NCBI GenBank assembly: GCA_964612665.1
Contig: CAZTCI010000001.1
Location: 380,896-444,895 of the forward strand
Source of the DNA: an uncultured Planctomycetales bacterium
Lineage (GTDB): Bacteria; Omnitrophota; Gorgyraeia; Zapsychrales; JAHFFX01
Direction of reading: 5' to 3'
Length of the DNA stretch: 64,000 nt
Below, piece by piece: positions 1-64,000 of the stretch; within the stretch, counting starts at the first letter, position 1, and every line of letters begins with the position of its first letter. Both the position numbers and the translations under genes were made by a program. The notes under the pieces were generated by a model. The model saw nothing but the letters and a program-made list of their open reading frames with translations. It made no database searches and had not been told where the DNA came from.

Positions 1-55
1 ATCGCTGGTGAAAAAATCTCTAATAAAAAAAAACATGACAGAAGAAAATTTTTGT

Positions 56-559
56 TCATGTTTGCCCCAAGTCCGTTTTCTCCAATACTTCCAAATCTTC
101 GACCAAATCCATATTCTCAATGACATCATAATCACTGGCTAAATCTATATTGCGCACAAATTCAATTTGGTCAGAATTTAAACTAGCAATTTGCTGTTGT
201 GTATTTCGATTATCCGCCACTCTATGAAAAATAAAAAATCCGGCAAATAATATAATCAGTAAAGGAACTAAAACGGTGCGCTCGCGCAATGATGATAATA
301 TTTGTTCTAAAAATCCTAACGATTTTTTGGAACTTGAAGATTCGCCAGCGAGTTTCGTCCAAAATTGCGCCATGTGGTCGGGGCGAGGTTCAATCGGGTC
401 CCATTCGCCTAAAATTTTGTGAAGTTTTTCGTAGATTTTAAATTCCTGAAGACAGGATGGACAGACTTTGAGGTGAGACTTAACTTGAGCGTTTTCCTCG
501 GCGGTCAGCTGGTTATCGAGAAATAAAGGAATGAGAGATTTAATGTGTGCTGTATTCAT
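56..559 (-). CDS. anti-sigma factor with zf-HC2 zinc-finger (CPSC..H) and one TM segment; cognate of adjacent ECF sigma
   Basis: 167 aa; N-terminal HxxxCxxC-type motif (HLKVCPSCLQEF), central hydrophobic helix, immediately downstream of ECF sigma gene on same strand. Confidence 0.6.
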   Translation of the reverse strand: MNTAHIKSLIPLFLDNQLTAEENAQVKSHLKVCPSCLQEFKIYEKLHKILGEWDPIEPRPDHMAQFWTKLAGESSSSKKSLGFLEQILSSLRERTVLVPLLIILFAGFFIFHRVADNRNTQQQIASLNSDQIEFVRNIDLASDYDVIENMDLVEDLEVLEKTDLGQT

Positions 560-627
560 ATTTTAGCCCTCAATTGCTTTAACACTTCAAAATCAAAAAT
601 GTTCCGCTGTTTCTTTGGGCCAAATTT

Positions 628-1275
628 TCAATTGAAATCTTTAAGCAAACTTTCCAGTTTTTCTTTAAGATTCTCTTTCGCTCGATTCAAAAGCGATTTA
701 ACAGCCTTAACAGAACAATTCATTGTCTGCGCGATCTGTTCATAAGAAAATTCTTCATACCGCTGCAAGATAATGGCCAAGCGCTGATTCTCAGGGAGTT
801 CTTCAATGGCTTTTTGAATGAGAACGGTTTTTTCCTGCTGTAAAAGATTATGATCGGGACTGGAAGCGGCCTGCGCTTCAATGTGAATCTTGGGCTGATC
901 TGCTTCTTCTCCGAAACTTTGCTCGAGTGATAGATCTTTCTTTTGAGGGCGGCGCAATTCATTAAGCGCTGTATTTTTGGCGATAGTAAAAGCCCAGGTT
1001 TGAAATTTGGAACGAGGATGATATGACGCGGCGCTTTTATAAATGCGGACGAAAACTTCCTGTGTTAAATCTTCGGCGAGCTCGCGATCGTTTACAAAGC
1101 GGTATATGAAATTTAAAATACGCGCGTAATATTTGCGCATAAGGGTTTCAAAAGAAGCCGTGTCGCCTTTTTGAAAAGCTAATAAGAGCTGGACGTCGGG
1201 GTCTTGGGTGTAATCTTTATGGGAAGGGAAAAAGGACACTTTAGTTTGGGAGAAAATCTCAAAATAAATTTCCAA
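628..1275 (-). CDS. RNA polymerase ECF-type sigma-70 factor (sigma-24 family)
   Basis: region 2 (ARILNFIYRFVNDRELAEDLTQEVFVRIY) and region 4 HTH (FSYEQIAQTMNCSVKAVKSLLNRA) motifs; track start is a TTG so the true start is uncertain. Confidence 0.85.
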   Translation of the reverse strand: MEIYFEIFSQTKVSFFPSHKDYTQDPDVQLLLAFQKGDTASFETLMRKYYARILNFIYRFVNDRELAEDLTQEVFVRIYKSAASYHPRSKFQTWAFTIAKNTALNELRRPQKKDLSLEQSFGEEADQPKIHIEAQAASSPDHNLLQQEKTVLIQKAIEELPENQRLAIILQRYEEFSYEQIAQTMNCSVKAVKSLLNRAKENLKEKLESLLKDFN

Positions 1276-1379
1276 ATTACAAGCACCAAATTACAAATAA
1301 ATCTTAAATTCCAATGTCAAAACAACAAAACTTGAATTTTGGAATTTCGAATTTGATTATTATTTGGTGCTTGTAATTT
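1274..1379. promoter_or_regulatory. perfect 18-bp inverted repeat (aaattacaagcaccaaat / atttggtgcttgtaattt) spanning the sigma-factor upstream region
   Basis: arms at 1274-1291 and 1362-1379 with ~70 bp AT-rich spacer containing a nested aaattccaa/ttggaattt repeat; lies between ECF sigma start and upstream gene stop. Confidence 0.5.
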
Positions 1380-1393
1380 AGAAATTAACTCAA

Positions 1394-2533
1394 TTATCCT
1401 TTCAAGGCTTTATTTAAATCAGTGATTAAATCCTCTGCCGCTTCGATACCGATCGAAACGCGGATCGTTTCTTTTGTCATGCCGGAAGTTTGCAAAGCTT
1501 TTTCGCCCATCGACGCATGACTCATGGACCAGGGATGTTCGATAAGAGATTCGACACCGCCGAGGGATTCGGCCAGGGCGAAATATTTCAAACTTTTAAA
1601 GAAACGCTCGAGCGAAACTTTGGATGTATTCAATTCAAAAGCGAGCATCCCGCCGAAACCTTTCATCTGTTTTTTGATCAAGTCTTGCTGGAGATGGCTT
1701 TTTAAGCCGGGGTAGTAAACTTTTTTAACGTTGGGATGTTTTTCTAAAAACTGTGCGACGGCCAAAGCGCCTTGTTGATGAGCTTCCATCCGTTGGGCTA
1801 AGGTTTTAACACCTCTTAAAACCAGCCACGAATCAAACGGCGATTGCGAAACGCCTAAGGCGTTGACCAGGAATCGGAGTTTCTCTTTTATCTTTTCATC
1901 CCGATAGACGATCGCACCGCCGACGACATCGCTGTGGCCATTAATATATTTTGTCGTCGAATGCACAATAATGTCCGCGTCGAATTCAAAAGGCCGTTGA
2001 AAATACGGCGACAAAAACGTGTTATCCACGACACTGATTAACTTATGTTCTTTGGCAATCTTGATATTGCCGTCTAAATCAATGATGTTTAAAAGCGGAT
2101 TCGATGGTGTTTCGATCCAAATCATTTTCGTTTCTTTACGCACCGCTTTCTTGACCGCTTTCAAATCGCGCATGTTAATAAAAGAAAAATCAATTTTCAT
2201 CTCTGAAAAAACCCTGGCAAAAAGCCGGTAACTGCCGCCGTAAATATCATCACCGGTAATCACATGATCGCCCGGCTGAAGCAAAAACAAACAGGCGGTA
2301 ATTGCAGCCATGCCTGTCGCAGTCACGGAGCAACCAATGCCGCCTTCTAAGTCGGCGATATTTTCTTCAAGAGCCGCCCGCGTCGGGTTGCCGCTACGCG
2401 TATAATCATAACCTTTATTTTTTCCGAGAGCGTCGAAATAAAATGTTGAGGTGGGATAAATCGGTGTGATGACGGAATTAAAACTGGAATCTTTATTAAC
2501 GCCGGTGTGAACCGATTTGGTACGAATATTCAT
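1394..2533 (-). CDS. PLP-dependent Cys/Met metabolism enzyme (cystathionine gamma-synthase / beta-lyase / methionine gamma-lyase family)
   Basis: 379 aa; trans-sulfuration family hallmarks (N-terminal TKSVHTG, internal STTKYINGHSDVVGG PLP-lysine region); SD aaggagg before ATG. Confidence 0.85.
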   Translation of the reverse strand: MNIRTKSVHTGVNKDSSFNSVITPIYPTSTFYFDALGKNKGYDYTRSGNPTRAALEENIADLEGGIGCSVTATGMAAITACLFLLQPGDHVITGDDIYGGSYRLFARVFSEMKIDFSFINMRDLKAVKKAVRKETKMIWIETPSNPLLNIIDLDGNIKIAKEHKLISVVDNTFLSPYFQRPFEFDADIIVHSTTKYINGHSDVVGGAIVYRDEKIKEKLRFLVNALGVSQSPFDSWLVLRGVKTLAQRMEAHQQGALAVAQFLEKHPNVKKVYYPGLKSHLQQDLIKKQMKGFGGMLAFELNTSKVSLERFFKSLKYFALAESLGGVESLIEHPWSMSHASMGEKALQTSGMTKETIRVSIGIEAAEDLITDLNKALKG

Positions 2534-2722
2534 TAATCCTCCTTGATGTGCAGAGACAGACTGACAGGTATTCTTAAATTAATTATGACGATAAATCTCA
2601 TGTGTCCCAACGTCAAAATAAATCACCTCATGAGCGTTAACAAATCGAAATAAAACCCGATAGTCACGATGATAGAATACGCCCAGTAACCTTCTGGTGC
2701 GCTATGACATTAATTTCTGCGA

Positions 2723-2803
2723 CCACCGGGTGACGCGTAGGGGCCCCTTCCCGCGCGCACGATAGGAGCACGGGAAGGGGCCGAAGCGGCAGGACCCGCT
2801 GGT
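2723..2803. other. GC-rich structured element A (possible ncRNA or cis-regulatory RNA), homologous at both ends to element at 25614-25733
   Basis: ~60% GC island in AT-rich DNA; internal perfect hairpin ggggccccttcccg...cgggaaggggcc; termini CCACCGGGTG...GGCAGGACCCGCTGG match termini of element B and can pair as a closing stem. Confidence 0.4.
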
Positions 2804-2908
2804 TATTATCGATAAATTCCGTCTCCCTCTACTGAGGTTCCTTTTAGTTTATGTGTTCTCAAAGATGATGCAAATCATGGACAATACGGATTGGACGACT
2901 CGTGAAAC

Positions 2909-3106
2909 TTAGCGTAATTCTGATAGTGAACGAACTATCTCTGTCTTGCCGTTCTTAAATTCCTTCTCTCCGCGTTTAATCTTTCCGATAGCTTCTTTAA
3001 ATTCTCCAATCTGTCTGCGCATTGACTCATATTCAGATTTCCGGATAACAACTAAATCATCTCCGTGGGTAGTCAAACCGTGGGGAATATTAATCAAAGA
3101 TTTCAT
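2909..3106 (-). CDS. Phd/YefM-like antitoxin (orphan; no intact toxin partner)
   Basis: 65 aa; HGDDLVVIRKSEYESMRR resembles the Phd/YefM core (G.PVAVLVS.EEYE.L); downstream 2590-2700 holds only a stop-interrupted reading frame of possible toxin remnant. Confidence 0.45.
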   Translation of the reverse strand: MKSLINIPHGLTTHGDDLVVIRKSEYESMRRQIGEFKEAIGKIKRGEKEFKNGKTEIVRSLSELR

Positions 3107-3163
3107 ATAATCACCCTTTCCATTCTTAGAAACTTATGTTTCGCCGGGCCGTCTCTAACGCAA

Positions 3164-3838
3164 TTAATTATTCTTTACAAACGCAAATCCAAACACGCGG
3201 TTCGTTTTGGGATCAATTGTTTTAGATGTCATTTCTTGACGGGTTTCTAAACTCACGTCATCTTCATATTTGACGATCAACCGCCACGTCGGCTTCGACC
3301 GGTTATGGACCTTGGCCACAAACTCCTGTCCTAGAAAGCATCCCTTGGTGAAGGACACATAATCGGTTTCGCTGACATTTAAAACCATCTCATCGGTAAA
3401 ATCGATTCCAGGCCAGGGGATTTTATTCTGCAGGCGAAACAAAGTAAATTCATCGTCGCCTATATTACTTTCTAAATCCCGTTTGGTTAAAAGTAAACGC
3501 CCGGCTTTCTGCGGGATTGTTAAATCTTGTTTCTCGACACGACCATTGCTATCGCAATCAAAATACACCATGTAATCTTCTCTAGTCACCGCCACTTTGC
3601 TTAACCGTACAAACCGCTCAATGTGTTTGAACGCCACCTCTTCATAACGGCGTTCCAAAACAATCAAATATTCATCGTCTTCTCTTTTGACTTGATCAAA
3701 AGTCGCCACGATTTTTCCATGAATATCTAAAAACGCGTTATGCGGTTGATCAAGAGTATTGGAAGTAATACCGTTTAAGAAGGCAGCCGCATTATTTTGA
3801 ATTCTCCAGACGAGCTTACTTAATCTGTAGATCCTCAT
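3164..3838 (-). CDS. YgfZ/GcvT-family folate-binding protein (CAF17-like, short form)
   Basis: 224 aa; C-terminal signature KGCFLGQEFVAKVHNRSKPTWRL matches the YgfZ KGC[YF]xGQE..AR....G..K.RL motif. Confidence 0.55.
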   Translation of the reverse strand: MRIYRLSKLVWRIQNNAAAFLNGITSNTLDQPHNAFLDIHGKIVATFDQVKREDDEYLIVLERRYEEVAFKHIERFVRLSKVAVTREDYMVYFDCDSNGRVEKQDLTIPQKAGRLLLTKRDLESNIGDDEFTLFRLQNKIPWPGIDFTDEMVLNVSETDYVSFTKGCFLGQEFVAKVHNRSKPTWRLIVKYEDDVSLETRQEMTSKTIDPKTNRVFGFAFVKNN

Positions 3839-4254
3839 AATTCAAATGTATCAAGTAATGCTTTTGTCGAATAAACAGTAAGCGGTAATCCCTCATAATC
3901 TTTATCATTAGACCAAACCGGCGTTTGATCGTGAAGAGCCAAAGCAGATAAATGAACGTCATCCGGTTCTCGGTGATCTAAATATTTTTTAGCAACGGTC
4001 ATTTTGCTTTTATAATAATTTTCCTTCTTAATACTTAAGGGAAGCATTCGTAATGAAACTTCCAATGTAACAATATTCATTTGATACTTAACAGCGAAAT
4101 GAGAAAGATATCTCTGCACTTCTTGAATATTAAATTGAGTTGTTATAATTTCAATATGCCGATGAAGGAATACCCTTAATGCGGCTTTTCCAATAATAGC
4201 TGAGAGTATTACATTGCTATCTGCGGCGAGTTTTTTTAAATTTCTCGAAATCAT
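3835..4254 (-). CDS. PIN-domain toxin (VapC-like)
   Basis: 139 aa; acidic PIN residues (DSNVILSAI..., ...DVHLSALALHDQTPVWSNDKDY); overlaps upstream antitoxin gene by 4-40 nt (coupled). Confidence 0.7.
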   Translation of the reverse strand: MISRNLKKLAADSNVILSAIIGKAALRVFLHRHIEIITTQFNIQEVQRYLSHFAVKYQMNIVTLEVSLRMLPLSIKKENYYKSKMTVAKKYLDHREPDDVHLSALALHDQTPVWSNDKDYEGLPLTVYSTKALLDTFEL

Positions 4255-4480
4255 TCAGAATGTCTTCTTCAGCAACCTTTTTCGATGTCAATTCGCTGGC
4301 AATTTCACGGCCTAAATATTCCAAAAATTCTTTTTTCAGTTCCCAGGGAATATCTTTGACTTGGGCCAAAGGAAGAAAACACCCCACCATTTTGCCGTGG
4401 TTGGTAATCAAGACCATCTCTCCTGATCTTCCGTATTCCGAAAGACTGCTGCGAAATTTTCTGACAGATGCTAATTTCAT
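4217..4480 (-). CDS. Phd/YefM-family antitoxin (likely start MKLASVRK at ~4480)
   Basis: MKLASVRKFRSSLSEYGRSGEMVLITNHGKMVGCFLP matches Phd/YefM N-terminal consensus; immediately upstream of PIN toxin. Confidence 0.7.
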   Translation of the reverse strand: MKLASVRKFRSSLSEYGRSGEMVLITNHGKMVGCFLPLAQVKDIPWELKKEFLEYLGREIASELTSKKVAEEDILNDFEKFKKTRRR

Positions 4481-4546
4481 TTTCCACCTCGGTGAAAGGA
4501 TAACAGATGACGAGAATTGTGTCAAAGATGTGTACACAAATTTAAC

Positions 4547-5272
4547 TTACCACAAAATCTCTTTACGGTCGCGGAAAAATTTCCCGCGCGGGCCGTTGTC
4601 CGGTAAGGTAGCCAACCACACCGCGGTGTCAGCGCCCTCGGCGACCGAACGTGTCGCATTCGGTCCGCCCATCTCCGTCTCAACCCAGCCAGGACACATA
4701 CTGTTGGCCAAAATGTTTTCTCCTTCTAGTTCATCATTAAAAATCCGGGTAAGAACATTGATCGCTGTTTTCGAAATCCGGTAACCCGGATATCCGCCAT
4801 TCATGTCGGAAAGTTGTCCCATACCGCTTGACATGTTAACCACGCGGCCATAATTTCTTTTTTTCATCAAAGGAATCAATGCCTGTCCCAAAAGCAGCGA
4901 CCCGTAAACATTTGTTTCCATTGTCTGGCGGATGGTTTCAATTTTTGCTTTGAAGATACTGGGAAATTCCTCGCCAGGCTCAGTCTTATCTAAAAAAACG
5001 CCGGCATTATTGACGAGGATGTCACATTGCCCGAATTCTTTTTCCATAAAATTACCCAAACGGAAAATGCTCGCCGGGCTATTAACATCGAGCTGAAAGT
5101 AACGCACAGGCAGCTCTTCTTTTTCCATCTCTTGGCATACGGCTAAACCTTTTTCCTCATCGCGGCTGGTTAAAATAACGAGGATGCCCTTTTGAGCAAG
5201 CTGCCGGCAGATTTCTAAACCAATGCCCCGATTAGCGCCGGTCACAACAGCAATACGTTCTTTTGAAATCAT
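4547..5272 (-). CDS. short-chain dehydrogenase/reductase (SDR) family oxidoreductase
   Basis: 241 aa; TGANRGIG Rossmann motif, NNAG motif, YxxxK-like catalytic region (YRISK). Confidence 0.85.
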   Translation of the reverse strand: MISKERIAVVTGANRGIGLEICRQLAQKGILVILTSRDEEKGLAVCQEMEKEELPVRYFQLDVNSPASIFRLGNFMEKEFGQCDILVNNAGVFLDKTEPGEEFPSIFKAKIETIRQTMETNVYGSLLLGQALIPLMKKRNYGRVVNMSSGMGQLSDMNGGYPGYRISKTAINVLTRIFNDELEGENILANSMCPGWVETEMGGPNATRSVAEGADTAVWLATLPDNGPRGKFFRDRKEILW

Positions 5273-5613
5273 AAAATCTCTCCGTAACTAATGCTTTTAT
5301 TATCCGGGCCCATTTTAATTGGCTCTCGAAACTAAGTCAACCCTTCGTTTCTATAACCTTAACGCTGTATGCGAGTTTCTCGTCATTACAACCATTTGTA
5401 AAAAAGATGGCTTCAGCCAAAAGCGGCCACAATGACATAAATAAAAGACTTAGATCACGCTTTTCCAAAATTATGCTCGTCGTTATTTTCTTCTCACGTT
5501 TAAATGCCTGTTTTCTTTAAAAGAAAATTGTTCTTTTTTTTAAAACCAAAATATATAATGACACGCTTGTCCTCGAAATTTTTTTACTAACCAATGATTC
5601 AAAAGGAAATCAC

Positions 5614-8004
5614 ATGAAAAAAATCTATCTGATCGCAATGAGTTTATTCTTAGTTTTATTTTTAGCGCGTAACGGCCATACGGCTTCTAATGTAAGCGCA
5701 CCTCAAGATTTTTCCGCGATCAAACAATTCTCCTCTCATCAAATTAACGATCTGAATTTTGTCGACGGGGTTCCAAAACGTTTGGTCATAAAGTTCAATG
5801 ACAACGTCCGGCCCCGTTTTAATTCCTCACAAAATTTGTTTTCTCTGTCAAATGTGGATTTAACCGACGTCTTGAACCTAACCAAGTCCTTGAGATTACA
5901 GCTTCACAAATTAATCAATCTGCCCGACGATAATCTTGAGGCATTAAAGCAAAGGTCTGAAACGTTATCTGGCCGGCCTCAAAAAGATTTAAACGCCTTC
6001 ATTCAGGTTAATTTACCGGCGTTCATGAGTGACGCTCAGATTGCGCAAATTGCAAGCCTGCTGGAGCAACTTAATTCCGTTGAATATGTTTATCTTGAAC
6101 CTCTTGCGATTGAACCTCCCGGTGACATCGCTCCGCCAACGCCGAATCTGGCATCGTTTCAAGGTTATTTCACACCGGATCCTGGCCTGGATGTTGCTTC
6201 GGCCCGTGCGTTAGGCATAACCGGCACGGGAATCCGGTTGTCGGATTGTGAGTACGGACTTAACCGCAATCATGAAGATCTCGTCGACAAAGTTATCACC
6301 ATTGAACCCGGCCAAACAATCAATCCGCAAGTCTTCTCACTTGGCTATGACGAGCACGGGACAGCGGTCGCGGGTATTGGCAACGCGGTTGAGAATAATT
6401 ATGGAATTAACGGCATCGCGCCTCTAGTTGATTACTATTTTTATCCAGAATGGACGGTTGAAGAAAGTTATCGCCGGGTCACAGCCATTACCCACGCGAT
6501 TGCCAATTCGAAACCGGGCGATGTGGTTCTTCTGGAAATGCAGACAATTTACTATGGGAATTCCTACGGCCCGGCGGAATTAGACCCGGCTGTCTGGAGC
6601 GCGGTTAAGCAAGGAACGGACGCGGGTGTCATTGTGGTCGCCGCCGCGGGTAACGGCGCGCAGGATTTAGACAGCGCCACTTATGCTTCTTATATGAGCC
6701 GCGGTGACAGCGGCGCGATTCTCGTCGGAGCTGGAACCAATGACGCGTATCACTCGCCGCTTTCTTTTACAACGTTTGGTTCGCGGGTCAACGTCCAGAG
6801 TTGGGGCACAGGTGTGTTTACTCTAGGCTATGGCGATTTTGCGGAATACGGCAGCGATCCAAACCAAAAATATACCGCGAACTTTAATGGGACCAGTTCA
6901 GCCTCGGCGCTTGTGGCTTCCTCAGTCAGTTTACTTCAATCTTACGCCGTTTCCAAAATCGCAAGACGATTAACGCCGGTCGAAATGCGTAACATCATCA
7001 TCAATACCGGCATCGCTCAAGGCGCGGGCGTTCACGTCGGGCCGGGCCTGAATATCAAAGCCGCCATGAACGCGATCGATGCGATTAAAATTACTTTAGA
7101 AAGTCACTGGCTGGAAGCTGAGTATCCATCTTCTATTGTTGCGCCAATGACACCGATTAAAGATGCAACAGCTTCTAACGGCGTTTATGTTTACGTTAGC
7201 CCGTCGGACACGAGCAACATAATCGGCTCGGCGACTTACACCTTTAAAATTACACAGCCCGGTGATTATGTTATTTGGGGCTTGAACATTGCTGCTAATA
7301 ATAGCCGCAATTCTTTTGGCGTTGCTGTTGATTCTGCGCCAGCCAAAATTTGGAATATTCCTCTGGGAACGACCTGGAAATGGAACCCGGTCATTGTTGA
7401 TGGAACGACACCCGCGAAATTTACATTCACCACCGGCACCCACACACTCACCATCGTTCAGTCCGAAAAAGGCACCAAGTTAGATAAAATTCTTGTGACC
7501 AATGATTCTTCTTTGATTCCGACGGGAAAAGGCGAGCCGGGAGAAATTGAAAGCCATTGGGTTGAAGCGGAAACTTACACGAGCCGCGTAGCGCCGATGA
7601 CTGTCGTCGTCGATACCGCAGCGTCCAAGGGAAAATATATTACTGTACCCACTACAACAACCTCTAAAACACAAGGTTTAACCACTTACACAATCAACAT
7701 TACAACGCCGGGAAATTATCTAATTTATGGCCGGGACCTTTCGCCTAATTCCAGTCAAAACGCTTTTTACGTGTCGATGGATGCCGGCGCAGATAAAAAT
7801 TGGGTAACGCAAATCTCCTCGAGTTTTATTTGGGATAAGGCCAACGATTCTGGAATCGCAAATCCCGTCGTGTTTCCTCTAACTCAAGGCAAGCACACAC
7901 TCACCATCAAACAAAATAAAAAAGGAACCCAATTAGATAAACTTCTCATAACCAATGATCCCAATTTAGTTCCGAGCGGCTTAGGCCAAACCGCGGGATT
8001 CTAA
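5614..8004 (+). CDS. secreted subtilisin-like (S8) serine protease with two tandem C-terminal CBM6/CBM35-like beta-sandwich domains
   Basis: 796 aa; signal peptide; catalytic His (HGTAVAGIG) and Ser (GTSSASALVAS) motifs; two ~125-aa repeats each starting HW[LV]EAE and ending G.HTLTI...KLDK[IL]L[VI]TND. Confidence 0.8.
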   Translation: MKKIYLIAMSLFLVLFLARNGHTASNVSAPQDFSAIKQFSSHQINDLNFVDGVPKRLVIKFNDNVRPRFNSSQNLFSLSNVDLTDVLNLTKSLRLQLHKLINLPDDNLEALKQRSETLSGRPQKDLNAFIQVNLPAFMSDAQIAQIASLLEQLNSVEYVYLEPLAIEPPGDIAPPTPNLASFQGYFTPDPGLDVASARALGITGTGIRLSDCEYGLNRNHEDLVDKVITIEPGQTINPQVFSLGYDEHGTAVAGIGNAVENNYGINGIAPLVDYYFYPEWTVEESYRRVTAITHAIANSKPGDVVLLEMQTIYYGNSYGPAELDPAVWSAVKQGTDAGVIVVAAAGNGAQDLDSATYASYMSRGDSGAILVGAGTNDAYHSPLSFTTFGSRVNVQSWGTGVFTLGYGDFAEYGSDPNQKYTANFNGTSSASALVASSVSLLQSYAVSKIARRLTPVEMRNIIINTGIAQGAGVHVGPGLNIKAAMNAIDAIKITLESHWLEAEYPSSIVAPMTPIKDATASNGVYVYVSPSDTSNIIGSATYTFKITQPGDYVIWGLNIAANNSRNSFGVAVDSAPAKIWNIPLGTTWKWNPVIVDGTTPAKFTFTTGTHTLTIVQSEKGTKLDKILVTNDSSLIPTGKGEPGEIESHWVEAETYTSRVAPMTVVVDTAASKGKYITVPTTTTSKTQGLTTYTINITTPGNYLIYGRDLSPNSSQNAFYVSMDAGADKNWVTQISSSFIWDKANDSGIANPVVFPLTQGKHTLTIKQNKKGTQLDKLLITNDPNLVPSGLGQTAGF

Positions 8005-8017
8005 AAAAAAAAATAAA

Positions 8018-8054
8018 AGAGCCAAGATGAATTTTCATCTTGGCTCTTTTATTC
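8018..8054 (+). terminator. rho-independent terminator of protease gene
   Basis: agagccaagatgaattttcatcttggctct hairpin followed by tttatt. Confidence 0.8.
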
Positions 8055-8059
8055 TAAAA

Positions 8060-8327
8060 AATTTTATTTTATCGAAATAACTGAGTTAATTGTTCTTTAT
8101 CACTTTTAATTTCGTTCATGATTAAATGAAGATTAGCAGGAACTATGTCGAGGATGACGGTATAAAGCCCTTGGACGTTTTGAATCGTGCCTGGTTGTTG
8201 TGCTACAGGCAGCGGCACATCCTTGATCGTCGTGTTTAATTTGCAAATTCAGTAATTGCGCATCGAAATTAATACCACCGACGTTATCTTCCTTTTTAAC
8301 TTCCGGGAGCTTTTTCTTGGTTGAATC
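8060..8327 (-). pseudogene. frameshifted remnant of a paralog of the secreted GG-motif protein family (see 8328, 52919, 54078)
   Basis: no ORF >=60 aa; minus-strand frames give ...EDNVGGINFDAQLLNLQ (cf. AGGLNFNFDSYLGS of 52919 protein) and ...GTIQNVQGLYTV (cf. TIQAVSNLNAV) in different frames. Confidence 0.3.
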
Positions 8328-8690
8328 TTATTTAGATTCGTAAACGTTAGAAAGATTTATATTCCCACCCTGAACTTCCGATAAAAAAACAATATTCGAT
8401 TGAATCGTGACTTTGGAATCAACCGCATTGACATGAATGAGCCCGGCGGAACTTAAAAGCGCCTGGTTAAGTACGGACCCGATTGATGACAAGGATTTTT
8501 CCAAAGGAATCTCTTTGGTTAAAGGATCCAAAACTGTTTTAACAATGTCGTCGGAAATTCCAGTGGCAACAATTTGATCCAGTTGCTGGTCGGTAAGTTC
8601 GGTGACTTCGGCGAAAATCGGGGACTGTATTAAGAGAAAAAGCAAGAAGGCAATAACACACAATATACTTTTTTGGCAGCTGACAACCAT
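8328..8690 (-). CDS. small secreted protein, minimal member of GG-leader-like/NAV-motif family
   Basis: 120 aa; Sec signal peptide then ELTDQQLDQIVATG motif; C-terminal HVNAVDSKVTIQSNIV resembles the NAVxSAVAxQTNV motif of the 54078 and 52919 proteins. Confidence 0.6.
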   Translation of the reverse strand: MVVSCQKSILCVIAFLLFLLIQSPIFAEVTELTDQQLDQIVATGISDDIVKTVLDPLTKEIPLEKSLSSIGSVLNQALLSSAGLIHVNAVDSKVTIQSNIVFLSEVQGGNINLSNVYESK

Positions 8691-8699
8691 TCTTCGCTC

Positions 8700-9040
8700 C
8701 TTTGATTGAAGATTAGGCTCTCCCCGATGATTCTATCGGGGTCCCGATTCCTCAAAATGATTTAGAAAGTCGGGAGAAGCTTTGTCTAGACCGCGCTGAT
8801 TTCAGCAGGGGCCCAGCCCTGAACCCAACGTGGTTCAGGGGTCCTGCCCTTTCGGACAGTTTACCTTTTTCAAAAATCGGTAATAGGTTTTCTCTCCTAT
8901 AACCGCATCAAATATAACATATTATTGCCACTCGGCAAGGTGGGATGAAGTAGTGCATGCGCGGCGTAAAGCGCCGGGGGCCTGGCCTCTAATTAAATCC
9001 GCGGGCCAGGCCCATCGCTTCGTCTACATATTTAGAGTAG
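8700..9040. other. GC-rich structured intergenic region (possible ncRNA), unclassified
   Basis: multiple GC stems in AT-rich context: ccccgatgattctatcgggg, ccctgaacccaacgtggttcaggg, gggcctggcc...ggccaggccc; weak similarity to RNase P P4/P15 strings (gaaagtcggga, gcggcgtaaagcgccg) but not convincing. Confidence 0.3.
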
Positions 9041-9044
9041 GGAT

Positions 9045-10391
9045 TTAATTCTTTTGAGACTTCATTTCCAAAATCAGCAAAACGAAGAAAATTAAAGCGG
9101 AGAAAATTGTAAAAAAGGCGCTCCACTCAGATGTTTTCAAAAACATCGTGACCATCGTGGTCAACAGGCCAAGGGTAATATAGGTAAAAGGTTTTGTTAG
9201 AGGATGTGTTTTGAAGCGCGGACTGAATTCCGTTTCCGGACGCAAAAAGAAAAAAAACAAAGGAACCATTAACAGATGATAATGCAGCCAGACCAGCCCG
9301 CTCGCCAGAAAAAGCGTCAAACAGCCAAAACCATAAATCAAGAAAGTTTCTTTAAGCGCCTTTTCTTCTCTCATCGACTGTTGAGAATGAGACGCTTTCG
9401 CATTGGACTTTTCTAAGGAAAACCAAACCCACACAAATAAACCGATCATAATAGCGTAAATCAACAAAGAAATATTGAAGCCCATCCAATCAGCTAAAAT
9501 TTTGGCTAGACTGTAATTCCCCGTATGAATGGTGAACGGACAAGAATTAATATTCAAACTGACAAACCACCTTTTCCAAATATCAAGCTGAACAGTTTTA
9601 AAATAAGCAGCCGCTTCAATGAATGCGCAAGCCCAGCTTACCAAAACACCCAGCGCAAACGCTCCCATCTTCCTTATATCTTTATTGAGAAGCATTCCTA
9701 AAAACGCAAATAACAAAATGAAGCACGTGTTAGGTTTTAATATGACTGAAAACCCCAAAGCTAATCCGGCACCGAAAATTTGGCTGAACTTTTCTCCCCT
9801 CGCTAAAAGAAAAATAAAGAGTGTAACTAAGAATAATTGAATTTGATTAATGTTGGCAACCCGCATATCGGAAAGATAAGGAAAATACCAGCTGACAAAA
9901 ACCGAAAAAAGAAGAAAAAGTGTAAGGTAAGGAAATCTTAGCATCCGTCCCAAAATAAAAAACGCCGCTGTAAAGGCGATCAGCAAAATGACAAGAAACT
10001 TATCTTTATCGGAGAGAAAGTTTCCACTGATCAAATGGCTTAAGGTTGCGTAAAAAAAAGGCGTTGCCGTCATAATGACCTGTCCATCGTACATCTTTAA
10101 GACCGTATCAAAGACAAAACTTTCTTCCTCCGAAGGTGGATTACGCACAAATTCTTTTTTAGTTTCCTCGGCGAGCTTTTTTCGGTCATTATCCACGTAA
10201 AGCGTCTTAATATATCCCCCTTCAACCCCATGCGGCACCAGCCACCAGGTATAAAGATCAATCGCATGCTGATTTTGACCATATTGGTAGGCGCCGAAAA
10301 AACTGTTTAGAAATAAAATGAAAGCTGGGATGAGGACTGGATGGTGAAATTTATTGGGAATGGATACTGGAGTTGATTTTGAAGTTTTCAT
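9045..10391 (-). CDS. polytopic integral membrane protein, possible GT-C/DUF2029-type glycosyltransferase
   Basis: 448 aa, >=10 predicted TM helices, no soluble catalytic motif recognised. Confidence 0.35.
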   Translation of the reverse strand: MKTSKSTPVSIPNKFHHPVLIPAFILFLNSFFGAYQYGQNQHAIDLYTWWLVPHGVEGGYIKTLYVDNDRKKLAEETKKEFVRNPPSEEESFVFDTVLKMYDGQVIMTATPFFYATLSHLISGNFLSDKDKFLVILLIAFTAAFFILGRMLRFPYLTLFLLFSVFVSWYFPYLSDMRVANINQIQLFLVTLFIFLLARGEKFSQIFGAGLALGFSVILKPNTCFILLFAFLGMLLNKDIRKMGAFALGVLVSWACAFIEAAAYFKTVQLDIWKRWFVSLNINSCPFTIHTGNYSLAKILADWMGFNISLLIYAIMIGLFVWVWFSLEKSNAKASHSQQSMREEKALKETFLIYGFGCLTLFLASGLVWLHYHLLMVPLFFFFLRPETEFSPRFKTHPLTKPFTYITLGLLTTMVTMFLKTSEWSAFFTIFSALIFFVLLILEMKSQKN

Positions 10392-10392
10392 G

Positions 10393-10980
10393 TTACGGAT
10401 CGTTTGTTGGATCCTGATTGTTTTTTAAAATATTCTCTAATTTATTGAATGATGCTTTTCCAAAACGAAGTGTTAGTTGTTTTAGTAATTTTATGTCAGT
10501 TTTCTGGGCGGAAATTTTTAAGGCATTTAACGCGTCTTGAATGTCTTTTGGACTTCCAGCAAAAATTTTCATAGCAATAAAATCTTCGACACCTATAATT
10601 TTAATTTCAACACCATTGAAAGAAGTTTTAATAGTTCGATTGAATACCTCTGTGTTTATTCCTTTTATTCCTGTCAAGAGATCAACCCGATTTTTAAATT
10701 GATCTTGAATATTTATAACGGAATCAATCGGATCTTCGAAATTGCCTCGACGGACAGTGGCGACAAACCCATCTTCCGTCAACAAATCCAATAACTCTGT
10801 TAATTTTCTTTCATGTTTCTCTATAGAAATAAGCGCATCAACATCCACACTTGCTCTTACGACTCCATAAAAAGAAGCCGCAAACGCGCCAATGATGGCG
10901 TAAGAAATTTCCAATTGATCTAATCTCTTAATGACTTTTAGTAAAAGCAATGAGGATTCGCCAGGACCTTTGATATTCAT
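10393..10980 (-). CDS. putative nucleotidyltransferase-fold protein (MNT/AbiEii-like), possible toxin-antitoxin component
   Basis: 195 aa; GAFAASFYGVVRASVDVDALI resembles the nucleotidyltransferase GS...D.D motif; 4-nt overlap with upstream small ORF. Confidence 0.35.
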   Translation of the reverse strand: MNIKGPGESSLLLLKVIKRLDQLEISYAIIGAFAASFYGVVRASVDVDALISIEKHERKLTELLDLLTEDGFVATVRRGNFEDPIDSVINIQDQFKNRVDLLTGIKGINTEVFNRTIKTSFNGVEIKIIGVEDFIAMKIFAGSPKDIQDALNALKISAQKTDIKLLKQLTLRFGKASFNKLENILKNNQDPTNDP

Positions 10981-11168
10981 CGTCGGTGGGATTTTCTTGT
11001 GGGCGTTTTCAAAACCTTCAGATCTTTACGATACCTTTTGCCGGCCTGCGCCACCTTGTGCATTAAACGTGAAAGATTTAAAAAGGCGACCAGCCGTTCT
11101 TCTGGAGTCATGGATTTATAAAGCTTAATTAAAGCTTCTTGATCTTTGAGGGCAACGTTAGATTTCAT
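10977..11168 (-). CDS. small hypothetical protein cotranscribed with nucleotidyltransferase
   Basis: 63 aa ORF, ATGA overlap with downstream gene; basic C-terminus. Confidence 0.3.
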   Translation of the reverse strand: MKSNVALKDQEALIKLYKSMTPEERLVAFLNLSRLMHKVAQAGKRYRKDLKVLKTPTRKSHRR

Positions 11169-11250
11169 GAGTAGAATATATCATAAAAAATGTCGACGAA
11201 AACAGTTTATGGCTACAATTGCCAAGCTGCTCATTCAGGTGTTGGGCAGG

Positions 11251-11907
11251 TTAAGGCTGCAACCGCTCAATCACCCAGCGGCCGGATTTTTTTGTATATT
11301 GAAAACGGTCGTTCAAGCGGTTTTGTCGTCCCTGCCAAAATTCAAATTCATCTGGAATCAGCCGGCAGCCGCCCCAAAATGGCGGGAGCGGGATTTCCTG
11401 GCCTTGAAATTTTTTGCGAAGCGCTTCTATTTTTTTCTCAAGGGCTTCGCGACTGGAGACCAATTGACTTTGTTCGGAAATGAAAGATACCAATTTCGAT
11501 TCTTCCGAACGAGTACGGAAATATTTTTCTGATTCATCGCGGGTCGTTTTTTCGACACGGCCGATGATCCGGATCTCCCGTTCTTGCTCGGGCCAAAAAA
11601 ATAAAAGCGCAGCTTGAGGATTGGCTTCTAAATCTTTAGCCTTAGGGCTCGAATAATTCGTATAAAAGATAAAACCTTTTTCGTTGAAACCTTTTAAAAG
11701 AACGACCCTCGACGAAGGTACACCTTTCAGTGACGCCGTTGACAAAGTCATGGCATTGGGTTTCGCAACCTTTGCGGCAACCGCTTCTTCAAGCCAGCGG
11801 CCGAACTGTTCAAACGGATTTGACGCGAGATCTTTTTTTTCAAGTTTTCCAAAATGATACTCATGCTTTAAATTCATCACTTTTTCTAAATCGCTATAGT
11901 CCTTCAC
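11251..11907 (-). CDS. pdxH: pyridoxamine/pyridoxine 5'-phosphate oxidase
   Basis: 218 aa; PdxH motifs LSTASLKGVPSSRVVLLKGFNEKGFIFYTNYSS... and C-terminal RLNDRFQYTK..W..ERLQP. Confidence 0.9.
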   Translation of the reverse strand: MKDYSDLEKVMNLKHEYHFGKLEKKDLASNPFEQFGRWLEEAVAAKVAKPNAMTLSTASLKGVPSSRVVLLKGFNEKGFIFYTNYSSPKAKDLEANPQAALLFFWPEQEREIRIIGRVEKTTRDESEKYFRTRSEESKLVSFISEQSQLVSSREALEKKIEALRKKFQGQEIPLPPFWGGCRLIPDEFEFWQGRQNRLNDRFQYTKKSGRWVIERLQP

Positions 11908-11975
11908 ATTATTCTCCGATATACCTATTCAACTGCGGTGGTTGAATGAATTCCCGCAGCTCAATCGGTGTTCGT

Positions 11976-12401
11976 CTAATTCTGGAGTTTTATCTCCATC
12001 GAAATCTTCGCGTTCAAAAGCCTTGAAATCGGACATCCCGCCTTGGCCGTGTTGGCGGCCTTCTCGAAAGCGGCCCGATCAGCGCCTGGTACTTTGGCTT
12101 GAACTTGTAGAAAACTTTCAGTCACAGTAAAACCTTGTTCTAATTTTTCCATCGTAATTGTTGCGGTCGTTTCAATTTTCTGAGGTTTCATCCCTGCTTT
12201 GCCAAGCTCGGCGGATAATGCCATCGAAAAACACCCGGCATGGGCGGCGGCAATTAATTCTTCTGGATTTGTGCCCACTCCATTTTCAAAACGTGTGACA
12301 AAAGAATATTGCGCGTTTGACAGCGTACCGCTCTCGGTTGAAATTATTCCTTTCCCTTCTTTTAAATCGCCGTTCCAGACGGCGGAGGCTTTTCGTTTCA
12401 T
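11976..12401 (-). CDS. osmC: OsmC-family peroxiredoxin-like protein (likely start MKRKASAVWNGD)
   Basis: near-full-length similarity to OsmC (WNGDLKEGKG..STESG...GTNPEELIAAAHAGCFSMALS...AKAGCPISRLL). Confidence 0.85.
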   Translation of the reverse strand: MKRKASAVWNGDLKEGKGIISTESGTLSNAQYSFVTRFENGVGTNPEELIAAAHAGCFSMALSAELGKAGMKPQKIETTATITMEKLEQGFTVTESFLQVQAKVPGADRAAFEKAANTAKAGCPISRLLNAKISMEIKLQN

Positions 12402-12462
12402 AATTTTTTCCTTTCTTTTAACCAGCACAACTGGGCAACTGATAACTGGCAAACTAAAAAAC

Positions 12463-13425
12463 TCATTTGTTCATCTGCGCCTGAGCACTTGCGTTGCATT
12501 TGGTCATTAATTCTGACGAGGCCTTCATGTATTCTTGATTGATTTCCATATGATCCTGGGTTGAAAGCCGCTGCAAATAACGCGCCGGCTGAGCTGGATT
12601 GGCAGGAGTTATATTGGGCGAATTTTTTTGTTCGGCTTCTCTAACAGAGGCTAGGTCTGCTTCCCAATCTTTACGATCTTGAGCCGAAAGATTTATTGAT
12701 TTCATTTTAGCTTCCATTTTATCGCCGAGTAATTTCCAGCGCAAGGCAGTGATTCCTTTCATACATTCCTGAAGACCGCTCATCGCCGCTTGACCAGCCA
12801 TCGCATGTTCACGATGGCGCTTTTTCATAGCCTGAAGCTCGGTGTTTTTCGACGGAGCATCATTGGTCCCACCATAACCCAGCTCGGTACGGTGGCCCAC
12901 GCCCATGTGGTCCGCGCCTTCACATTTGTTCATGATTTCCTGAGACTTTTTTGCATATTCAGTGTTAACTGCGTCCTGGTCATCCTCCGTCACATCCATC
13001 AAATACCGCTGCGAATCTTTTGGATTTGCCATTTTGATATTGTCCGTCTTATTGTTAACCGCTTCTTTGAAGGCCGCCAAGTCTTCTTCCAAATTCTTGC
13101 GTTGTTGATTGGTCAGTATTTCGGTCTGTAATTTTTTCCCTATGAGGTCTACATAAAGTTTGGAGCGGTAGCCTTTGAGCGGATCCATACACTGGTCCAT
13201 GACCTCCATATAATCCAAACACGTCGCTGTGTTCTGGCCTTTGCAGTGGCCCTGCCCTTGGAGCGCGTAAGGAGATTTTTGGGACGTGGTTGTCTGGTCC
13301 ATCCCCGCCGGCATATTTAATTTTTGAGTGGCGGCGCTGATTTTGTCGAGTAGTCCAGCGTTAACTTCATGTGACATTGAAAAAACAATTGTGCTGAGAA
13401 TGATAATTACAATTCCTTTTTTCAT
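12463..13425 (-). CDS. secreted LTXXQ-motif (CpxP/Spy/ZraP-like) periplasmic protein with internal duplication and His-rich segment
   Basis: 320 aa; signal peptide; two ~60-aa repeats (LTNQQRKNLEEDLAAFKE... / LSAQDRKDWEADLASVRE...); His-rich HMGVGHRTELGYGG...HREHAMAG. Confidence 0.5.
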   Translation of the reverse strand: MKKGIVIIILSTIVFSMSHEVNAGLLDKISAATQKLNMPAGMDQTTTSQKSPYALQGQGHCKGQNTATCLDYMEVMDQCMDPLKGYRSKLYVDLIGKKLQTEILTNQQRKNLEEDLAAFKEAVNNKTDNIKMANPKDSQRYLMDVTEDDQDAVNTEYAKKSQEIMNKCEGADHMGVGHRTELGYGGTNDAPSKNTELQAMKKRHREHAMAGQAAMSGLQECMKGITALRWKLLGDKMEAKMKSINLSAQDRKDWEADLASVREAEQKNSPNITPANPAQPARYLQRLSTQDHMEINQEYMKASSELMTKCNASAQAQMNK

Positions 13426-13439
13426 AGTTCTCCTTTACT

Positions 13440-13712
13440 TTAACTTTTAAATCGTTCACCGATAAAATTCACGCCGATGACCAACTTTACAACGAATACT
13501 AATAAAATTTTGTCTTCAATCATATACAGGACTCGGTAATCACCACAACGCATTCGGTATTTTTCTTCACCACATAACTTTATACAATCTGAGGGACGAG
13601 GATTTTCGGAAAGGGCTGATATTTTTTCCAGAATCTTTTTAATATCCGAGGATGGGAGTTTCTTAATTTCTTTCGCCGCTGACTTCTTGATTTCAATTTT
13701 ATATCTTTCCAT
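13440..13712 (-). CDS. RelE/ParE-family type II toxin
   Basis: 90 aa; ...LSENPRPSDCIKL..EKYRMRCGDYRVLYMIEDKILLVFVVKL typical RelE/ParE C-terminal half; overlaps upstream antitoxin by 14 nt. Confidence 0.8.
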   Translation of the reverse strand: MERYKIEIKKSAAKEIKKLPSSDIKKILEKISALSENPRPSDCIKLCGEEKYRMRCGDYRVLYMIEDKILLVFVVKLVIGVNFIGERFKS

Positions 13713-13932
13713 CTTTTTTTAATTCTTTGAGAAGTTGTTCATAGGAGATGGACGATTCCTTACGACGATCGGCAAAGGCTTGAAGATCCTGCTGATCTTC
13801 CAACAATTCATGGCGAATAGCTTCATTGACCAAATCAGAAACGGAGCGGGATGTTTCTGCTGCTTTCAATTTAAGAATTTTATGCAGATGGGGATCGAGA
13901 TAAACAGTGGCGCGTTTAATAGGTTTAATCAT
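13699..13932 (-). CDS. ribbon-helix-helix (CopG/ParD-like) antitoxin
   Basis: 77 aa; ATVYLDPHLHKILKLKAAETSRSVSDLVNEAIRHEL RHH fold signature; upstream of RelE toxin. Confidence 0.75.
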   Translation of the reverse strand: MIKPIKRATVYLDPHLHKILKLKAAETSRSVSDLVNEAIRHELLEDQQDLQAFADRRKESSISYEQLLKELKKDGKI

Positions 13933-14004
13933 GAGGAAACCTCCTTTTGCCCAAGAATAGCAGTACAGCGTTATGACGTCAAGACGTTATTCTTGAGGCA
14001 AACC

Positions 14005-14955
14005 TTATACTGAATCCTCTAAAATCGCTTCGCGCAACTTTAGGTAATCTTCAATGATCTTTTTGTGATCGAAGGTGTAATCTAAATTTAAAAGATCTTC
14101 ATAAGGAACTATTTTTAAACCTTTAGCATCGTCGCCCGCCCGGGGTTTTCCTTGACCCTGCGCGACGAAAACCGTGCCGATTGTGTGAAAGCGCGGATCG
14201 CGGTTCGGATCGGAGTAAGTATGAAATTGACGCAAGTTTAAAAGTTCCATGTTTGTTTCTTCTTGGGCTTCCCGACGGACTGCGGCTTCGAGTGTTTCAC
14301 CGTAATCTACAAACCCACCGGGCAATGCGAACCCGTAAGGTGGGTTGGAACGTTCGATGACAATGATTCCCTCAGGAAGTTCAATCACCACATCCACAGT
14401 GGAATAAGGACCGAACGCCAAGTCATTTAAAAAATGATTTACATAACCGTTCACCTGTTTGTCAAAGACTTGAAACGCTTCCTCATCGTAAAGACAGAAA
14501 CTAATTTCCTTTAAACTTGTCGGCCTACGCAAGATTTTAATCACTTCTTGTGTCATTATTTTGGCGGCCGCCGTTAGCGGAAAATGACCAACACCGCAGC
14601 CCAGCGCCGGAAAAGCGATTGATGTTAATTTTAATTCGTTAGCCACACACAATGCGCTTGCGCAGGACTGGCGAATTTTCCCTTCATCGGTTTTAAAATC
14701 CATCGCCATCGTAGCTGCGTGAATAATGTATTTAGATTTAAGCCGCCCGGCGCGGGTCCAAACCGATTCTCCGACGGCAATCGGGCCTTTCTTGACAGCT
14801 TCTTCCTCAATGTCTTGACCGCCTTTTTTACGAATGACGCCCGCAACGCCCCCACCCATGACCAGTTCGTTATTGGCGGCATTCACGATCGCATCGCAAC
14901 TTAATTCGGTGATATCACCTTTAACTATTTTTAATTCCGCATTTTTTATTTTCAT
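14005..14955 (-). CDS. macro domain (ADP-ribose binding/processing) fused to NUDIX hydrolase
   Basis: 316 aa; N-terminal macro signature (KGDITELSCDAIVNAANNELVMGGGVAGVI); C-terminal NUDIX box GGFVDYGETLEAAVRREAQEETN. Confidence 0.8.
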   Translation of the reverse strand: MKIKNAELKIVKGDITELSCDAIVNAANNELVMGGGVAGVIRKKGGQDIEEEAVKKGPIAVGESVWTRAGRLKSKYIIHAATMAMDFKTDEGKIRQSCASALCVANELKLTSIAFPALGCGVGHFPLTAAAKIMTQEVIKILRRPTSLKEISFCLYDEEAFQVFDKQVNGYVNHFLNDLAFGPYSTVDVVIELPEGIIVIERSNPPYGFALPGGFVDYGETLEAAVRREAQEETNMELLNLRQFHTYSDPNRDPRFHTIGTVFVAQGQGKPRAGDDAKGLKIVPYEDLLNLDYTFDHKKIIEDYLKLREAILEDSV

Positions 14956-14964
14956 GCCTATCTC

Positions 14965-16395
14965 CTAAACCTGAGCGGCGATTTTTTCGGCCAGTTTCAG
15001 GGCTTCTTTCTTCGTCGTCAATTTCCCCAGCGCTTGTTGTTCTTCGATCTCTCTTAAAATTTTGGCAAAGATCGGCGAAGGTTTTAACTTTAATACCTTA
15101 ATTAAATCATGCCCGTTGATCAAACGCACCAGCGGTTTTTGCCGTTTCTTTTCAAAATACTGCGAGACTAAACGCCTGACAATCGATTCGTGATGCTGCT
15201 GATCCTCTTCGCTCGTCAGCGGTCCGCGCGTCGAGCGCTGGTCCGCGAGCGACAATAAAAGAATGCTGGTTGCTTCCTCTTTAGTATCGCGGAAATATCG
15301 AAAGATCATCCGCTCGCTTGGATTTTTGAAATTCGATAAATAACCAGGGCGAAGATGCCATTGGACCATATCTTCAAGCATATGGCGTTCTTGGACTGAA
15401 AGTCTAAGCATCTTCGCAATCGCCCTTGAAATATTTTTTCCGACATGCTCGTGCCCGTGAAATGACATCCGGTCTTTTTCCTGTTTTTGAGTCGCTGGTT
15501 TACCGATATCATGCAATAGCGCGGCCAGTTTGATAATATCCTGACGCGTGTGCATTCCCGAAATTTTTTGTTGAAGGTATTCGTGGAGTTCCGGATCGCG
15601 GTTGGCTTCGTCTAAAACTTTTTCCAGCTCAGCGACGACCAAAAGCGAATGCGGCCAGACGTCCAGATGATGATAACCGCCTTGCTTGACGCCGTACATA
15701 ACTTGGATCTGCGGCATGACCTGTGCGAGCAATCCAATTTTGTCCATGTCTTGAAGCGTTTTCGCTGTACGCGGTGAGGCGAAGATCTTAAAAAACTCAT
15801 CGCGGATTCTTTCTGCCGAAACCGTATTAATCAACGTCTGGTCTTTCTTAATTTGATGCGCCGTCTTGGATTCAATCTTAAAATTCAGAATCGCTTTCAA
15901 ACTATACGCACGCAGCAAACGCAGCGGGTCTTCTTGAAATATTTTGGGAGTGGTCATTCGGATTTGTTTCGCCTTTAGATCTTTTTTTCCGTTTTTAAGA
16001 TCCTCAATCACTTTAACCAAATCCGTCGAGTCCTTAAGCCGGCTTACATCGGCACAAAATGTATTAATGGTAAAATCGCGGTGCGTTAAATCGGCTTTCA
16101 AACTTGGCGCGCGAAAATCCGCAAAATCAAAGATCAAAATCTGTCCGTTTTGTTTTTTGACAACCCGCGCGCAGCCGTTTTCTTTATCTAAAAGCACAAA
16201 GGCGCCTTTAATCTTGCGGCTAAAAAGACGGCCGAAAGAAATCGCGCCTCTCTCGACGGCAAAATCAAAATCAAGACACGGGCGGCTCAACAAATAATCC
16301 CGCAGAAAGCCGCCCACTAAATATATTTTCGTTTTCTTTCGTTTAGCCAGCGCTTGAATGGTTTTGATGTGAGGATATTCGGTAATGAAGGACAT
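14965..16395 (-). CDS. cca: CCA-adding tRNA nucleotidyltransferase with HD domain
   Basis: 476 aa; polymerase-beta head (LVGGFLRDYLLSRPCLDFDFAV) and HD motif (HHLDVWPHSL...LLHDIGKP). Confidence 0.85.
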   Translation of the reverse strand: MSFITEYPHIKTIQALAKRKKTKIYLVGGFLRDYLLSRPCLDFDFAVERGAISFGRLFSRKIKGAFVLLDKENGCARVVKKQNGQILIFDFADFRAPSLKADLTHRDFTINTFCADVSRLKDSTDLVKVIEDLKNGKKDLKAKQIRMTTPKIFQEDPLRLLRAYSLKAILNFKIESKTAHQIKKDQTLINTVSAERIRDEFFKIFASPRTAKTLQDMDKIGLLAQVMPQIQVMYGVKQGGYHHLDVWPHSLLVVAELEKVLDEANRDPELHEYLQQKISGMHTRQDIIKLAALLHDIGKPATQKQEKDRMSFHGHEHVGKNISRAIAKMLRLSVQERHMLEDMVQWHLRPGYLSNFKNPSERMIFRYFRDTKEEATSILLLSLADQRSTRGPLTSEEDQQHHESIVRRLVSQYFEKKRQKPLVRLINGHDLIKVLKLKPSPIFAKILREIEEQQALGKLTTKKEALKLAEKIAAQV

Positions 16396-16409
16396 AAAGG
16401 TCGGAATTT

Positions 16410-16634
16410 TTAGGCTTCTAAAAAGTCGCCGACTGAAATGCCAGCCTGTTTTAAGATCGCCCGCAATGTACCTTGCGGTATATCGCCTGGATGATTAGGA
16501 ATAGTTGTTCGTTTTCCAGTGGCAGGATTCCACCAGATTTCGTGACTGCCAGCGGCTTGCCGGTCAAATTCGAAACCTAATTGTCGTATTTTTTGAATTA
16601 CTTTACGATAATTGTAGCCTGCAAGTGTTCCCAT
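16410..16634 (-). CDS. hicA: HicA-family toxin
   Basis: 74 aa; GSHEIW....TTIPNHPGDIPQGTLRAILKQAGI matches HicA consensus. Confidence 0.85.
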   Translation of the reverse strand: MGTLAGYNYRKVIQKIRQLGFEFDRQAAGSHEIWWNPATGKRTTIPNHPGDIPQGTLRAILKQAGISVGDFLEA

Positions 16635-16879
16635 TAAGCAATTCCAACGGCGAGTGGCATATCAATCGACTTGATAATTTTATTTCTAATTTTGGCAGGG
16701 AGTTTACCTTCATGTTCACGATAAGATTCAATTAATTTGCGCGCAACATCGCGGGCAATTTCTAGAGTTTCATTAATTGTACGGCCTTGAGCAACTAAAC
16801 CAGGAAGTTCATTACTTGTCGCCAAATAATAACCTTCGGGAAGTTTCTCAAGATGTACAGAAAAAATTATTTCATTCAT
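16634..16879 (-). CDS. hicB: HicB-family antitoxin (start MNEIIF at 16879 with SD ggaggtg)
   Basis: YYLATSNELPGLVAQGRTINETLEIARDVARKLIESY = HicB/UPF0150 motif; 1-nt overlap with hicA. Confidence 0.8.
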   Translation of the reverse strand: MNEIIFSVHLEKLPEGYYLATSNELPGLVAQGRTINETLEIARDVARKLIESYREHEGKLPAKIRNKIIKSIDMPLAVGIA

Positions 16880-16911
16880 AGAATTCACCTCCAGATTAAG
16901 TATAGCATGAT

Positions 16912-16984
16912 GTCGTCGTTCGTGGTTCGTTGTTCGGGGCATTCGTACTTTAATTCCACGAACAAACGAAAAACGAACGACGAG
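16912..16984. repeat. intergenic hairpin with hexamer-repeat arms (gttcgt... / ...acgaac)
   Basis: gtcgtcgttcgtggttcgttgttcg ... cgaacaaacgaaaaacgaacgacgag; between BFN-domain gene stop and hicB start. Confidence 0.6.
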
Positions 16985-16985
16985 A

Positions 16986-17390
16986 TCATGTCTTAAAAAA
17001 CGCCGCCTTATTCAAAACTTCTTCTTCGACAAAAATCGCGGCGCCGGAGCGGACGGCCAGGGCAATCCCATCAGAAGGACGGGCGTCAACGAGTTTTGTC
17101 TGGCCGTCAGATGTTTTAATTTCCAGCTTCGCGTGAAAGGTATTGTCGACGAGTTTGTCAATGACGAGCCGTTCAAGTTTCGCGCCGAGGGCATCGATCG
17201 TGGTTACCAGCAAATCATGAGTCATCGGCCGCGGGACCTCAAGCCCAGAGAGTTTCATCTTAATACTTGAGGCTTCCAAAAAACCGATCACAATTGGAAA
17301 CTGGCGTTCGCCCTTCTTTTCTCGAAGGACAATGATTTGATCCTGGCGTTTTTCGTCGATTATAATTTTGCTGAGTTCGACTTGGATCAT
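16986..17390 (-). CDS. bifunctional nuclease (BFN/DUF151) domain protein
   Basis: 134 aa; RPMTHDLL...ARPSDGIALAVR...AIFVEEEVL conserved DUF151 residues. Confidence 0.7.
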   Translation of the reverse strand: MIQVELSKIIIDEKRQDQIIVLREKKGERQFPIVIGFLEASSIKMKLSGLEVPRPMTHDLLVTTIDALGAKLERLVIDKLVDNTFHAKLEIKTSDGQTKLVDARPSDGIALAVRSGAAIFVEEEVLNKAAFFKT

Positions 17391-17408
17391 TTATTCTCCT
17401 GATTATAG

Positions 17409-17475
17409 TTTTCCAGTTAACCAGTTTCCAGTTTACAAGTTTAGAAAATATCGAACTGGAGAACTGGCCAACTAA
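17409..17475. repeat. intergenic hairpin element with tandem ccagtt arms and complementary aactgg arms
   Basis: ttttccagttaaccagtttccagtttacaagtt...cgaactggagaactggccaactaa between BFN gene and nrdR. Confidence 0.7.
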
Positions 17476-17967
17476 TTATTTTCGATTCTTCTTTTTAATT
17501 TTCTTCTGTGCTCTATTCTTATCCAAAATAACCTTCAGTTCTCCCATAAACTGATTAATGTCCCGAAACTGACGGTACACCGACGCAAAACGCACGTAAG
17601 CGACTTCATCAAGACTGGCTAAAGTATTCATGATGAGTTCGCCTAAATCCTTGGCTTCAACTTCGCGGTCGTATTTTTTTTGAACCGCACGCTCGATTTG
17701 GGTCGTGATCTCTTCAATCTTTTCAATGCTGACCGGACGTTTTTCGCAGGCCTTCATTAACCCCGCGATAATTTTTTTGCGGTCAAACGGCTGGCGCCGG
17801 CCGTCGCGCTTAACGACCATAAGCGGCACTTGCTCGACGTATTCGTAAGTTGTAAACCGGCGTTCACATTTTAAACATTCCCGCCGCCGCCGGATCGAAG
17901 CCCCATCCTTGCTTAATCGCGAATCGATGACTTTAGTTTCTTTGTAGAGGCAGGTCGGGCATTTCAT
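17476..17967 (-). CDS. nrdR: transcriptional repressor NrdR
   Basis: 163 aa; MKCPTCLYKETKVIDSRLS...RRRRECLKCERRFTTYE zinc ribbon + ATP-cone. Confidence 0.95.
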   Translation of the reverse strand: MKCPTCLYKETKVIDSRLSKDGASIRRRRECLKCERRFTTYEYVEQVPLMVVKRDGRRQPFDRKKIIAGLMKACEKRPVSIEKIEEITTQIERAVQKKYDREVEAKDLGELIMNTLASLDEVAYVRFASVYRQFRDINQFMGELKVILDKNRAQKKIKKKNRK

Positions 17968-17970
17968 ATT

Positions 17971-18045
17971 TCAGTTTACCAGTTCTCCAGTTAACCAGTA
18001 ACCAGTCGATTTTCTAAACTGGCCAACTGGAAACTGGATAACTGG
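17971..18045. repeat. intergenic hairpin element, ccagtt x4 / aactgg x4 arms
   Basis: tcagtttaccagttctccagttaaccagtaaccagtcgattttctaaactggccaactggaaactggataactggctaa between nrdR start and glyA stop. Confidence 0.75.
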
Positions 18046-19293
18046 CTAACTCAAAAGCGATTGATATAAAGGGAATTTCTTTGTCAACTCCACTACTTCC
18101 TTCCGGACTTTGTCCAACGCCTTCTCATCATCTTTATGCGTTATCGCTTCATCAATCAAAGCGGCAATGGCGGTCATGTCTTTTTCCTTCATGCCGCGGG
18201 TTGTGACCGCCGGTGTGCCAATGCGAAGACCGCTCGTCACCATTGGCGGCGCGGGATCAAACGGGATTAAGTTTTTATTAACCGTGATCTGCACGAGATC
18301 CAAAACATGCGCAGCGTCTTTTCCAGAAATATTTTTAGGACGCAAGTCCACCATAAAAAGATGGTTGTCCGTTCCACCGGCGACAATGCGGTAACCTTTT
18401 TTCGCAAGTTCCTCGGCCAATTTCTTTGAATTAACAATGATTTGTTCTTGATATTTTTTGAATTCGGGCGCGAGGGCTTCTTTGAAGGCAACCGCTTTTC
18501 CGGCGATCACATGCATTAAAGGTCCGCCTTGAATTCCTGGAAAAATCGACATGTCGACTTTCTTGGCGAATTCTGCCCGGCACAAAATCATGCCGCCTCG
18601 CGGACCGCGCAACGTTTTGTGGGTTGTCGTCGTCACAAATTCGGCAAAAGGAACAGGATTCGGATGGAGACCTGTTGCAACCAGCCCCGCAATATGCGCC
18701 ATATCAACGAAAAGATATGCGCCAACCTTATCACAAATTTCACGAAAACGTTTGAAATCAATTATACGCGAATACGCCGAGGCGCCGGCCAAAATCATTT
18801 TCGGTTTATGTTCCAACGCCAGTCGTTCAATCTCATCATAATCTAACAATTCAGTTTGCGGATGGACTTTATAGGAAACAATATTGTAAGTTTTCCCGGA
18901 GAAATTAATTTTGTGCCCGTGTGTCAAATGACCGCCGCAGGCCAAGTCCAGCGCTAAAACGGTTTCGCCGTTTTTTAAAACCGACATGTACACCGCCATA
19001 TTCGCCTGAGATCCGGAATGCGGCTGCACGTTGACATGTTCGGCGCCAAAAAGTTTTTTGGCCCGTTCAATCGCCAGGTTTTCCACGACGTCAACGTTCT
19101 CGCATCCGCTATACCAACGCGCCGCCGGATATCCTTCGGCATATTTGTTCGTCATGACCGAACCTTGCGCTTCCAAAACCGCTTCAGAGACGAAATTTTC
19201 AGAAGCGATGAGCTCCAGATTGTCGTTTTGTCGTCGGATTTCTTTTTGAATGGCGTTGTAGACGTCGAGGTCGGTTGTTTTCAAGTGTTGCAT
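18046..19293 (-). CDS. glyA: serine hydroxymethyltransferase
   Basis: 415 aa; full-length SHMT similarity incl. PLP-lysine region [14 protein letters not shown]. Confidence 0.97.
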
Positions 19294-19357
19294 TTATTAC
19301 TCCTTTTATTCGAATAAACTGAAGTAGACACCAGACAGGTCGCAAGACACAAGAAAT

Positions 19358-19840
19358 TTATGTGTCATGTGTCCTATGTCCTATTATCTTTTTATCGCAA
19401 ACCTTTTTCTCAATCTGCCGAATCTGCCTCACCCGCCGGGCGTGGCGTCCGCCGGTGAATTCCGTCATCAACCAGGCTTGAATTAAATCCGGCATTTCGT
19501 GCGGCGGCATAAATTTGGCGCCTAAAACTAAAATGTTCGCGTCGTTATGTTCCCTCGATAAAATGGCCGCTTGTTTATGATAACAAAGCGCCGCGTTAAT
19601 GCCATGAACCTTGTTGGCGGCAATCGTGTGGCCAATGCCGGTCATGCAGACTAAAATGCCTTTGGCTTTTTTGTTGGCGGCAACCGCTTCAGCGACTTTA
19701 AAGGACAGCTTAGGATAATCGCAGGGCTCTTCATCGAAACTCCCGACGTCAATAACATCATAATTCAAACGCGCGAGCATGTCTTTGATTTGACTTTTAA
19801 GCTGAAACCCGCGGTGATCGGCGCCTATGTAAATTTTCAT
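19358..19840 (-). CDS. rpiB: ribose-5-phosphate isomerase B
   Basis: 160 aa; MKIYIGADHRGFQLK... RpiB/LacAB family. Confidence 0.9.
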   Translation of the reverse strand: MKIYIGADHRGFQLKSQIKDMLARLNYDVIDVGSFDEEPCDYPKLSFKVAEAVAANKKAKGILVCMTGIGHTIAANKVHGINAALCYHKQAAILSREHNDANILVLGAKFMPPHEMPDLIQAWLMTEFTGGRHARRVRQIRQIEKKVCDKKIIGHRTHDT

Positions 19841-19852
19841 AGTCTTAAATAG

Positions 19853-19890
19853 TTTTCCAGTTGACAGTTAAAAACTGGAGAACCGGCAAA
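19853..19890. repeat. intergenic ccagtt/aactgg hairpin element (short copy)
   Basis: ttttccagttgacagttaaaaactggagaaccggcaaa between rpiB start and tsaC-PTP stop. Confidence 0.6.
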
Positions 19891-20979
19891 CTAAATCAAC
19901 TTCGCAATCTTCTCAATCGCCTCTTTAATCGTCCACAAACATTCTTCATAAGCGTTAAATGTTTTGCCCATCGGGTCAGAGATATCAATGTCGTCGGATT
20001 CCCAGCGGCCCAAGTTCGCAAATTCTTTAAGGAGATAAACCCGTTTTTCAACTTCCGGCACTTTATCTAAAATCTGCTGGCGGTGTGAACGCGTCATGAC
20101 CAGAATCAAATCCGCTTTCTTGAGCATGATCCGGCTGACCGGCTGGGAAAGATGACCGCTCGCGTCAACTCCTTCGCGTTTGAGTACCTCTATCGTGTCA
20201 CCACTCGCTGGGGCCGTAATAAAAACACCTGTCCCGGTGGAAATAACGTCAACATCTCGACGGCTGCCGAGCGCTTTTTTAAGAAGATACTCAGCCATGA
20301 CCGAACGGCAGCTGTTACCTGTGCACACAAATAAAACTGTTTTGCGCCCGATGGCTTGGTCAACATCCGATTGATGAATTTTTCCTTCGCGCGTCACGCG
20401 CGGCGGGCCGTTTGTAAAATCAACTATCGAAGAGCTAATGCCGATCCGGCAGGGCCCAGCATCCAACGCGACATCAACCAACCCATCCAGATCTCTCAAC
20501 GCTTCCTGACAATTAGTCGGCGCCGGATTATTTTCAAAATTGGCCGACGGAGCAGCCAAAAGACATTCGGAAACCTCAACCAATCCCAGCGCCACCCGAT
20601 GATCCGGCATGCGCACACCAATTGTTTCGCCGGCTTTTTTACCTGGGATAACAACGGTCAATGGGCCAGGCCAATATTTATCAACCAATTTATATAAAAT
20701 GGGTTCATTAAATGCGGTTAAACTCAAAACCTGAGAACGTTTTGAAATCAACACGGCGAACGGTTTTTGATCTGAACGTTTTTTAACTTCCCTTAAACGC
20801 GCAAGCGCTTTAGGGTTATTTAAATTTGCGCCCACGCCATAGACTGTTTCCGTCGGAAAAATAACCAGTCCGCCTTGCCGAATAATTTTCGCGCAGGCAG
20901 CCAATTTATCCATTTCTGGAAATTCGGGATGTATGGGGATAATCTTAGTTTTCATATCAGTTCTTGGCTCATAGCTCAT
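19891..20979 (-). CDS. tsaC: fusion: L-threonylcarbamoyladenylate synthase (TsaC/YrdC domain) + low-molecular-weight protein (Tyr/Arg) phosphatase
   Basis: 362 aa; N-terminal YrdC (IIRQGGLVIFPTETVYGVGANLNNPKA), C-terminal LMW-PTP P-loop (VLFVCTGNSCRSVMAEYL, C-X5-R) and DPMG... D-P loop. Confidence 0.8.
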   Translation of the reverse strand: MSYEPRTDMKTKIIPIHPEFPEMDKLAACAKIIRQGGLVIFPTETVYGVGANLNNPKALARLREVKKRSDQKPFAVLISKRSQVLSLTAFNEPILYKLVDKYWPGPLTVVIPGKKAGETIGVRMPDHRVALGLVEVSECLLAAPSANFENNPAPTNCQEALRDLDGLVDVALDAGPCRIGISSSIVDFTNGPPRVTREGKIHQSDVDQAIGRKTVLFVCTGNSCRSVMAEYLLKKALGSRRDVDVISTGTGVFITAPASGDTIEVLKREGVDASGHLSQPVSRIMLKKADLILVMTRSHRQQILDKVPEVEKRVYLLKEFANLGRWESDDIDISDPMGKTFNAYEECLWTIKEAIEKIAKLI

Positions 20980-21036
20980 TGCTCATGATGTGCTCAAAAG
21001 AATTTCAATGAGCCATGAACCAAAAACTATGAACTT

Positions 21037-22326
21037 TTATATATTAACTTTCTTAAACGCCTTGGCGCCTATATCTCGTCTAAAAAAACATTTTTCAAAT
21101 GTAATGCGATCAACCGCCTTATAAGCGGTTTGAACAGCCTGTTCGATTGTTGAACCCAAACCTGTCACACCTAAAACCCGTCCGCCGGAAGTAACGATTT
21201 CTCCACCGACATTTTTAGTGGCAGCATGAAACACAATGGTGTCTGCAGATTCTTTAATATCACGCAATCCCTGGATTGTTTTTCCTGTTTCAAACGCCCC
21301 CGGATAACCGCCCGACGCCAAAACAACGCAGACACACCGGCGTTTGTCCCATTCCAACTGCATGCCGCTTAAATCTTCGTTGACGCTGGCCAGCATGATC
21401 TCAACCAAATCATTTTTAAACCGCGGAATAATGGCCTGAGTCTCAGGATCGCCAAACCGAACATTATATTCTAATACAAAAGGCCCGCGGTCGGTTAACA
21501 TTAATCCGGCGTAAAGAATCCCTTTAAACGTGTGTCCTTCCTCATCCATGCCGGCGATCGTCGGTTCAACAATGCGCGTTGAAATTTCTTTTAATAAATT
21601 CTTAGAAATGAGATTAGTCGGCGAATACGCACCCATGCCGCCGGTGTTAGGACCTAAATCGTCGTCAAAGATTCTTTTATGATCCTGCGCTGAATCAAGG
21701 ATCACAAAATCCTGCCCGTCGCTGGCAATCAGGATGGAAACTTCTTCGCCTTCTAAAAATTCTTCAATCACAACCCGGGCGCCCGCTTCTTTAAAAATTT
21801 TTTGTTCGAGCATCTGGCTGACAGCTTCCTTGGCTTCTTGAAAAGAATTGCAAATGATAACGCCTTTGCCGGCGGCGAGACCGTCGGCTTTAATGACAAC
21901 CGGATAATTCTTGGGCTTTAAAACCGCCAGGACACGTGCCGCGGCCTGCATATCCGTCACCACGTGAAATTCCGCCGTCGGAATATCAAAGCGTTTCATA
22001 AACTCTTTAGAAAAAACTTTGCTGCCTTCAAGCTGTGCCGCTTCTTTCGTCGGACCAAAAATTTTTAAGCCCGCCTTTTCAAATTGATTTACAATACCGG
22101 CCACCAGCGGCGCCTCCGGCCCAACGACGGTTAAATCGATTTTTTTTTCTTTGGCAAATTTGAGAAGCCCGGGAATGTCAGTTGCCTCTATCGCGACACA
22201 CTTCGCTTGCTGGGCCATCCCGGCGTTTCCCGACGCGCAGAAAATTTCTTTAACCAGCGGACTTTGGCTGATTTTCCAAACCAACGCATGTTCACGACCG
22301 CCGGAACCAATAACTAAAACTTTCAT
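21037..22326 (-). CDS. purD: phosphoribosylamine--glycine ligase
   Basis: 429 aa; ATP-grasp PurD full-length similarity. Confidence 0.95.
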   Translation of the reverse strand: MKVLVIGSGGREHALVWKISQSPLVKEIFCASGNAGMAQQAKCVAIEATDIPGLLKFAKEKKIDLTVVGPEAPLVAGIVNQFEKAGLKIFGPTKEAAQLEGSKVFSKEFMKRFDIPTAEFHVVTDMQAAARVLAVLKPKNYPVVIKADGLAAGKGVIICNSFQEAKEAVSQMLEQKIFKEAGARVVIEEFLEGEEVSILIASDGQDFVILDSAQDHKRIFDDDLGPNTGGMGAYSPTNLISKNLLKEISTRIVEPTIAGMDEEGHTFKGILYAGLMLTDRGPFVLEYNVRFGDPETQAIIPRFKNDLVEIMLASVNEDLSGMQLEWDKRRCVCVVLASGGYPGAFETGKTIQGLRDIKESADTIVFHAATKNVGGEIVTSGGRVLGVTGLGSTIEQAVQTAYKAVDRITFEKCFFRRDIGAKAFKKVNI

Positions 22327-22341
22327 TTCTAGAATTCCTTC

Positions 22342-23343
22342 TTATATAAATTTTATTTTCTGCTTGGAACCATCAACAACTTCCCCAATTTCCCAGCTCA
22401 AAAATCTATGCTTTTCAAGAAATCCTAAGACCCAGGGCGCATCCGTTCGAGAGACAACCAGCGCCAGGCCGATGCCCATATTAAATGTAGTAAACATGTC
22501 ACGCTCCAGGACATGGCCTTTCTTTTGAATCTTTAAGAATATTTCTGGAACCGGCCAGCTGGCTTTTTGGATTTGAAAACATTTTCCGTCTGGGACAATC
22601 TTGGTCAATTTTTCATAAAACGCGCCGCCGGTTATGTGAGCGATACCTTTCACCTTAAATTCTTCAAGCAAAGCCAAAACCGGTTTGACATAAATGCGGG
22701 TTGGTTCCAAAAGTTCGTTGGCATATTTTTTCTGCTCGCTTTTGGAGAAAACTTTACGGACAAGCGAATAGCCGTTGGAATGGATTCCGCTTGAGGCCAA
22801 ACCGATGATCCGGTCGCCGGTTTCAATTTTAGAACCGTCGATAATTTTTTCTTTTTCAACGACCCCGACGGCAAAGCCGGCTAAATCGTAGTCGTCACCT
22901 TTGTACATGCCTGGCATTTCGGCAGTTTCGCCGCCGATTAAACTGCAGCCCGCGAGTTTGCAGCCTTTGACAATTCCCGCCATGACATCATTCAAAATTT
23001 TTGTGTCCAATTTTCCGCAGGCAATGTAATCTAAAAAGAAAAGCGGCCGGGCGCCGGTGCACAGAACATCATTCACATTCATCGCGACCAAATCAATCCC
23101 AACTGTATCATGCTTGCCGACGAGATTTGCAATCAATAATTTTGTTCCAACTCCGTCGGTTGAAGAAACCAAAACTGGCTCTTTAAATTTTTCTTTAGAC
23201 AAAACGAAAAGCGCGCCGAAAGATCCTTTGCGTTTTAAAACTGCGGGATTGATTGTACGCGCGGCCATTTTGCGGATACCGTCGACGAAACGGTTGGCTT
23301 TGGTGATGTCGACGCCGGAGGATTTGTAGGTAATTTTCTTCAT
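22342..23343 (-). CDS. purM: phosphoribosylformylglycinamidine cyclo-ligase (AIR synthetase)
   Basis: 333 aa; MKKITYKSSGVDI...PurM. Confidence 0.95.
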   Translation of the reverse strand: MKKITYKSSGVDITKANRFVDGIRKMAARTINPAVLKRKGSFGALFVLSKEKFKEPVLVSSTDGVGTKLLIANLVGKHDTVGIDLVAMNVNDVLCTGARPLFFLDYIACGKLDTKILNDVMAGIVKGCKLAGCSLIGGETAEMPGMYKGDDYDLAGFAVGVVEKEKIIDGSKIETGDRIIGLASSGIHSNGYSLVRKVFSKSEQKKYANELLEPTRIYVKPVLALLEEFKVKGIAHITGGAFYEKLTKIVPDGKCFQIQKASWPVPEIFLKIQKKGHVLERDMFTTFNMGIGLALVVSRTDAPWVLGFLEKHRFLSWEIGEVVDGSKQKIKFI

Positions 23344-23400
23344 AATTTTGGTGATTTCGCCAGAGACGACCCATCAGGCCGTCTCTACAGACGGTTGTTG

Positions 23401-24222
23401 TTATCGATTATCATCTGGTTTCGGCGCTTTCGGCGGTGTGGTTTTTTCACGGAACCGATTCGCTTCCATAATCGGAATGTTTCCTTCGGTTGGAACATAA
23501 ATGACCTGCATATTGTTCCCCTGCAAACCGTTGATCCACAGATAACGCAAATAATTCTCGTCGATACTTCCAGAAATAATTTTATTACTTTTCGCCACCC
23601 CTTCGGCGCGGGCGACTTCGATTTCCGCGTCTTTTTTGGCTTTTTGCAATTCAAATTCTTTTTGAAGCGCTTCCTGCTCAGTTTTTAATTTCTGTTGAAT
23701 GCTGTAAGCAAACGCATCCGGTAAACGAACATCGCGCAGCAATACGTCCTGCACGTAAATACCTCTTTGATCGACTTTTTCTCTCAAGAATTCCAAAATC
23801 TTTTGCCCGATTTCTTTGCGTCCAGCTTCGGAAAAAAGCGCTTTGACTTCATAACCGCTGACCACGTTACGGACCGCTTCCCTAATATAAGGCTCTAACA
23901 CCGTCGCGACGTAATCCTGCCCGATGGTTTTGCGGACGAAGACCACTTTTTCCTTGGGAACATTGTACAGGACGGAAATATCCAGCGTCGAGATTAATCC
24001 TTCAGAAGACGGAACATTCGCGGTCTCTTTAAGCTGCTGCGTTTTTAGGTCCCACTTTTCAATCCAGCTAAAAACCGGAAAATACATGTGCCAGCCGGTT
24101 GCCAGCGCTTCGTCTTGGATCTTTCCAAAATCCGCTTTAACGCCGCTTTCACCGTCGTCGATTGTGACCATGCCGCATCCCGCTAAAAAGACCAAACTGA
24201 ACAAGACCATTAACCGTTTCAT
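23401..24222 (-). CDS. SPFH/Band-7 (prohibitin-like) lipoprotein
   Basis: 273 aa; lipobox LAGC; SPFH domain features and coiled-coil C-terminus. Confidence 0.7.
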   Translation of the reverse strand: MKRLMVLFSLVFLAGCGMVTIDDGESGVKADFGKIQDEALATGWHMYFPVFSWIEKWDLKTQQLKETANVPSSEGLISTLDISVLYNVPKEKVVFVRKTIGQDYVATVLEPYIREAVRNVVSGYEVKALFSEAGRKEIGQKILEFLREKVDQRGIYVQDVLLRDVRLPDAFAYSIQQKLKTEQEALQKEFELQKAKKDAEIEVARAEGVAKSNKIISGSIDENYLRYLWINGLQGNNMQVIYVPTEGNIPIMEANRFREKTTPPKAPKPDDNR

Positions 24223-24270
24223 TACCGTTCCTCCTTTAAGGAATTTTTCCCTAAATATAATTACCTCTTT

Positions 24271-24483
24271 TTACCCTACCAAAACATATTCCGAAATAGC
24301 CCTCGGTTTAGGAATAGGAAATCCATCTTCAATCAAACCTTTAATATGGTCATTAATGGCTTTATACATATTCTTTTCTGTCTGTTCAACGGTCTTACCG
24401 GTCGCAATGCAACCAGGTAAATCCGGTGAGTAAGCAGAATAATTTTTCTTGCTTTTTCAATAACAATAAAGGAATCGATACAT
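24271..24483 (-). pseudogene. hicB: hicB antitoxin gene disrupted by two frameshifts
   Basis: minus-strand frames read MYRFL(Y) / IVIEKARK / NYSAYSPDLPGCIATGKTVEQTEKNMYKAINDHIKGLIEDGFPIPKP (HicB consensus) in three frames; extra T in ttccttTattg and missing A in agaaaaatt relative to an intact frame. Confidence 0.6.
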
Positions 24484-24484
24484 A

Positions 24485-24700
24485 TCAATCCTCCGCCTTT
24501 AATCCTGCTTGCTTTAATACGCTATTTAATGTACCCGGAGCAATGTCATGCCCTGGATGTCCAGCAATGGTTACACGTCCAGATTTAAATCGATGCTTAT
24601 ACTGCCTATGGCTTCCTTTACTGGCCTTTTCTCTCCCAACGATAAGGTGTTCTATCATTCCCAGGGAGAAAAGGCCTAGTACTAGACTTTTGCAATGCAA
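24485..24700 (-). pseudogene. hicA: hicA toxin gene with its 5' region replaced or interrupted by an ~84-bp repeat element
   Basis: C-terminal 45 aa (SKGSHRQYKH...VTIAGHPGHDIAPGTLNSVLKQAGL) is classic HicA; first ~25 codons of the track ORF (TTG start) are encoded by the repeat element 24623-24705. Confidence 0.5.
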
Positions 24701-24705
24701 AAGTC
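24623..24705 (+). mobile_element. MITE/REP-like structured repeat, copy 1 (inverted copy at 51996-52079)
   Basis: 83 bp ~92% identical to the reverse complement of 51996-52079; contains 13-bp inverted repeat ggccttttctctc...gagagaaaaggcc plus palindromes tagtacta and acttttgcaatgcaaaagt. Confidence 0.7.
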
Positions 24706-24773
24706 AGTAATTCTGACTATATACCAACCATCGCGTTCAACCCGCCTGATAACATCTCTAATTTTTATGAATT

Positions 24774-25568
24774 TTATATGAACTTTTCTCGGACATAATT
24801 TATTCCATTCTCAAAAATCTTCGCTCCGTCGCCATATGTGCCTTTTGTTTCCAACCGCGTCCAAAACGGATGCTGGGTAAATAAAAAATGTCGCTCCGGA
24901 TGCGGCATCAAACCAAAGACCAAACCTGTTTCATCACAAATCCCGGCGATATCATCGACCGAGCCATTGGGATTTTCTGGATAAAAGGGTTCCCCTCCGT
25001 TTTCAGCGCAATAACGGAACACAACTTGGTTGTTAGTCTTTAATTTTTCTAAAATTTTTTTATTCTGTGGAACAAATTTTCCTTCACCGTGAGCCACCGG
25101 CAGAAAAATCGGCCGATTGATGCCTTTGGTCCAAATCGATTTTCCCGACGGCTTTAAATGAATCCAGCGGTCTTCGAATTTAGAAGAATCGTTTGTCATT
25201 AAAGTGACTTGCTGGGTGAATTGATTCTTGCCTTCAGCGCCGGGCAGAATACCGGCTTTGGTTAAAATCTGAAAACCGTTACAAATACCAATAATCGGTT
25301 TTTTCGCTTCAACGAATTGTTTGATCTGACCGCCTAACCGTAAACGCAATTCGTTGGCCAGAATTTTTCCGGACGCGATATCGTCCCCGTAGCTGAATCC
25401 GCCCGGGATCGCCAAGATATGATAATCCTTTAATTGCTTCCCGCCAGAAATTAATTCATTAATGTGGACCAAATCGACTTGCGCACCGAAATGCTCAAAA
25501 GCGAATTTTGTTTCTTGATCGCAATTGGTGCCCGCGGTTCTAATAATAATCACTTTAATTGTATTCAT
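24774..25568 (-). CDS. purQ: phosphoribosylformylglycinamidine synthase I (glutaminase subunit)
   Basis: class I GATase; likely start MNTIKVIIIRTAGTNCD at 25568 (alternatives 25577/25592); the 310-aa track ORF is a TTG-started over-extension through the GC-rich element. Confidence 0.85.
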   Translation of the reverse strand: MNTIKVIIIRTAGTNCDQETKFAFEHFGAQVDLVHINELISGGKQLKDYHILAIPGGFSYGDDIASGKILANELRLRLGGQIKQFVEAKKPIIGICNGFQILTKAGILPGAEGKNQFTQQVTLMTNDSSKFEDRWIHLKPSGKSIWTKGINRPIFLPVAHGEGKFVPQNKKILEKLKTNNQVVFRYCAENGGEPFYPENPNGSVDDIAGICDETGLVFGLMPHPERHFLFTQHPFWTRLETKGTYGDGAKIFENGINYVREKFI

Positions 25569-25613
25569 TTGATTCATATTATTAGAAGTCATCTCATAAA
25601 TGGTATTGAGCGG

Positions 25614-25733
25614 GCAGCGGGTGCACGGCGAGCCGATTGTGGGAGGAGCCCCCGGCCCGCCGTATCCGCTTGCCGGGGCGGGCACACCGGGCGGAGGGAC
25701 CCACAAACGGTTTGCCGTGACAGGACCCGCTGC
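25614..25733. other. GC-rich structured element B (possible ncRNA/riboswitch-like leader upstream of purQ), homologous termini to element A
   Basis: 120 nt, ~70% GC; termini GCAGCGGGTG...GACAGGACCCGCTGC form a 9-bp closing stem and match element A termini; internal stems (cacggc/gccgtg, ccggggcgggc/gcccgccccgg). Confidence 0.4.
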
Positions 25734-25771
25734 CTTCGCTATTTATGAGATACGTTCTAGTCTTTTATCTT

Positions 25772-25806
25772 AACTGGGTAACTGGAAACTGGCCGAACTG
25801 GCGAAC
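25772..25806. repeat. tandem aactgg repeat tract immediately downstream of purSL stop
   Basis: taactgggtaactggaaactggccgaactggcgaac (5 copies), same hexamer as the glyA-operon intergenic elements. Confidence 0.6.
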
Positions 25807-28716
25807 TTATAACGCCAATGGTTGCTTCCACGCGCTTTTTAAATCATCAATATACGCATTTACGTAAATTTTCTTATCAATTCCATAAATAACAAATTCC
25901 GACGAGGATTCAACCCGCCCGATTTGTCCAAAGGCAATTCCTTTTAATGTACTTTCAAATTCTTTCTGATGCGCCGGATCGACTTCAATGACAAACCGCG
26001 AGTTCGATTCTGAAAACAAAATAGCATCACTGCGGCCTTTTCCTTTAAAAGGAACTTTGTCTAAACGAACGGTCGCGCCTAATCCACCGGCAAAAGCCAT
26101 TTCCGCTAGCGTCACGCCGAGTCCGCCTTCCGAACAATCATGAATCGCACGCGCCAACCCTCGATCGACAATTTGGCTGACGGCCTGAAAGATTTTCTTG
26201 CCGCGGTTTGTATCAACCGTCGGAACCATTTGGCCTAACAAACCATACGTGTCCAAGTAAATCGACCCGCCCAGTTCTTCTCGCGTTTCCCCGATGACAT
26301 AAATAAAATTCTTCGGTTTTTTAAAATCCATGGAGACAACTTTACTCGCATCATCCAAAATTCCGATCGCTGAAATCAAAAGCGTGCCAGGGATCGCGAG
26401 TGATTTTCCATGTTCGGTATATTCATTATATAAACTGTCTTTTCCTGAAATAAACGGCACACCATACCCGATGGCAATTTTATAACACGCTTCCGCCGCG
26501 CGAACTAAACTTCCCAAACGGTCGGGTTTATCCGGGTTTCCCCAACAAAAATTATCCAGGATCGCAATGCGATCGAGCTTTCCTCCGACGGCAATAATCT
26601 GGCGAATCGCTTCATCAATGACCGAGGCCGCCATCCAATAAGGGTCGATCATCCCAAAACGGACATTGATTCCATTCGAAACCGCGATTGCTTTCAGGGA
26701 ATTTAACTTCGGCCGCAAGACCGCCGCATCCGACGGGCCTTCACAGTGAACGCCCACCAAAGGTTTCAAGACACTCGCGCCCTGAACTTCATGATCATAC
26801 TGGCGGATGACCCATTCTTTAGAACAAACATTATAATGACCTAACACCTCTAACAATTTCTTGGTTAACTCCGTCGGGGCGATCCATTTTTCTTTTTTTA
26901 ATTTTGGTGCTGTAAAAATGGCTTCTTTCGTGATCTGTGGAATCCCGCCGTGTAAAAACGCCATCGACAAATCCGAAACCTGAACGCCATTGTAAAAAAT
27001 TTCAAGCTGTTTTGTATCTGTAAATTGCCCAATGACGCTCGCTTCAACGCCTTCGTCGGCAAAAATTTTAGAAAGCTTGGCGATATTTTCTGGTGGGACG
27101 GCTAACACCATACGTTCCTGGGATTCTGAAATCCAAATCTCATGATATTTTAAGCCTTGATACTTAAGCGGAACTTTTTCCAACTCAACGCGACATCCGA
27201 GATGTTCGCCCATTTCTCCGACGGCGCTGGACAATCCACCCGCACCGCAATCCGTAATCGCCGAAAAAAGATTCTGATCACGCGCTTGCAGGAGAACATC
27301 CATTAATTTCTTTTCCTGAATGGGATTACCAATCTGCACCGCGCCGGATGAAATGACTTCGGAATCCTGGGTCAATTCTCCGGAAGAAAATGTCGCGCCG
27401 TGAATTCCGTCGCGTCCAGTACGTCCGCCAGCCACAACAACTAAATCACCCGTGCGCGCTTTTTTGTGCACGCGGTTGTTTGGAATCATGCCGACGTTGC
27501 CGCAAAAAACAAGCGGATTGCCAACAAACCGCCGGTCAAAAAGAATCGCGCCGTTGACCGTCGGGATTCCCATTTTATTTCCATAATCACGAACGCCGGC
27601 CACAACACCTTTCATGACGCGTTTGGGATGAAGCGTTCCGACGGGTAATTCTTTAAACGTCATTTCCGGCGGAGCAAAGCAAAAGACATCGGTGTTGCAC
27701 AAAGGCTTCGCACCTAAACCTGTTCCCAAGGAATCGCGGATAACGCCGCCGACGCCGGTATTAGCGCCGCCGAAAGGTTCTAAAGCTGAAGGATGATTAT
27801 GTGTTTCAACTTTAAAGGTGACATTGTCCTCGTCGTCAAACTCAATCACCCCGGCGTTATCGTAAAAAACTGAGACGCACCAGGGTTTGTCGATTTTTTG
27901 GGTGGCTTTGACGATTGTAGATTTTAAAAGATTTTTAATCAGACGCGTTTTTGTTTTGCCGCCGATTTTTTCTTGATAGCGGATGTTCCCGCGGAAAGTT
28001 TTGTGATGACAATGTTCGCTCCAGGTCTGGGCGATTGTTTCGAGTTCGCAGTCCGTCGGGTCGCGTTGGATTTGGCGGAAATGATTTTGAATGGTTTTCA
28101 TTTCGTTGAGATTCAAGAAAAGCTGGTCTTTTTGGCTAAGCTCTTGGAGCTCTCGATCGGAAGCTTCACGCAGTCTAACTAAAACAAGATCAAATTTATT
28201 GGAGGAAATGTTTGAAGGTGTCGAGGAGGTGACAGGCTTCATTTCCGACGAGACGACATGCTGGATCAATTTGTTGGCCAGAACACGGTTAACAATCGTT
28301 TCAAGCTCACGGTCAGAAACGCGGCCGTAGATAAAATATTTTTTCGCGGTACGAACCGCGCGCACTGATTGAATGCCGAGATCACGAATGCCTTTTAAAG
28401 TTGATTCTTCAACCGGATCCATGACGCCCGGGTTGTAAGCGATTTCAACGGTTTTTAAAGTCTTGGAAAAATTTTTCTGTTTGGCTAGGGTATCGGCTTT
28501 CCCACAAGTGTACACTTGAACAATTGGATCAACTAACAGTTCACGGCCGATTAAGTCTACCTGTTCAGCGGATAAATCCCCGTCGATAAGATAAACCGAC
28601 GTGACCTTGACTTCTTTAACTGAATCAATGCCAAGGTCAAGAATATCCTTGCGAACACTTTCGCCCGCAGCGTCAAAAATACCTTCTCTGTCTTTAACCT
28701 CAATCCGCCAGATCAT
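25807..28716 (-). CDS. purL: phosphoribosylformylglycinamidine synthase II with N-terminal duplicated PurS-like domains (PurS-PurS-PurL fusion)
   Basis: 969 aa; PurL AIRS/AIRS_C repeats, N-terminal ~220 aa with two PurS-like segments. Confidence 0.85.
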   Translation of the reverse strand: MIWRIEVKDREGIFDAAGESVRKDILDLGIDSVKEVKVTSVYLIDGDLSAEQVDLIGRELLVDPIVQVYTCGKADTLAKQKNFSKTLKTVEIAYNPGVMDPVEESTLKGIRDLGIQSVRAVRTAKKYFIYGRVSDRELETIVNRVLANKLIQHVVSSEMKPVTSSTPSNISSNKFDLVLVRLREASDRELQELSQKDQLFLNLNEMKTIQNHFRQIQRDPTDCELETIAQTWSEHCHHKTFRGNIRYQEKIGGKTKTRLIKNLLKSTIVKATQKIDKPWCVSVFYDNAGVIEFDDEDNVTFKVETHNHPSALEPFGGANTGVGGVIRDSLGTGLGAKPLCNTDVFCFAPPEMTFKELPVGTLHPKRVMKGVVAGVRDYGNKMGIPTVNGAILFDRRFVGNPLVFCGNVGMIPNNRVHKKARTGDLVVVAGGRTGRDGIHGATFSSGELTQDSEVISSGAVQIGNPIQEKKLMDVLLQARDQNLFSAITDCGAGGLSSAVGEMGEHLGCRVELEKVPLKYQGLKYHEIWISESQERMVLAVPPENIAKLSKIFADEGVEASVIGQFTDTKQLEIFYNGVQVSDLSMAFLHGGIPQITKEAIFTAPKLKKEKWIAPTELTKKLLEVLGHYNVCSKEWVIRQYDHEVQGASVLKPLVGVHCEGPSDAAVLRPKLNSLKAIAVSNGINVRFGMIDPYWMAASVIDEAIRQIIAVGGKLDRIAILDNFCWGNPDKPDRLGSLVRAAEACYKIAIGYGVPFISGKDSLYNEYTEHGKSLAIPGTLLISAIGILDDASKVVSMDFKKPKNFIYVIGETREELGGSIYLDTYGLLGQMVPTVDTNRGKKIFQAVSQIVDRGLARAIHDCSEGGLGVTLAEMAFAGGLGATVRLDKVPFKGKGRSDAILFSESNSRFVIEVDPAHQKEFESTLKGIAFGQIGRVESSSEFVIYGIDKKIYVNAYIDDLKSAWKQPLAL

Positions 28717-28867
28717 TTAATTGTGCCTAAAAATAATAACGGGCGTATTTATCATACGCCCTGTTTTTAAACCTGAAAATCATCTTATTCAAAACAACCA
28801 GGAATCCTTATGCGAAGGCGTTGTGCTGTATTTCTTGCGTCGACACTACAAAATGCATTAACAAACA

Positions 28868-29512
28868 CTATTGAACAATGCCCGCCGGGGAATTCGTATC
28901 TTCTTTTGCCTTATCCGTATCGCTCCATTGTACATCGTCGGGCGGGACAAATTTATCTTCTGGGATTTTAACATCGGTCTGAACATTATTGGCGATTTGT
29001 GTTATTTCGGTGCCGCCCTTCGTTTTTACCGTCATCTTTAAAGGAAGCGATCTCCAGACCCAAACTTTACCTTCGCCCACCTTCGATTCAAATATATCGC
29101 ACAATTTACCGTTAACCTTATCTGTTCCCAATTTTGTAAATTGCTTCGACCATTCTTTCTCGTCCGAAAAATTGGCTATGTCGTTTTCATCGCTTATAGG
29201 TTTCTTCATCCCCACATGCCGGTCCAAATCAACCATGTAAAATTCTTTATCGCTTTTTAAAAGTAATTTATTGGTCCAATTGTTTTTTTCACCGCTTTTC
29301 ATCTCGGTTTTAGAATAAGTCGCTTCGCGCTTGCCCCATTGATCGAAATAAGTTGTTATATTTATTTCTTCCGGAGGTTGGTTGACGGCATTGAAAGTCA
29401 TCTTATATTCAATGACACCGGATTCGAATTGATAACGATTATCTTGCGCATAAACGTTTCTGTTTGAAACCAGACAAACGATTGCAATAAAAAAAATTAA
29501 ATATTTCTGCAT
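28868..29512 (-). CDS. secreted hypothetical protein
   Basis: 214 aa; signal peptide (MQKYLIFFIAIVCLVSNRNVYA); embedded in pur operon. Confidence 0.5.
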   Translation of the reverse strand: MQKYLIFFIAIVCLVSNRNVYAQDNRYQFESGVIEYKMTFNAVNQPPEEINITTYFDQWGKREATYSKTEMKSGEKNNWTNKLLLKSDKEFYMVDLDRHVGMKKPISDENDIANFSDEKEWSKQFTKLGTDKVNGKLCDIFESKVGEGKVWVWRSLPLKMTVKTKGGTEITQIANNVQTDVKIPEDKFVPPDDVQWSDTDKAKEDTNSPAGIVQ

Positions 29513-29524
29513 GTTAGTTCAAGC

Positions 29525-30229
29525 TTACCGATTCACCCGGCTCAACACTTCTTGATAAGCCTCTTCAATATGCCCTAGATCCCGACGGAAACGGTCTTTG
29601 TCCATTCGCTCGCCAGTGCCGACTTCCCACAAACGACAGGTGTCTGGGGAAATTTCATCAGCTAGCACAATTTTATCTTTGAGTTTGCCAAATTCGATTT
29701 TGAAATCGATCAAATCCAAGTGGAGCATCAAAAAATATTCGGTAAGAAACGTATTGATTTTTAACGTATAACTGCGGATGGCGTCCATGTCTTCATCGGT
29801 CGCGAAACCTAATGCCCGGATATGCGTTTCGTTGACCAGAGGATCATTCATGGCATCATCTTTAAAACAAAATTCAATGATAGGGCACGTAAGCCTACGA
29901 CCTTCTTCCACTTTAAAGACCCGGCATAAAGAACCCGCCGCCACGTTGCGGACAATCACCTCAAGCGGAAACATCTGCACCTTTTTAACCAACACTTCGC
30001 ATTCACCAAGAACCCGCACGAAGTGTGTCGGAATGCCTTTTGTTTCCAAGTATTGAAAAACTTTCGCCGAGATCTGATTGTTGATCATCCCTTTATGCTG
30101 GATGACCCCGCGCTTGGCAGCGTTAAAACAAGTTGTTTCGTCTTTGAAATATTGGATGAGAAAATCAGGAGAATCGGTTGCGTAGACAATCTTGGCCTTA
30201 CCCTCATAAATCTTTTGGGTTTTTTCCAT
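29525..30229 (-). CDS. purC: phosphoribosylaminoimidazole-succinocarboxamide synthase
   Basis: SAICAR synthetase; likely start MEKTQKIYEGKAKIVY. Confidence 0.92.
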   Translation of the reverse strand: MEKTQKIYEGKAKIVYATDSPDFLIQYFKDETTCFNAAKRGVIQHKGMINNQISAKVFQYLETKGIPTHFVRVLGECEVLVKKVQMFPLEVIVRNVAAGSLCRVFKVEEGRRLTCPIIEFCFKDDAMNDPLVNETHIRALGFATDEDMDAIRSYTLKINTFLTEYFLMLHLDLIDFKIEFGKLKDKIVLADEISPDTCRLWEVGTGERMDKDRFRRDLGHIEEAYQEVLSRVNR

Positions 30230-30292
30230 AAGGTTTAGAACCCCGGATAAGCACACTCCGCCAGTGTTCCTCCGACGGACGTGAAGACCTTT

Positions 30293-31585
30293 TTAAAGCC
30301 CTAATTTTTTAAATATTCTATCGCGATATCTTGTGTAATATTTGATGTCAAAACACGCGTCGATCTCGCTGGTCTTTAAATATTTTCGAACCTTTCTGTC
30401 ACGGTTGAGAACATCGCGGAAGTCGGAGGTTTCCTGCCAGACTTGCATCGCACAATGTTGAATAATCGCATACGCTTCTTCACGCGTTAACCCTTTTTTC
30501 ATAAGCTCAAGTAAAACGCGCTGTGAATAAATCAATCCGCGGGTCTTGGCAATACTGGCGATCATGTTCTTAGGATACACCAAAAGCCCGTCGAGAAGCG
30601 GAATAAATTTATTTAACATATAATTCAAAATAATCGTGCTGTCGGGCAAAATCACGCGTTCCGCCGACGAATGACTGATGTCACGTTCATGCCAGAGGCT
30701 TATATTTTCCAAAGCGACCTGGGCATTCGCCCGCAAAACGCGTGATAATCCTGAAACTCTTTCGCAGGTAATCGGATTGCGCTTGTGCGGCATGGCGGAG
30801 GAACCTATTTGACCTTTAAAAAATGGTTCTTCAGCTTCCAAGACTTCGGTTTTTTGTAAAAGCCGGATTTCGGTGGCAAATTTATTTAAGGAAGATCCAA
30901 TCAAAGCGACTGTCGCGATGAATTGGCAGTGATGATCACGTTGGATAATTTGAGTGGCAACATTGGCAGGTTTTAAATTCAATTTTTCGCACACGTATTC
31001 CTCGACGTGTGGATCGATATTGGCATAGGTGCCTACGGCGCCGGATAATTTTCCAACACGGATATTTTCGCGTGCCTGCTCCATACGCTCTAAATTACGT
31101 TTGGTTTCATCGTACCAGACCGCGAGCTTCAAACCAAAGGTCGTAGGTTCAGCATGAACACCATGAGTTCGCGCGATGCAGACCGTGTCTTTATATTTTT
31201 TCGCTTTAATTTTTAAGACGTTTAAAAGTTTTTTTAAATCCGCGATAATAATATCACTCGCCTCGACGCACTGAATTGATAAAGCGGTATCCAAAAGATC
31301 AGAAGACGTCAAGCCCATATGGAGATAACGGGATTCTGGCCCTAAGTTCTCGCCCACATTTACAATAAAGGCAACAACATCATGTTTGGTTTTTTCTTCG
31401 ATTCTTTTGACTTCATCAATGTCGAACTTGGCGTTCTTACGGATTTTTTCCATGGCAGGCTTGGGGATAATCCCAAGTTTGGTCATTGCTTCACAGGCGA
31501 GAATTTCAATTTGCAGCATAATTTCCATCTTATGCTTTTCGGACCACACATTACCCATCTTCGAGAGCGTGTAACGATCAATCAT
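30293..31585 (-). CDS. purB: adenylosuccinate lyase
   Basis: 430 aa; fumarate-lyase signature GSSAMPHKRNP. Confidence 0.95.
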   Translation of the reverse strand: MIDRYTLSKMGNVWSEKHKMEIMLQIEILACEAMTKLGIIPKPAMEKIRKNAKFDIDEVKRIEEKTKHDVVAFIVNVGENLGPESRYLHMGLTSSDLLDTALSIQCVEASDIIIADLKKLLNVLKIKAKKYKDTVCIARTHGVHAEPTTFGLKLAVWYDETKRNLERMEQARENIRVGKLSGAVGTYANIDPHVEEYVCEKLNLKPANVATQIIQRDHHCQFIATVALIGSSLNKFATEIRLLQKTEVLEAEEPFFKGQIGSSAMPHKRNPITCERVSGLSRVLRANAQVALENISLWHERDISHSSAERVILPDSTIILNYMLNKFIPLLDGLLVYPKNMIASIAKTRGLIYSQRVLLELMKKGLTREEAYAIIQHCAMQVWQETSDFRDVLNRDRKVRKYLKTSEIDACFDIKYYTRYRDRIFKKLGL

Positions 31586-31872
31586 GCTTTAACTCCTTTG
31601 AAACATCCTTGTCGGTACCTCTATATTTATATAAGAAGAGGTAAATTTGAATGAGCGCGTGTAATATATCAAAAAAGAAATTCTTAATCAAACAAAAATA
31701 AAAAATATATTAGAATTACAAACTATTTGAATACAATAACTTATGAATATATTATAAAAAGTAATAAGCGCTGCGCTTTTGAATTTACACGAAGGTTTTG
31801 TTCTAAAGACAACTATGCCGACGTTTTACAACCGGCAAGTTTCAAAGTAAGTGACGTTTACAAATTGCAACT

Positions 31873-32562
31873 TTACTTGGAGGGGCCTGGAGGAGAAACA
31901 GCTTTAGCATTAGCATTCGGCATTTTTTCCTGAAAATAGGTCATACTGGCCTTCATGCTATCTTCCATAATCATGGGCATGACCTTAATCAGTTTACGGC
32001 CGGTTGTGCTTCGATAAAACGCTATTAATTCTTTGAGTTCAGTCTCGGTAAAATACTTATCATAGATAGGAACCAGGCGGGAAATGATTTCGTTAATATT
32101 TAGGATAGATTTTAAAGTAGTTTTCTGCTGCTCTGGAGCCTGCAGCATAATTTGATCGAACATGTCTGTCATCGTTTTACGGGTGCCGCTGGCATCAATT
32201 AAGGTGAGAATGAGTTCTTTTTTATCGGCGGTTGCGGATACAGCTGATGTATCAGATGTCGACGGCGTAGGCGTTGTTGAAGAAGTAGTTGTCGGGGTTA
32301 TGGGAGAAACATTTGTTGATTTATCAGTTATGGGTTTAGGCGGAATTGGTGCGGCTTCATTATCTTTCTCAATGTGATCTATTTCATCTAAATAATAGGT
32401 GATTTTAACGCCGCTAATATCAACTTTAATTTGATCGGCTGTTTGTTCAACGACTTTGGCGCGGATCGTTTTGCCATTTTTAAAATAAAGCGTATCGCCG
32501 TAGGCAGCTTGGCTGGCAAAAAGAAACCCAACAATTAAAAAGCCAATGATCTTTCGCGGCAT
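31873..32562 (-). CDS. secreted protein with Thr/Ser/Pro-rich linker and C-terminal DUF2059-like domain
   Basis: 229 aa; signal peptide; low-complexity TPTTTSSTTPTPSTSDTS linker. Confidence 0.45.
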   Translation of the reverse strand: MPRKIIGFLIVGFLFASQAAYGDTLYFKNGKTIRAKVVEQTADQIKVDISGVKITYYLDEIDHIEKDNEAAPIPPKPITDKSTNVSPITPTTTSSTTPTPSTSDTSAVSATADKKELILTLIDASGTRKTMTDMFDQIMLQAPEQQKTTLKSILNINEIISRLVPIYDKYFTETELKELIAFYRSTTGRKLIKVMPMIMEDSMKASMTYFQEKMPNANAKAVSPPGPSK

Positions 32563-32701
32563 GAGAGCTCCTTTAATATTAATGCTAACTTAAACGTCTA
32601 CTAAAATAATGGCTTATTGTAGTGAGTTTATAAAATTGGGTCAAACAAAATGTAAATATAAATTCAATTCTCTATATTAAAAACATAAACTAAAACCTTG
32701 G

Positions 32702-33814
32702 TTGAAGCCAAATACTTTGTGTGATACCATATCGCCCATGATTGCGGACTTGAGAAAACAAATTGACCAAAGCCTCGCGGAATTTTTAGAAAAAACCCGG
32801 CGAGATTACAAACTGCATTTGGTCCATCCTATCCTTTTTGAAAGCATCAAAGATTTTACGCTGCGTGAAGGCAAAAGAATCAGACCTCTCTTACTCATTT
32901 TAAGCTACAAAGGATATTCACCCGCCAATAAACGTCTATCCAAGTCATTTTATAATGCCGCAACCTGCATTGAGTTCCTTCACAATTTCATGTTGATTCA
33001 CGATGATATTATCGACCGTTCTGATCTGCGTCGGGGCAAACCAACCTTGCATCGGCTCTTGGAAAAAACTGTCAAAACCAAAGAACAAGCCAAACTGGGT
33101 TACGATCTAAGTATTATCGCCGGTGATATCGTTTATGCCTTGGCGATTGATGCCTTTTTATCTATCGATGAATCACCGCAGCGCAAAGAAAAGGCGCTTA
33201 AGTATTTTATTCAAACCGCCGCTTTCACCGCTATGGGAGAATTTATTGATATTCTCCACGGTGTTCAACCCATTGAACAGGTCCGTGAAGAAGATGTCTT
33301 TTTGAATTACACGCTTAAAACCGCGCGCTATACCTTCGAATGCCCGCTTGTCGTCGGAGCAATCCTGGCCGGCGTCGATAAAACTGAAATCAAAAATCTT
33401 TCGCAGCTTGGTTTAATGATTGGACAGGCTTTTCAGATTCAAGATGATATTTTAGGAGTGTTTGATTCTGAAAAGAACATTGGCAAGTCTATTCTAAGTG
33501 ATATCGCCGAGTCGAAAAAGACGATTTTAGTGTGCCATGCTTATAATCATTTAAAAGGCGCTAAGCGAAAAGCATTCTTGAAATGTTTTTCAAAACCAGA
33601 AAAAACTTTTCAAGATCTTCTCGCTCTTCGTGAAATCTTTGTCGACAGCGGCAGCTTGGCCTACAGTCTTAAAGCGATTAAAAACCGCCTTAAATTTTCC
33701 GACGAAATCTTAAATAAACTTAAGATGCAGTCACCTTACCGTCAGGTAATTGCCGATTCTCTTTTTCTTTTATTTCAACAAAGTAAAAATATTGGCCAGG
33801 CAAACGGCGTCTAA
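32702..33814 (+). CDS. trans-polyprenyl diphosphate synthase (GGPP/heptaprenyl synthase family)
   Basis: 370 aa; first (LIHDDIIDRSDLRRG) and second (FQIQDDILGV) Asp-rich motifs. Confidence 0.85.
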   Translation: MKPNTLCDTISPMIADLRKQIDQSLAEFLEKTRRDYKLHLVHPILFESIKDFTLREGKRIRPLLLILSYKGYSPANKRLSKSFYNAATCIEFLHNFMLIHDDIIDRSDLRRGKPTLHRLLEKTVKTKEQAKLGYDLSIIAGDIVYALAIDAFLSIDESPQRKEKALKYFIQTAAFTAMGEFIDILHGVQPIEQVREEDVFLNYTLKTARYTFECPLVVGAILAGVDKTEIKNLSQLGLMIGQAFQIQDDILGVFDSEKNIGKSILSDIAESKKTILVCHAYNHLKGAKRKAFLKCFSKPEKTFQDLLALREIFVDSGSLAYSLKAIKNRLKFSDEILNKLKMQSPYRQVIADSLFLLFQQSKNIGQANGV

Positions 33815-35871
33815 GGTTTTAAAAAAGGACTCCCTGTTTCTTTTAATTGTTTGGCCTGCGCAATGAGTTGGCCAAATTGTTTCTCATCGGGATAAAAACG
33901 TAATCCCTCCTGCCAAACCGCAATAGCTTGATCAAAATTCTCCAAATTCCCATAAAACTTTCCCAATTCTACATAAGTGTTTTTAAAATTTGGCGAAACT
34001 TTCAAGGCTTTAGCAAAGGCTTTTTGAGCTAATTCCGTCGCAGTGCTCTGGGCGGACAAACTTCCTAAATCAGTTAAAAGCTGCGGGTCGCGGCTAACCT
34101 TAATAAGCCTTTCACCATATAAAGTTATTTCATCTTTATTTTTATCACTAAAAGCGATTTGGATTAAAAGCCACAAAGATGATTCATCTTCAGGGTCGAG
34201 TTCTAAATTCTTTAAAAGAAAACTGCGCGCGGCTCTGTCGTTGCCGTCGGAGCGGTAAATGTTCACTAAGTTAAGAGCCGGTTCGCGCAAAAAAGGATTC
34301 AGCGTCAAAGATTTTAAGAAGGCGATCTTAGCACCGCCGGAATCCTGCTTTCTTAAATAAGCCACCCCCAAATCATCATAAGCCAGCGCAGAATTAGGAT
34401 TATAAACCAAAGCTTTTTTAAAATTGTCAACGGCAGAATCCAAATTGTTATTCCCCAAATCAATAAGCCCTAGATTAATGTAGGTCTGGTAGTCAGTGAA
34501 TTGGTTTTCTAACGATTCTCGGAACAATTTTTGAGCTTCTTGCCAGTTTCCTTCGTCGAGATAAGCGCTGGCCAGATGAAATTTAAGCGACCGGTATTCA
34601 GGGTTAATGCCGATCCAGTATTGACAATATGTCTTCTCATTTTTCCAAAGCCCATTATATGTCCGCGACATTATGATAAGCGTAACGACCAACAAACTAA
34701 CCACGCCATACCAAACCCCGATATTAATTTTATTCTTAAGCTCAATTAAAAAAAGCGCCGTTAATAAAAATAGCCCGATCGATCCAAAAATAACCCAATG
34801 CGGTTCCATCATAAATCCGACGTGTTTTTGAAAGAAAGTGGCCAGCGAAACCGGCGCCAAGCCTAAACTAAACCATACCAAGGCCAGCACAAAATTTTGA
34901 CGTGATCGGTAAAAATAAATAAAAAGCACCGCCCCAAAGATTAAAGCTGCCCCCAACATCAACCATAAAAGTGTGTCTTTCACTAACGGCGTGATCCATA
35001 TGAAAACAATGCCTTTAAAGAGAAAGAATTTTTGCAGATACCAAAAAATAAGTTTAAAGAAAGTAGCCAGGTAATTGACAAGAGCGAAATCTCCCGTCGT
35101 AGCTTTATCCACAATACTCGTTTTAAGACTGGCTGTATGCCAACGAAAGACAAGATAACCGGCCAACACAATAAAATAAGGAACGCTTAATTTTAAAATC
35201 CTTTTAAAATCATAGCGCTTAATCAAAAACAATCCAGCCATCACATACACCGGCAATATAAGCGCGGTTTCATGACACAAAAAACTAGCGGCGTAAAATA
35301 ATAGGCTCAAAGAATAATAAACCAGTTTCATTTTTTTCCCCTGAGCCAGCCAGAAGAATGTAAAACTCAAAAGCATCGCCGCCACCTGCAATGCAAAAAC
35401 AAACGCTGTAATGTAATTAACAATTATTCCGTTAATCGGGTGGACGCAAAAAAGGACAGCCGTTAATAAAGCAGCATTCTCATCTTTTAAAATCAAATTC
35501 AATAAAAAATAAAGCAGCCAAGCGCAAAAAAAGAATAGAAAAAGATTCAAACAGTGATACCCGACGGGCGAATCTCTAAAAAATAAGTAGAAAACCATAA
35601 TCAGGCTATGCTGCAAAGGACGGTAGTAAACATCTGACTTGGCGTTTTCTATGGCAAAGTTTTTTCGGAAATCTGGGATGAATTGAAAATAGAGATGATT
35701 GATGTTGCGGATTCTTTCGTCTTGGAGTAAAAGGCTTCGGTCATCGATCATGAAATCATTTCTTAGACTATTGCTAAATGTAACGAGACATAAAATAAAC
35801 AAAATAACCGCTGTAATTAGACGCTTATGTTTTTGCCAAAAATTAGATTGCGTTATATTCAAATTAGCCAA
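33811..35871 (-). CDS. polytopic membrane protein with C-terminal TPR repeats (PMT/TMTC-like GT-C candidate)
   Basis: 686 aa; ~11 TM helices N-terminal, >=6 TPR-like repeats C-terminal; 4-nt overlap with convergent polyprenyl synthase gene end. Confidence 0.55.
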   Translation of the reverse strand: MANLNITQSNFWQKHKRLITAVILFILCLVTFSNSLRNDFMIDDRSLLLQDERIRNINHLYFQFIPDFRKNFAIENAKSDVYYRPLQHSLIMVFYLFFRDSPVGYHCLNLFLFFFCAWLLYFLLNLILKDENAALLTAVLFCVHPINGIIVNYITAFVFALQVAAMLLSFTFFWLAQGKKMKLVYYSLSLLFYAASFLCHETALILPVYVMAGLFLIKRYDFKRILKLSVPYFIVLAGYLVFRWHTASLKTSIVDKATTGDFALVNYLATFFKLIFWYLQKFFLFKGIVFIWITPLVKDTLLWLMLGAALIFGAVLFIYFYRSRQNFVLALVWFSLGLAPVSLATFFQKHVGFMMEPHWVIFGSIGLFLLTALFLIELKNKINIGVWYGVVSLLVVTLIIMSRTYNGLWKNEKTYCQYWIGINPEYRSLKFHLASAYLDEGNWQEAQKLFRESLENQFTDYQTYINLGLIDLGNNNLDSAVDNFKKALVYNPNSALAYDDLGVAYLRKQDSGGAKIAFLKSLTLNPFLREPALNLVNIYRSDGNDRAARSFLLKNLELDPEDESSLWLLIQIAFSDKNKDEITLYGERLIKVSRDPQLLTDLGSLSAQSTATELAQKAFAKALKVSPNFKNTYVELGKFYGNLENFDQAIAVWQEGLRFYPDEKQFGQLIAQAKQLKETGSPFLKP

Positions 35872-35877
35872 GCTCCC

Positions 35878-37002
35878 TCAGACCAACCGCGCAGCAATTT
35901 CATCTAAAATTAACCGCCCTTGCGGAGTCACTTTTAAATATTTCTCTTCCTTCGCTAAAAACTTCCCTTCAATAAGCCGGCCAATTTCACCTTGCGCTTC
36001 CGTCGGCAAAGACAAACCAAACTGTTCAGTCACCTGAATTATATCAACACCTTTATTCATTCTTAAACCAAAAACAATTGTTTCCATCAAACGTTTTTGC
36101 AGAGATAACTCTTCCCGCGCTTCAACCGGTGACAAACCATTATTAAGTTTAATGATATAGTCATCGACCCGTTGCACATTCCACGAACGCACGCCGTTTA
36201 TGTGCGAATGAGCCCCAACACCCAGGCCAATATAATTACCGCCTTCCCAATAATTAAGATTGTGTTCCGATTCTCGTCGATGTTGAGCAAAATTGCTTAC
36301 TTCATATTGATTAAAACCAGTGTGCGCCAAAAGTTTTAAGACTAACTCATATTGAGCGGCCCTTTTTTCAGAATCATCCAATTGAACTTTGATGACATGA
36401 AAACGGCTGGGTTCTTCAATTGTTAGCGTGTATAAAGATAAATGCTCACTGTTAAGCGCTGTAATCGCGGTGACGTCTTCTTTGATCTCTTGGTCTGTTT
36501 GCCCCGGGAAAGAGTACATTAAATCGCAATTAATGTTTTGAAAACCACAAGCACGTAAGCTTTTAAAAGTTTGCACCGCTGTTGCCGCCGTGTGGCAGCG
36601 GCCGAGATATTTTAGATAACGGTCATTTAAAGTTTGTATCCCTAAACTAAAGCGGGTCACGCCTTCCTTTTTTAACAGCTCGAGTTTTTCCGGACTCAAA
36701 CCTTCAGGATTCCCCTCGACGGTAATCTCACATTCAGGCGACCACTTAAAATTTTCTTTTAGAATTTCAAAAAGTTCGGAAAGTTGCTCCGTATTTAAAT
36801 AAGTAGGGGTTCCCCCTCCCAAATAAATCGTTTGAACAAACGTTCCCGCGTATTGTTGAGCTTCTTTGGACAAACTATTGAGGTAAGGCTCAATACGGTT
36901 ATCGTGGCCCACAGCCACAACGAATGAGCAATAAAAACATTTTTTTTGGCAAAAAGGAATATGGATATACAGAGAAGTTTTCATAAAAATATTATCCGTC
37001 AT
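35878..37002 (-). CDS. hemW: radical SAM heme chaperone / oxygen-independent coproporphyrinogen oxidase-like
   Basis: 374 aa; CxxxCxxC (HIPFCQKKCFYCSF) radical SAM motif, HemN_C-like tail. Confidence 0.85.
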   Translation of the reverse strand: MTDNIFMKTSLYIHIPFCQKKCFYCSFVVAVGHDNRIEPYLNSLSKEAQQYAGTFVQTIYLGGGTPTYLNTEQLSELFEILKENFKWSPECEITVEGNPEGLSPEKLELLKKEGVTRFSLGIQTLNDRYLKYLGRCHTAATAVQTFKSLRACGFQNINCDLMYSFPGQTDQEIKEDVTAITALNSEHLSLYTLTIEEPSRFHVIKVQLDDSEKRAAQYELVLKLLAHTGFNQYEVSNFAQHRRESEHNLNYWEGGNYIGLGVGAHSHINGVRSWNVQRVDDYIIKLNNGLSPVEAREELSLQKRLMETIVFGLRMNKGVDIIQVTEQFGLSLPTEAQGEIGRLIEGKFLAKEEKYLKVTPQGRLILDEIAARLV

Positions 37003-37084
37003 TTTTTATAATAACATGTGCTTGGGAAATCTCCGAAATGAAATAGAGCAATATTTCAAGCGATGTTATAATGAATTCCATTTT

Positions 37085-37549
37085 ATGAGTAAAATTTTTC
37101 CTGCCTTAATCAGTTTCTTTTCTGGAACGTCATGGCGGCTCAAGCTTCCTGTTGTATTCATTCTCTTCATCATTTTAACTAACGCTTTAACGATTTTTAA
37201 GCATTGCCGAGAGGCTTCGCCAAAATTTACGGCCCGGACTTCTTTACCCGGCGCAGCCGAATCGCAAGAACCGGGTATGGAATTTGAAAGTTTCAGAAAC
37301 TTCCTCAAGGATGTTCCCAAAATTGATTTTCTAACGGACAAACCCATGGCCGCCGAGAATAACGACGGGCAATTCTTAGGCGCTCAATATATTTTGGTGC
37401 CTGTCTTTTTAGAGTTGAACGGCCATGATAACAAAATGGTACTCATTGATGCAACGAGCACCTTTGCCGGCAAACAAATGTTACAAGATATCAAAGCCCA
37501 AGCACTATCCGTTAATGCTTACGGAAAAATCCTGGCGGAACGGCAATGA
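37085..37549 (+). CDS. hypothetical membrane-anchored protein (likely start MSKIFPAL)
   Basis: N-terminal TM helix; ATGA overlap with downstream membrane protein gene. Confidence 0.4.
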   Translation: MSKIFPALISFFSGTSWRLKLPVVFILFIILTNALTIFKHCREASPKFTARTSLPGAAESQEPGMEFESFRNFLKDVPKIDFLTDKPMAAENNDGQFLGAQYILVPVFLELNGHDNKMVLIDATSTFAGKQMLQDIKAQALSVNAYGKILAERQ

Positions 37550-38880
37550 TAGCAATCTTTTCAATACTTCCTGCAGGGCTGTTAGTCATTCCTTTACTTT
37601 TTAGAAAAAAAAACCTTTCTTTTCTCTTTGTAATTTTTTTAGCGATCGGATTAGGCTCTGGCATAAACGCCTGCCTGACCTTTTTGGCTTTTTTAATAAG
37701 CGGACAATTCAATCCAAAAATAATTATCGGGTTGTATATCTTTGTAATCGGTTTTTTAATTGTAATGAATGTCTTTTTCCGACGTGATTCTATGCGGGGA
37801 TTCTTCCTTCCGGAATTTTGGAAATTCGATGGCTGGGATTTAGCTTTTATTGGTTCGTTGATAGAATTTGGTTTCCTGGCCTACACCTTTGCTGTTGTTC
37901 AGCATCCTTTTGGAGAATGGGATGGCTGGGCTTTATGGAATATGAAAACAAAATTCCTCATCTTCGGCGGTGAACGGTGGCAAGATATTTTTAAACTGCA
38001 TTGGCACACCCAGCCAGATTATCCGCTTTTACTTCCATTCTTAAACGCCTGGCAATTTGCCGTCGGGCCAGAGAATCTTCAGCAAATTACGCTCAATACC
38101 GGAGTATTATTTACCTTAAGTACCGCCGGGCTGTTGTATACCGGGCTGAGCCGGTTAATTCCAAAGGGAATGGCTTTCTTAACTTTTATTGTTCTGTCGT
38201 CACATTATTCTTATATTTTCCGCGGCACCGCTCAATATGCGGATATTCTTTTAGCCTATTATATTTTGGCCGTGCTCTTAGGAATTAAACTGTCTTTTAA
38301 AGAGAATAGCAAAGAATGGTTAATATTAAGCGGTATCTTCGCCGGATTCATGGCATTTACTAAAAACGAAGGATTAACAATCGCCTTACTTATTATTTTG
38401 ATCTTACTCGCGCTCTCTCTTGCCAAACGTTTTGCAGTCAGCCGTTTGATGATCACGGCTTATCTAACCGGCCTTGTGCCCAGCCTTTTGCCGACGGTGT
38501 TCTTTAAGATTTTCTTGGCGCCCGCAAACCGCGATATTCTTCTTTTCGATCCTCACGCTCACTTAAAATTCTTTAATTTTGAAGGCTGCTATATTATTTT
38601 GTCATCTTTGAACTGGGCTTTGGGTTTAGACGACTGGAAATTTACTTGGCTTTTAATTCTATTTCTAATTCTCTTAAACGCCCGCCAGCTTTATGCAAAC
38701 GAAAATAAACTTCTCACTCTTTTTTTTATCACTTATTTTATAATTATCTTTTTCATTTACTTAACGACCGTGAACTTCGATCTTTCCTGGCGGTTGAACC
38801 GGACATTGCCTAGGATTTTGCTATATGTTTTACCATCGCTTCTATTTTTTAGTTTTACGATGGGTTGGGAGAAAAAATAA
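37546..38880 (+). CDS. polytopic integral membrane protein (GT-C-like?), hypothetical
   Basis: 444 aa, >=11 TM helices; operon with YfhO-like gene. Confidence 0.4.
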   Translation: MIAIFSILPAGLLVIPLLFRKKNLSFLFVIFLAIGLGSGINACLTFLAFLISGQFNPKIIIGLYIFVIGFLIVMNVFFRRDSMRGFFLPEFWKFDGWDLAFIGSLIEFGFLAYTFAVVQHPFGEWDGWALWNMKTKFLIFGGERWQDIFKLHWHTQPDYPLLLPFLNAWQFAVGPENLQQITLNTGVLFTLSTAGLLYTGLSRLIPKGMAFLTFIVLSSHYSYIFRGTAQYADILLAYYILAVLLGIKLSFKENSKEWLILSGIFAGFMAFTKNEGLTIALLIILILLALSLAKRFAVSRLMITAYLTGLVPSLLPTVFFKIFLAPANRDILLFDPHAHLKFFNFEGCYIILSSLNWALGLDDWKFTWLLILFLILLNARQLYANENKLLTLFFITYFIIIFFIYLTTVNFDLSWRLNRTLPRILLYVLPSLLFFSFTMGWEKK

Positions 38881-38883
38881 CTC

Positions 38884-41244
38884 ATGCCAAAAATGAAACC
38901 ATGGCAAGAATATAGCTTGATTGGCGTTATCCTTTTTCTTTTATTGGCCGTCTTTTTTTACGATATATTTTTCTGGGGCAAGACTTTTAAAGTCACAACC
39001 GCCAGTTCCCAGGCCATGTTCGATGGAGTTTACGGTCAAAGTAATAACAAGCCCAAATTTATTCCCGTCAATGGAACGGACGCGGCGGTATTGGAAGAAC
39101 CCATTTGGGAATTTATCCGCAACAATATCCGCCAAGGCATTCTTCCTTTATGGAATCCGCATCAAGCGTGTGGATTTCCTTTGATCGGTATGCTTGAGGT
39201 CGGACTCTTCTTTCCCCTTCATCTAATTTTGATTATTTTTCCAAACATTTACGCCTGGGACATTCTGATTCTAAGCCGATTTCTTTTGAGTGGGCTTTTT
39301 ATCTATATTCTCATGCGGCGCTGGCGTTTTTCCCGAGCTTCGGCCATCATCAGTGCGATTGTTTTTATGTTTAGCGGCCCAATGATTGTCCTTCAATATT
39401 GGACAGTCAACGTCGACATTCTGGCGCCTCTTATCATTTTATGTTTAGAAGAGTTAATAGCTTATCCGACGTTGCGGCGCATGGTAGGAACGGCCCTAGT
39501 GGTTGCGTTAACTTTTTTTGCCGGGCATCCGGAACATATTTTCTTAGTGAACGTGGTTGGATTTTTATTTTTTTGCTTCCGGCTTTATACACGGCGCGAC
39601 AAAACAAATCCCGCCAAAGCGATCAAATTACTTTTTATCTCTTATGCATTGGGGATTGGACTGGCCGCGGTTGTGCTATTACCATTTCTCTTTAATTTAA
39701 AATACGAATTCTGGCATGGCCATCCGCCGGGCACAGGTTTGACGACGGGAGAATTTAGAGAAAGGATTATTACGCTTGGACTTCCTTTCTTTTTTCAAAA
39801 GGAAACGCTGGATTACGAATGGAATTTTTCCGGCTGGTGGGGCGGTTATTTAGGTATCCTGCCTTTAATGCTGGCGATTGTCAGTCTATTCAACCGGCAT
39901 AAACATTTTCTAAATTATTTTTTCGTTATCTTGGCTTTCTTAATGATCGCCAAGTCTTATAGTTTTGCTTTTATCAATTGGATTGGGTATCTGCCGGTTT
40001 TTGATAATTGCCGGTATTATATTCATACTCCCCATTTAGTCGCCTTATGTGTGAGTTTAGCAGCGGGGATGGGTGTCCGGACTGTGATCGTCGGGAAAAA
40101 GGCGTTTTTAAAAAGTCGGGTCCTCAGCGTGGTTTTTGTAATAGTTATTGGAATTAATTTATGGTTGGTACGTTCCACTCATTACTGGCCAACTGCGATA
40201 GCCGCGAGCCGATTTGCCTGGGTCGTAATGTTTTATTTTTTGCTTATTCTGTGGTTTAAAGACAACAAAAAGATCAGCAAACAATTTGCCGCAGGCTGTC
40301 TGATATTTATTCTCTGTTTCGAACTTTTCAACTATGTTCATCGCGAACGTGTTTACCGGTTTAATTCTTTCCCCAAAGTTCCTTACATTGATTTTCTTAA
40401 GAAACAAGAACCACGCGCGCGATCTTATGGGATATTCTGGGACTTTTATCCCAACACGGCGACCGGATTTGGCGTCGATGATTTCGGGATTTTCTTTAGC
40501 CTGCTTCCCAAACGTTTTGTTTATTTCGTCAACACCTTGATTAAACCCAATAACTTTCAAAGCGACCTGCGGCCGCCAGCGTTGCGTGCGATTCCTCTCG
40601 TTGACCAAGGGAAAGAATATTTAAATTTATTAAATGTTAAATATTTTGTTTCTCCGCCGACGCCAGACATGCGCAAGCTTTTAAATAATTTTGATGAGAT
40701 CCCACTTTTTCAAAACAGAGTTTATAGCGGTGAAGCAAACATCTATCCGCGGCGCTTGGCTTTGGAGCGCAGCTTTGTTGTGCACCGGACGATTTCAACG
40801 AATGATGAAAAAACTGTTCCAGTTATCCTCAAGCAAATCGAACCTCTTTTGAACAAAGTAATTGTAATCAACAATCCGCCGTCTTCTATAATCGTGAAAC
40901 TCGAACACATGCTTAAATCCGCGCCGCCCGACGATAATTCTCAGGCGCAGGTGATTTCTTATTCAGCGAATGAGGTGTTGATTGATGCGGATTTAAAAAA
41001 CCCGGGGCTGGTTGTTTTAAGCGACAGCTTTCATCCTGAATGGAAGGCGTATGTGGATGGTAACCCTTCTTATATTTTTCAAACGGATTATCTAATCCGC
41101 TCGGTTCTGGTTGATAGAGGAAAACACCGGATCCGTTTTGCTTTTCAACCGGCGTCTTTTTATATCGGAGGCTGGATCAGCTTGCTATGTGCTTTGATTG
41201 TCCTTATTGTCTGGACAAAATCCCATCGGCAAAATCCCATTTAA
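38884..41244 (+). CDS. YfhO-family membrane glycosyltransferase-like protein
   Basis: 786 aa; ~13 N-terminal TM helices, ~280-aa extracytoplasmic domain, single C-terminal TM (GGWISLLCALIVLIVW) = YfhO architecture. Confidence 0.5.
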   Translation: MPKMKPWQEYSLIGVILFLLLAVFFYDIFFWGKTFKVTTASSQAMFDGVYGQSNNKPKFIPVNGTDAAVLEEPIWEFIRNNIRQGILPLWNPHQACGFPLIGMLEVGLFFPLHLILIIFPNIYAWDILILSRFLLSGLFIYILMRRWRFSRASAIISAIVFMFSGPMIVLQYWTVNVDILAPLIILCLEELIAYPTLRRMVGTALVVALTFFAGHPEHIFLVNVVGFLFFCFRLYTRRDKTNPAKAIKLLFISYALGIGLAAVVLLPFLFNLKYEFWHGHPPGTGLTTGEFRERIITLGLPFFFQKETLDYEWNFSGWWGGYLGILPLMLAIVSLFNRHKHFLNYFFVILAFLMIAKSYSFAFINWIGYLPVFDNCRYYIHTPHLVALCVSLAAGMGVRTVIVGKKAFLKSRVLSVVFVIVIGINLWLVRSTHYWPTAIAASRFAWVVMFYFLLILWFKDNKKISKQFAAGCLIFILCFELFNYVHRERVYRFNSFPKVPYIDFLKKQEPRARSYGIFWDFYPNTATGFGVDDFGIFFSLLPKRFVYFVNTLIKPNNFQSDLRPPALRAIPLVDQGKEYLNLLNVKYFVSPPTPDMRKLLNNFDEIPLFQNRVYSGEANIYPRRLALERSFVVHRTISTNDEKTVPVILKQIEPLLNKVIVINNPPSSIIVKLEHMLKSAPPDDNSQAQVISYSANEVLIDADLKNPGLVVLSDSFHPEWKAYVDGNPSYIFQTDYLIRSVLVDRGKHRIRFAFQPASFYIGGWISLLCALIVLIVWTKSHRQNPI

Positions 41245-41452
41245 CAACTTCCACAGCACAGCACAGGACCGTTTCTTTATTACCCTTACTTCTACAATAA
41301 CTTCTGTAGGAACGGGTACATTTCAATTAATTTTTTTAATCGTTAGATTGCCCTGCTCGAATGGGGACACTTCCATCAAAACTCTCTGGAATGGCTAGAG
41401 ATAAAAGAAAACGGTCCTGTATTTCTGCAAGAACCCTAAAGAACCCTATGGA

Positions 41453-42211
41453 TTATCGGTTACTAGACTGACTGACGAGATTATTATTTCTGGGGGCATC
41501 GGAAAAACGGTTAATCATAACAGCGAAGATAATTCCCAACTCATATAACAGCAACAAAGGAATCGCCATTAAACATTGTGAGCAGACATCCGGCGGGGTT
41601 AGGATCGCGCTCACGATAAAAATAAAAACAACGGCGTAGCGCCGCTGCTGCCGTAAGAATTCGGGAGTCGCGATACCAATTTTTGTTAAAAAAACCAAAA
41701 GCAAAGGAAATTCAAAGACGACGCCAAAAGACAAAACAAACGTCGTTACAAAATTCATATACTGGCTTACCGTAATCATTGGGACTAACGTAGCGGAAGA
41801 AAAACTCAGCAGGAATTTTAAAGAGATGGGAATAATTACAAAATAACCAAACACAATACCGACTATAAAAAAAATAAATGAAATCGGCCCGAAAAAATAA
41901 ACGTATTTCTTTTCTGAATCCGTGAGCGCCTGCCTGACAAACGCCCAGAACTGATACAAAAAAAAAGGAAAGCTTACTAAAAAGCCTCCCCACAACGTGA
42001 TCGTCATGTAAGTTCCAAACGCCTCGCCAGGCGCTGTAAAAACCAAATGCCCGACGGGCTCAATTAAAAACTCCAGAATGCGGTCACTAAAACCGTATAC
42101 CCCAAAACAAACCAGTATAAAAACAATAAACGACTTAATGAGCCGGCCCCGAAGCTCCTCTAAATGTTCCCAAAATGATAAACTGGAAATGCCTTGATCA
42201 TTTTTTCTCAT
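41453..42211 (-). CDS. tatC: twin-arginine translocase subunit TatC
   Basis: 252 aa; six TM; N-terminal [13 protein letters not shown] TatC motif. Confidence 0.9.
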
Positions 42212-42377
42212 CTTTGGGGGGTTCTTTAATATCGTGTTCTATGTCGCTGGCAGCTTTCTTAAATTCCTTAAGAGCTCGTCCAATCGCCGCGCCAATTTCA
42301 GGTAAACGCGCCGGCCCAAAAAAGATTAAAATGATAACCAAGATTAAAAGCAGTTCTCCTATCCCGATACGTCCCAT
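42195..42377 (-). CDS. tatA: twin-arginine translocase subunit TatA/E (60 aa, missed by >=60-aa ORF track)
   Basis: [45 protein letters not shown]...; stop overlaps tatC start. Confidence 0.85.
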
Positions 42378-42511
42378 GACCAGGTCCCTCCTTTTAAAAT
42401 TATTTTAGAATGTAAGCGCAGATAAATGCTGAAAGAAAACCAGCGAGGACAGTATAGCATAACAATGGAAGGAAGTGATGAAGCGCGGTGACATAAAAGT
42501 GTCGCCCGTAA

Positions 42512-43009
42512 CTATTCTAAGGCTACGCGATAATAATCTTTTGAATACTGATCGATCGAAGATTGGGATTTAACGTAAGAAATAATATCAAAGGGAAGAT
42601 CGACTGTGACGCTGTCAATGACTCGATCACCGTCGTAAACATTCAACTTACTTCCCGGTCGAAGTCCATTTAAAGCGCCGAGAGTAATAATCATATATTC
42701 AGTCTTGCGGTCGATCCATAAATAACCGCTCGTTCGTTTGCTTTCGGTATCGCCGTAAAGGCTTTGCGCGCGTTCAACCAGGCTGTCCAATTTAACCGGC
42801 CCTTTGGCGGCGAGTTCGGTGGTTGTCATTTTAGTGCGCAGCGCCTCGTTTTCCTCAGCGAGCTTGCCCATTTGGGATTTCATTTCGGAAAGTTCCTTTC
42901 TCGTCGTATTTTTTTCTTTACTGGAACTCCCCATCATGACAGCCCACACGACAATAGCAGCGACGATAAAAATCAAACCATAAAAAATTGTTTTATTTTG
43001 GTTAGCCAT
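42512..43009 (-). CDS. hypothetical membrane-anchored coiled-coil protein
   Basis: 165 aa; N-terminal TM, coiled-coil (SEMKSQMGKLAEENEALRTK). Confidence 0.45.
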   Translation of the reverse strand: MANQNKTIFYGLIFIVAAIVVWAVMMGSSSKEKNTTRKELSEMKSQMGKLAEENEALRTKMTTTELAAKGPVKLDSLVERAQSLYGDTESKRTSGYLWIDRKTEYMIITLGALNGLRPGSKLNVYDGDRVIDSVTVDLPFDIISYVKSQSSIDQYSKDYYRVALE

Positions 43010-43107
43010 AGATTCCTTTTGGGTAAAAGGTTTTAAAGAATTGATAACGAATTAGCCATTTTTTAACACGCCGCCCCACGCTTGTCAATTACAGAAAGCT
43101 TTTTTTT

Positions 43108-43241
43108 CAACCGTCTTTTTTCTTCGCCGAATCCGAACATCCGCATCCGCCACCGCACCCGCCTTTCTTTTTTAAGCGGGATACGAGATACAAAATAGCC
43201 AGAACAACGACAGCACCCATTGCTATTGTTTGAATATTCAT
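43108..43241 (-). CDS. FeoB-associated Cys-rich membrane peptide (44 aa)
   Basis: MNIQTIAMGAVVVLAILYLVSRLKKKGGCGGGCGCSDSAKKKDG: TM helix + GGCGGGCGC motif, immediately downstream of feoB. Confidence 0.7.
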
Positions 43242-43305
43242 GAAGCCGCTCCTTTCTCTAATTTTTCTTCCAAACCTGCCCAACACCGGGTGTTGGGCAG
43301 GTTTT

Positions 43306-45420
43306 TTATGAAAACCCCAACCAATGTCCGCCCTGATAAACTAACAACGCCATCAAATAAGCGAGGCCCGTCATATAAACAATCTGAAAAAGCGGCCAGC
43401 GCCAGCTGTTGGTTTCGCGAAAAACAATTGAAACCGTGCTCATGCATTGCATCGCGAATACATAAAAAACCATCAAACTCACGCATGACAGCGGCGTAAA
43501 AAGCGGCCGCCCGTCGTGCCAGCGCGCCGAACGAAACGCCTTACGCAGCGGTTCGCTTTGCTCGTTGGTTTGATCAATGTTAAACACAATGTTCATGGTG
43601 CTCACAAAAACTTCGCGCGCGGCAAATGAACCGATCAGTCCAATGCCGATCCGCCAATCATAGCCGAGCGGTTTGATAACCGGTTCCAATAAAACGCCTG
43701 TCTTTCCGGCGAAACTATTCTTTAAACTCTCGTCGGGTGAAGCGCCAATTCTTTTAGGATAACTCATAAGCGCCCACAAGACAATCGACAAAGCGAAGAT
43801 CATTGTCCCTGCGCGTTTTAAAAAAAGACAGCTGCGTTCCCACATGTGAAGCAAAACAGTTTTTAAAGCCGGCATTCTGTACGGTGGGAGTTCCATAATG
43901 AGTACTGGCGTCTGTCGTTTAAAAAGAGTTTTTTTCAAAATGACCGCAACACAAAAAGCGCCAATTATGCCCAACAAGTACATAACAAGCATAATGCCAG
44001 CTTTTTGTAAAGGCGATGCCGTCGGGATGAGCGTGGCAATTAAAACAGTATAAACTGGCAGCCGCGCCGAACAACTCATCAAAGGCGCGATCAGAATCGT
44101 GACAAGTCTGTCTTTGGGATTTTCAATGGAACGCGTTGCCATGATTCCTGGAATCGCGCAGGCGAATGAACTTAAAAGTGGAATAAATGATTTTCCGTGT
44201 AAGCCGGCTTTACTCATTACACGATCCATAATAAAAGCCGCCCTGGCCATGTAACCGGTATCCTGCAAAAGTCCGATAAAGAAAAACAAAATCAAAATCT
44301 GCGGCAGAAAAATAACAACGCCGCCAACGCCGGCAATAATACCGTCGGTAATCAAATCCCTTAAATCCCCGGCCGGCATGATTGTGCGGACCGTATTGGC
44401 GAGACCCACAAAAACTTTATCAATCCAATCCATCGGATACGTCGCCACCGAAAAAATTGTAAAGAACATAAAAGCCATCAGGCCAATAAAAATAATCCAT
44501 CCCCACAGGCGGTGCGTTAAGACGGCATCCAACCGGTCGCTTTTACTTAAACTTGAAACACCTGTTTCGCGAATTGTATTTTTTAAAATATTTTGTATCC
44601 AGCTATACCGCGCTTCAATCGCTGCCGAACGCCAATTGATGCCGGAGGCAGTCAAATTTTTCCGGATATTTTGAACGCACTGTGAAATCTGCGTGACTCC
44701 GTCGGATAAATCGCCCCATTGTTTGTCTTCATGGGCAATGAGAATTTGGGCTTCGCTAAAGGCAGTTTTTTCATCAAGCTTCTGATGGATTGCAAGTGCT
44801 TTAATTAAAGGAACAATTTCTTTTTCCATAACTTCAGGCATCCGCCATTGTCTTTGATAAACGGCTTTGGTTTCACTGCCAATCGCTCTTTTTAAAGCTT
44901 CGAGTCCTTCTTGGGTCGTCGCAACCATTTGAATCACTGGAACGCCCAGTGCCTTAGAAAGCCCGTCGACATCGATCGTTTTGCCTTGTTGTAAAGCCGT
45001 GTCCATCATATTGAGCGCGATAATCATCGGTAATCCTAAATCTTGAATCTGTGTAACCAGATAAAGATTCCGCTCGCAATTACTCGCGTCAACAACGCAG
45101 ACAACCAGATCAGGTTTGGGCGTGTCTTCAACTCTTCCTAAAAGAACGTCACGGGCGATTTTTTCATCGGGCGAACGCACCGCGAGACTATAGGTGCCGG
45201 GCAGATCAAGGATATTAATAATTCTGTTTTCAGCACTCACCATCCGTCCCAATTTTTTCTCGACGGTCACACCGGGATAATTGCCGACCTTTTGTTTTAA
45301 CTTTGTCAACGCGTTAAAGACGGTTGTTTTACCGGAATTAGGATTTCCAGCGAGCGCGACGAGTAATGGTTTTTGAGTTTGAGTTACTGGCGATTCTGAA
45401 ATGAGCGGTGAGTTAGGCAT
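43306..45420 (-). CDS. feoB: ferrous iron transporter FeoB (likely start MPNSPL at 45420; track ORF over-extended to 45543)
   Basis: G-domain (GNPNSGKTTVFNAL, DLPG), gate motifs and three permease regions. Confidence 0.92.
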   Translation of the reverse strand: MPNSPLISESPVTQTQKPLLVALAGNPNSGKTTVFNALTKLKQKVGNYPGVTVEKKLGRMVSAENRIINILDLPGTYSLAVRSPDEKIARDVLLGRVEDTPKPDLVVCVVDASNCERNLYLVTQIQDLGLPMIIALNMMDTALQQGKTIDVDGLSKALGVPVIQMVATTQEGLEALKRAIGSETKAVYQRQWRMPEVMEKEIVPLIKALAIHQKLDEKTAFSEAQILIAHEDKQWGDLSDGVTQISQCVQNIRKNLTASGINWRSAAIEARYSWIQNILKNTIRETGVSSLSKSDRLDAVLTHRLWGWIIFIGLMAFMFFTIFSVATYPMDWIDKVFVGLANTVRTIMPAGDLRDLITDGIIAGVGGVVIFLPQILILFFFIGLLQDTGYMARAAFIMDRVMSKAGLHGKSFIPLLSSFACAIPGIMATRSIENPKDRLVTILIAPLMSCSARLPVYTVLIATLIPTASPLQKAGIMLVMYLLGIIGAFCVAVILKKTLFKRQTPVLIMELPPYRMPALKTVLLHMWERSCLFLKRAGTMIFALSIVLWALMSYPKRIGASPDESLKNSFAGKTGVLLEPVIKPLGYDWRIGIGLIGSFAAREVFVSTMNIVFNIDQTNEQSEPLRKAFRSARWHDGRPLFTPLSCVSLMVFYVFAMQCMSTVSIVFRETNSWRWPLFQIVYMTGLAYLMALLVYQGGHWLGFS

Positions 45421-45427
45421 AATTAAA

Positions 45428-45664
45428 TTAATTTGGGAGGCTAATTTGAATAGCTTCCGCTTCTTGGCGGCGTAAGGAAAGATGATAGCCGCGGACTTTA
45501 ATGTCAATCGGATCACCGAGCGGTGCAAAGCGGACAACTTCAACCTGCGTACCGCGGGTCAATCCCATTTCTAAAAGACGCTGGCAGATTTCATCCTGGC
45601 CAGAAAGATTTTGGACTTCGCCTTTTTGGCCAACAGACATTTGGCTTAAAGGAATAATTGACAT
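45428..45664 (-). CDS. feoA: FeoA family protein
   Basis: 78 aa SH3-like FeoA (GQKGEVQNLSG...LEMGLTRGTQVEVVR). Confidence 0.85.
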   Translation of the reverse strand: MSIIPLSQMSVGQKGEVQNLSGQDEICQRLLEMGLTRGTQVEVVRFAPLGDPIDIKVRGYHLSLRRQEAEAIQISLPN

Positions 45665-45697
45665 AAATAATCCTGAAAAGAAATTTTTTTACAATAG

Positions 45698-45925
45698 CTA
45701 TCGACTGATAGCTTCGACGAGAATGTTTTTGGCAAGATACTTACTTAAGGCGACTTTGACGCCGCAGACATGGCAGATGCAGGCACCGCCCTGGGAAATT
45801 TTTTTGACTTCGGCAAATTCGCAAAAACCCATCTCACGCAGGCGCTGGCAAACGGCCGGTTCAGCCTGAATGGCTTTGATTCGGACAGGAAGGTCAACTG
45901 AAATGTCGCAGAGATTAGTGGTCAT
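45698..45925 (-). CDS. feoA: second FeoA-domain protein
   Basis: CDISVDLPVRIKAIQAEPAVCQRLREMGFCEFAEVKK; likely start MTTNLCD. Confidence 0.7.
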   Translation of the reverse strand: MTTNLCDISVDLPVRIKAIQAEPAVCQRLREMGFCEFAEVKKISQGGACICHVCGVKVALSKYLAKNILVEAISR

Positions 45926-46424
45926 AAGATTTATTAGGGGCAATAGTTTGTTTTTCAGCACATCGGTCACAATAACCGTTAATGACGTTGGTCCGCCATA
46001 ATATTTTAAACTTTTGTTTTTGACAGATTTTCTTTTGGGCTTCTTCTAATTCTTTGGAATAAAATTCGACGAGTGTTCCGCAGCCTAGACAACGGAAATG
46101 ATCATGCTCAAAATGGCCGAGCGTGCGTTCATACAAGGTTTGTCCGGCTTCGGCAACCGATTCTCTTAAAAGACCCGCGTCTAAAAAATAAGGAACTGAT
46201 CTATAAATGGAGGTTTTGGCAATTTTGGAGTGCGGATGGTGCTGACGGATCCGGGAAAAAAGTTCGTCAACATGAAAATGCCCGTCGGCGCGGTAGATTT
46301 CTTTGATGATGATCTCGCGTTCAGGCGTGTAGCGCATTTTTTTTTGGGTGCAATATTTTCGAAAAAGGTCCAAGGCTTCGTTAATGGCGTCGATGGAAGC
46401 TTGGGCTGGATTGGGTGTCTTCAT
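45915..46424 (-). CDS. fur: Fur-family metalloregulator
   Basis: 169 aa; HHPHS...HFHVDELF, HDHFRCLGCG and CDRC metal-site motifs. Confidence 0.88.
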   Translation of the reverse strand: MKTPNPAQASIDAINEALDLFRKYCTQKKMRYTPEREIIIKEIYRADGHFHVDELFSRIRQHHPHSKIAKTSIYRSVPYFLDAGLLRESVAEAGQTLYERTLGHFEHDHFRCLGCGTLVEFYSKELEEAQKKICQKQKFKILWRTNVINGYCDRCAEKQTIAPNKSYDH

Positions 46425-46444
46425 TTCGATTGTTTAAATAGTTA

Positions 46445-46475
46445 ATTCTTATTGCAACTAAAGTGCAATAAGAAT
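46445..46475. promoter_or_regulatory. 12-bp perfect inverted repeat operator (attcttattgca-N7-tgcaataagaat) upstream of fur-feo operon, candidate Fur box
   Basis: located ~20-50 nt upstream of fur start codon; AT-rich palindrome. Confidence 0.55.
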
Positions 46476-46572
46476 ACTAAAAAGGCTTTATCTTGTCAAA
46501 TAATTTTTAGAGAATATTGGTTGGTTTTTTTCTTGGGCTTTCGTCGGGAGTTTGGCGGGTGAGCGGCAAGGA

Positions 46573-46625
46573 AACGCCGGGCGGCCCTGTTCGGCGCAAA
46601 TTTATCGTCAGGGCCGCCCGGCGTT
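46573..46625 (-). terminator. 17-bp perfect GC-rich hairpin downstream of GH5 gene
   Basis: aacgccgggcggccctg-N19-cagggccgcccggcgtt; no strong T-tract. Confidence 0.55.
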
Positions 46626-46648
46626 TACCTAGCTTTCTCATTCCATTC

Positions 46649-49600
46649 TTACGGCGCCTGAATATACCCCTTCAATATTTTCAACAAAGAAGCATTAGGC
46701 AGATGATGTGTTGCCGTATCATATTTCGAAATCTTACGGTTTAAATCATTTAAAGAATCGTTTTGAAAGTCGGCGATGGATTCATCGTCTCCAAAGTGAT
46801 CATACATCCCCCATTCCGACGGATAATCATACATTTTGTATGACCACATCGACCAACTCCAGTTCTGATCATTAAATGTTTTAAGCATCAGATCCCAAAC
46901 GGCCTTGTCACCAAAGCCATTAAATTCACCGACCATGACGGGAACCTGATAAAGCGACTGCTTGGAATAACGTACCTTACCCGACCATTGATCCACCCCA
47001 TCTTGCCCGTCGATCAAATATTTCTGCTCTTCAGCCAAATTCAAAACGCCGATAATCTGGCCGTTTTGATCAAATTTGAATCCGTAATAATGGAATTGAT
47101 ACATAATATTCGTCCATTGAAAAACCGACGGGTTAGGCAACGTGTCCCAATCCTTGTTACTAGGAATTCCTTCCATGACAATAAGGTGTACGGTATCGTT
47201 GGCCCCGCCGCTGGAACCAGGAAGCCGAATCGTCCGATATAACCAATCATATAAACTCCACAGCGCCTGATAACCTTGGCTAATATTCGGATAATATAAC
47301 GGGTCGATGGCCCCGAATGGTTCATTAATTAAATCGTACCCCAACACGACGGTATTCTTTTTATAATGATTCGCAATCGCCCGCCAAAGCTCAGCCGTTC
47401 GTTGACGATAAACTTTATTCGCGGGATTAAAAAGCTGATGATAAAATCCTGCGGACGGACTTTTAGCGGATTGACGGCCCGTATGAAACGACGTGCTCTG
47501 CGATCCCGGCGCGCCGTGCAAATCTAAAAGCACATACATCCCGCGGTCCGCGCACATATCTAAAATCTTATCCACTGCCGAGAAATCATAAAGACCCGGA
47601 ACCCAGCTCCCCTTCGCATTTAAATCACGAATATTACGGTAATATAAAGGAAGCCGGACAAAATTTATTCCCATTCTGAAGAGATTGTTCAAGTCTTCTT
47701 CTTGGATGTAAGTGTTCTGATACGACGTGATCAAACTTTGCATCGAAACATCGCCAAATCTCTGGGACAAAATGCTGCGGATCGTCCAGTCATCCGGAAT
47801 CGACGCTGGCGCCCCGCTTCCTAAAAGCATCCAAGGTTCAAGCAGGAAATAATTTCCCAAGTTGACCCCGCGCAATTTAATGACCGGACCGTTGCCTTGG
47901 TTCTCTCGAAGATCGGTAGCGACGGCTTTAATAAAACCGTTAGGATTATACGCCAATGCCGGACTAAAGTTCGTGGCGTCGATAATCTGTTGATTGGCAT
48001 CAGTCTTAATTCCGCGTACGCGATATGATTTTCCTAACAGCGCCGAAATATTTTTAACCGGTCCCTTGTAAATTTGAACCCACGGCCCGTTTTTGGAATC
48101 GCCGCGCTGGACTTCATAAAGCGTTGTCTGCGGGATTGGAACCAATTGGATAACCCCCTGCTGTAATCTCGCATATTTGATAAGCGCAGGTTTGGGTTGA
48201 TATAAAACAACATCACTCCAATCTGACAGATACGGAACATGCCCATCGCTCGAAGTTGTTTCCCAACGCACACGCAGCGATGCCGGTTGAAGTCGGTTAT
48301 AGTTAAAAAAGTTTTGATGACCCGTATAAACCGTTGTCCATGGACCATCTGACCCAGCCGTACTTTCTTGCAATGTGTAGAACGCTGCCCCGGCGTAGTC
48401 ATTCCATTGAACAACTCCCGTCGGTAAATTGGCCTGATTAATAACCAGCGCAGGTCCTTTGGTCGCACGAATATCATCAAAATAATATGTCCCAGGCCAA
48501 TAGACTTGGAGCTGGATTTTATTTAAATCATCCAAGTTTAAATCCGCCGGCAGCGCGCTCAATGGAACCGATAACTGCGTCCACTGGCCATAATCGGCCG
48601 CCCGTTTTGTCCAGATCGTAAACGGTTCGACATTGTATTTGGGATTGTCCCAATCAAAGAATTGAACATTAACATTATTGGCAAGTCCGTTTTGGGCGAG
48701 CGAATAAACCCAGAACGTCAAGCGGTCATACGGTTTTGGATTTAAAGCTGTCGGATTTAAATCTACGTGCCAGAAATCTTGAAAAGAACAGGCCAATTTC
48801 GAATCGCAGCGGCGTTCTTGAGATTTCATTCCTGTCCCACCCCAAAAATCAAGCGTCTGGAGTTTCCAAGATTGCACGCCTTCATGCGCGAGCGTCGTTT
48901 CCAGATCAATATTACCGTTCCAAGCCCATCCGCAATCGCCTGGATTTCCCGTCGAGCAAGTCCATGGTTCAAACGTTTGATAAACGCGATCGGCGGACTC
49001 AATTTGAATATCATCCAGATAATAATCGCCTGGAAATTCGTTCACAAAATTAATTTTATCAACTGAAGTCCAATCGAAATTATTAGGAAGCTGCGTCAAC
49101 AAAATTGTGATTTGTGTCCATGTTCTAAATTTCGCTTTTTTCGTTGCGAAGACTTCAAAGCCTGAGAAAGCATCGCCTGTGTCTCTATAAATATTTTTAT
49201 CAAAGAATCTCACGCGGACTTCATTATCAGCGGCGTTAGAAGGATCCGCCCAGATCCAAAATGTCAGACGGTCGTTACGGTCGGGCTCAAAGTTGACGTG
49301 ATAAGTTTGAAATTGCGCCGGAATGGTTGTGCCGCCGAAAGAATTATTAGAGTGGACATGCCACGCTTGAACGCCGGCATGCACTTGAGTTGTTGAAAGT
49401 TCCGTGCTCGCGCCGTTTAATCCCCATCCATATTCGGGCGCGCCGCTTGGACTTCCCGGCGGGGGCGGGGTTCCGTTATTTGGTTCGAAATTTTGGTAGA
49501 CATGTCCTAAATTTCCTGCGTTATAAAGCGCGTTGATCTCATTAGACGATAAGACACGATTATAAACGCGTAACTCATCCAACAGCCCGCTAAAAATCTG

Positions 49601-50293
49601 CAGATCCCACGGCCGCTTGCCGATATAAAGATCCCAGCTTGTTTGCGGCGCAATCGTTCCAAAATTTTTCTGATTTCTTAACTGCCCGTCGATATAAACG
49701 CTCGCCCGGCCGTTTGTTCCATCATAAGTCACAACCAGGTGATGCCATTCGTTAAACGGCTGGTCATTGGTGCTGATAACATAGTGGAAGGCATCGCCTT
49801 TGGTATCAATTAAATTGGCGCCGGTTCCCAGATTTTCCCATTGATATCCAATTGTATTTGTCCAGAGATGAACGCCGGAAACTGTTCCGTCGGAATATTC
49901 TAAAAGAGGATTTTGCTGGAAACTAGCTGGTTGGTTTTTGCGGTTGTCGGAAGCGTTATACCAGGTGGCGAGGGTTAAGTTGTTTCCAAGGTTAAGGGAA
50001 GGACTCGCAGGAATTTTAATAAACCCATCCCCTCCGTCGAATTGATAAGCGCCGCCCACGCGTCCACTCGGTGTGTAAGAGACGTGTCCATTGATGATGC
50101 CAGTATTATTGTAACCGCTTAAATCTGTAACGGTCCCATTTGCATTCAGCGCATCGAATGAATAATATAAAACTAACCCATTTGTTGAATCAGCGTGGCA
50201 GGGCCGAACCCCGAATCCGCCTATTAAAAAAACCATACAAAACAAAAACTGCGCGAGTCTCACGATAATTCTTCCCATTCTCTGTATCTCCAT
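46649..50293 (-). CDS. secreted multidomain glycoside hydrolase: LamG-like domain, two CBM-like repeats, two Ig/FN3-like domains, C-terminal GH5
   Basis: 1214 aa; signal peptide; LamG motif region; duplicated ~150-aa domains (YQ.FEP..GW..NG...L.TT..H.GVQ.W...DRLTFW...PG.YY.DDI); GH5 features (VRLPL, LLDLHGAPGSQ, DLINEPFG acid/base, MVGEFNGFG nucleophile region). Confidence 0.8.
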   Translation of the reverse strand: MEIQRMGRIIVRLAQFLFCMVFLIGGFGVRPCHADSTNGLVLYYSFDALNANGTVTDLSGYNNTGIINGHVSYTPSGRVGGAYQFDGGDGFIKIPASPSLNLGNNLTLATWYNASDNRKNQPASFQQNPLLEYSDGTVSGVHLWTNTIGYQWENLGTGANLIDTKGDAFHYVISTNDQPFNEWHHLVVTYDGTNGRASVYIDGQLRNQKNFGTIAPQTSWDLYIGKRPWDLQIFSGLLDELRVYNRVLSSNEINALYNAGNLGHVYQNFEPNNGTPPPPGSPSGAPEYGWGLNGASTELSTTQVHAGVQAWHVHSNNSFGGTTIPAQFQTYHVNFEPDRNDRLTFWIWADPSNAADNEVRVRFFDKNIYRDTGDAFSGFEVFATKKAKFRTWTQITILLTQLPNNFDWTSVDKINFVNEFPGDYYLDDIQIESADRVYQTFEPWTCSTGNPGDCGWAWNGNIDLETTLAHEGVQSWKLQTLDFWGGTGMKSQERRCDSKLACSFQDFWHVDLNPTALNPKPYDRLTFWVYSLAQNGLANNVNVQFFDWDNPKYNVEPFTIWTKRAADYGQWTQLSVPLSALPADLNLDDLNKIQLQVYWPGTYYFDDIRATKGPALVINQANLPTGVVQWNDYAGAAFYTLQESTAGSDGPWTTVYTGHQNFFNYNRLQPASLRVRWETTSSDGHVPYLSDWSDVVLYQPKPALIKYARLQQGVIQLVPIPQTTLYEVQRGDSKNGPWVQIYKGPVKNISALLGKSYRVRGIKTDANQQIIDATNFSPALAYNPNGFIKAVATDLRENQGNGPVIKLRGVNLGNYFLLEPWMLLGSGAPASIPDDWTIRSILSQRFGDVSMQSLITSYQNTYIQEEDLNNLFRMGINFVRLPLYYRNIRDLNAKGSWVPGLYDFSAVDKILDMCADRGMYVLLDLHGAPGSQSTSFHTGRQSAKSPSAGFYHQLFNPANKVYRQRTAELWRAIANHYKKNTVVLGYDLINEPFGAIDPLYYPNISQGYQALWSLYDWLYRTIRLPGSSGGANDTVHLIVMEGIPSNKDWDTLPNPSVFQWTNIMYQFHYYGFKFDQNGQIIGVLNLAEEQKYLIDGQDGVDQWSGKVRYSKQSLYQVPVMVGEFNGFGDKAVWDLMLKTFNDQNWSWSMWSYKMYDYPSEWGMYDHFGDDESIADFQNDSLNDLNRKISKYDTATHHLPNASLLKILKGYIQAP

Positions 50294-50568
50294 ATTTTGA
50301 TAAATTCCAATTTGATTTTGGTTCTCACTTAAAATCCAAGCAATGAACTCTTAGCGAGAATTAAATAATGAAAGTAAGTGTACCCTCAGTTAAGAAAAAA
50401 GCAAGCTCTCTCACACAGACAAAGAAACTCTTTCTGGATGAATTCAATCTCAGGAAAGAATAGGGATGTTACGATTTAATTGATTTTATAAGTTGAGAAT
50501 CGTTGTTGTATATTAGGGAATAATAAATGCTATTGACCATTTATTATTTCAATAAGTGAGGAGAGAAA

Positions 50569-51969
50569 TTAAAACGTGATTGGGAAACGGACGTCCACCG
50601 TCATGTCTGGAGCATCGGTTGTAAGTCCCATCGAAACACCAAAGTCAAGCGAATGATATTCATCAATGGCCCAGTTAACACCAGTTTTAAAATTAGCAAC
50701 GTTCAGAAATGAACCGCCGACGGAATTATCATTACGAACCATCTTGGTCGTTATACTTTGATCAAATGAAAAAGTAATAGCAGTTTGATAACTCAACGCA
50801 ATCGCTGTTCCGACGCTATAACCAAGCGTGTCGCCGGGTTTAACATCACCAAAATTTTCAATATCTTGCCGGGCAAAATTATAGGTATAGCTTAAACTTC
50901 CAAAAATAACCGCCGGGTCGCTCGATTTAGCCGCAATAAGTGAACCGCGCAAACCCCAATGTCCGGTGCCTAACCCAATATCATGGTTATATGGTTCGCG
51001 TCCCGTCGGAGGTTTAACACTAAAGTTTGCGACCAAATCCGGCATTAAACCATGCTCCCAACCGATCTGCCGGCTTACACCAAATTCAATATCACCCAAC
51101 CCTTGTGTACCGCGTGTGGTTTCAGCGGTGGTTGACGTTAAAACAGTACGATCAAATTCACCGCGGTAAGGAATCTTTAACTCAGTTTGGAAATTATCAA
51201 AGAGCCCGTATTTTGCCGATAGTGTTTCAATAAAGACATCTCTCTTAATTTTTTGCACGTCAATATCTCCGACGACCAAAACAGGCAGAATACTGAAACC
51301 TTGGATGCTGATTGTGTTGGCCGATGAATGCGCATAAGTAAAACTCGGTTCAACCTGCATTTTCCCCTTGCCTAGCAGAATACTTCCTCTTTGCTGTAAG
51401 GTCCGTTCCAAGGATTCGGTCCGTTCAGTGGTACCTCCGGCCACATCCAAGTCCTTGTCATCCTTTTTAACGGCTTTACCGGGTCTCCTGTCTTTAACTG
51501 GCGACTTCGACATGCCAGGACCCACTTGTAGTCCGGGCTCGACATCGCCACTGGCAGCATATTGATCCAAATCCTGATCAAGCAACTGTCTTCGCTGCTT
51601 TTCTTTGTCGAGAATTTCTAAAACAATTTGATGGACGGCGGTTTGTAAATCTTCGTTATTAGTTTTTGATAAGAAATCAGACGGGGGGGATTGCGGTTGG
51701 GCAATTTTTTGCACAGATGGTATTTCTGCAATTTTTGTTGAAGCATCGGAACCGTGTTTGATTTGGGCCTTCACTAACTGAGGAATTTCTTGTAAAACTT
51801 CGTTGCGGACTTCTTCTTTTAATTCTTGTTTAATTTGGCTTCTCAATCTTTCAGTGAGCTCTTTATAATTTTTTTCCTGCGCTTCTTTGTTCCAGCGCAC
51901 CAAAAGAACAGCCGTTAAAATGCCAATACTTACAGTAAGCAATAAACTCTTTAATTGAGGATTTTTCAT
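50569..51969 (-). CDS. outer-membrane beta-barrel protein with N-terminal coiled coil (FapF-like secretion pore candidate)
   Basis: 466 aa; N-terminal signal/anchor, heptad coiled coil (res 30-75), Pro/Gln/Asp-rich linker, ~270-aa C-terminal alternating-hydrophobic beta-strands ending ...VRFPITF (C-terminal Phe). Confidence 0.6.
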   Translation of the reverse strand: MKNPQLKSLLLTVSIGILTAVLLVRWNKEAQEKNYKELTERLRSQIKQELKEEVRNEVLQEIPQLVKAQIKHGSDASTKIAEIPSVQKIAQPQSPPSDFLSKTNNEDLQTAVHQIVLEILDKEKQRRQLLDQDLDQYAASGDVEPGLQVGPGMSKSPVKDRRPGKAVKKDDKDLDVAGGTTERTESLERTLQQRGSILLGKGKMQVEPSFTYAHSSANTISIQGFSILPVLVVGDIDVQKIKRDVFIETLSAKYGLFDNFQTELKIPYRGEFDRTVLTSTTAETTRGTQGLGDIEFGVSRQIGWEHGLMPDLVANFSVKPPTGREPYNHDIGLGTGHWGLRGSLIAAKSSDPAVIFGSLSYTYNFARQDIENFGDVKPGDTLGYSVGTAIALSYQTAITFSFDQSITTKMVRNDNSVGGSFLNVANFKTGVNWAIDEYHSLDFGVSMGLTTDAPDMTVDVRFPITF

Positions 51970-51995
51970 AGTTTTTAGACTTATAGCCTCCTACT

Positions 51996-52079
51996 GACTT
52001 TTGCATTGCAAAAGTCTAGTACTAGGCCTTTTCTCTCGGAGAATGATAGAACAACCTTATCTTTGGGAGAGAAAAGGCC
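51996..52079 (-). mobile_element. MITE/REP-like structured repeat, copy 2 (inverted relative to 24623-24705)
   Basis: 84 bp; reverse complement ~92% identical to 24623-24705; intergenic between OM barrel gene start and C39 peptidase gene stop. Confidence 0.7.
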
Positions 52080-52088
52080 AGTAATCAA

Positions 52089-52799
52089 TTAAAATTCACC
52101 CGTATGAATCGTCGTACTGATTACATCGGGAGTCATTATGCTACGCATTAATTTATAATCAACTGAAACAAAATCTTTTTCTGCAATCTTTAAAGCATAA
52201 TCACTATTTTTGTCTTCATGAGGTTTTTCAACCAATAATCCGATGCCATCCAGCCATAAATCTTGAAACTTATTAATTTTCATCGAGACATTACCGACGG
52301 CAGGGTCAGCGATAAAAACACGGTCAGCCATCACAGCTTTTACAATAACAAAATGGCGGTAATTCCTAAATTTAATGGGAACTAAAACCGGTTTATGCAG
52401 ATGGCGCAAAAAATCAATGTCCATCTTATAACCTGTCACATTATAACCTTTTTGTTTTGCATAAGTTTTTAAATCAAATAAAGAGAATCCCCGGCGTTCT
52501 TTAATTTTTGCTAACGGCACAACTTGCAGAAGTGAATTAATAATCTCACCTTCCGAAACTGGATCATTGAGATAATAATTTAACAGCGTTGAAAGTCCAG
52601 CAGCACCACAACTAAAATCCAGACTTTGCGTAACGATGTTTGTGCGTCGGATGTCGCGCAAGGGTTTGATGTCTTTGTTAATCCGGATTCCGAATGAAGA
52701 AAAACTAATAGCCCAACTAGAAGATGGAATTAAAGGAATTAGAAAAAGACTGAAAAGCAGGAAGAAATTTTTATGGGCCTTTGTGAAGCTACTATACAT
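52089..52799 (-). CDS. standalone periplasmic papain-like C39-family cysteine peptidase (FapD-like)
   Basis: 236 aa; signal peptide; catalytic Cys context DFSCGAAGLSTLLNYY, downstream His/Asp region typical of peptidase C39/C39-like. Confidence 0.7.
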   Translation of the reverse strand: MYSSFTKAHKNFFLLFSLFLIPLIPSSSWAISFSSFGIRINKDIKPLRDIRRTNIVTQSLDFSCGAAGLSTLLNYYLNDPVSEGEIINSLLQVVPLAKIKERRGFSLFDLKTYAKQKGYNVTGYKMDIDFLRHLHKPVLVPIKFRNYRHFVIVKAVMADRVFIADPAVGNVSMKINKFQDLWLDGIGLLVEKPHEDKNSDYALKIAEKDFVSVDYKLMRSIMTPDVISTTIHTGEF

Positions 52800-52838
52800 T
52801 ATTAAGGGCTTTTATAAAATCTTTTTTAGAAATTTTGA

Positions 52839-52876
52839 CCCCTGAGCTATTGAAGTTGGAATAAATAGCTCAGGGG
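52839..52876 (-). terminator. intra-operon hairpin (attenuator/partial terminator) between secreted subunit gene and C39 peptidase gene
   Basis: cccctgagctat-N14-atagctcagggg, 12-bp perfect stem. Confidence 0.45.
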
Positions 52877-52918
52877 TTCTATAGTTTAGCGAAAAAATAC
52901 AAGCACTCTAAATTGCAA

Positions 52919-53971
52919 TTAAGGCTGAATTTGGAAGATAGAATAGTTACTCAGTTTAAGATCGTTTGAATTGTTTACATTACCAACTGTTGAATTCATC
53001 AATACCGTTAAATTGATCTGCACAGGTACAATGCTTCCAGCAGCATTGATATTAACAAAGGCGCTCAATTGTTGCTGCGCCGTATCGGTAACATTGACTG
53101 AGTTGATGCCGCCGCCCGTTGTTGAGAACGGTATCGGAATAACGTTATTGCCGCCACTATTAGCGACAGCAACTTTAAAATTACCTCCATGATTTGCAGC
53201 TAACACATCCAAAACATATGGCGAAGTTATGGCTGCCGGTGAAGTCGGCGTTGTCGGAGCGGCTGTCTGAGTGGGTACTGTTACATTAATGTTATTAGAT
53301 GGCGCCACTTGATTTGAAGTCGCTCCCGCTGCGTCGGCAGGTAAGGCAGAATTGGCCGCGACAACATTGGCTTGTGACGCTTGAGATGAAGCTGCATTTT
53401 GAGCAATTGATCCTGCTCCTCCTAATGGAGCACCAGAAGCTAATGATGAATCGGGAATATTTGTTGTTTCAGGTTTCATAATCCCAACTGTCTCGACGGG
53501 AGTAATAGGCACTTCAGGGCCTACGGTTACCGAAGGTGTCGCATGTGCAGAAAGTGGATTTTCTACATCTGTCAAGCTACTAGCTAAACTAGATGAGGGC
53601 AGTGAAGATCCAGCTGATGATGCTGATGACGCGTTAGATGGTGCTACTATATTTGTTGTATCGGCTCCGGCTGGGGATTTTGGAGACGTCGGCGTAGATA
53701 AGGACACTTTGACATTGGGATTATTAGTGTTCACTAAAAATGGATTGTTTTGAGTACCGAGTGTTACAGGACCTTTGGTAACACTATCCGCACTAGTACC
53801 CACCGAGCCAAGATAACTATCAAAATTAAAATTTAATCCTCCCGCGTGAATCTGGTCTAATTCATAATCGGAAAGAATAATAGCTTGACCCGCAAAAGCA
53901 TAAGAAATTTGAGATAACATAAGAACTGCGGTAAATCCTAAAGAAAATTTCTTTGACGCCATTTTTCTCAC
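52919..53971 (-). CDS. secreted Ala/Ser/Thr/Pro/Asn-rich protein with post-signal double-glycine-like motif (candidate fibre/amyloid subunit)
   Basis: 350 aa; Sec signal peptide (..ISYAFA|GQ), then ILSDYELDQIHAGG|LNF; C-terminal FVNINAAGSIVPVQINLTV motif related to paralogs. Confidence 0.6.
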   Translation of the reverse strand: MRKMASKKFSLGFTAVLMLSQISYAFAGQAIILSDYELDQIHAGGLNFNFDSYLGSVGTSADSVTKGPVTLGTQNNPFLVNTNNPNVKVSLSTPTSPKSPAGADTTNIVAPSNASSASSAGSSLPSSSLASSLTDVENPLSAHATPSVTVGPEVPITPVETVGIMKPETTNIPDSSLASGAPLGGAGSIAQNAASSQASQANVVAANSALPADAAGATSNQVAPSNNINVTVPTQTAAPTTPTSPAAITSPYVLDVLAANHGGNFKVAVANSGGNNVIPIPFSTTGGGINSVNVTDTAQQQLSAFVNINAAGSIVPVQINLTVLMNSTVGNVNNSNDLKLSNYSIFQIQP

Positions 53972-54028
53972 CTCTTCTCCGGCATTAGCTGTAATAGATT
54001 TTTACATTACTTTTTCAACTGGTACTAC

Positions 54029-54058
54029 AGTGGTGGGAGGAAAAATCCTCCCACCACT
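54029..54058 (-). terminator. intra-operon perfect hairpin between large repeat-protein gene and next subunit gene
   Basis: agtggtgggagg-aaaaat-cctcccaccact (12-bp stem). Confidence 0.5.
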
Positions 54059-54077
54059 TGAAGCTCAACGGCTTAGA

Positions 54078-56639
54078 TTACAAACCGCCGTTTACCACTG
54101 TGGCCACGTTGGTCTGGCTAACATTGCCGCTGATACTGCTTGAATTGGCAACGTTAGTTTGGATCGCAACAGCTGAACCAACAGCGTTTAAGTTGCTAAC
54201 TGCTTGGATCGTCGCCTGAGATCCACCAGTGACGTAAAGCTTGTTCTTCACAGCTTTCGTCTTGGTTTCTTTCAGACTGATATCAGCGGTCTCGGTATTA
54301 GTTTTAGTCTTTGAGACTTCCTTGATCTCGCTTTGATCCACAGTTTCTTTGTTTGAGTGAGATGAAGCACTTGCATCAGAACTTGAGGCGTCTTTTGAAG
54401 CTGCAGCTGACGCACTCTCGGCTGAAGAAGATGACGCTGAAGAATCATGAGATGAAGCTGATTGAGCAGCAGATGAACTTGCCGCTGTGCTTGAGCTGCT
54501 TGAGTCACCAGAAGCTGATGCTGAAGCAGTTGCATCCTTAGAAGCCTTCAACGTTGCATTCAATGTTTTATCATCTGCCGACGCTGAATTGCTGGCTGAC
54601 GAGCTGCCTTGTGCGGCTTTACTCGAAGAACCTGCGCTAGAATCGGTAGATGCTTTGTCGCTATCTGAAGCAGCTGAACTGCTGGCGGCTTCTTTATCTT
54701 TTGAAGCAGCTAAATGCGCATCCAAAGTAGCACTATCGGATGATTTAGCTGAATCAGATGATGAAGCGGCACTTGAAGAAGCTGCATTAGCTTGTTCAGC
54801 ACTGCTATCTGAAGCTTTAGCATTGCCTGAAGCTGATGAATCTTTAGCTGCGCTTAAGCTGGCATCAACATTGGCGTTGTGTGACGATGACGCCGCTGAT
54901 GAACCAGAAGCACCGCTTGCAGAAGATGCGCTGGCTTGTTCAGCACTGCTATCTGAAGCTTTACCATTGCTTGAAGCTGATGCATCTTTGGAAGCGCTTA
55001 AGTTTGCATTGAGGTTGGCATTATCAGATGATGAAGCTCCTGACGATGCTGAACTTTCATTGCTGCTACCACTACTAGCTGAAGCTTGGTTGCTTCCGGT
55101 TGCGGCAGCTGAACTGCTGGCAGCATCGCTGTTTGTTGAAGCAGCGTTTTTATCTTTAGTTGCGGTATTTGTTGTTGCTGTACCTTCTCCCGTGGATGAT
55201 CCACTGCTTGTTGATGAATCCTGGGTAGAGGCACCACCACCTGATGAGCTCTGATTCGTGCTCGTACCCGTCGCGGCGCTACCAGTTCCCTCTAATGAAG
55301 TGGAACTTGAGGTCTTTGACGAATTTGATTGAGCCGTATCATTGCTTGTGGAAGCAGCGGCATCTGAGCTGCTGGACGTGCTACCACTTGAACTTGAAGC
55401 GGCATCAGCTGATTTGCTGGCTGAAGCATCGCCAGAAGCAGCAGATGAATTCTTTGAAGCTGTCAAACTAGCATCCAGTTTACCTGAATCATTAGCTTGA
55501 GCATTTGATTCTGAAGCCGCATCATGTGATGACGCAGCGCTTGAAGTCGAAGAATCGCTTGATGCACTTTGTGCACCGCTATTCTTGGCTGATGACTTAC
55601 CAGCAGATAAGCTAGCATCCAAGCTGGCTTTATCACTTGATTGTGAAGCTGATTCTGAACCAGCATCATGTGATGAAGCGGCGCTTGAATTTGAAGAATC
55701 GCTGGCTTGAGCAGCAGAAGCGCTTTCGCCTGATGCGTTCTTCGTAGCAGACAAGCTGCCATCGACAGCCGCTTTATCTGAAGAAGAATCACCTGAGCCT
55801 GAAGCCGCATCATGTGATGAAGCGGTACCGGCTGCGGCTGATTCAGCTGATTCAGATGATGAGCTTTCAGCAGCAGAAGCACTGCTTTGTGAAGAAACGC
55901 TTGAAGTAGCACTTAAACTAGCATCAATGGCAGCATGATCACCACTTTCTGATCCCGCAGCTGAAGAAGCAGCGTCAGCAGATGATTGTGAAGCTTGATC
56001 AGAAGCTGAAGCTGAATCACCAGATTTATCACTGCTGGTAGCCGCTTGGCTAGCAGAAGCTGAGAAGCTAACCGCTTCTTTTGAAGCTTCGGCTGATGAG
56101 CTTGCCGCTGAATCAGTCGTTTCAGTGGTAGTCACATTCTTATCAGTGTTTGTAATCGTTTTATTTGACGACGATGAATCGCTGTAATGAACTGTCAGAT
56201 CTTTGCTATCAACAACGTTTTTGTTGGTGACGTTAGCTTCATTGCTCTGCGTTAAATCAACAGCGCCTTCAGTCGCGTTCGAAACGTTGGTCTGGACGGC
56301 AACAGCGCTGTCAACGGCATTCGCGTTGCTAACGGCTTTCAGTTCAGCCTGCGCTTGACTGTCGATGACCATTTTATTTTTCTTGGTAGCATCAGCTTTA
56401 TAGCCACCTTGGCTATCTGCAGCAGCATCGCCGCCATCACTATTTTTTGCTAAAACCCACTCGCCGGCGGCAATTTCATCCATTTGCTTATCGGAAAGAG
56501 CAACACCTTCAGCAGCAGAAGCTGACGAGATGCGAAAAGCAAGCGGATAAACCGCAAACATGAGCGTTAATAATAAGATACTGATTTTTCTCGAATTCAT
56601 GACTATTACCTCTATTTGTTGAATGATGGTTAGTAACAC
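54078..56639 (-). CDS. very large secreted Ser/Ala/Asp-rich tandem-repeat protein with GG-leader-like N-terminal motif and duplicated NAVxSAVAxQTNV end motifs (candidate fibre/adhesin)
   Basis: 853 aa; signal peptide; ALSDKQMDEIAAGEW; >=8 repeats carrying [LV][DN]A[SHT]L[STK]A[SGAT]K at ~40-aa period; motif AELKAVSNANAVDSAVAVQTNV near N-term and ATIQAVSNLNAVGSAVAIQTNV near C-term. Confidence 0.65.
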   Translation of the reverse strand: MLLTIIQQIEVIVMNSRKISILLLTLMFAVYPLAFRISSASAAEGVALSDKQMDEIAAGEWVLAKNSDGGDAAADSQGGYKADATKKNKMVIDSQAQAELKAVSNANAVDSAVAVQTNVSNATEGAVDLTQSNEANVTNKNVVDSKDLTVHYSDSSSSNKTITNTDKNVTTTETTDSAASSSAEASKEAVSFSASASQAATSSDKSGDSASASDQASQSSADAASSAAGSESGDHAAIDASLSATSSVSSQSSASAAESSSSESAESAAAGTASSHDAASGSGDSSSDKAAVDGSLSATKNASGESASAAQASDSSNSSAASSHDAGSESASQSSDKASLDASLSAGKSSAKNSGAQSASSDSSTSSAASSHDAASESNAQANDSGKLDASLTASKNSSAASGDASASKSADAASSSSGSTSSSSDAAASTSNDTAQSNSSKTSSSTSLEGTGSAATGTSTNQSSSGGGASTQDSSTSSGSSTGEGTATTNTATKDKNAASTNSDAASSSAAATGSNQASASSGSSNESSASSGASSSDNANLNANLSASKDASASSNGKASDSSAEQASASSASGASGSSAASSSHNANVDASLSAAKDSSASGNAKASDSSAEQANAASSSAASSSDSAKSSDSATLDAHLAASKDKEAASSSAASDSDKASTDSSAGSSSKAAQGSSSASNSASADDKTLNATLKASKDATASASASGDSSSSSTAASSSAAQSASSHDSSASSSSAESASAAASKDASSSDASASSHSNKETVDQSEIKEVSKTKTNTETADISLKETKTKAVKNKLYVTGGSQATIQAVSNLNAVGSAVAIQTNVANSSSISGNVSQTNVATVVNGGL

Positions 56640-56801
56640 TATTCACAACAATTGGGCGCTGAAAGATTCAGCATTAACCCGTTCTACTCAATATTACTTT
56701 GTTATTTTTTGTTATTGTGGTGGCGTTTATTACACCGCAGTCATATTCAAGCCACCTTCTTATCTCACCCCCCTTCTTGTTCTTTAGAAATATTCAAAAT
56801 A

Positions 56802-56845
56802 AAAACCCCCTACGGTTTTTAAATCTATTCACTGACGGGGGTTTT
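56802..56845 (-). terminator. rho-independent terminator of araC-family gene
   Basis: aaaaccccc-N27-gggggtttt with T-run on minus strand (tttttattttg). Confidence 0.6.
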
Positions 56846-57030
56846 ATATTTATAAGTTGTGAATTTCTTGACTGACATAACTGTGGCGCCTTCATTTGAT
56901 GAATTTGATAACCTACTATAAGACATACAGATTTTTTTGACAATGGACTAATTTGTTAAAGAATAGTAAATTTTTGCGGTTAAGCCAATTATGTTTCTGT
57001 TTTAATTTAAATCTCAAAACTAAAAGCCTC

Positions 57031-57867
57031 TTATTCCCATCTTTTTTTTGTTTTCACTGCGACTTTTCTTTTTTCCGGCTTACTGCGGTATTCTGCAGGA
57101 GACACTCCCTGAAACTTCTTGAAAACTTTACTAAAATAACCTGGATCCTCAAATCCACAAGAATACGAGACCTGGCTGACCGAAAGACTCTTATCCCGAA
57201 GCAATCGAGAGGCTACCGTAATTCTGCGATTATTAAGAAAATTAGAAAACGTCGTCTTAAGTTCTTTGGTAAAAAGATGACTCAAATAATAGTAGCTTAC
57301 ATTATTCTGTTCAGAGACTGAAGCTAAGGAAAGCTCAGGAATGTGGTAATTACTATTAAGGAACTGAATGACTTTAAAGAGAATCTTTTTTTGGTGAGTG
57401 ACTTCCTTGCCTTTAAAATCATCTAAAAATTTAAAATCATGACTGACGAGCCGGTTAATTGTTTCTTCCAGAAATTGGCACATCGATTCCAGCTGGCTTT
57501 TATTCAATCGAAGCTGGGTATTCTCGCCGCTGTAAAGGTAACCGATGACGCTTTCTTGAAAAACAATGGGAACCAAAATTTTGATAAATCCTTCTGGGCA
57601 GGCAAAAGTCACTGGCTTGAGCGTTCGGGTGGCTTGCTCTATATAGAGAGGAAGAATGGTTAGGTTATTGGCGGTTTTATAGGCACTTCTAATATTACGG
57701 TGCAAAATACGTTCTTCAGCAATCTCATTTTTCAAAAAAAATGGGATCGGATTTCCCTGTTCATCTAGCAGGTCAAGATCGATCCCATTAAACTTGCGTA
57801 AAAATTCATGAACAATAGATAATGCTTTTGAATCCTTAAGATACTCCATAACAATTGCGGCTGACAT
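57031..57867 (-). CDS. AraC/XylS-family transcriptional regulator
   Basis: 278 aa; C-terminal dual HTH (RITVASRLLRDKSLSVSQVSYSCGFEDPGYFSKVFKKFQGVSPAEYR). Confidence 0.85.
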   Translation of the reverse strand: MSAAIVMEYLKDSKALSIVHEFLRKFNGIDLDLLDEQGNPIPFFLKNEIAEERILHRNIRSAYKTANNLTILPLYIEQATRTLKPVTFACPEGFIKILVPIVFQESVIGYLYSGENTQLRLNKSQLESMCQFLEETINRLVSHDFKFLDDFKGKEVTHQKKILFKVIQFLNSNYHIPELSLASVSEQNNVSYYYLSHLFTKELKTTFSNFLNNRRITVASRLLRDKSLSVSQVSYSCGFEDPGYFSKVFKKFQGVSPAEYRSKPEKRKVAVKTKKRWE

Positions 57868-58134
57868 TTCTCGCTCCTTTGGCTAGAAAAAATTTTGTCC
57901 GTTTACAATTTAGATACACGTATTCTTAAAGATTGATTCACCATTTTTGAAATAACATAAATGTGTTGCGCTTGTTAGTGAGGCTATAAAATACATGATA
58001 TGAATTTTATGTCAACAGGACACAATTGGACAAACCAGGACAGCTTAAAGCACTGAAATTACATTAGATATTTTTCTAATAAAAAACTTAAAAACTCGAC
58101 GGGATTCTTGAAAAATAAAAAAGCTAGAGCATTT

Positions 58135-59049
58135 TTAGGAAAGTCTCATCTTAAATTTGATGATGCTCTCTCGGATGGAAGTTGATTTTTGATTGGATTG
58201 AATTGTGGCGGCAGACTGGGGCGTTTCGGGCTGGTATTTTTTCGATTGAAGAATTTTTTCTAAATTTGAGGTAAGCGATTCCAAAGGTTTTTCGTAGCCA
58301 AAACTAAACAACGTGTTAATAATGCGCAGGAATTCTAAAATGTATTTAATGGCGTTTTCTAAATTGACGACAACCCCGATATCGGAAGGTAACGGTGAGA
58401 AGATAATATGTTTATCGTCCTGAACCATATATTCATTGTCACCCAAAATACTTGGATGCGAAAAACGCGAACACAGTCTAAAAGTGATTTCGTATTCCTC
58501 TAATAAATTTTTGTCCACTTGTTTGGCCATGTCACGAATCGCTTTTCCAGACCAGGTAACCAGCGCCTGATCGGAGATGATATGAAATTCTTTTTTAAAT
58601 TCATCGACCTTGTCTAAAATCATTTTTTTTCTTTTAAGAAAATTATTCTTTTCATCCGGTGAAGCCGATTCTATTTGTTTTTCCTGCTCGGCCAAATGGC
58701 GTTTAAAAACCACCCACTTATAAGCGACGAAACGTTTAGCCAGATTATTGGCAGATTGTTTGTCGTGGATGATGTATTTTGTGGTGACGAGATTTTCAAA
58801 AAGGGATCTTAACAGGGTTGAAACATCTTGGCCGTAGCCTTGTTCACACAAAATAAGAATTGAGGCGTATGTTTTGATCGAGCGGCTCACGACGAAAAGA
58901 AAGATGCGTTGATAGGCAGGCAAGTCAAAAAGCCGTAACTCGCGTTTGTTAAATTCTTCTAAAAGCGAACGGCCGCAATCATCAACGCTGTGGGCGAGAT
59001 CGAAAAGTTTTTTGTTATTTTGTTGGAGGGATTGGGAGAAGTTGGTCAT
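58135..59049 (-). CDS. hypothetical protein (likely start MTNFSQS)
   Basis: ~305 aa; no recognised domain; track ORF over-extended through GC hairpin. Confidence 0.4.
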   Translation of the reverse strand: MTNFSQSLQQNNKKLFDLAHSVDDCGRSLLEEFNKRELRLFDLPAYQRIFLFVVSRSIKTYASILILCEQGYGQDVSTLLRSLFENLVTTKYIIHDKQSANNLAKRFVAYKWVVFKRHLAEQEKQIESASPDEKNNFLKRKKMILDKVDEFKKEFHIISDQALVTWSGKAIRDMAKQVDKNLLEEYEITFRLCSRFSHPSILGDNEYMVQDDKHIIFSPLPSDIGVVVNLENAIKYILEFLRIINTLFSFGYEKPLESLTSNLEKILQSKKYQPETPQSAATIQSNQKSTSIRESIIKFKMRLS

Positions 59050-59069
59050 AATTTTGATTAATAGATGCG

Positions 59070-59119
59070 TGGGCGTTGGGCGGCCGGCAACGACGCAGCG
59101 CCGCCGGCCGCCCAACGCC
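59070..59119 (-). terminator. 17-bp GC hairpin downstream of pgi
   Basis: gggcgttgggcggccgg-N16-ccggccgcccaacgccc. Confidence 0.55.
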
Positions 59120-59136
59120 CGGCGCTTCTTAATGGA

Positions 59137-60438
59137 TCACTCATTTTTCCCAAGCAATTTAAACATCTTCGTCTTATAAGCCTCAACGCCTGGCTGATCA
59201 AACGGGTTAACGCCTAAAAGATATCCAGAAATCCCGACGGCCTTTTCAAAAAAATAATACAAATGCCCCAAATGAAACGCATCCGCCTTACAAAGCGTGA
59301 TCGTCATGTTCGGCACACCGCCTTCGAAATGCGCATCCGCCGTCGCCAAATACGCCTGACGGTTCACAAAATCCAAATCTTTATCAGCTACACAATTAAA
59401 CCCATCAACATCTTGCGCGTCGTGAGGAATCATAAGAGCATGATTAGCTTTATCCAGCATCAAAAATGTTTCAAAGAGATTACGTGTCCCATCCTGCATC
59501 AGCTGTCCCATCGAATGCAGATCCGTCGTTAATATTAGGGAAGCTGGAAAAATCCCTTTGCCGTCTTTCCCCTCGCTTTCCCCATAAAGCTGTTTCCACC
59601 ATTCCAACACATAAAAGAAATTCGGATAAAAAGATGACTGAACTTCAATCGCCTTTCCCTTATTATAGAGAAGGAACCGGCTCGCCGCGTAACGGTAGGC
59701 CGCGTTTTGTTCCCAATCCATTTTGCTGTATTCACTTTGACCTTTACGCGCGCCTTCGACTAAACTTTTGATGTCAACGCCCGCAATCGCCAGCGGCACC
59801 AACCCGACTGGTGTTAGAACCGAAAACCGTCCGCCGACATCATCTGGAATTTCGAATGTCCGGTAACCGGCTTTGTCCGCAATCTTGCGTAAGGCGCCTT
59901 TCTTGGCGTCGGTGACACAGATGATCCGTTTTTTAAGTTCGTTGCCTCTATATTTCTTTTCCATGAATTGTTTGATGATTCGAAACACAACCGCCGGCTC
60001 CGTCGTCGTTCCTGATTTCGAAATCACAACAACAGTGACCCGCTTATCTTTCAGATCTTCCAACAAATTGTATAAATAATCCGAATTCAAATTATGCCCG
60101 GCATAATGCACCGGAATTTTCGATCCGCCCAGGAATTCAATGCTGGACCGAATCCCCAAATACGACCCGCCAATCCCAATCGACACCAGCGCATCCGAAT
60201 TCTTTCGAACCTCTTCGCCAAGCTTAACCAATTCACTGATAAATTTATCTTCAACTCTCGATGGCAAATCCAGCCACCCCAAAAATTCTTTCCCCTTGCC
60301 TGTTCTTTTCTCTAACGCGTCGTGGGCTTTCTTGACTTGTGGGATAATTTTTTCAATGTCCTTTTTCTCAATGAAACCTTTCAGATTCGCCTGATTAAGC
60401 ACGATACTCATAACTTTTCTTCCTTTCTTTGCTTTCGA
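59137..60438 (-). CDS. pgi: glucose-6-phosphate isomerase (short bacterial/archaeal-type PGI; likely start MSIVLNQ)
   Basis: PGI signatures (DVGGRFSVLTPVGL, GESEGKDGKGIFP-like region); track ORF extended 72 codons upstream. Confidence 0.85.
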   Translation of the reverse strand, partial: SKAKKGRKVMSIVLNQANLKGFIEKKDIEKIIPQVKKAHDALEKRTGKGKEFLGWLDLPSRVEDKFISELVKLGEEVRKNSDALVSIGIGGSYLGIRSSIEFLGGSKIPVHYAGHNLNSDYLYNLLEDLKDKRVTVVVISKSGTTTEPAVVFRIIKQFMEKKYRGNELKKRIICVTDAKKGALRKIADKAGYRTFEIPDDVGGRFSVLTPVGLVPLAIAGVDIKSLVEGARKGQSEYSKMDWEQNAAYRYAASRFLLYNKGKAIEVQSSFYPNFFYVLEWWKQLYGESEGKDGKGIFPASLILTTDLHSMGQLMQDGTRNLFETFLMLDKANHALMIPHDAQDVDGFNCVADKDLDFVNRQAYLATADAHFEGGVPNMTITLCKADAFHLGHLYYFFEKAVGISGYLLGVNPFDQPGVEAYKTKMFKLLGKNE

Positions 60439-61357
60439 CGTAATGGTACCACTTGCGGTAGGGTGCGTAAATATTATCGACATTAAACGGCCGTCGATCC
60501 GGATTATTTTTGCATGCGTCACTACAAGCGCCTTGCATTTGAATGGCCGCATCACGGCTGCACAGGAAAAGGCGATTGCATTCCGGGTTCGAACAATTGA
60601 TATATGTGTCGCATGGCACGTTAGAAATTTCGCAACGTCCAATCGGTTCAAGCGCTTTAGGATTGACCGGAACCGCTAAGCGGTCATCGAACACAAAACA
60701 TTTTCCTTTGAAATGTGCACCGTCTTCTTTCTGCGCGTAGTTGATGATCCCGCCGCGCAGTTGATAAACATTTTGAAATCCTTTCTGTTTCATAAAGGCT
60801 GAGAATTTTTCGCACCGGATCCCGCCGGTGCAATACATTAAAACTTTCTTACGCGGATTGAGGTTCGCCTCTTTCATCCACTGCGGGAAGTCGTAAAAAT
60901 TCTCGAGCGGCGGCTGGATCGCGCCATCGAAATGACCGATTGCGCTTTCATAGTTGTTACGCACATCCAACAAAATAAAATCCTCGTCGGACTCAAGCGC
61001 TCTCCGCCATTCGCTGGGTTCCAAATAATTTCCACCTTGCGCATTTGGATCAACGGGCAAATCGCTCTTAAGCGTCACCATCTCGGGACGGATTTTAACT
61101 TTCAATTGATTAAATGGAATGAAATCGCAGGGTTCTTCTTTGAATTCTGTGTTTTCGAAACCTGGATAAGCGTGGAGAAATTTTTTATAGCGCTCGATAT
61201 TCTCCGTCAAACCGCAAAGTGTGCCGTTAATTCCCTCGTGGACAACATACACCCGGCCTTTTAATTCCAACGCCAAGCAGCGCAATTTTTGTTCGAACCA
61301 GAATTGTTGCAGGTCTTCGATAGGAGAGAATTGATAATAGAGGATAACTTGATACAT
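60395..61357 (-). CDS. trhO: rhodanese-domain tRNA U34 hydroxylase TrhO (YceA/UPF0176) with Cys-rich C-terminal extension
   Basis: 320 aa; rhodanese active-site CTGGIRCEK; C-terminal CxxC-rich tail. Confidence 0.8.
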   Translation of the reverse strand: MYQVILYYQFSPIEDLQQFWFEQKLRCLALELKGRVYVVHEGINGTLCGLTENIERYKKFLHAYPGFENTEFKEEPCDFIPFNQLKVKIRPEMVTLKSDLPVDPNAQGGNYLEPSEWRRALESDEDFILLDVRNNYESAIGHFDGAIQPPLENFYDFPQWMKEANLNPRKKVLMYCTGGIRCEKFSAFMKQKGFQNVYQLRGGIINYAQKEDGAHFKGKCFVFDDRLAVPVNPKALEPIGRCEISNVPCDTYINCSNPECNRLFLCSRDAAIQMQGACSDACKNNPDRRPFNVDNIYAPYRKWYHYVESKERKKSYEYRA

Positions 61358-61359
61358 AA

Positions 61360-62532
61360 TTAAGACATTTTAATAGAAACTGTTTTCCCAAAATCAGCGT
61401 CAAGGATTGAACTTTCCAGAGGCACTTCATTTGCAGGGCAGGTGATTGGTGTTTCGATAATGCCTCCGGCCAAAACAACATCGCCGTCGTAAACCACAAC
61501 CGATTGTCCCGGCGTGACGGACTTTTGCGGCACGACGAATTCGATGCGCGCCATGTGATTATCGAGAGAGGTCAAATAAGCTTCAACTTCCGGCGCGTTA
61601 TAACGGATTCGGACCTTCACTTTAAGATTTTCCAAAGGCGGTTCGATGCTTAGATAATTCATTTGAACGGCGATCAAACCTTTTGCGTAGAGTTTTGTTA
61701 AATTCCCGACGTAAACCGTGTTCGTTGCCTTATCAATTTTGTAAACATAAACCGAATAACCCAATGCGATCCCCAACTTATCGCGCTGTCCAATTGTGTA
61801 ATTGATGATGCCCTTGTGCTCGCCGACGATTTTGCCGTTCTCATCGACAAATGGGCCAGGCGTGATCGCTTGCGTACCAACACGATCTTCAATAAACTTC
61901 TTATAACCCGTCGATGGCACGAAGCAGATATCTTGACTTTCTGGTTTCTCAGCGGTATTCAGCTTATACTTGCGGGCGAGTTCGCGGACTTCGATCTTCG
62001 TGAGCCCGCCGATCGGCATCCAGACGTGCGGCAGGGTTTCCTTCTTCATACTATAGAGGAAATACGATTGGTCCTTCTTAGGATCGAGGCCTTTTTTTAA
62101 TTCAAACTTTTCATTGGCCTGATTAAATTCCACTTTACCATAATGGCCCGTTGCCAAAACATCCGCGCCGAGTGCACGGACTTTTGCGTAAAGCGAACCA
62201 AACTTCAAATGCTGATTGCACTGAACGCAAGGATTCGGCGTGCGGCCGTTTAAATATTCGTTGGTGAAATTGTCGATGATTTTGTCGTTGATGTCTGCGG
62301 CAAAATTGAAGACGTAATGCGGAATGTCAAGAATCTGCGCCGCGCGCTGAGCATCTTGAATACCCTGGACCCCGCAGCACGACGGGCGGTCAGAATTCGG
62401 GTGAGTGATGTTAAAACACATAGTCACACCAACCACCTCATAACCCTGCTCCTTCATGAGCCCGGCCACGACAGAAGAATCCACCCCGCCGCTCATGGCG
62501 ACGAAAATTTTCTCATTTTTATTATTTGTCAT
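61360..62532 (-). CDS. mnmA: tRNA-specific 2-thiouridylase MnmA
   Basis: PP-loop VAMSGGVDSSV, catalytic Cys region; likely start MTNNKNEK. Confidence 0.92.
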   Translation of the reverse strand: MTNNKNEKIFVAMSGGVDSSVVAGLMKEQGYEVVGVTMCFNITHPNSDRPSCCGVQGIQDAQRAAQILDIPHYVFNFAADINDKIIDNFTNEYLNGRTPNPCVQCNQHLKFGSLYAKVRALGADVLATGHYGKVEFNQANEKFELKKGLDPKKDQSYFLYSMKKETLPHVWMPIGGLTKIEVRELARKYKLNTAEKPESQDICFVPSTGYKKFIEDRVGTQAITPGPFVDENGKIVGEHKGIINYTIGQRDKLGIALGYSVYVYKIDKATNTVYVGNLTKLYAKGLIAVQMNYLSIEPPLENLKVKVRIRYNAPEVEAYLTSLDNHMARIEFVVPQKSVTPGQSVVVYDGDVVLAGGIIETPITCPANEVPLESSILDADFGKTVSIKMS

Positions 62533-62564
62533 ATTCTTTAAAAAAGAAGTAGAGATGCAAGAAA

Positions 62565-62963
62565 CTATAACCAATTTTCAATTTTCAATTTTGGAATCCG
62601 TTTGAATTCACGCTCATTATTTGTAACCAAAATAGCCGAAACAGAGGCCGCGTGGGCGGCTATCTGCATGTCCAGAGGACCAATAAGCGCCCCTGCTTTT
62701 TCCAGCGCTGCCCTAATCTTTCCGTAAGTAAATGCAGCATGCTCATCATAGGTAAGAATTTTTAACGGAGCGATAAATTCCGTGAGGGCCAGAAGATTTC
62801 TTGAAGGATACAAACTCTTTTCCACGCCGTAGACAAGTTCACTTAAGGTAACAACGGAAACAGCAACATCATCTATGTTCTTTTGTCGGAGCTTTCTTAA
62901 AATATTCTCAGATTTCTTTTTAATAAGATAGATGCAGGTATTGGTGTCTAATAAATATTTCAT
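62565..62963 (-). CDS. vapC: PIN-domain toxin VapC
   Basis: 132 aa; MKYLLDTNTCIY... PIN acidic residues; 4-nt overlap with vapB. Confidence 0.85.
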   Translation of the reverse strand: MKYLLDTNTCIYLIKKKSENILRKLRQKNIDDVAVSVVTLSELVYGVEKSLYPSRNLLALTEFIAPLKILTYDEHAAFTYGKIRAALEKAGALIGPLDMQIAAHAASVSAILVTNNEREFKRIPKLKIENWL

Positions 62964-63199
62964 CCCAGACTTTCCCTTGAATCCCGCTCACGCGGTTGAT
63001 TACGTTCCTGTAAATAGTCATCGGTGAATTTATCCAAACTACCAGCCAAAGATCCCCACGGATTTCTTTTAGGAATGAGCATAATAATGCCTTCCACTTT
63101 ACGGATATAGACTTCTTTCTCTCCTTTTCCAAAACGACATTCTTTAGGGAGCCTGACCGCCTGACTTCGGCCATTCGAAAATAATTTGGCAATCTTCAA
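62960..63199 (-). CDS. vapB: AbrB/SpoVT-type VapB antitoxin
   Basis: MKIAKLFSNGRSQAVRLPKECRF...EVYIRK swapped-hairpin motif. Confidence 0.8.
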   Translation of the reverse strand: MKIAKLFSNGRSQAVRLPKECRFGKGEKEVYIRKVEGIIMLIPKRNPWGSLAGSLDKFTDDYLQERNQPRERDSRESLG

Positions 63200-63268
63200 A
63201 CGACACCTCCTCGATTTGTCAATAATAAGTATATACCAGAGTATATATCAAATTGCTTCTTCTTATAT

Positions 63269-64000
63269 CTATTTTTTCGCCAATTCTTGCACCGTATTGA
63301 GCGCTTCATAAATAGCACTAAGCAGTTGATCTATCTGTTTCATGGAAATCACTAAAGGCGGCATAAGGACGATCACATTACCAAGCGGCCTAAGAATCAC
63401 GCCATGCTTACGGACTTCTTCACACACTTTCATGCCGACGCGTTTTTCCCAAGGAAACGGTGCTTTCGTCCGTCGATCCTTGACCAATTCAATCCCAACC
63501 ATAAAACCCTTTTGCCGCACGTCGCCAACGGAGGCTAAATTATAAAACTTTTTTAAACCCTTGGCTAAGTATTTTATTTTGGGTTGAAGCTCGCGTAGCG
63601 TCTGGTCTTTTTCAAAAATTTTTAAATTAGCCAGCGCTGCTGCGCAGGCGAGCGGGTTTCCAGTATAAGTGTGACCGTGAAAAAAAGTTTTTTGGGCTTT
63701 GTAATCAAAAAGGAATCCATCAAATATGTGTTGCGTTGTCAAAGTTGCCGCCAGTGGCAAATAGCCGCCGGTTAATCCTTTGGCGAGACACAAAAAATCC
63801 GGCGTCACGTTTTCGTGTTCGCAGGCGAACATTTTTCCGGTCCTTCCGAAACCCGTAGCAACCTCGTCGGCAATCAATAAAACATTATACTTTTTGCAAA
63901 GCTGAGCGATGCGCTTTAGAATTCCGTCGGGCCAAACAATCATCCCTGCTGCGCCTTGGACAAGCGGTTCCACAATCAGCGCCGCAATCGTATCGTGTTC
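63269..64000 (-). CDS. bioA: adenosylmethionine-8-amino-7-oxononanoate aminotransferase (class III), 5' end beyond window
   Basis: C-terminal 234 aa incl. ADEVATGFGRTGKMFA PLP-lysine region; reading frame continues to window edge. Confidence 0.8.
   Translation of the reverse strand, partial: EHDTIAALIVEPLVQGAAGMIVWPDGILKRIAQLCKKYNVLLIADEVATGFGRTGKMFACEHENVTPDFLCLAKGLTGGYLPLAATLTTQHIFDGFLFDYKAQKTFFHGHTYTGNPLACAAALANLKIFEKDQTLRELQPKIKYLAKGLKKFYNLASVGDVRQKGFMVGIELVKDRRTKAPFPWEKRVGMKVCEEVRKHGVILRPLGNVIVLMPPLVISMKQIDQLLSAIYEALNTVQELAKK

Follow-up and report, generated by a model that had tools for sequence, protein, structure and literature searches.

Organization of the locus

All ORFs that an earlier note had described in this DNA were found on the minus strand where it had placed them in the window (the whole stretch of 64,000 nucleotides that was analysed). 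They form a cluster of five co-directional genes in which A, B, D and F lie 3' of an AraC/PocR regulator, as that note had claimed. The cluster, its noncoding features and one related gene elsewhere in the window are listed here.

57031..57867, minus strand: AraC-family regulator with a PocR-type sensor domain (Pfam)
56797..56845, minus strand: terminator-like hairpin, AAAACCCCC...GGGGGUUUU and then a U-run, between the regulator and gene A (sequence reading and folding)
54078..56600, minus strand: protein A, 840 aa, Ser/Ala-rich (ORF; start ATG 56600)
54029..54058, minus strand: perfect G/C-rich hairpin, 13 bp stem, 4-nt loop, ~20 nt past the A stop (hairpin search)
52919..53962, minus strand: protein B, predicted to be secreted, 347 aa (ORF; start ATG 53962)
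52838..52877, minus strand: perfect hairpin between B and D, 14 bp stem, 12-nt loop (hairpin search)
52089..52799, minus strand: protein D, predicted standalone C39 cysteine peptidase, 236 aa (Pfam, NCBIfam)
51992..52084, no strand assigned: 93-nt palindromic repeat element between D and F (blastn)
50569..51969, minus strand: protein F, predicted FapF-type outer-membrane exporter, 466 aa (HMM, PDB search, fold)
8328..8690, minus strand: orphan third cargo-like gene, 120 aa (B C-terminal HMM, E 1e-4 among the window ORFs)

The C-terminal part of the regulator matched the Pfam models HTH_18 (1.2e-21, 77.2 bits) and HTH_AraC (3.7e-16, 59.3 bits), and its N-terminal region matched PocR (1.1e-5, 25.7 bits). 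All three scores exceed their own cut-offs and place the protein among AraC/XylS regulators with a PocR domain. The earlier claim that it has its own terminator agrees with the hairpin and U-run at 56797-56845, which the consensus scanner missed on account of its long loop. A further 11 Omnitrophota locus records (two pairs of which are duplicates) have a regulator homologue linked to the cassette, in most of them upstream, but in L018, L020 and L022 on the downstream side of F.

For A, an ORF of 853 aa opens at GTG 56639, but ATG 56600 is most likely the start because an RBS-like AGAGG lies upstream of it and the protein then begins with a classical signal peptide (MNSRK...SASA). The start of B may be ATG 53962 instead of GTG 53971.

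Intra-operon hairpins had been proposed to act as attenuators, and the two named are indeed both perfect. The one after A has a strong perfect counterpart at the same position in 12/12 Omnitrophota loci (z -4.7 to -9.6), with stems that differ in sequence among them. In the window it is not followed by a U-tract, and any effect, by termination or by mRNA stabilisation, is putative. However, the B-D hairpin showed no strong counterpart in three relatives (L001, L003 and L004, with B-D gaps of 31-59 nt). The interval between D and F in the window holds no ORF but only the repeat element, to which the hairpins found there belong; a second copy lies at 24618-24709 in inverted orientation (blastn, 94.6% identity over 93 nt). 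The D-F gap is only 1-13 nt in the three relatives examined.

Conservation of the cassette

The same gene order was found in at least 12 Omnitrophota loci, and the cassette is kept across Candidatus Omnitrophota (L001, L003, L004, L016-L022 and L027). Its core of cargo, C39 peptidase and barrel genes was also co-located in Acidobacteriota (L005-L010), in Syntrophobacteraceae (L011), and in some Gammaproteobacteria, among them Pseudomonadales MAGs (L012/L013) and the cultured Ectothiorhodospira haloalkaliphila (Ectothiorhodospira locus L014), a linkage of the kind that the earlier note had proposed to look for in other genomes. In a neighbour-joining tree the F barrels of these loci formed one clade apart from Pseudomonas Fap. 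The D/F pairing itself is not novel outside Pseudomonas but has been known since 2018, when colocalised fapD-fapF homologues were reported in five additional phyla (PMC6173800).

The C39 peptidase and the outer-membrane barrel

The features of D and F were assigned as follows.

D, aa 1-30, minus strand: predicted signal peptide (sequence reading)
D, Gln58, Cys64 (52608-52610), His149 and Asp165, minus strand: predicted catalytic residues (alignment)
F, aa 4-81, minus strand: N-terminal hydrophobic segment and long helix (AF2 model)
F, aa 105-127, minus strand: second helix (AF2 model)
F, aa 128-181, minus strand: disordered linker (AF2 model)
F, aa 173-179, 51433-51453, minus strand: DLDVAGG in the linker (sequence)
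F, about aa 185-193, minus strand: plug helix (AF2 model)
F, aa 204-461, minus strand: beta-barrel, with terminal Phe (...PITF) (AF2 model and sequence)

The Pfam match of D to Peptidase_C39 (E 1.2e-21) and the intact Gln58/Cys64/His149/Asp165 confirmed the presence of a C39 peptidase with its catalytic Cys, and the four residues were invariant in 123/123 homologues, Pseudomonas FapD included. Among NCBIfam models D matched FilB (1.4e-40, 139.4 bits against a cut-off of 475) and FapD (2.1e-31, 109 bits against a cut-off of 330), and it matched the peptidase domains of bacteriocin ABC transporters weakly. By sequence, D carries a signal peptide and is a C39 peptidase of the active type, and the HMM matches support the FapD type claimed for it, that of a predicted periplasmic standalone C39 domain bearing the catalytic Cys.

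F matched NCBIfam FapF (8e-43, 146.8 bits; equivalog cut-off 700) and FilC (3.3e-15, 56.3 bits; cut-off 630). Its phmmer match to PDB 5O65 (E 3.7e-30, aa 190-466) covered the whole crystal construct. The AF2 model (pLDDT 82) contained a barrel and a plug helix, preceded by a disordered linker and, at the N-terminus, a long helix, and its top Foldseek matches were all FapF (E 4e-24, target-normalised TM 0.83-0.86), with the COG4313 channel 4RL8 as the next-best fold (E 1.7e-14). By score (Pfam PF13557, Phenol_MetA_deg, 5e-11, 43.6 bits; cut-off 22) and matching barrel fold, F also belongs with the Phenol_MetA_deg/COG4313-type channels. The 466-aa protein with a coiled coil, a barrel and a final Phe is thus predicted as it had been described, and from the profile and model evidence F is a FapF-type outer-membrane barrel. 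No clear AxA site was seen at the N-terminus of the window protein, and one is present in some homologues.

The leader of the secreted proteins

Signal peptides and leaders in A and B were located as follows.

A, aa 1-29, minus strand: predicted signal peptide (sequence reading)
A, aa 35-46, 56463-56498, minus strand: leader LSDKQMDEIAAG (motif reading)
B, aa 1-24, minus strand: predicted signal peptide (sequence reading)
B, aa 30-41, 53840-53875, minus strand: leader LSDYELDQIHAG(G) (motif reading)

Both leaders lie 5 residues past the predicted AxA signal-peptide cleavage sites. The cargo of every inspected locus of this clade carries the consensus L-[STD]-D-x-[EQ]-[LM]-D-x-[IV]-x-A-G, beginning 0-6 residues past a predicted cleavage site that is always of the AxA type, and its register is that of the classical double-glycine leader (LSxxELxxIxGG, cleaved after GG, GA or GS). 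Among 39 distinct ORFs from four phyla we counted L in 36/39, D in 37/39, L or M in 39/39, the second D in 39/39, I or V in 39/39, A at -2 in 38/39 and G at -1 in 30/39. By comparison, the motif was found in 0 plus-strand ORFs of the fetched Pseudomonas, Variovorax/Comamonadaceae and Burkholderiaceae loci, so its recurrence exceeds chance. The double-glycine-type motif that the earlier note had read directly after the Sec signal is real, strongly conserved and strictly linked to the D/F clade across four phyla, and the co-occurrence of leader proteins with the C39 peptidase and barrel that it had suggested checking is borne out. However, the best-conserved putative cleavage dipeptide is A-G and not G-G. 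After the Ala, some Omnitrophota B proteins have Q or K and Acidobacteriaceae have A, and since this residue is not always Gly the scissile bond is uncertain.

Alternatively, the LSD...AG segment of A and B could stay uncleaved and serve as a signal for targeting or chaperone binding that is read by the F coiled coil or by D as a chaperone, with D cutting only the F linker and thereby gating the pore. In 44/65 F homologues an [AG]G lies 5-7 residues before the S-I-E-R-T-L plug helix (background 0.022 per position), and this conserved site would suit such a role, as would the cleavage of FapF by FapD that has been proposed and the C39-like domains of type 1 secretion, which bind substrates without cutting them (PMC5557850). 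The variable -1 residue of the leader in some B proteins points the same way. However, the Q/C/H/D residues of D are invariant, the leader keeps the whole double-glycine register beyond a mere hydrophobic patch, and a simple pattern search found the F-linker site absent in about a fifth of Omnitrophota homologues. In Acidobacteriota, where the cargo leader is kept, the site was not apparent in the single F sequence that was inspected. We consider this explanation unlikely.

The repeat motif of the secreted proteins

At E<=0.1, neither A nor B matched any Pfam or NCBIfam model. They share an N/Q/A/V-rich motif, covered by no model in either collection, of which A-type cargo has two copies and B-type cargo one.

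A, 56226-56354, minus strand: N-terminal motif copy (motif HMM)
A, 54081-54221, minus strand: C-terminal motif copy (motif HMM)
B, 52922-53122, minus strand: conserved C-terminal motif domain (motif HMM)

The motif HMM matched every B-type protein (E 1e-12 to 1e-26) and A-types twice, and gave no match in other clades, Pseudomonas loci included. This copy-number rule holds across phyla, and one relative has ~20 tandem copies. The motif showed no detectable similarity to FapB, FapC or FapE repeats (P 0.13-0.16 when hhalign compared the C-terminal motif of B with alignments of FapB and FapC). The earlier statement that A and B lack FapB/C repeats thus holds in that neither FapB nor FapC was matched, but it had missed the repeat motif of their own.

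Cargo proteins are 120-1055 aa long, low-complexity and Cys-free. A-type homologues (750-1055 aa) were found in most Omnitrophota loci. The core of A is acidic and low-complexity (30% Ser, 21% Ala; ~8 degenerate repeats, each roughly 48-54 aa), and its composition, not its sequence, is kept among homologues. In B a variable linker rich in Ser/Pro/Ala separates the leader from the C-terminal domain, and a B profile search retrieved 155 clusters at E<=1e-3 among 1.84 billion representatives. The AF2 monomer model of B was disordered (pLDDT 40) except for the leader helix, a prediction that fits an unfolded secretion substrate and is uninformative on fibrils. The orphan gene at 8328..8690 encodes a signal peptide, LTDQQLDQIVATG and one motif copy (LIHVNAVDSKVTIQSNIVF), and its neighbouring genes are unrelated.

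Such proteins might also be monomeric and tethered to the surface, for example by a C-terminal motif held in or on F, as adhesins, a hydrophilic brush or a capsule-like coat that forms no fibre or amyloid-like polymer. An acidic Ser/Ala-rich spacer conserved only in composition is typical of stalks and brushes, and the predicted disorder of B and the lack of similarity to known amyloid repeats fit as well. Against this, the two-in-A, one-in-B rule and the ~20 tandem copies in one relative both fit a self-associating repeat, and Fap, the closest characterised machinery, exports fibre subunits (PMC5557850), which leaves a purely monomeric coat distinctly unlikely.

Comparison with known systems

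The locus resembles the Pseudomonas Fap system (FapABCDEF) in its standalone periplasmic C39 peptidase with active-site Cys and His, in an outer-membrane barrel with plug helix, disordered linker and N-terminal coiled coil, in unfolded, Sec-dependent cargo from the same operon and in a putative GG site within the linker of the transporter (PMC5557850). FapE carries a leader-like motif in the same register directly past its signal peptide (ELKDQELAxLRGR, in 42/42 of the loci found), and hhalign of FapE against B aligned the leaders in register (P 7e-4 to 0.015; leader only). Secretion in Pseudomonas needs FapD activity, FapE undergoes processing at its N-terminus, and the FapF linker has been proposed to be cleaved (PMC5557850; reviewed in PMC12822426). 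No peptides were observed from the first ~70 residues of FapE (PMC5557850), a gap that reaches past the leader-like motif, so the motif could be a docking helix and not a cut site.

In contrast to Fap, the cargo genes here lie upstream of D, D and F have no intervening gene, the leader is on every cargo protein (in Fap on one minor component only) and an AraC/PocR regulator is linked. In sequence the F barrels are about 26-28% identical to FapF of Pseudomonas, from which they stand apart as a clade of their own, and D and F score far under the NCBIfam equivalog cut-offs. No FapA, FapB, FapC or FapE homologues were found at the locus (ORFs, NCBIfam, hhalign). A and B thus lack the N/Q-rich repeats of FapB/FapC (GN-x-GN-x2-AG-x2-NQQ-x-N), and the Fap arrangement of FapE between fapD and fapF with a FapA chaperone was not seen.

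Acinetobacter Fil, a putative pilus and poorly characterised, is likewise a C39 and barrel surface-structure system; FilB is the best NCBIfam match of D, F matches FilC, and FilC and FilF have been detected in A. baumannii biofilms (PMC8792954). However, the FilB/FilC scores lie far under the family cut-offs, A and B match no NCBIfam model, and the combination of above-cut-off FilB/FilC with FilA/D/E/F partners was not found.

Curli (CsgA/CsgB, CsgG/E/F) likewise exports unfolded repeat subunits by Sec, has its own outer-membrane channel and combines a major subunit with a minor nucleator or anchor (PMC12822426). No Csg component showed a relationship to the locus in sequence or fold. Curli assembly is not known to involve a protease step.

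The double-glycine leaders of PCAT/AMS exporters (PCAT1, LahT) share the LSxxELxxIx(G/A)G register and the hydrophobic -12, -7 and -4 positions, and D is in the same peptidase family with the aligned Q/C/H/D. Their leader is at the extreme N-terminus and their peptidase is a cytoplasmic domain fused to an ABC exporter, neither of which was found here; instead, the leader follows a Sec signal peptide, D is predicted to be soluble and periplasmic, cargo has Ala at -2 and passage through the outer membrane would use a FapF-type barrel. Export of bacteriocin-like or signalling peptides, with the ~17-residue leader or the cargo as bioactive product, would explain the likeness to bacteriocin and competence-peptide leaders and the weak matches of D to bacteriocin transporter domains, but it is very improbable for a cassette that lacks ABC transporters, immunity genes and modification enzymes and has large low-complexity Cys-free cargo and a route by Sec and outer-membrane barrel.

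Proposed mechanism

The locus probably encodes a two-step system, related to Fap, that secretes and assembles extracellular repeat proteins of a distinct family. From the domain identities and comparative patterns established above, we infer each step of this best explanation. The AraC/PocR regulator would turn on the A-B-D-F operon, and the conserved stem-loop right after A may raise the abundance or stability of the A message relative to the distal genes, so that A is proposed as the major structural product. Sec would carry A, B, D and F over the inner membrane, and signal peptidase would bare on A and B a ~17-residue amphipathic N-terminal leader (L-S-D-x-E/Q-L/M-D-x-I/V-x-A-G) that, like a double-glycine leader, presents hydrophobic residues at -12, -7 and -4 and small ones at -2 and -1. 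Periplasmic D would recognise this leader and cut at or near A-G, and would probably also cut the leader-like ...LDV(A/T)(A/G)G in the F linker, just before the plug helix, where the [AG]G is seen in 44/65 homologues. Such cleavage may license the passage of unfolded cargo through the FapF-type barrel.

Outside the cell the N/Q/A/V-rich motifs could associate into a polymer, as motif copy number and composition suggest. With two copies A would extend the chain and with one copy B would start, cap or anchor it, while the acidic Ser/Ala-rich core of A would be displayed as a hydrophilic spacer.

What is new here is that a Fap-type protease and pore are paired with a new family of leader-bearing secreted repeat proteins. 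More tentatively, FapD-type C39 peptidases may generally read a GG-type leader exposed after Sec, on a widespread route through FapF-type barrels that extends from Omnitrophota and Acidobacteriota to Pseudomonas FapE and here delivers undescribed self-associating, fibre-building repeat proteins; we regard this as possible rather than probable. If true, a tandem signal, Sec signal first and GG-type leader second, would define a widespread two-step export route, and the post-Sec double-glycine leader suggests what this class of periplasmic proteases cuts.

The locus encodes a FapD-type peptidase and a FapF-type barrel

The locus consists of five co-directional genes on the minus strand, encoding a regulator, two secreted cargo proteins (A and B), a standalone C39 peptidase (D) and a FapF-type outer-membrane barrel (F).

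Genes and elements of the locus and elsewhere in the window
58135-59115, minus strand: DUF5677 gene, adjoining the regulator gene
57031-57867, minus strand: regulator with HTH_18/HTH_AraC domains and a PocR sensor domain
56797-56845: terminator-like hairpin with U-run, between the regulator gene and A
From ATG 56600, minus strand: gene A, 840 aa (listed as an ORF of 853 aa from GTG 56639)
54029-54058: perfect hairpin after A
52919-53962, minus strand: gene B, 347 aa
52838-52877: perfect hairpin between B and D
52089-52799, minus strand: gene D, C39 peptidase, 236 aa, with signal peptide
51992-52084 and 24618-24709: 93-nt palindromic element with two hairpins, the copies 94.6% identical and in opposite orientation
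50569-51969, minus strand: gene F, 466 aa, C-terminal end ...PITF
46649-50293, minus strand: secreted LamG-like and GH5 cellulase protein, 1214 aa, directly downstream of F
9045-10391, minus strand: polytopic membrane protein gene, 448 aa
8328-8690, minus strand: orphan cargo-like gene, 120 aa, with signal peptide, leader-like LTDQQLDQIVATG and one cargo motif copy
5614-8004, plus strand: secreted S8 subtilase gene

The start of gene A was revised because ATG 56600 follows an AGAGG ribosome-binding site and yields a classical signal peptide (MNSRK...SASA). An Rfam scan of 50000-58500 returned nothing but sub-threshold chance matches.

The assignment of D and F to the FapD and FapF families, made in the earlier note, proved correct by family models, structure-sequence alignment and fold. 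D matched Pfam Peptidase_C39 (E 1.2e-21) and the NCBIfam models FilB (1.4e-40) and FapD (2.1e-31), both under the equivalog cut-offs. In alignment with the PCAT1 peptidase domain (4RY2), Gln58, Cys64, His149 and Asp165 of D stood opposite the PCAT1 motifs DCGAAC, HFV and ADP, and we take these four to be the catalytic positions from established knowledge of PCAT1. All four were invariant in 123/123 D homologues, Pseudomonas FapD included.

F matched the NCBIfam FapF model (8e-43), and its match to 5O65, the crystallised FapF construct (E 3.7e-30), ran over residues 190-466 of F. The AlphaFold2 model of F, for which 55 homologues were used (mean pLDDT 81.9), is predicted to open with a long helix at the N-terminus (aa 4-81). 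A further helix (105-127) and a disordered linker (128-181) lead to a short helix where FapF has its plug (185-193), and residues 204-461 form a beta-barrel. FapF chains took all of the first 18 places in a Foldseek search of this model against the PDB (E to 4e-24, target-normalised TM 0.83-0.86, about 27% identity), and the COG4313 channel 4RL8 came next. The domain identities and the intact catalytic residues are established directly.

The N-terminal hydrophobic segment of F, in the window protein and several homologues, has no obvious AxA site and continues directly into the long predicted helix. An inner-membrane-anchored F was considered on this account and set aside, since several homologues have ordinary cleavage sites.

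The GH5/LamG gene was rejected as a member of the system: it was absent from the three related loci examined and is therefore probably not part of it. In 10 further Omnitrophota locus records the cassette was flanked by a homologue of the DUF5677 gene (44-60% identity); the fetched loci of other phyla yielded none. The DUF5677 gene could have a functional link to the cassette or reflect conserved synteny only.

The cassette is conserved across phyla

By the source names of close homologues of F and D, the locus belongs to Candidatus Omnitrophota. The order regulator, A-type, B-type, C39 and barrel recurred in the Omnitrophota loci L001, L003, L004, L016-L018, L021, L022 and L027, where the A-types were Ser/Ala-rich proteins of 750-1055 aa and the B-types had 150-430 aa. 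The A-type genes of L019 and L020 were shorter or split, and in L018, L020 and L022 the regulator lay downstream of F with its linkage to the cassette kept.

A scan with a 6-sequence F alignment, using one genome per species, gave 250 relatives of F, the best 80 of which were examined by group. These 80 included Omnitrophota, Acidobacteriota (L006-L010, with which the farmland-soil metagenome contig L005 groups), a Syntrophobacteraceae MAG (L011), Pseudomonadales MAGs (L012, L013) and the cultured Ectothiorhodospira haloalkaliphila ATCC 51935 (L014). They also held Variovorax and other Comamonadaceae, Trinickia, Paraburkholderia and genuine Pseudomonas fap loci. A neighbour-joining tree of the barrels placed the Omnitrophota, Acidobacteriota, Syntrophobacteraceae, Pseudomonadales MAGs and Ectothiorhodospira in one clade, apart from those of Pseudomonas, Burkholderiaceae and Comamonadaceae. 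The linkage proposed earlier between leader proteins, C39 gene and barrel was found across phyla within this one D/F clade, and the cross-phyla synteny is a direct observation.

The cargo proteins carry a double-glycine-type leader after the Sec signal

A double-glycine-type motif had been noted directly after the signal peptides of A and B; it was found again and is conserved across phyla. In 39 distinct ORFs it reads L(36/39)-[STD]-D(37)-x-[EQ]-[LM](39)-D(39)-[QER]-[IV](39)-x-A(38)-G(30), starting 0-6 residues past the predicted AxA signal-peptidase site of the cargo ORFs. The classical double-glycine leader is LSxxELxxIxGG. The cargo leader is in the same register: positions -12, -7 and -4 are hydrophobic, -2 is Ala, and -1 is Gly in most ORFs but not in all (30/39). 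Among the scanned loci the leader was confined to ORFs on the plus strand that lie immediately upstream of the C39 gene; the plus-strand ORFs that the same scan covered in Pseudomonas, Variovorax and Burkholderiaceae loci had none. Candidate substrate peptides for D are GQAIILSDYELDQIHAGGLNF and AEGVALSDKQMDEIAAGEWVL.

The cargo proteins form a family with its own repeat motif

Ser makes up 30% and Ala 21% of A, which is free of Cys; about 8 degenerate repeats of roughly 48-54 aa, each with an LDASLSASKD-like core, were seen in it. Neither A nor B matched any model in Pfam or NCBIfam. For their relatives the sole match was a sub-threshold one to DUF6160, in the leader region of an Acidobacteriota B protein; a literature search on DUF6160 was unproductive.

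A and B had been described as lacking recognisable FapB/C repeats. That part stood, as profile-profile comparison of the cargo motif with FapB, FapC and FapE showed no similarity (P 0.13-0.71), yet both proteins have an N/Q/A/V-rich motif of their own that is conserved across phyla (B, AQQQLSAFVNINAAGSIVPVQINLTVLMNSTVGN; A, AQAELKAVSNANAVDSAVAVQTNV). An HMM built on the C-terminal domain of B matched every B-type of the clade (E 1e-12 to 1e-26) and matched each A-type twice, once near each terminus, with zero matches in the other barrel clades. The two copies in A-types and one in B-types were seen alike in Omnitrophota, Acidobacteriota and gammaproteobacterial loci. Leader and cargo motif are co-inherited with one D/F clade.

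The B-family profile found 155 clusters (50% identity) among 1.84 billion representatives. One of these is a metagenomic relative of 1283 aa (P0312) in which the signal peptide and leader are the same and the A-type motif (AQxxLxALSNxNxVDSAxAVQSNIT) then recurs in tandem about 20 times, with a period of roughly 55-65 aa; the cargo motif is therefore a genuine repeat unit. The AlphaFold2 model of B was disordered (pLDDT 40) save for a short helix over the leader, as expected of a substrate secreted unfolded; the model has no bearing on the assembled state.

The orphan gene at 8328-8690 lies about 42 kb from the locus, between the S8 subtilase and polytopic membrane protein genes, and D and F probably act on its product as a third substrate.

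One intergenic hairpin is conserved

The perfect hairpins after A and between B and D are real, and the stoichiometric attenuation that the earlier note drew from such hairpins is supported for only one of them. A strong, perfect G/C-rich hairpin was observed directly 3' of the A stop codon in 12/12 Omnitrophota loci (z -4.7 to -9.6 against shuffled sequence), with outer stems that differ in sequence. This conservation was read from per-locus folds; covariation in the MAFFT alignment was not meaningful, as that alignment is not structure-aware and stem lengths vary. The conserved hairpin supports a conserved function in differential expression that would make A the abundant product. Since most post-A hairpins have no U-tract, partial termination and 3'-end stabilisation are indistinguishable. 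The B-D hairpin had no counterpart in the three relatives examined. The D-F hairpins belong to the 93-nt element, one copy of which is inserted between D and F, where the spacing in the three relatives examined was 1-13 nt; the element is a small palindromic intergenic repeat, REP- or MITE-like.

Relation to Fap

The locus would function like Fap yet is not a Fap system, because it has no FapA, FapB, FapC or FapE, its D and F fall well under the equivalog thresholds, and its cargo belongs to a different, unannotated family. Colocalised fapD-fapF homologues were reported in five further phyla in 2018, with the cargo not described (PMC6173800). Work on Pseudomonas showed that FapC secretion needs FapD activity (Cys38), found no canonical C39 recognition sequence in the Fap proteins, and put forward GG or GA motifs in the FapF linker as cleavage sites (PMC5557850). 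[quoted passage not shown]

Among 65 Omnitrophota F homologues, 44 have an [AG]G in the linker 5-7 residues ahead of the S-I-E-R-T-L plug helix, in the leader-like context [LY]-[ED]-[VTI]-[TA]-[AG]-G-E (background frequency 0.022 per position). The window F has DLDVAGG at aa 173-179 (51433-51453; homologues P0012-P0120). This candidate self-processing or gating site echoes the cleavage site proposed for Pseudomonas FapF. The corresponding F-linker peptide is KDLDVAGGTTERTE.

FapE carries ...A/xxFKPIELKDQELAxLRGR(Y/F)VMPG directly after the signal peptide (slash, cleavage site) in 42/42 Pseudomonas loci with FapE found (fap loci L039-L085; for example the ORF L039:7172-7948). This motif is in a register matching that of double-glycine leaders, and we found no mention of it in the literature searched. 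By hhalign the FapE segment was in register with the B leader (P 7e-4 to 0.015) and the rest was unaligned; profile-profile comparison of B with FapE, FapB and FapC gave no homology past the leader. In Pseudomonas the stretch of FapE without peptides reaches about residue 70, beyond the leader-like motif (PMC5557850), so this motif may serve for docking and the cut may lie elsewhere. A candidate substrate peptide for Pseudomonas FapD is QSFKPIELKDQELATLRGRFVMPG.

ORFs between C39 and barrel in L031, L044 and L065 (a gammaproteobacterial MAG, Trinickia and Paraburkholderia) also carry related post-signal motifs (ASDGELAEVRGGF; VGDDVLARQTGK), the E-position protein of the MAG reading ASDGELAEVRGGF at this site. 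The cargo beside them has different N/Q/G-rich repeats, for example SGIVQINQTAGAGNATANSF. The same leader principle may hold for other cargo families as well.

Proposed mechanism and significance

We propose that A and B would cross the inner membrane via Sec, exposing a leader of about 17 residues that D would bind as PCAT peptidase domains bind leaders. D would cut the leader at or near A-G and may cut the F linker too. Unfolded cargo would pass through F, and the cargo motifs would self-associate outside the cell, with bivalent A as a putative chain-former and monovalent B as a starter, cap or anchor. The putative product would be a fibre, perhaps an amyloid-like one.

What FapD cuts and which sequence it recognises has been a standing question since 2017 (PMC5557850, PMC12822426). 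This clade is an unusually legible version of the system, in which every cargo protein has a near-canonical double-glycine-type leader right after the Sec signal. With the cargo leader, the Omnitrophota F-linker site and the FapE register, the question can be reduced to cleavage and secretion assays with defined motifs, and one host, Ectothiorhodospira haloalkaliphila ATCC 51935, is culturable. Such a portable tandem signal could help in engineering the export of unfolded proteins across the outer membrane. The main value lies in a candidate signal, clear, conserved and open to test, by which periplasmic C39 peptidases may recognise their substrates. The analysis also defines a new family of secreted repeat proteins outside Pfam and NCBIfam coverage, and identifies a conserved, regulated locus for a putative surface structure in the Omnitrophota, a largely uncultured phylum.

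What the first reader, a model, noticed from the sequence alone, without database searches (positions are those of the whole stretch)
54300..56100. 853-aa protein core is a Ser/Ala/Asp tandem-repeat array (>=8 units of ~40 aa with LDASLSA.K core), also repetitive at the DNA level
The gene interior is almost entirely S/A/D/K/G with a periodic conserved nonamer ([LV][DN]A[SHT]L[STK]A[SGAT]K). Such arrays are prone to repeat-number variation and to mis-assembly. Spurious long antisense and off-frame ORFs (e.g. 54487-55254 +, 55463-55912 -) are a by-product. The array could act as a stalk/spacer of a surface fibre or as a heavily O-glycosylated mucin-like region. Several GT-C-like membrane glycosyltransferase candidates are encoded elsewhere in the window.
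Basis: seen in the sequence. Interest (0 to 1): 0.6.

Follow-up and report, generated by a model that had tools for sequence, protein, structure and literature searches.

The report
Mirror-symmetric Ser/Ala array in Fap-like fibre subunit
The serine/alanine-rich repeat block is real; it is the greatly expanded middle of a secreted fibre-type protein of an uncultured Omnitrophota bacterium, and its two halves always match in mirror order, which suggests they zip together into one very long hairpin.

Summary
The gene is real: 54078-56600, minus strand, 840 aa from the ATG. It carries eight [LIV][DN][AG]xLxA motifs. The period is 48 aa, not ~40. The units form two blocks of four with palindromic spacing (54,48,48 | 48,48,54) around a unique GGG.

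DNA-level repetition is weak, with a longest exact repeat of 30 nt. A second assembly gives the identical sequence, so mis-assembly is unlikely here. Orthologous contigs, however, often break in this region.

The protein belongs to a small, unannotated family found almost only in Omnitrophota. Members have a Sec signal, an LSDxEMDEIAAG double-glycine-type leader, Q/N-rich repeat R1, a linker and repeat R2. The operon continues with a FapE-like protein, a periplasmic C39 peptidase (FapD/FilB-like) and a FapF-like outer-membrane channel.

Typical members are about 300 aa, and AlphaFold2 models their linker as one long β-hairpin. In six long orthologues the two arms are equal in length. In the five that carry tandem arrays, period, copy number and mirror order also match.

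Best reading: a Fap-like secreted fibre subunit whose hairpin was lengthened by matched duplications in both arms. A glycosylated disordered spacer is not excluded.

The parts
54078..56600 (-). Gene for the 840-aa two-repeat subunit (853 aa if read from GTG 56639); stop codon 54078-54080.
   Evidence: ORF. GAGG 8 nt before the ATG at 56600. Called as 840 aa on an independent contig with 2523/2523 nt identical. N- and C-termini conserved in homologues.
56514..56600 (-). Predicted Sec signal peptide (aa 1-29, MNSRKISILLLTLMFAVYPLAFRISSASA).
   Evidence: Read from the sequence: basic N-terminus, hydrophobic core, SASA. Same layout in all homologues. No signal-peptide predictor was available.
56463..56498 (-). 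Double-glycine-type leader motif LSDKQMDEIAAG (aa 35-46), followed by EW.
   Evidence: A relaxed pattern hits only twice in all six frames of the 64-kb window: here and in the next gene. A-G-[DE]-W is nearly invariant in 74 homologues. It matches the classical LSxxELxxIxGG leader consensus (own knowledge; C39 GG/GA specificity is cited in PMC5557850).
56223..56375 (-). Q/N-rich repeat unit R1 (aa 76-126; SQAQAELKAVSNANAVDSAVAVQTNVSN...).
   Evidence: Conserved block in alignments A1-A5. Beta strands in both AF2 models. Profile comparison R1 vs R2: probability 99.1%, E 2e-18.
56145..56207 (-). Base strand 1 of the predicted hairpin (aa 132-152).
   Evidence: In the AF2 model of the window protein, strand E132-152 lies in blocks with pLDDT about 88-90.
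55443..56036 (-). Arm 1: four 48-aa S/A/D units (A1-A4, aa 189-386), each ending in IDASLSA / VDGSLSA / LDASLSA / LDASLTA.
55122..55442 (-). Central non-repeated S/T/G segment (aa 387-493). The mirror centre falls on the only GGG of the protein (aa 454-456, 55233-55241).
   Evidence: Mirror sums of 909-911 give a centre at 454.5-455.5.
54528..55121 (-). Arm 2: four 48-aa S/A/D units (B1-B4, aa 494-691), each ending in LNANLSA / VDASLSA / LDAHLAA / LNATLKA.
   Evidence: TRF array 54772-55034.
54264..54329 (-). Base strand 2 of the predicted hairpin (aa 758-779).
   Evidence: In the AF2 model of the window protein, strand E758-779 has pLDDT about 87-89. 132+779 and 152+758 give 910-911, the same register as the arm motifs.
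54081..54242 (-). Q/N-rich repeat unit R2 and C-terminus (aa 787-840; SQATIQAVSNLNAVGSAVAIQTNV...ATVVNGGL).
54030..54057 (-). GC-rich 13-bp stem-loop just after the stop codon, before the next gene.
   Evidence: Free energy -29 kcal/mol, z -5.5. An equivalent hairpin follows the orthologous gene in L005, L006, L007, L009, L012, L013 and L021.
52919..53962 (-). Second substrate-like gene (347 aa from ATG; 350 aa from GTG 53971). Layout: signal peptide, ILSDYELDQIHAGG leader, LNFNFD block, P/S/T/A-rich linker, C-terminal R-like unit. Layout resembles FapE.
   Evidence: Profile comparison of R2 against this family's C-terminus: 91%, E 1e-6. FapE layout is described in PMC5557850.
52089..52799 (-). 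Periplasmic C39 cysteine peptidase (236 aa) with a signal peptide.
   Evidence: Pfam Peptidase_C39 1.2e-21. NCBIfam FilB 1.4e-40 and FapD 2.1e-31, both below curated cut-offs. The alignment to PCAT1 keeps the QxxxxxC, H and D positions.
50569..51969 (-). FapF-like outer-membrane channel (466 aa): N-terminal hydrophobic segment, charged coiled-coil-like stretch, linker with the leader-like LLDQDLDQYAASG (51547-51585), then the barrel.
   Evidence: NCBIfam FapF 8e-43, below cut-off. PDB FapF 5o65, E 3.7e-30 over aa 190-466. Sequence. The linker motif is conserved in orthologues.
57031..57867 (-). AraC/PocR-type regulator upstream, present beside the cassette in most orthologous loci.
58135..59115 (-). 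DUF5677 protein with no signal peptide, found upstream of the cassette in nearly every locus that extends far enough.

Best explanation
The array is the hyper-expanded inter-repeat linker of a two-repeat secreted subunit. That subunit belongs to a Fap-like export cassette in an Omnitrophota genome.

Proposed pathway:
1. The protein crosses the inner membrane by Sec.
2. The periplasmic C39 peptidase recognises the LSDKQMDEIAAG leader and probably cuts after AG46.
3. The unfolded chain leaves through the FapF-type outer-membrane channel.
4. Outside, the homologous Q/N-rich units R1 and R2 come together as a head. By analogy with FapC and CsgA, and with relatives carrying 12-18 such units, the head can stack into a fibre.
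5. The linker folds back on itself, so arm 1 (units A1-A4) runs antiparallel to arm 2 (units B4-B1).
6. The LDASLSA motifs pair Leu-to-Leu as rungs every 48 residues. Flanking Asp/Lys form cross-arm salt bridges, and the GGG at aa 454-456 is the turn.

The array therefore sets the length of a hairpin-like blade or bristle. Evolution lengthens it in whole units by matched tandem duplications in both arms.

Shown: the gene, the repeats, the family, the operon, and the equal-arm mirror constraint.
Inferred: cleavage, the export route, the beta conformation of the arms, and fibre formation.
For: Operon and family:
- C39 and FapF homologues lie directly downstream.
- The order DUF5677 - (AraC) - subunit(s) - FapE-like - C39 - FapF-like recurs, wholly or nearly, in the complete related loci.
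- The leader motif occurs only on the two substrate-like proteins of the window.
- R1 and R2 are homologous.
- Relatives with 18 and 12 tandem R units sit next to a C39 gene.

Hairpin:
- The AF2 model of a typical 304-aa member (74-sequence alignment) gives strands 114-177 and 182-245 with pLDDT 87-95.
- The AF2 model of the window protein gives confident strands 132-152 and 758-779 that flank the array.
- In the short class, arm lengths co-vary in steps of 6: 47/50, 53/56, 59/62, 63/66, 65/68. Spearman 0.79.
- In the long class, the two arrays match in period, copy number and mirror order: window 54,48,48|48,48,54; L009 5x48|5x48; L005 3.1x48|3.0x48; L006 5.0x36|4.9x36 with different unit sequences; L007 54-then-46|46-then-54. 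Permutation gives p = 0.003 (L007) and 0.0095 (L006).
- Mirror centres fall on GGG, DADP, EGGD, APDP and CTDC.
- The best charge-complementary register lies within 2 residues of the hydrophobic mirror register in 4 of 5 proteins.
- The midpoint between the conserved R1-end and R2-start residues sits 1-4.5 residues from the mirror centre in all six long proteins (sum offsets of 2-9). The offset in the AF2 hairpin of the short protein is 2.5 residues (sum offset 5).

Major-subunit signal:
- A conserved strong hairpin follows the gene.
Against: - AF2 gives the array itself pLDDT 31-44 and no secondary structure.
- The arms are very polar, with 23 hydrophobic residues in about 600, and show only weak period-2 alternation. 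They may be flexible between rungs.
- The subunit has no detectable sequence similarity to FapB, FapC, FapE or curlin.
- Foldseek finds no solved fold with E < 1e-3.
- Mirror order in the window itself is weak evidence on its own, with permutation p = 0.33.
- The sequences compared are related, so the indel statistics are not independent counts.
- The leader ends in AG rather than GG and sits behind a Sec signal, an arrangement not documented for C39 substrates.
- No experiment exists for any member.
Confidence: 0.6

Rival explanations
1. The array is an intrinsically disordered, possibly O-glycosylated, mucin-like spacer or 'fuzzy coat' around a fibre core, like the long L2 linkers of FapC. 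It has no defined pairing between its halves.
For: - The composition is extreme S/A/D/T/K/G.
- AF2 pLDDT is 31-44 with no secondary structure.
- FapC linkers vary from about 30 to 260 aa and are described as flexible coats (PMC12392863).
- GT-C-like genes exist in the window (PMT_2-like 37546-38880, YfhO 38884-41244).
- One orthologous locus has a YfhO-like stretch 2 kb from the cassette.
Against: - A free spacer does not need equal arms, mirrored periods and copy numbers, turn-formers at the exact midpoint, charge complementarity in the same register, or compensatory 6-residue indels.
- The GT-C genes are not syntenic with the cassette in the other loci.
- A chain glycosylated in the periplasm would have to pass a narrow FapF-type pore. 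This is an inference from the FapF structure paper.
Confidence: 0.25
2. The long hairpins of several subunits assemble side by side into a beta-barrel tube or pore stem, as in anthrax protective antigen, aerolysin or phage phi29 tail proteins. The product would be a nanotube or membrane-inserting device for host contact, not a stacked fibre.
For: - The nearest Foldseek neighbours of the short-homologue model are all long-hairpin barrel formers.
- In the 300-aa class the tip is hydrophobic and amphipathic, with IAAAAAFA...VAVATFLLDYDK around a CxxC turn.
- Omnitrophota are proposed to be host-dependent (PMC10066038).
Against: - None of those matches is significant: E >= 1.1e-3 and TM <= 0.20.
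- The tip of the window protein is polar S/T/G, not hydrophobic.
- The R units and the FapD/FapF machinery point to Fap-type fibres.
Confidence: 0.1
3. The array is an assembly artefact, either collapsed, expanded or chimeric repeats, so its unit count is meaningless.
For: Seven orthologous contigs end inside the linker and one scaffold has an N-gap there. One Logan contig of this same organism starts at 54281, just downstream of the array.
Against: - A different assembler (Logan, run SRR12313478) gives the identical sequence over 6744 bp, including the whole gene.
- The longest exact repeat is 30 nt and units are 37-67% identical in register.
- The reading frame stays open for 2.5 kb between conserved termini.
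- The two arms come out exactly equal, which a random collapse would not produce.
- Both assemblies may rest on the same or sister read sets, so long reads are still desirable.
Confidence: 0.03

Closest known systems
Pseudomonas Fap functional-amyloid system (FapA-F), especially FapC with its variable L2 linker
   Same: - A periplasmic C39 peptidase (FapD-like) and a FapF-type channel with an N-terminal coiled coil are encoded directly after the secreted subunits.
- The subunits carry imperfect Q/N-rich repeats separated by a linker whose length varies greatly between relatives.
- A second protein has the FapE layout: conserved N-terminus, disordered linker, Q/N-rich C-terminus.
   Different: - No sequence similarity to FapA, FapB, FapC or FapE was found.
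- There are two repeats, not three, and the repeat motif is different.
- The linker is up to about 900 aa and under an equal-arm constraint.
- The substrates carry a canonical double-glycine-type leader, which Fap proteins lack.
- The FapD and FapF scores are far below NCBIfam equivalog cut-offs (109 vs 330; 147 vs 700).
- The host phylum is Omnitrophota.
Double-glycine leader peptides processed by C39 domains of PCAT ABC exporters (class II bacteriocins, microcins)
   Same: The motif LSDxE[LM]Dx[IV]xAG fits the LSxxELxxIxGG consensus. The peptidase keeps the Gln/Cys/His/Asp positions of PCAT1.
   Different: Here the leader follows a Sec signal peptide. The peptidase is a free periplasmic protein. 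The cassette has no ABC transporter. The cargo is a 200-1000-aa structural protein. The last two residues are AG rather than GG.
Acinetobacter Fil cluster proteins FilB and FilC (NCBIfam 'putative pilus system')
   Same: The best NCBIfam hit of the peptidase is FilB (1.4e-40), and FilC also hits the channel (3.3e-15).
   Different: Both scores are far below the cut-offs. Other Fil components were not examined here, and no paper on Fil was retrievable.
Curli CsgA and other beta-solenoid repeat amyloids
   Same: The R units are tandem, imperfect and Q/N/S-rich. Their number varies from 2 to 18 among relatives.
   Different: There is no curlin-repeat match, no CsgG/E/F-type export genes in the cassette, and the units are longer (about 50-65 aa).
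Serine-rich repeat glycoproteins and mucin-like domains
   Same: The Ser/Ala-dominated low-complexity composition is similar.
   Different: The protein has no LPXTG anchor, since the C-terminus is repeat R2. No glycosyltransferase or accessory-Sec genes lie in the cassette. The only weak hit, ser_rich_anae_1 at E 0.17, is not significant.
Antiparallel coiled-coil arms of SMC/Rad50-type proteins (own knowledge; conceptual analogue only)
   Same: Two distant segments of one chain must stay equal in length because they pair antiparallel, so insertions appear in matched pairs.
   Different: Those arms are alpha-helical and intracellular. Here the arms are Ser/Ala-rich, predicted beta or flexible, extracellular, and grow by tandem-repeat duplication.

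Membership tests
Fap (functional amyloid of Pseudomonas) system | FapF-type outer-membrane barrel with a periplasmic coiled coil | tested here: met
   PDB FapF 5o65, E 3.7e-30 over aa 190-466. NCBIfam FapF, E 8e-43 but 146.8 bits against a cut-off of 700. A charged heptad-like N-terminal stretch is visible in the sequence. This is a homologue, not an equivalog.
Fap (functional amyloid of Pseudomonas) system | Periplasmic, catalytically competent C39 peptidase (FapD) | tested here: met
   Pfam C39 1.2e-21. NCBIfam FapD 2.1e-31, at 109 bits against a cut-off of 330. A signal-peptide-like N-terminus is present. The Q/C/H/D positions are kept in the alignment to PCAT1.
Fap (functional amyloid of Pseudomonas) system | Subunits built from FapB/FapC-type repeats | tested here: not met
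   No Pfam or NCBIfam family was found at E <= 10 for the termini of the 840-aa protein or for the 350-aa protein. None was found at E <= 1 for relatives with 12-18 repeats.
Fap (functional amyloid of Pseudomonas) system | FapA and FapE accessory proteins | tested here: inconclusive
   No sequence match was found. The 347-aa protein has the layout reported for FapE, but homology is not shown.
Fap (functional amyloid of Pseudomonas) system | Product is a cross-beta (amyloid) fibre | not testable with these tools
   There are only AF2 beta-strand predictions for R1 and R2. Fibre diffraction, ThT binding or cryo-EM is needed.
Double-glycine leader / C39 substrates | Leader with conserved hydrophobic positions and a small-residue pair at the cleavage site (LSxxELxxIxGG) | tested here: met
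   LSDKQMDEIAAG and LSDYELDQIHAGG are the only two hits in the window. AG[DE]W is nearly invariant in 74 homologues.
Double-glycine leader / C39 substrates | Leader at the extreme N-terminus and export by a peptidase-containing ABC transporter | tested here: not met
   The motif follows a Sec-type signal peptide. No ABC transporter is present among the cassette genes in the window or in the related loci.
Double-glycine leader / C39 substrates | Cleavage after the GG/GA pair by the cognate peptidase | not testable with these tools
   This needs N-terminal mapping of the mature protein with and without the C39 active-site Cys.
Serine-rich repeat glycoproteins / mucin-like domains | Dedicated glycosyltransferases and accessory export genes beside the substrate; cell-wall anchor | tested here: not met
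   None lies in the cassette. The GT-C-like genes are 9-13 kb away and not syntenic elsewhere. The C-terminus is repeat R2.
Curli (CsgA) | Curlin repeats and CsgG/E/F export | tested here: not met
   No curlin match was found. The export genes present are C39 plus FapF-like.

The most novel reading that the evidence does not exclude
This would be a previously undescribed class of bacterial extracellular fibre subunit with three features:
1. Export follows a Sec, then periplasmic C39 double-glycine leader cleavage, then FapF-type pore route. The same leader-like motif also sits on the transporter's periplasmic linker.
2. The body is a giant, length-tunable beta-hairpin of up to about 300-450 residues per arm.
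3. Evolution lengthens the body by compensatory tandem-repeat duplications in both arms, giving silk-like Ser/Ala ribbons or bristles on ultra-small Omnitrophota cells.
Probability: 0.4. Interest if true: 0.8.

Novelty: new variant of a known kind. Interest (0 to 1): 0.65.

Why it matters
1. FapD's target. In Pseudomonas Fap the target of the essential periplasmic C39 peptidase FapD was still unknown in the 2017-2018 papers read here, and later papers retrieved name none. Fap proteins lack a canonical leader. In this Omnitrophota relative every putative substrate carries a textbook double-glycine-type leader right after its Sec signal. A similar motif sits in the transporter's periplasmic linker. 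This gives a concrete cleavage or docking site that can be tested by mutagenesis.

2. Matched repeat growth. The mirror-matched repeat expansions are an unusually clean natural experiment. Two distant tandem arrays in one gene keep the same period, copy number and order across species, as if each duplication in one arm had to be compensated in the other. If the arms pair as a beta ribbon, this is a modular way to set fibre width or bristle length in about 16-nm steps, which is of interest for protein materials.

3. Biology of the phylum. The result assigns a likely surface-structure role to a conserved, wholly unannotated gene cassette in a phylum known only from metagenomes.

4. Practical point. 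These genes are systematically broken in short-read assemblies, so their diversity is under-sampled.

Tried and rejected
- Pfam and NCBIfam scans gave nothing usable. This covers the whole protein, its termini, the 350-aa neighbour and multi-repeat relatives.
- A sequence search of the PDB with a short homologue gave only noise, E > 1.
- Tandem Repeats Finder sees only 1.8 copies of one 144-nt unit. Plain DNA-repeat tools therefore understate the structure, and the protein-level motif and lag analysis was needed.
- Block duplication of arm 1 into arm 2 was considered as the cause of equal copy numbers and rejected. The order of unequal units is mirrored, not direct, in L007, L006 and the window. 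Unit sequences also differ between arms.
- A DNA inverted duplication was rejected because both arms encode the motif in the same orientation on the same strand.
- The glycosyltransferase link was checked and not supported by synteny.
- Exact-sequence look-ups gave no source names. Taxonomy was instead taken from adenylosuccinate lyase homologues.
- Literature searches found no description of this cassette. Terms tried: Omnitrophota plus amyloid, DUF5677, FilA/B/C, and periplasmic C39 plus double-glycine.
- My first regex for the leader missed the 840-aa protein because position -3 was defined too narrowly. This was corrected.
- The regex anchors for arm lengths were usable in only 49 of 74 short homologues, and two of those are evident mis-anchors.


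Full report
**What is there**

A single open reading frame on the minus strand runs from 56639 (GTG) or 56600 (ATG) to the stop at 54078-54080. I take the ATG as the start, giving 840 aa, for three reasons:
- A GAGG lies 8 nt upstream.
- All homologues begin at the equivalent Met-Lys/Arg-rich signal peptide.
- The gene caller on an independent contig reports 840 aa.

The 853-aa reading contains 250 Ser, 179 Ala and 61 Asp, one Pro, one Trp and no Cys. Self-identity peaks at a lag of 48 residues: 0.327 against 0.215 +/- 0.017 in shuffles, z 6.8. The DNA peak is at 144 nt. So the periodicity is real, but the unit is 48 aa rather than about 40.

**Layout of the array**

The units are not one run. 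In 840-aa numbering the motifs start at 225, 279, 327, 375 and 530, 578, 626, 680. That is four units (aa 189-386), a 107-aa non-repeated Ser/Thr/Gly segment, then four more units (aa 494-691). The spacings read 54, 48, 48, (155), 48, 48, 54, which is a palindrome.

**DNA level and assembly**

Repetition in the DNA is modest.
- In-register units are 37-67% identical, and the longest exact repeat in the gene is 30 nt.
- Tandem Repeats Finder reports only 1.8 copies at 81%.
- A Logan contig assembled from run SRR12313478 is 100% identical to the window over 6744 bp, including all 2523 bp of the gene.

A collapsed or chimeric assembly is therefore unlikely here. Long reads would still settle it, because the two assemblies may share reads.

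In relatives with younger, more similar units the region does defeat assemblers. Contigs L002, L003, L010, L011, L019, L020 and L022 end inside the linker. L008 has an N-gap there. The 1.63-Mb contig L007 carries the intact 1055-aa version of that same gene.

**Genomic context**

The gene is the first of four co-directional genes. No terminator-like site was detected between them on the coding strand.
1. The 840-aa protein.
2. A 347/350-aa protein (52919-53962/53971).
3. A 236-aa C39 peptidase with a signal-peptide-like N-terminus (52089-52799).
4. A 466-aa outer-membrane protein (50569-51969).

The peptidase matches Pfam Peptidase_C39 (1.2e-21). It also matches the NCBIfam models FilB (1.4e-40) and FapD (2.1e-31). 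The membrane protein matches NCBIfam FapF (8e-43) and FilC (3e-15). All these NCBIfam scores are far below the curated equivalog cut-offs.

Against solved structures, residues 190-466 of the membrane protein align with the FapF barrel (5o65, E 3.7e-30). The peptidase aligns with PCAT1 and keeps the Gln, Cys, His and Asp positions of the active site. The N-terminal part of the FapF-like protein has a hydrophobic segment and then a charged heptad-like stretch, as described for FapF's periplasmic coiled coil (PMC5557850).

Upstream lie an AraC/PocR-type regulator and a DUF5677 protein.

The adenylosuccinate lyase of the window is 81-91% identical to proteins that, wherever named, come from Candidatus Omnitrophota. 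The window therefore belongs to that phylum.

**The protein family**

Neither the 840-aa protein nor its neighbour matches any Pfam or NCBIfam model, even at E = 10 on the non-repetitive termini.

Homology searches recover a small family.
- The first search gave 8 proteins and a profile search gave 83.
- Only 97 cluster representatives appear among 1.84 billion in an exhaustive HMM search.
- Where named, members are 'hypothetical protein' from Omnitrophota.

Genome and metagenome scans gave 9 and 15 loci. Seven are Omnitrophota MAGs and two are MAGs labelled Planctomycetia/-ales.

All members share one plan:
- a signal peptide;
- the motif L-[ST]-D-x-E-[LM]-D-x-[IV]-x-A-G followed by [DE]-W;
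- a Q/N-rich unit R1 (SQxEIxAVSNANAVDSAVAVQTN...);
- a linker;
- a second unit R2 (SQxxIQAVSNLNAVGSxAAVQTN...ATVxNG[LFY]) that ends the protein.

R1 and R2 are homologous (hhalign 99.1%, E 2e-18).

Most members are 300-325 aa and a few are 217-225 aa. The window protein belongs to a subgroup in which the linker has grown enormously: L021 660 aa, L005 750, window 840, L009 914, L006 985, L007 1055.

Two further relatives sit side by side in L017 next to a C39 gene. They carry 18 and 12 tandem R units (1283 and 1000 aa). This shows that R is a stackable imperfect repeat of the curli/Fap kind, although it matches no described repeat family.

Gene order is conserved in the loci long enough to show it. 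It runs DUF5677, sometimes AraC, one or two subunit genes, the 347-aa-type gene, C39, then FapF-like. L013 begins too close to the cassette to show the DUF5677 position.

**The leader motif**

LSDKQMDEIAAG (aa 35-46) and LSDYELDQIHAGG in the neighbouring protein fit the classical double-glycine leader consensus LSxxELxxIxGG recognised by C39 peptidases.

A relaxed pattern finds these two sites and nothing else in all six frames of the 64-kb window. In the related loci it marks the same two protein families and the multi-repeat proteins. A-G-[DE]-W is nearly invariant across 74 homologues.

The same kind of motif is conserved in the periplasmic linker of the FapF-like protein, between the coiled-coil-like part and the barrel. 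Examples are ISDEELDMIVAG and VSDEELDKIVAAGG. The window has the weaker LLDQDLDQYAASG.

This matters for the Pseudomonas system. [quoted passage not shown] FapE and the FapF linker were proposed as candidates (PMC5557850; PMC6173800). The 2018 review also noted co-localised fapD-fapF pairs in five other phyla without describing their substrates.

The 347-aa protein has the layout reported for FapE: a conserved N-terminus, a hypervariable Pro/Thr/Ala-rich linker giving proteins of 180-609 aa overall, and a Q/N-rich C-terminus. Its C-terminal unit is related to R2 (hhalign 91%, E 1e-6).

**What the array is: evidence from the short class**

An AlphaFold2 model of a typical 304-aa member, built on a 74-sequence alignment, has mean pLDDT 76.6.
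- The whole linker is one antiparallel hairpin, with strands 114-177 and 182-245 at pLDDT 87-95.
- The turn sits at a conserved C-x-x-C tip.
- R1 and R2 form four strands each at the base.

Independently of the model, the two arm lengths co-vary in steps of six residues across the family. The pairs are 47/50, 53/56, 59/62, 63/66 and 65/68, with Spearman 0.79 in the 49 sequences where my anchors worked.

**What the array is: evidence from the long class**

AlphaFold2 on the window protein is uninformative for the array itself, which gets pLDDT 31-44 and no secondary structure. It does place two confident strands, 132-152 and 758-779 (pLDDT about 88-90), on either side of it.

The comparative evidence is stronger. 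In each of the five long orthologues that carry tandem arrays, the linker holds two arrays that match in period, copy number and mirror order:

| Protein | Arm 1 | Arm 2 |
|---|---|---|
| L005 | 3.1 x 48 aa | 3.0 x 48 aa |
| L006 | 5.0 x 36 aa | 4.9 x 36 aa (different unit sequence) |
| L009 | 5 x 48 aa | 5 x 48 aa |
| L007 | period 54 then 46 | period 46 then 54 |
| window | 54, 48, 48 | 48, 48, 54 |

Further points support a mirror arrangement:
- Among all orderings of the arm-2 spacings, the mirror order is among the best 0.3% for L007 and 1% for L006. It is uninformative for L009 and weak for the window alone (p = 0.33).
- The centre of mirror symmetry falls on turn-forming residues. These are the only GGG of the window protein (aa 454-456), DADP in L009, EGGD in L006, APDP in L007, and the CTDC tip of L021, which has rung motifs but no tandem arrays.
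- Counting opposite-charge pairs gives an independent signal. The best antiparallel register lies within two residues of the best hydrophobic register in four of five proteins. For the window these are S = 911 (z about 4) and S = 909.
- In the S = 909 register L375 faces L534, L379 faces L530 and K383 faces D526.
- The positions of the conserved residue ending R1 and the one starting R2 add up to the mirror sum minus 2-9 in all six long proteins. The offset is 5 in the AlphaFold hairpin of the short protein.

So the two arms are equal to within a few residues while their length ranges from about 125 to about 450 residues. The AF2 base strands of the window protein (132+779, 152+758) lie in the same register, 910-911.

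A simple duplication of one block into the other would give direct order, not mirror order. It would also not keep copy numbers equal under the unequal crossing-over that homogenises each arm. Selection for matched arms is the economical explanation.

**How it most likely works**

The steps below are inferred unless a call is cited.
1. The precursor is exported by Sec.
2. The periplasmic C39 peptidase binds the leader and probably cuts after Ala-Gly46.
3. The unfolded chain passes the FapF-type pore.
4. Outside, R1 and R2 meet and the two arms zip antiparallel.
5. The LDASLSA motifs act as Leu-Leu rungs every 48 residues, about 16 nm if the arms are fully extended.
6. The Ser/Ala-rich rails between rungs are either beta, as in silk-like Ala/Ser sheets, or flexible.
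7. Heads stack into a fibre as in FapC or CsgA, so the hairpins form lateral blades or bristles whose length is set by the number of unit pairs.

A 13-bp GC-rich stem-loop (-29 kcal/mol, z -5.5) directly follows the gene. Equivalent hairpins follow the orthologous genes in seven other loci. This fits a major structural subunit made in excess over the downstream genes.

**Rivals**

- Disordered, possibly glycosylated spacer. This fits the composition, the low pLDDT and the FapC precedent of variable linkers acting as soft coats (PMC12392863). It does not explain the equal-arm, mirror-order, midpoint-turn and charge-register observations. They are 9-13 kb away and are not linked to the cassette elsewhere, apart from one YfhO-like stretch in L005.
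- Barrel- or pore-forming assembly. The only Foldseek neighbours are phage tail tubes and the pores of anthrax PA, CDTb, aerolysin and lysenin. None is significant (E >= 1.1e-3, TM <= 0.2). The tip of the window protein is polar.
- Assembly artefact. This is addressed above.

**Novelty**

I found no description of this cassette, of the R unit or of the leader arrangement. Pfam and NCBIfam hold nothing. The papers I could search also hold nothing, including two broad Omnitrophota genome studies.

The machinery clearly belongs to the known FapD/FapF kind. The substrate does not qualify as FapB/FapC, because that defining feature was tested and not met. I therefore rate it a new variant of a known kind. 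Two features would interest specialists: a canonical C39 leader behind a Sec signal, and mirror-matched repeat expansion.

Noticed in passing
window 51547-51585 (-), inside the FapF-like gene; also L005 about 14444, L006 about 15132, and L007, L009, L013: The periplasmic linker of the FapF-like channel carries a leader-like motif of the same type as the substrates, between the coiled-coil-like part and the barrel. The window has LLDQDLDQYAASG, and the orthologues have ISDEELDMIVAG, VSDEELDKIVAAGG and LSDKELDQVVG. This hints that the C39 peptidase docks on or cuts the transporter itself, as was speculated for FapF.
   Followed up: partly
window 54030-54057 (-); L005, L006, L007, L009, L012, L013 and L021 just after the subunit gene: A strong GC-rich stem-loop (13 bp, -29 kcal/mol, z -5.5), without a clear U-tail, follows the subunit gene in the window. 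Equivalent hairpins follow it in seven related loci. It is probably an attenuator or mRNA-stabilising element that raises subunit expression over the downstream genes.
   Followed up: partly
window about 52020-52078 (between the C39 and FapF-like genes): A 13-bp inverted repeat (GGCCTTTTCTCTC ... GAGAGAAAAGGCC) has a 29-nt loop. All three Logan contigs of this organism end at the same base (about 52056), inside that loop. The reason is unknown; it could be strain variation or an assembler artefact.
   Followed up: no
window 58135-59115 (-); also L001-L003 and L005-L012: A cytoplasmic DUF5677 protein is encoded just upstream of the cassette in nearly every locus that reaches that far. Its role is unknown, and no useful literature was found.
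   Followed up: partly
L017 (GCA_030765235.1, JAVCCW010000029.1) 8001-15042, and 1-6795: Two adjacent proteins of 1283 and 1000 aa carry 18 and 12 tandem R units and the same N-terminal leader. They are followed by a 130-aa ORF, a C39 peptidase and a short Phenol_MetA_deg (FapF-superfamily) ORF. An ORF of more than 4154 aa lies just upstream.
   Followed up: partly
P0009 about aa 176-181; L021 aa 358-361; many sequences of alignment A4: The predicted hairpin tip of the short-class proteins is a conserved C-x-x-C (ETEC-KD-CETE; CTDC in L021), flanked by hydrophobic or amphipathic strands (IAAAAAFA / VAVATFLLDYDK). FapC also has a conserved CxxC outside its core. The window protein has lost both the cysteines and the hydrophobic tip.
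   Followed up: no
window 52919-53962 (-), and its homologues in L005-L013: The second substrate-like protein has its own hypervariable low-complexity linker, here Pro/Ser/Thr/Ala-rich. Its homologues range from 180 to 609 aa overall. In L006, L007 and L009 the linker is built of short (S/T/A)P(x)(x) repeats.
   Followed up: partly
window 46649-50293 (-): A 1214-aa protein with a Laminin_G_3 (concanavalin-like) domain and a GH5 cellulase domain lies directly downstream of the FapF-like gene on the same strand. It is not found beside the cassette in the other loci.
   Followed up: partly
window 37546-41244 (+) and 33811-35871 (-): A PMT_2-like membrane protein (25.9 bits against a cut-off of 26.1) is followed by a YfhO-family protein. 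Nearby is a 686-aa multi-pass membrane protein with C-terminal TPR repeats. They sit next to a polyprenyl synthetase gene (32702-33814).
   Followed up: partly
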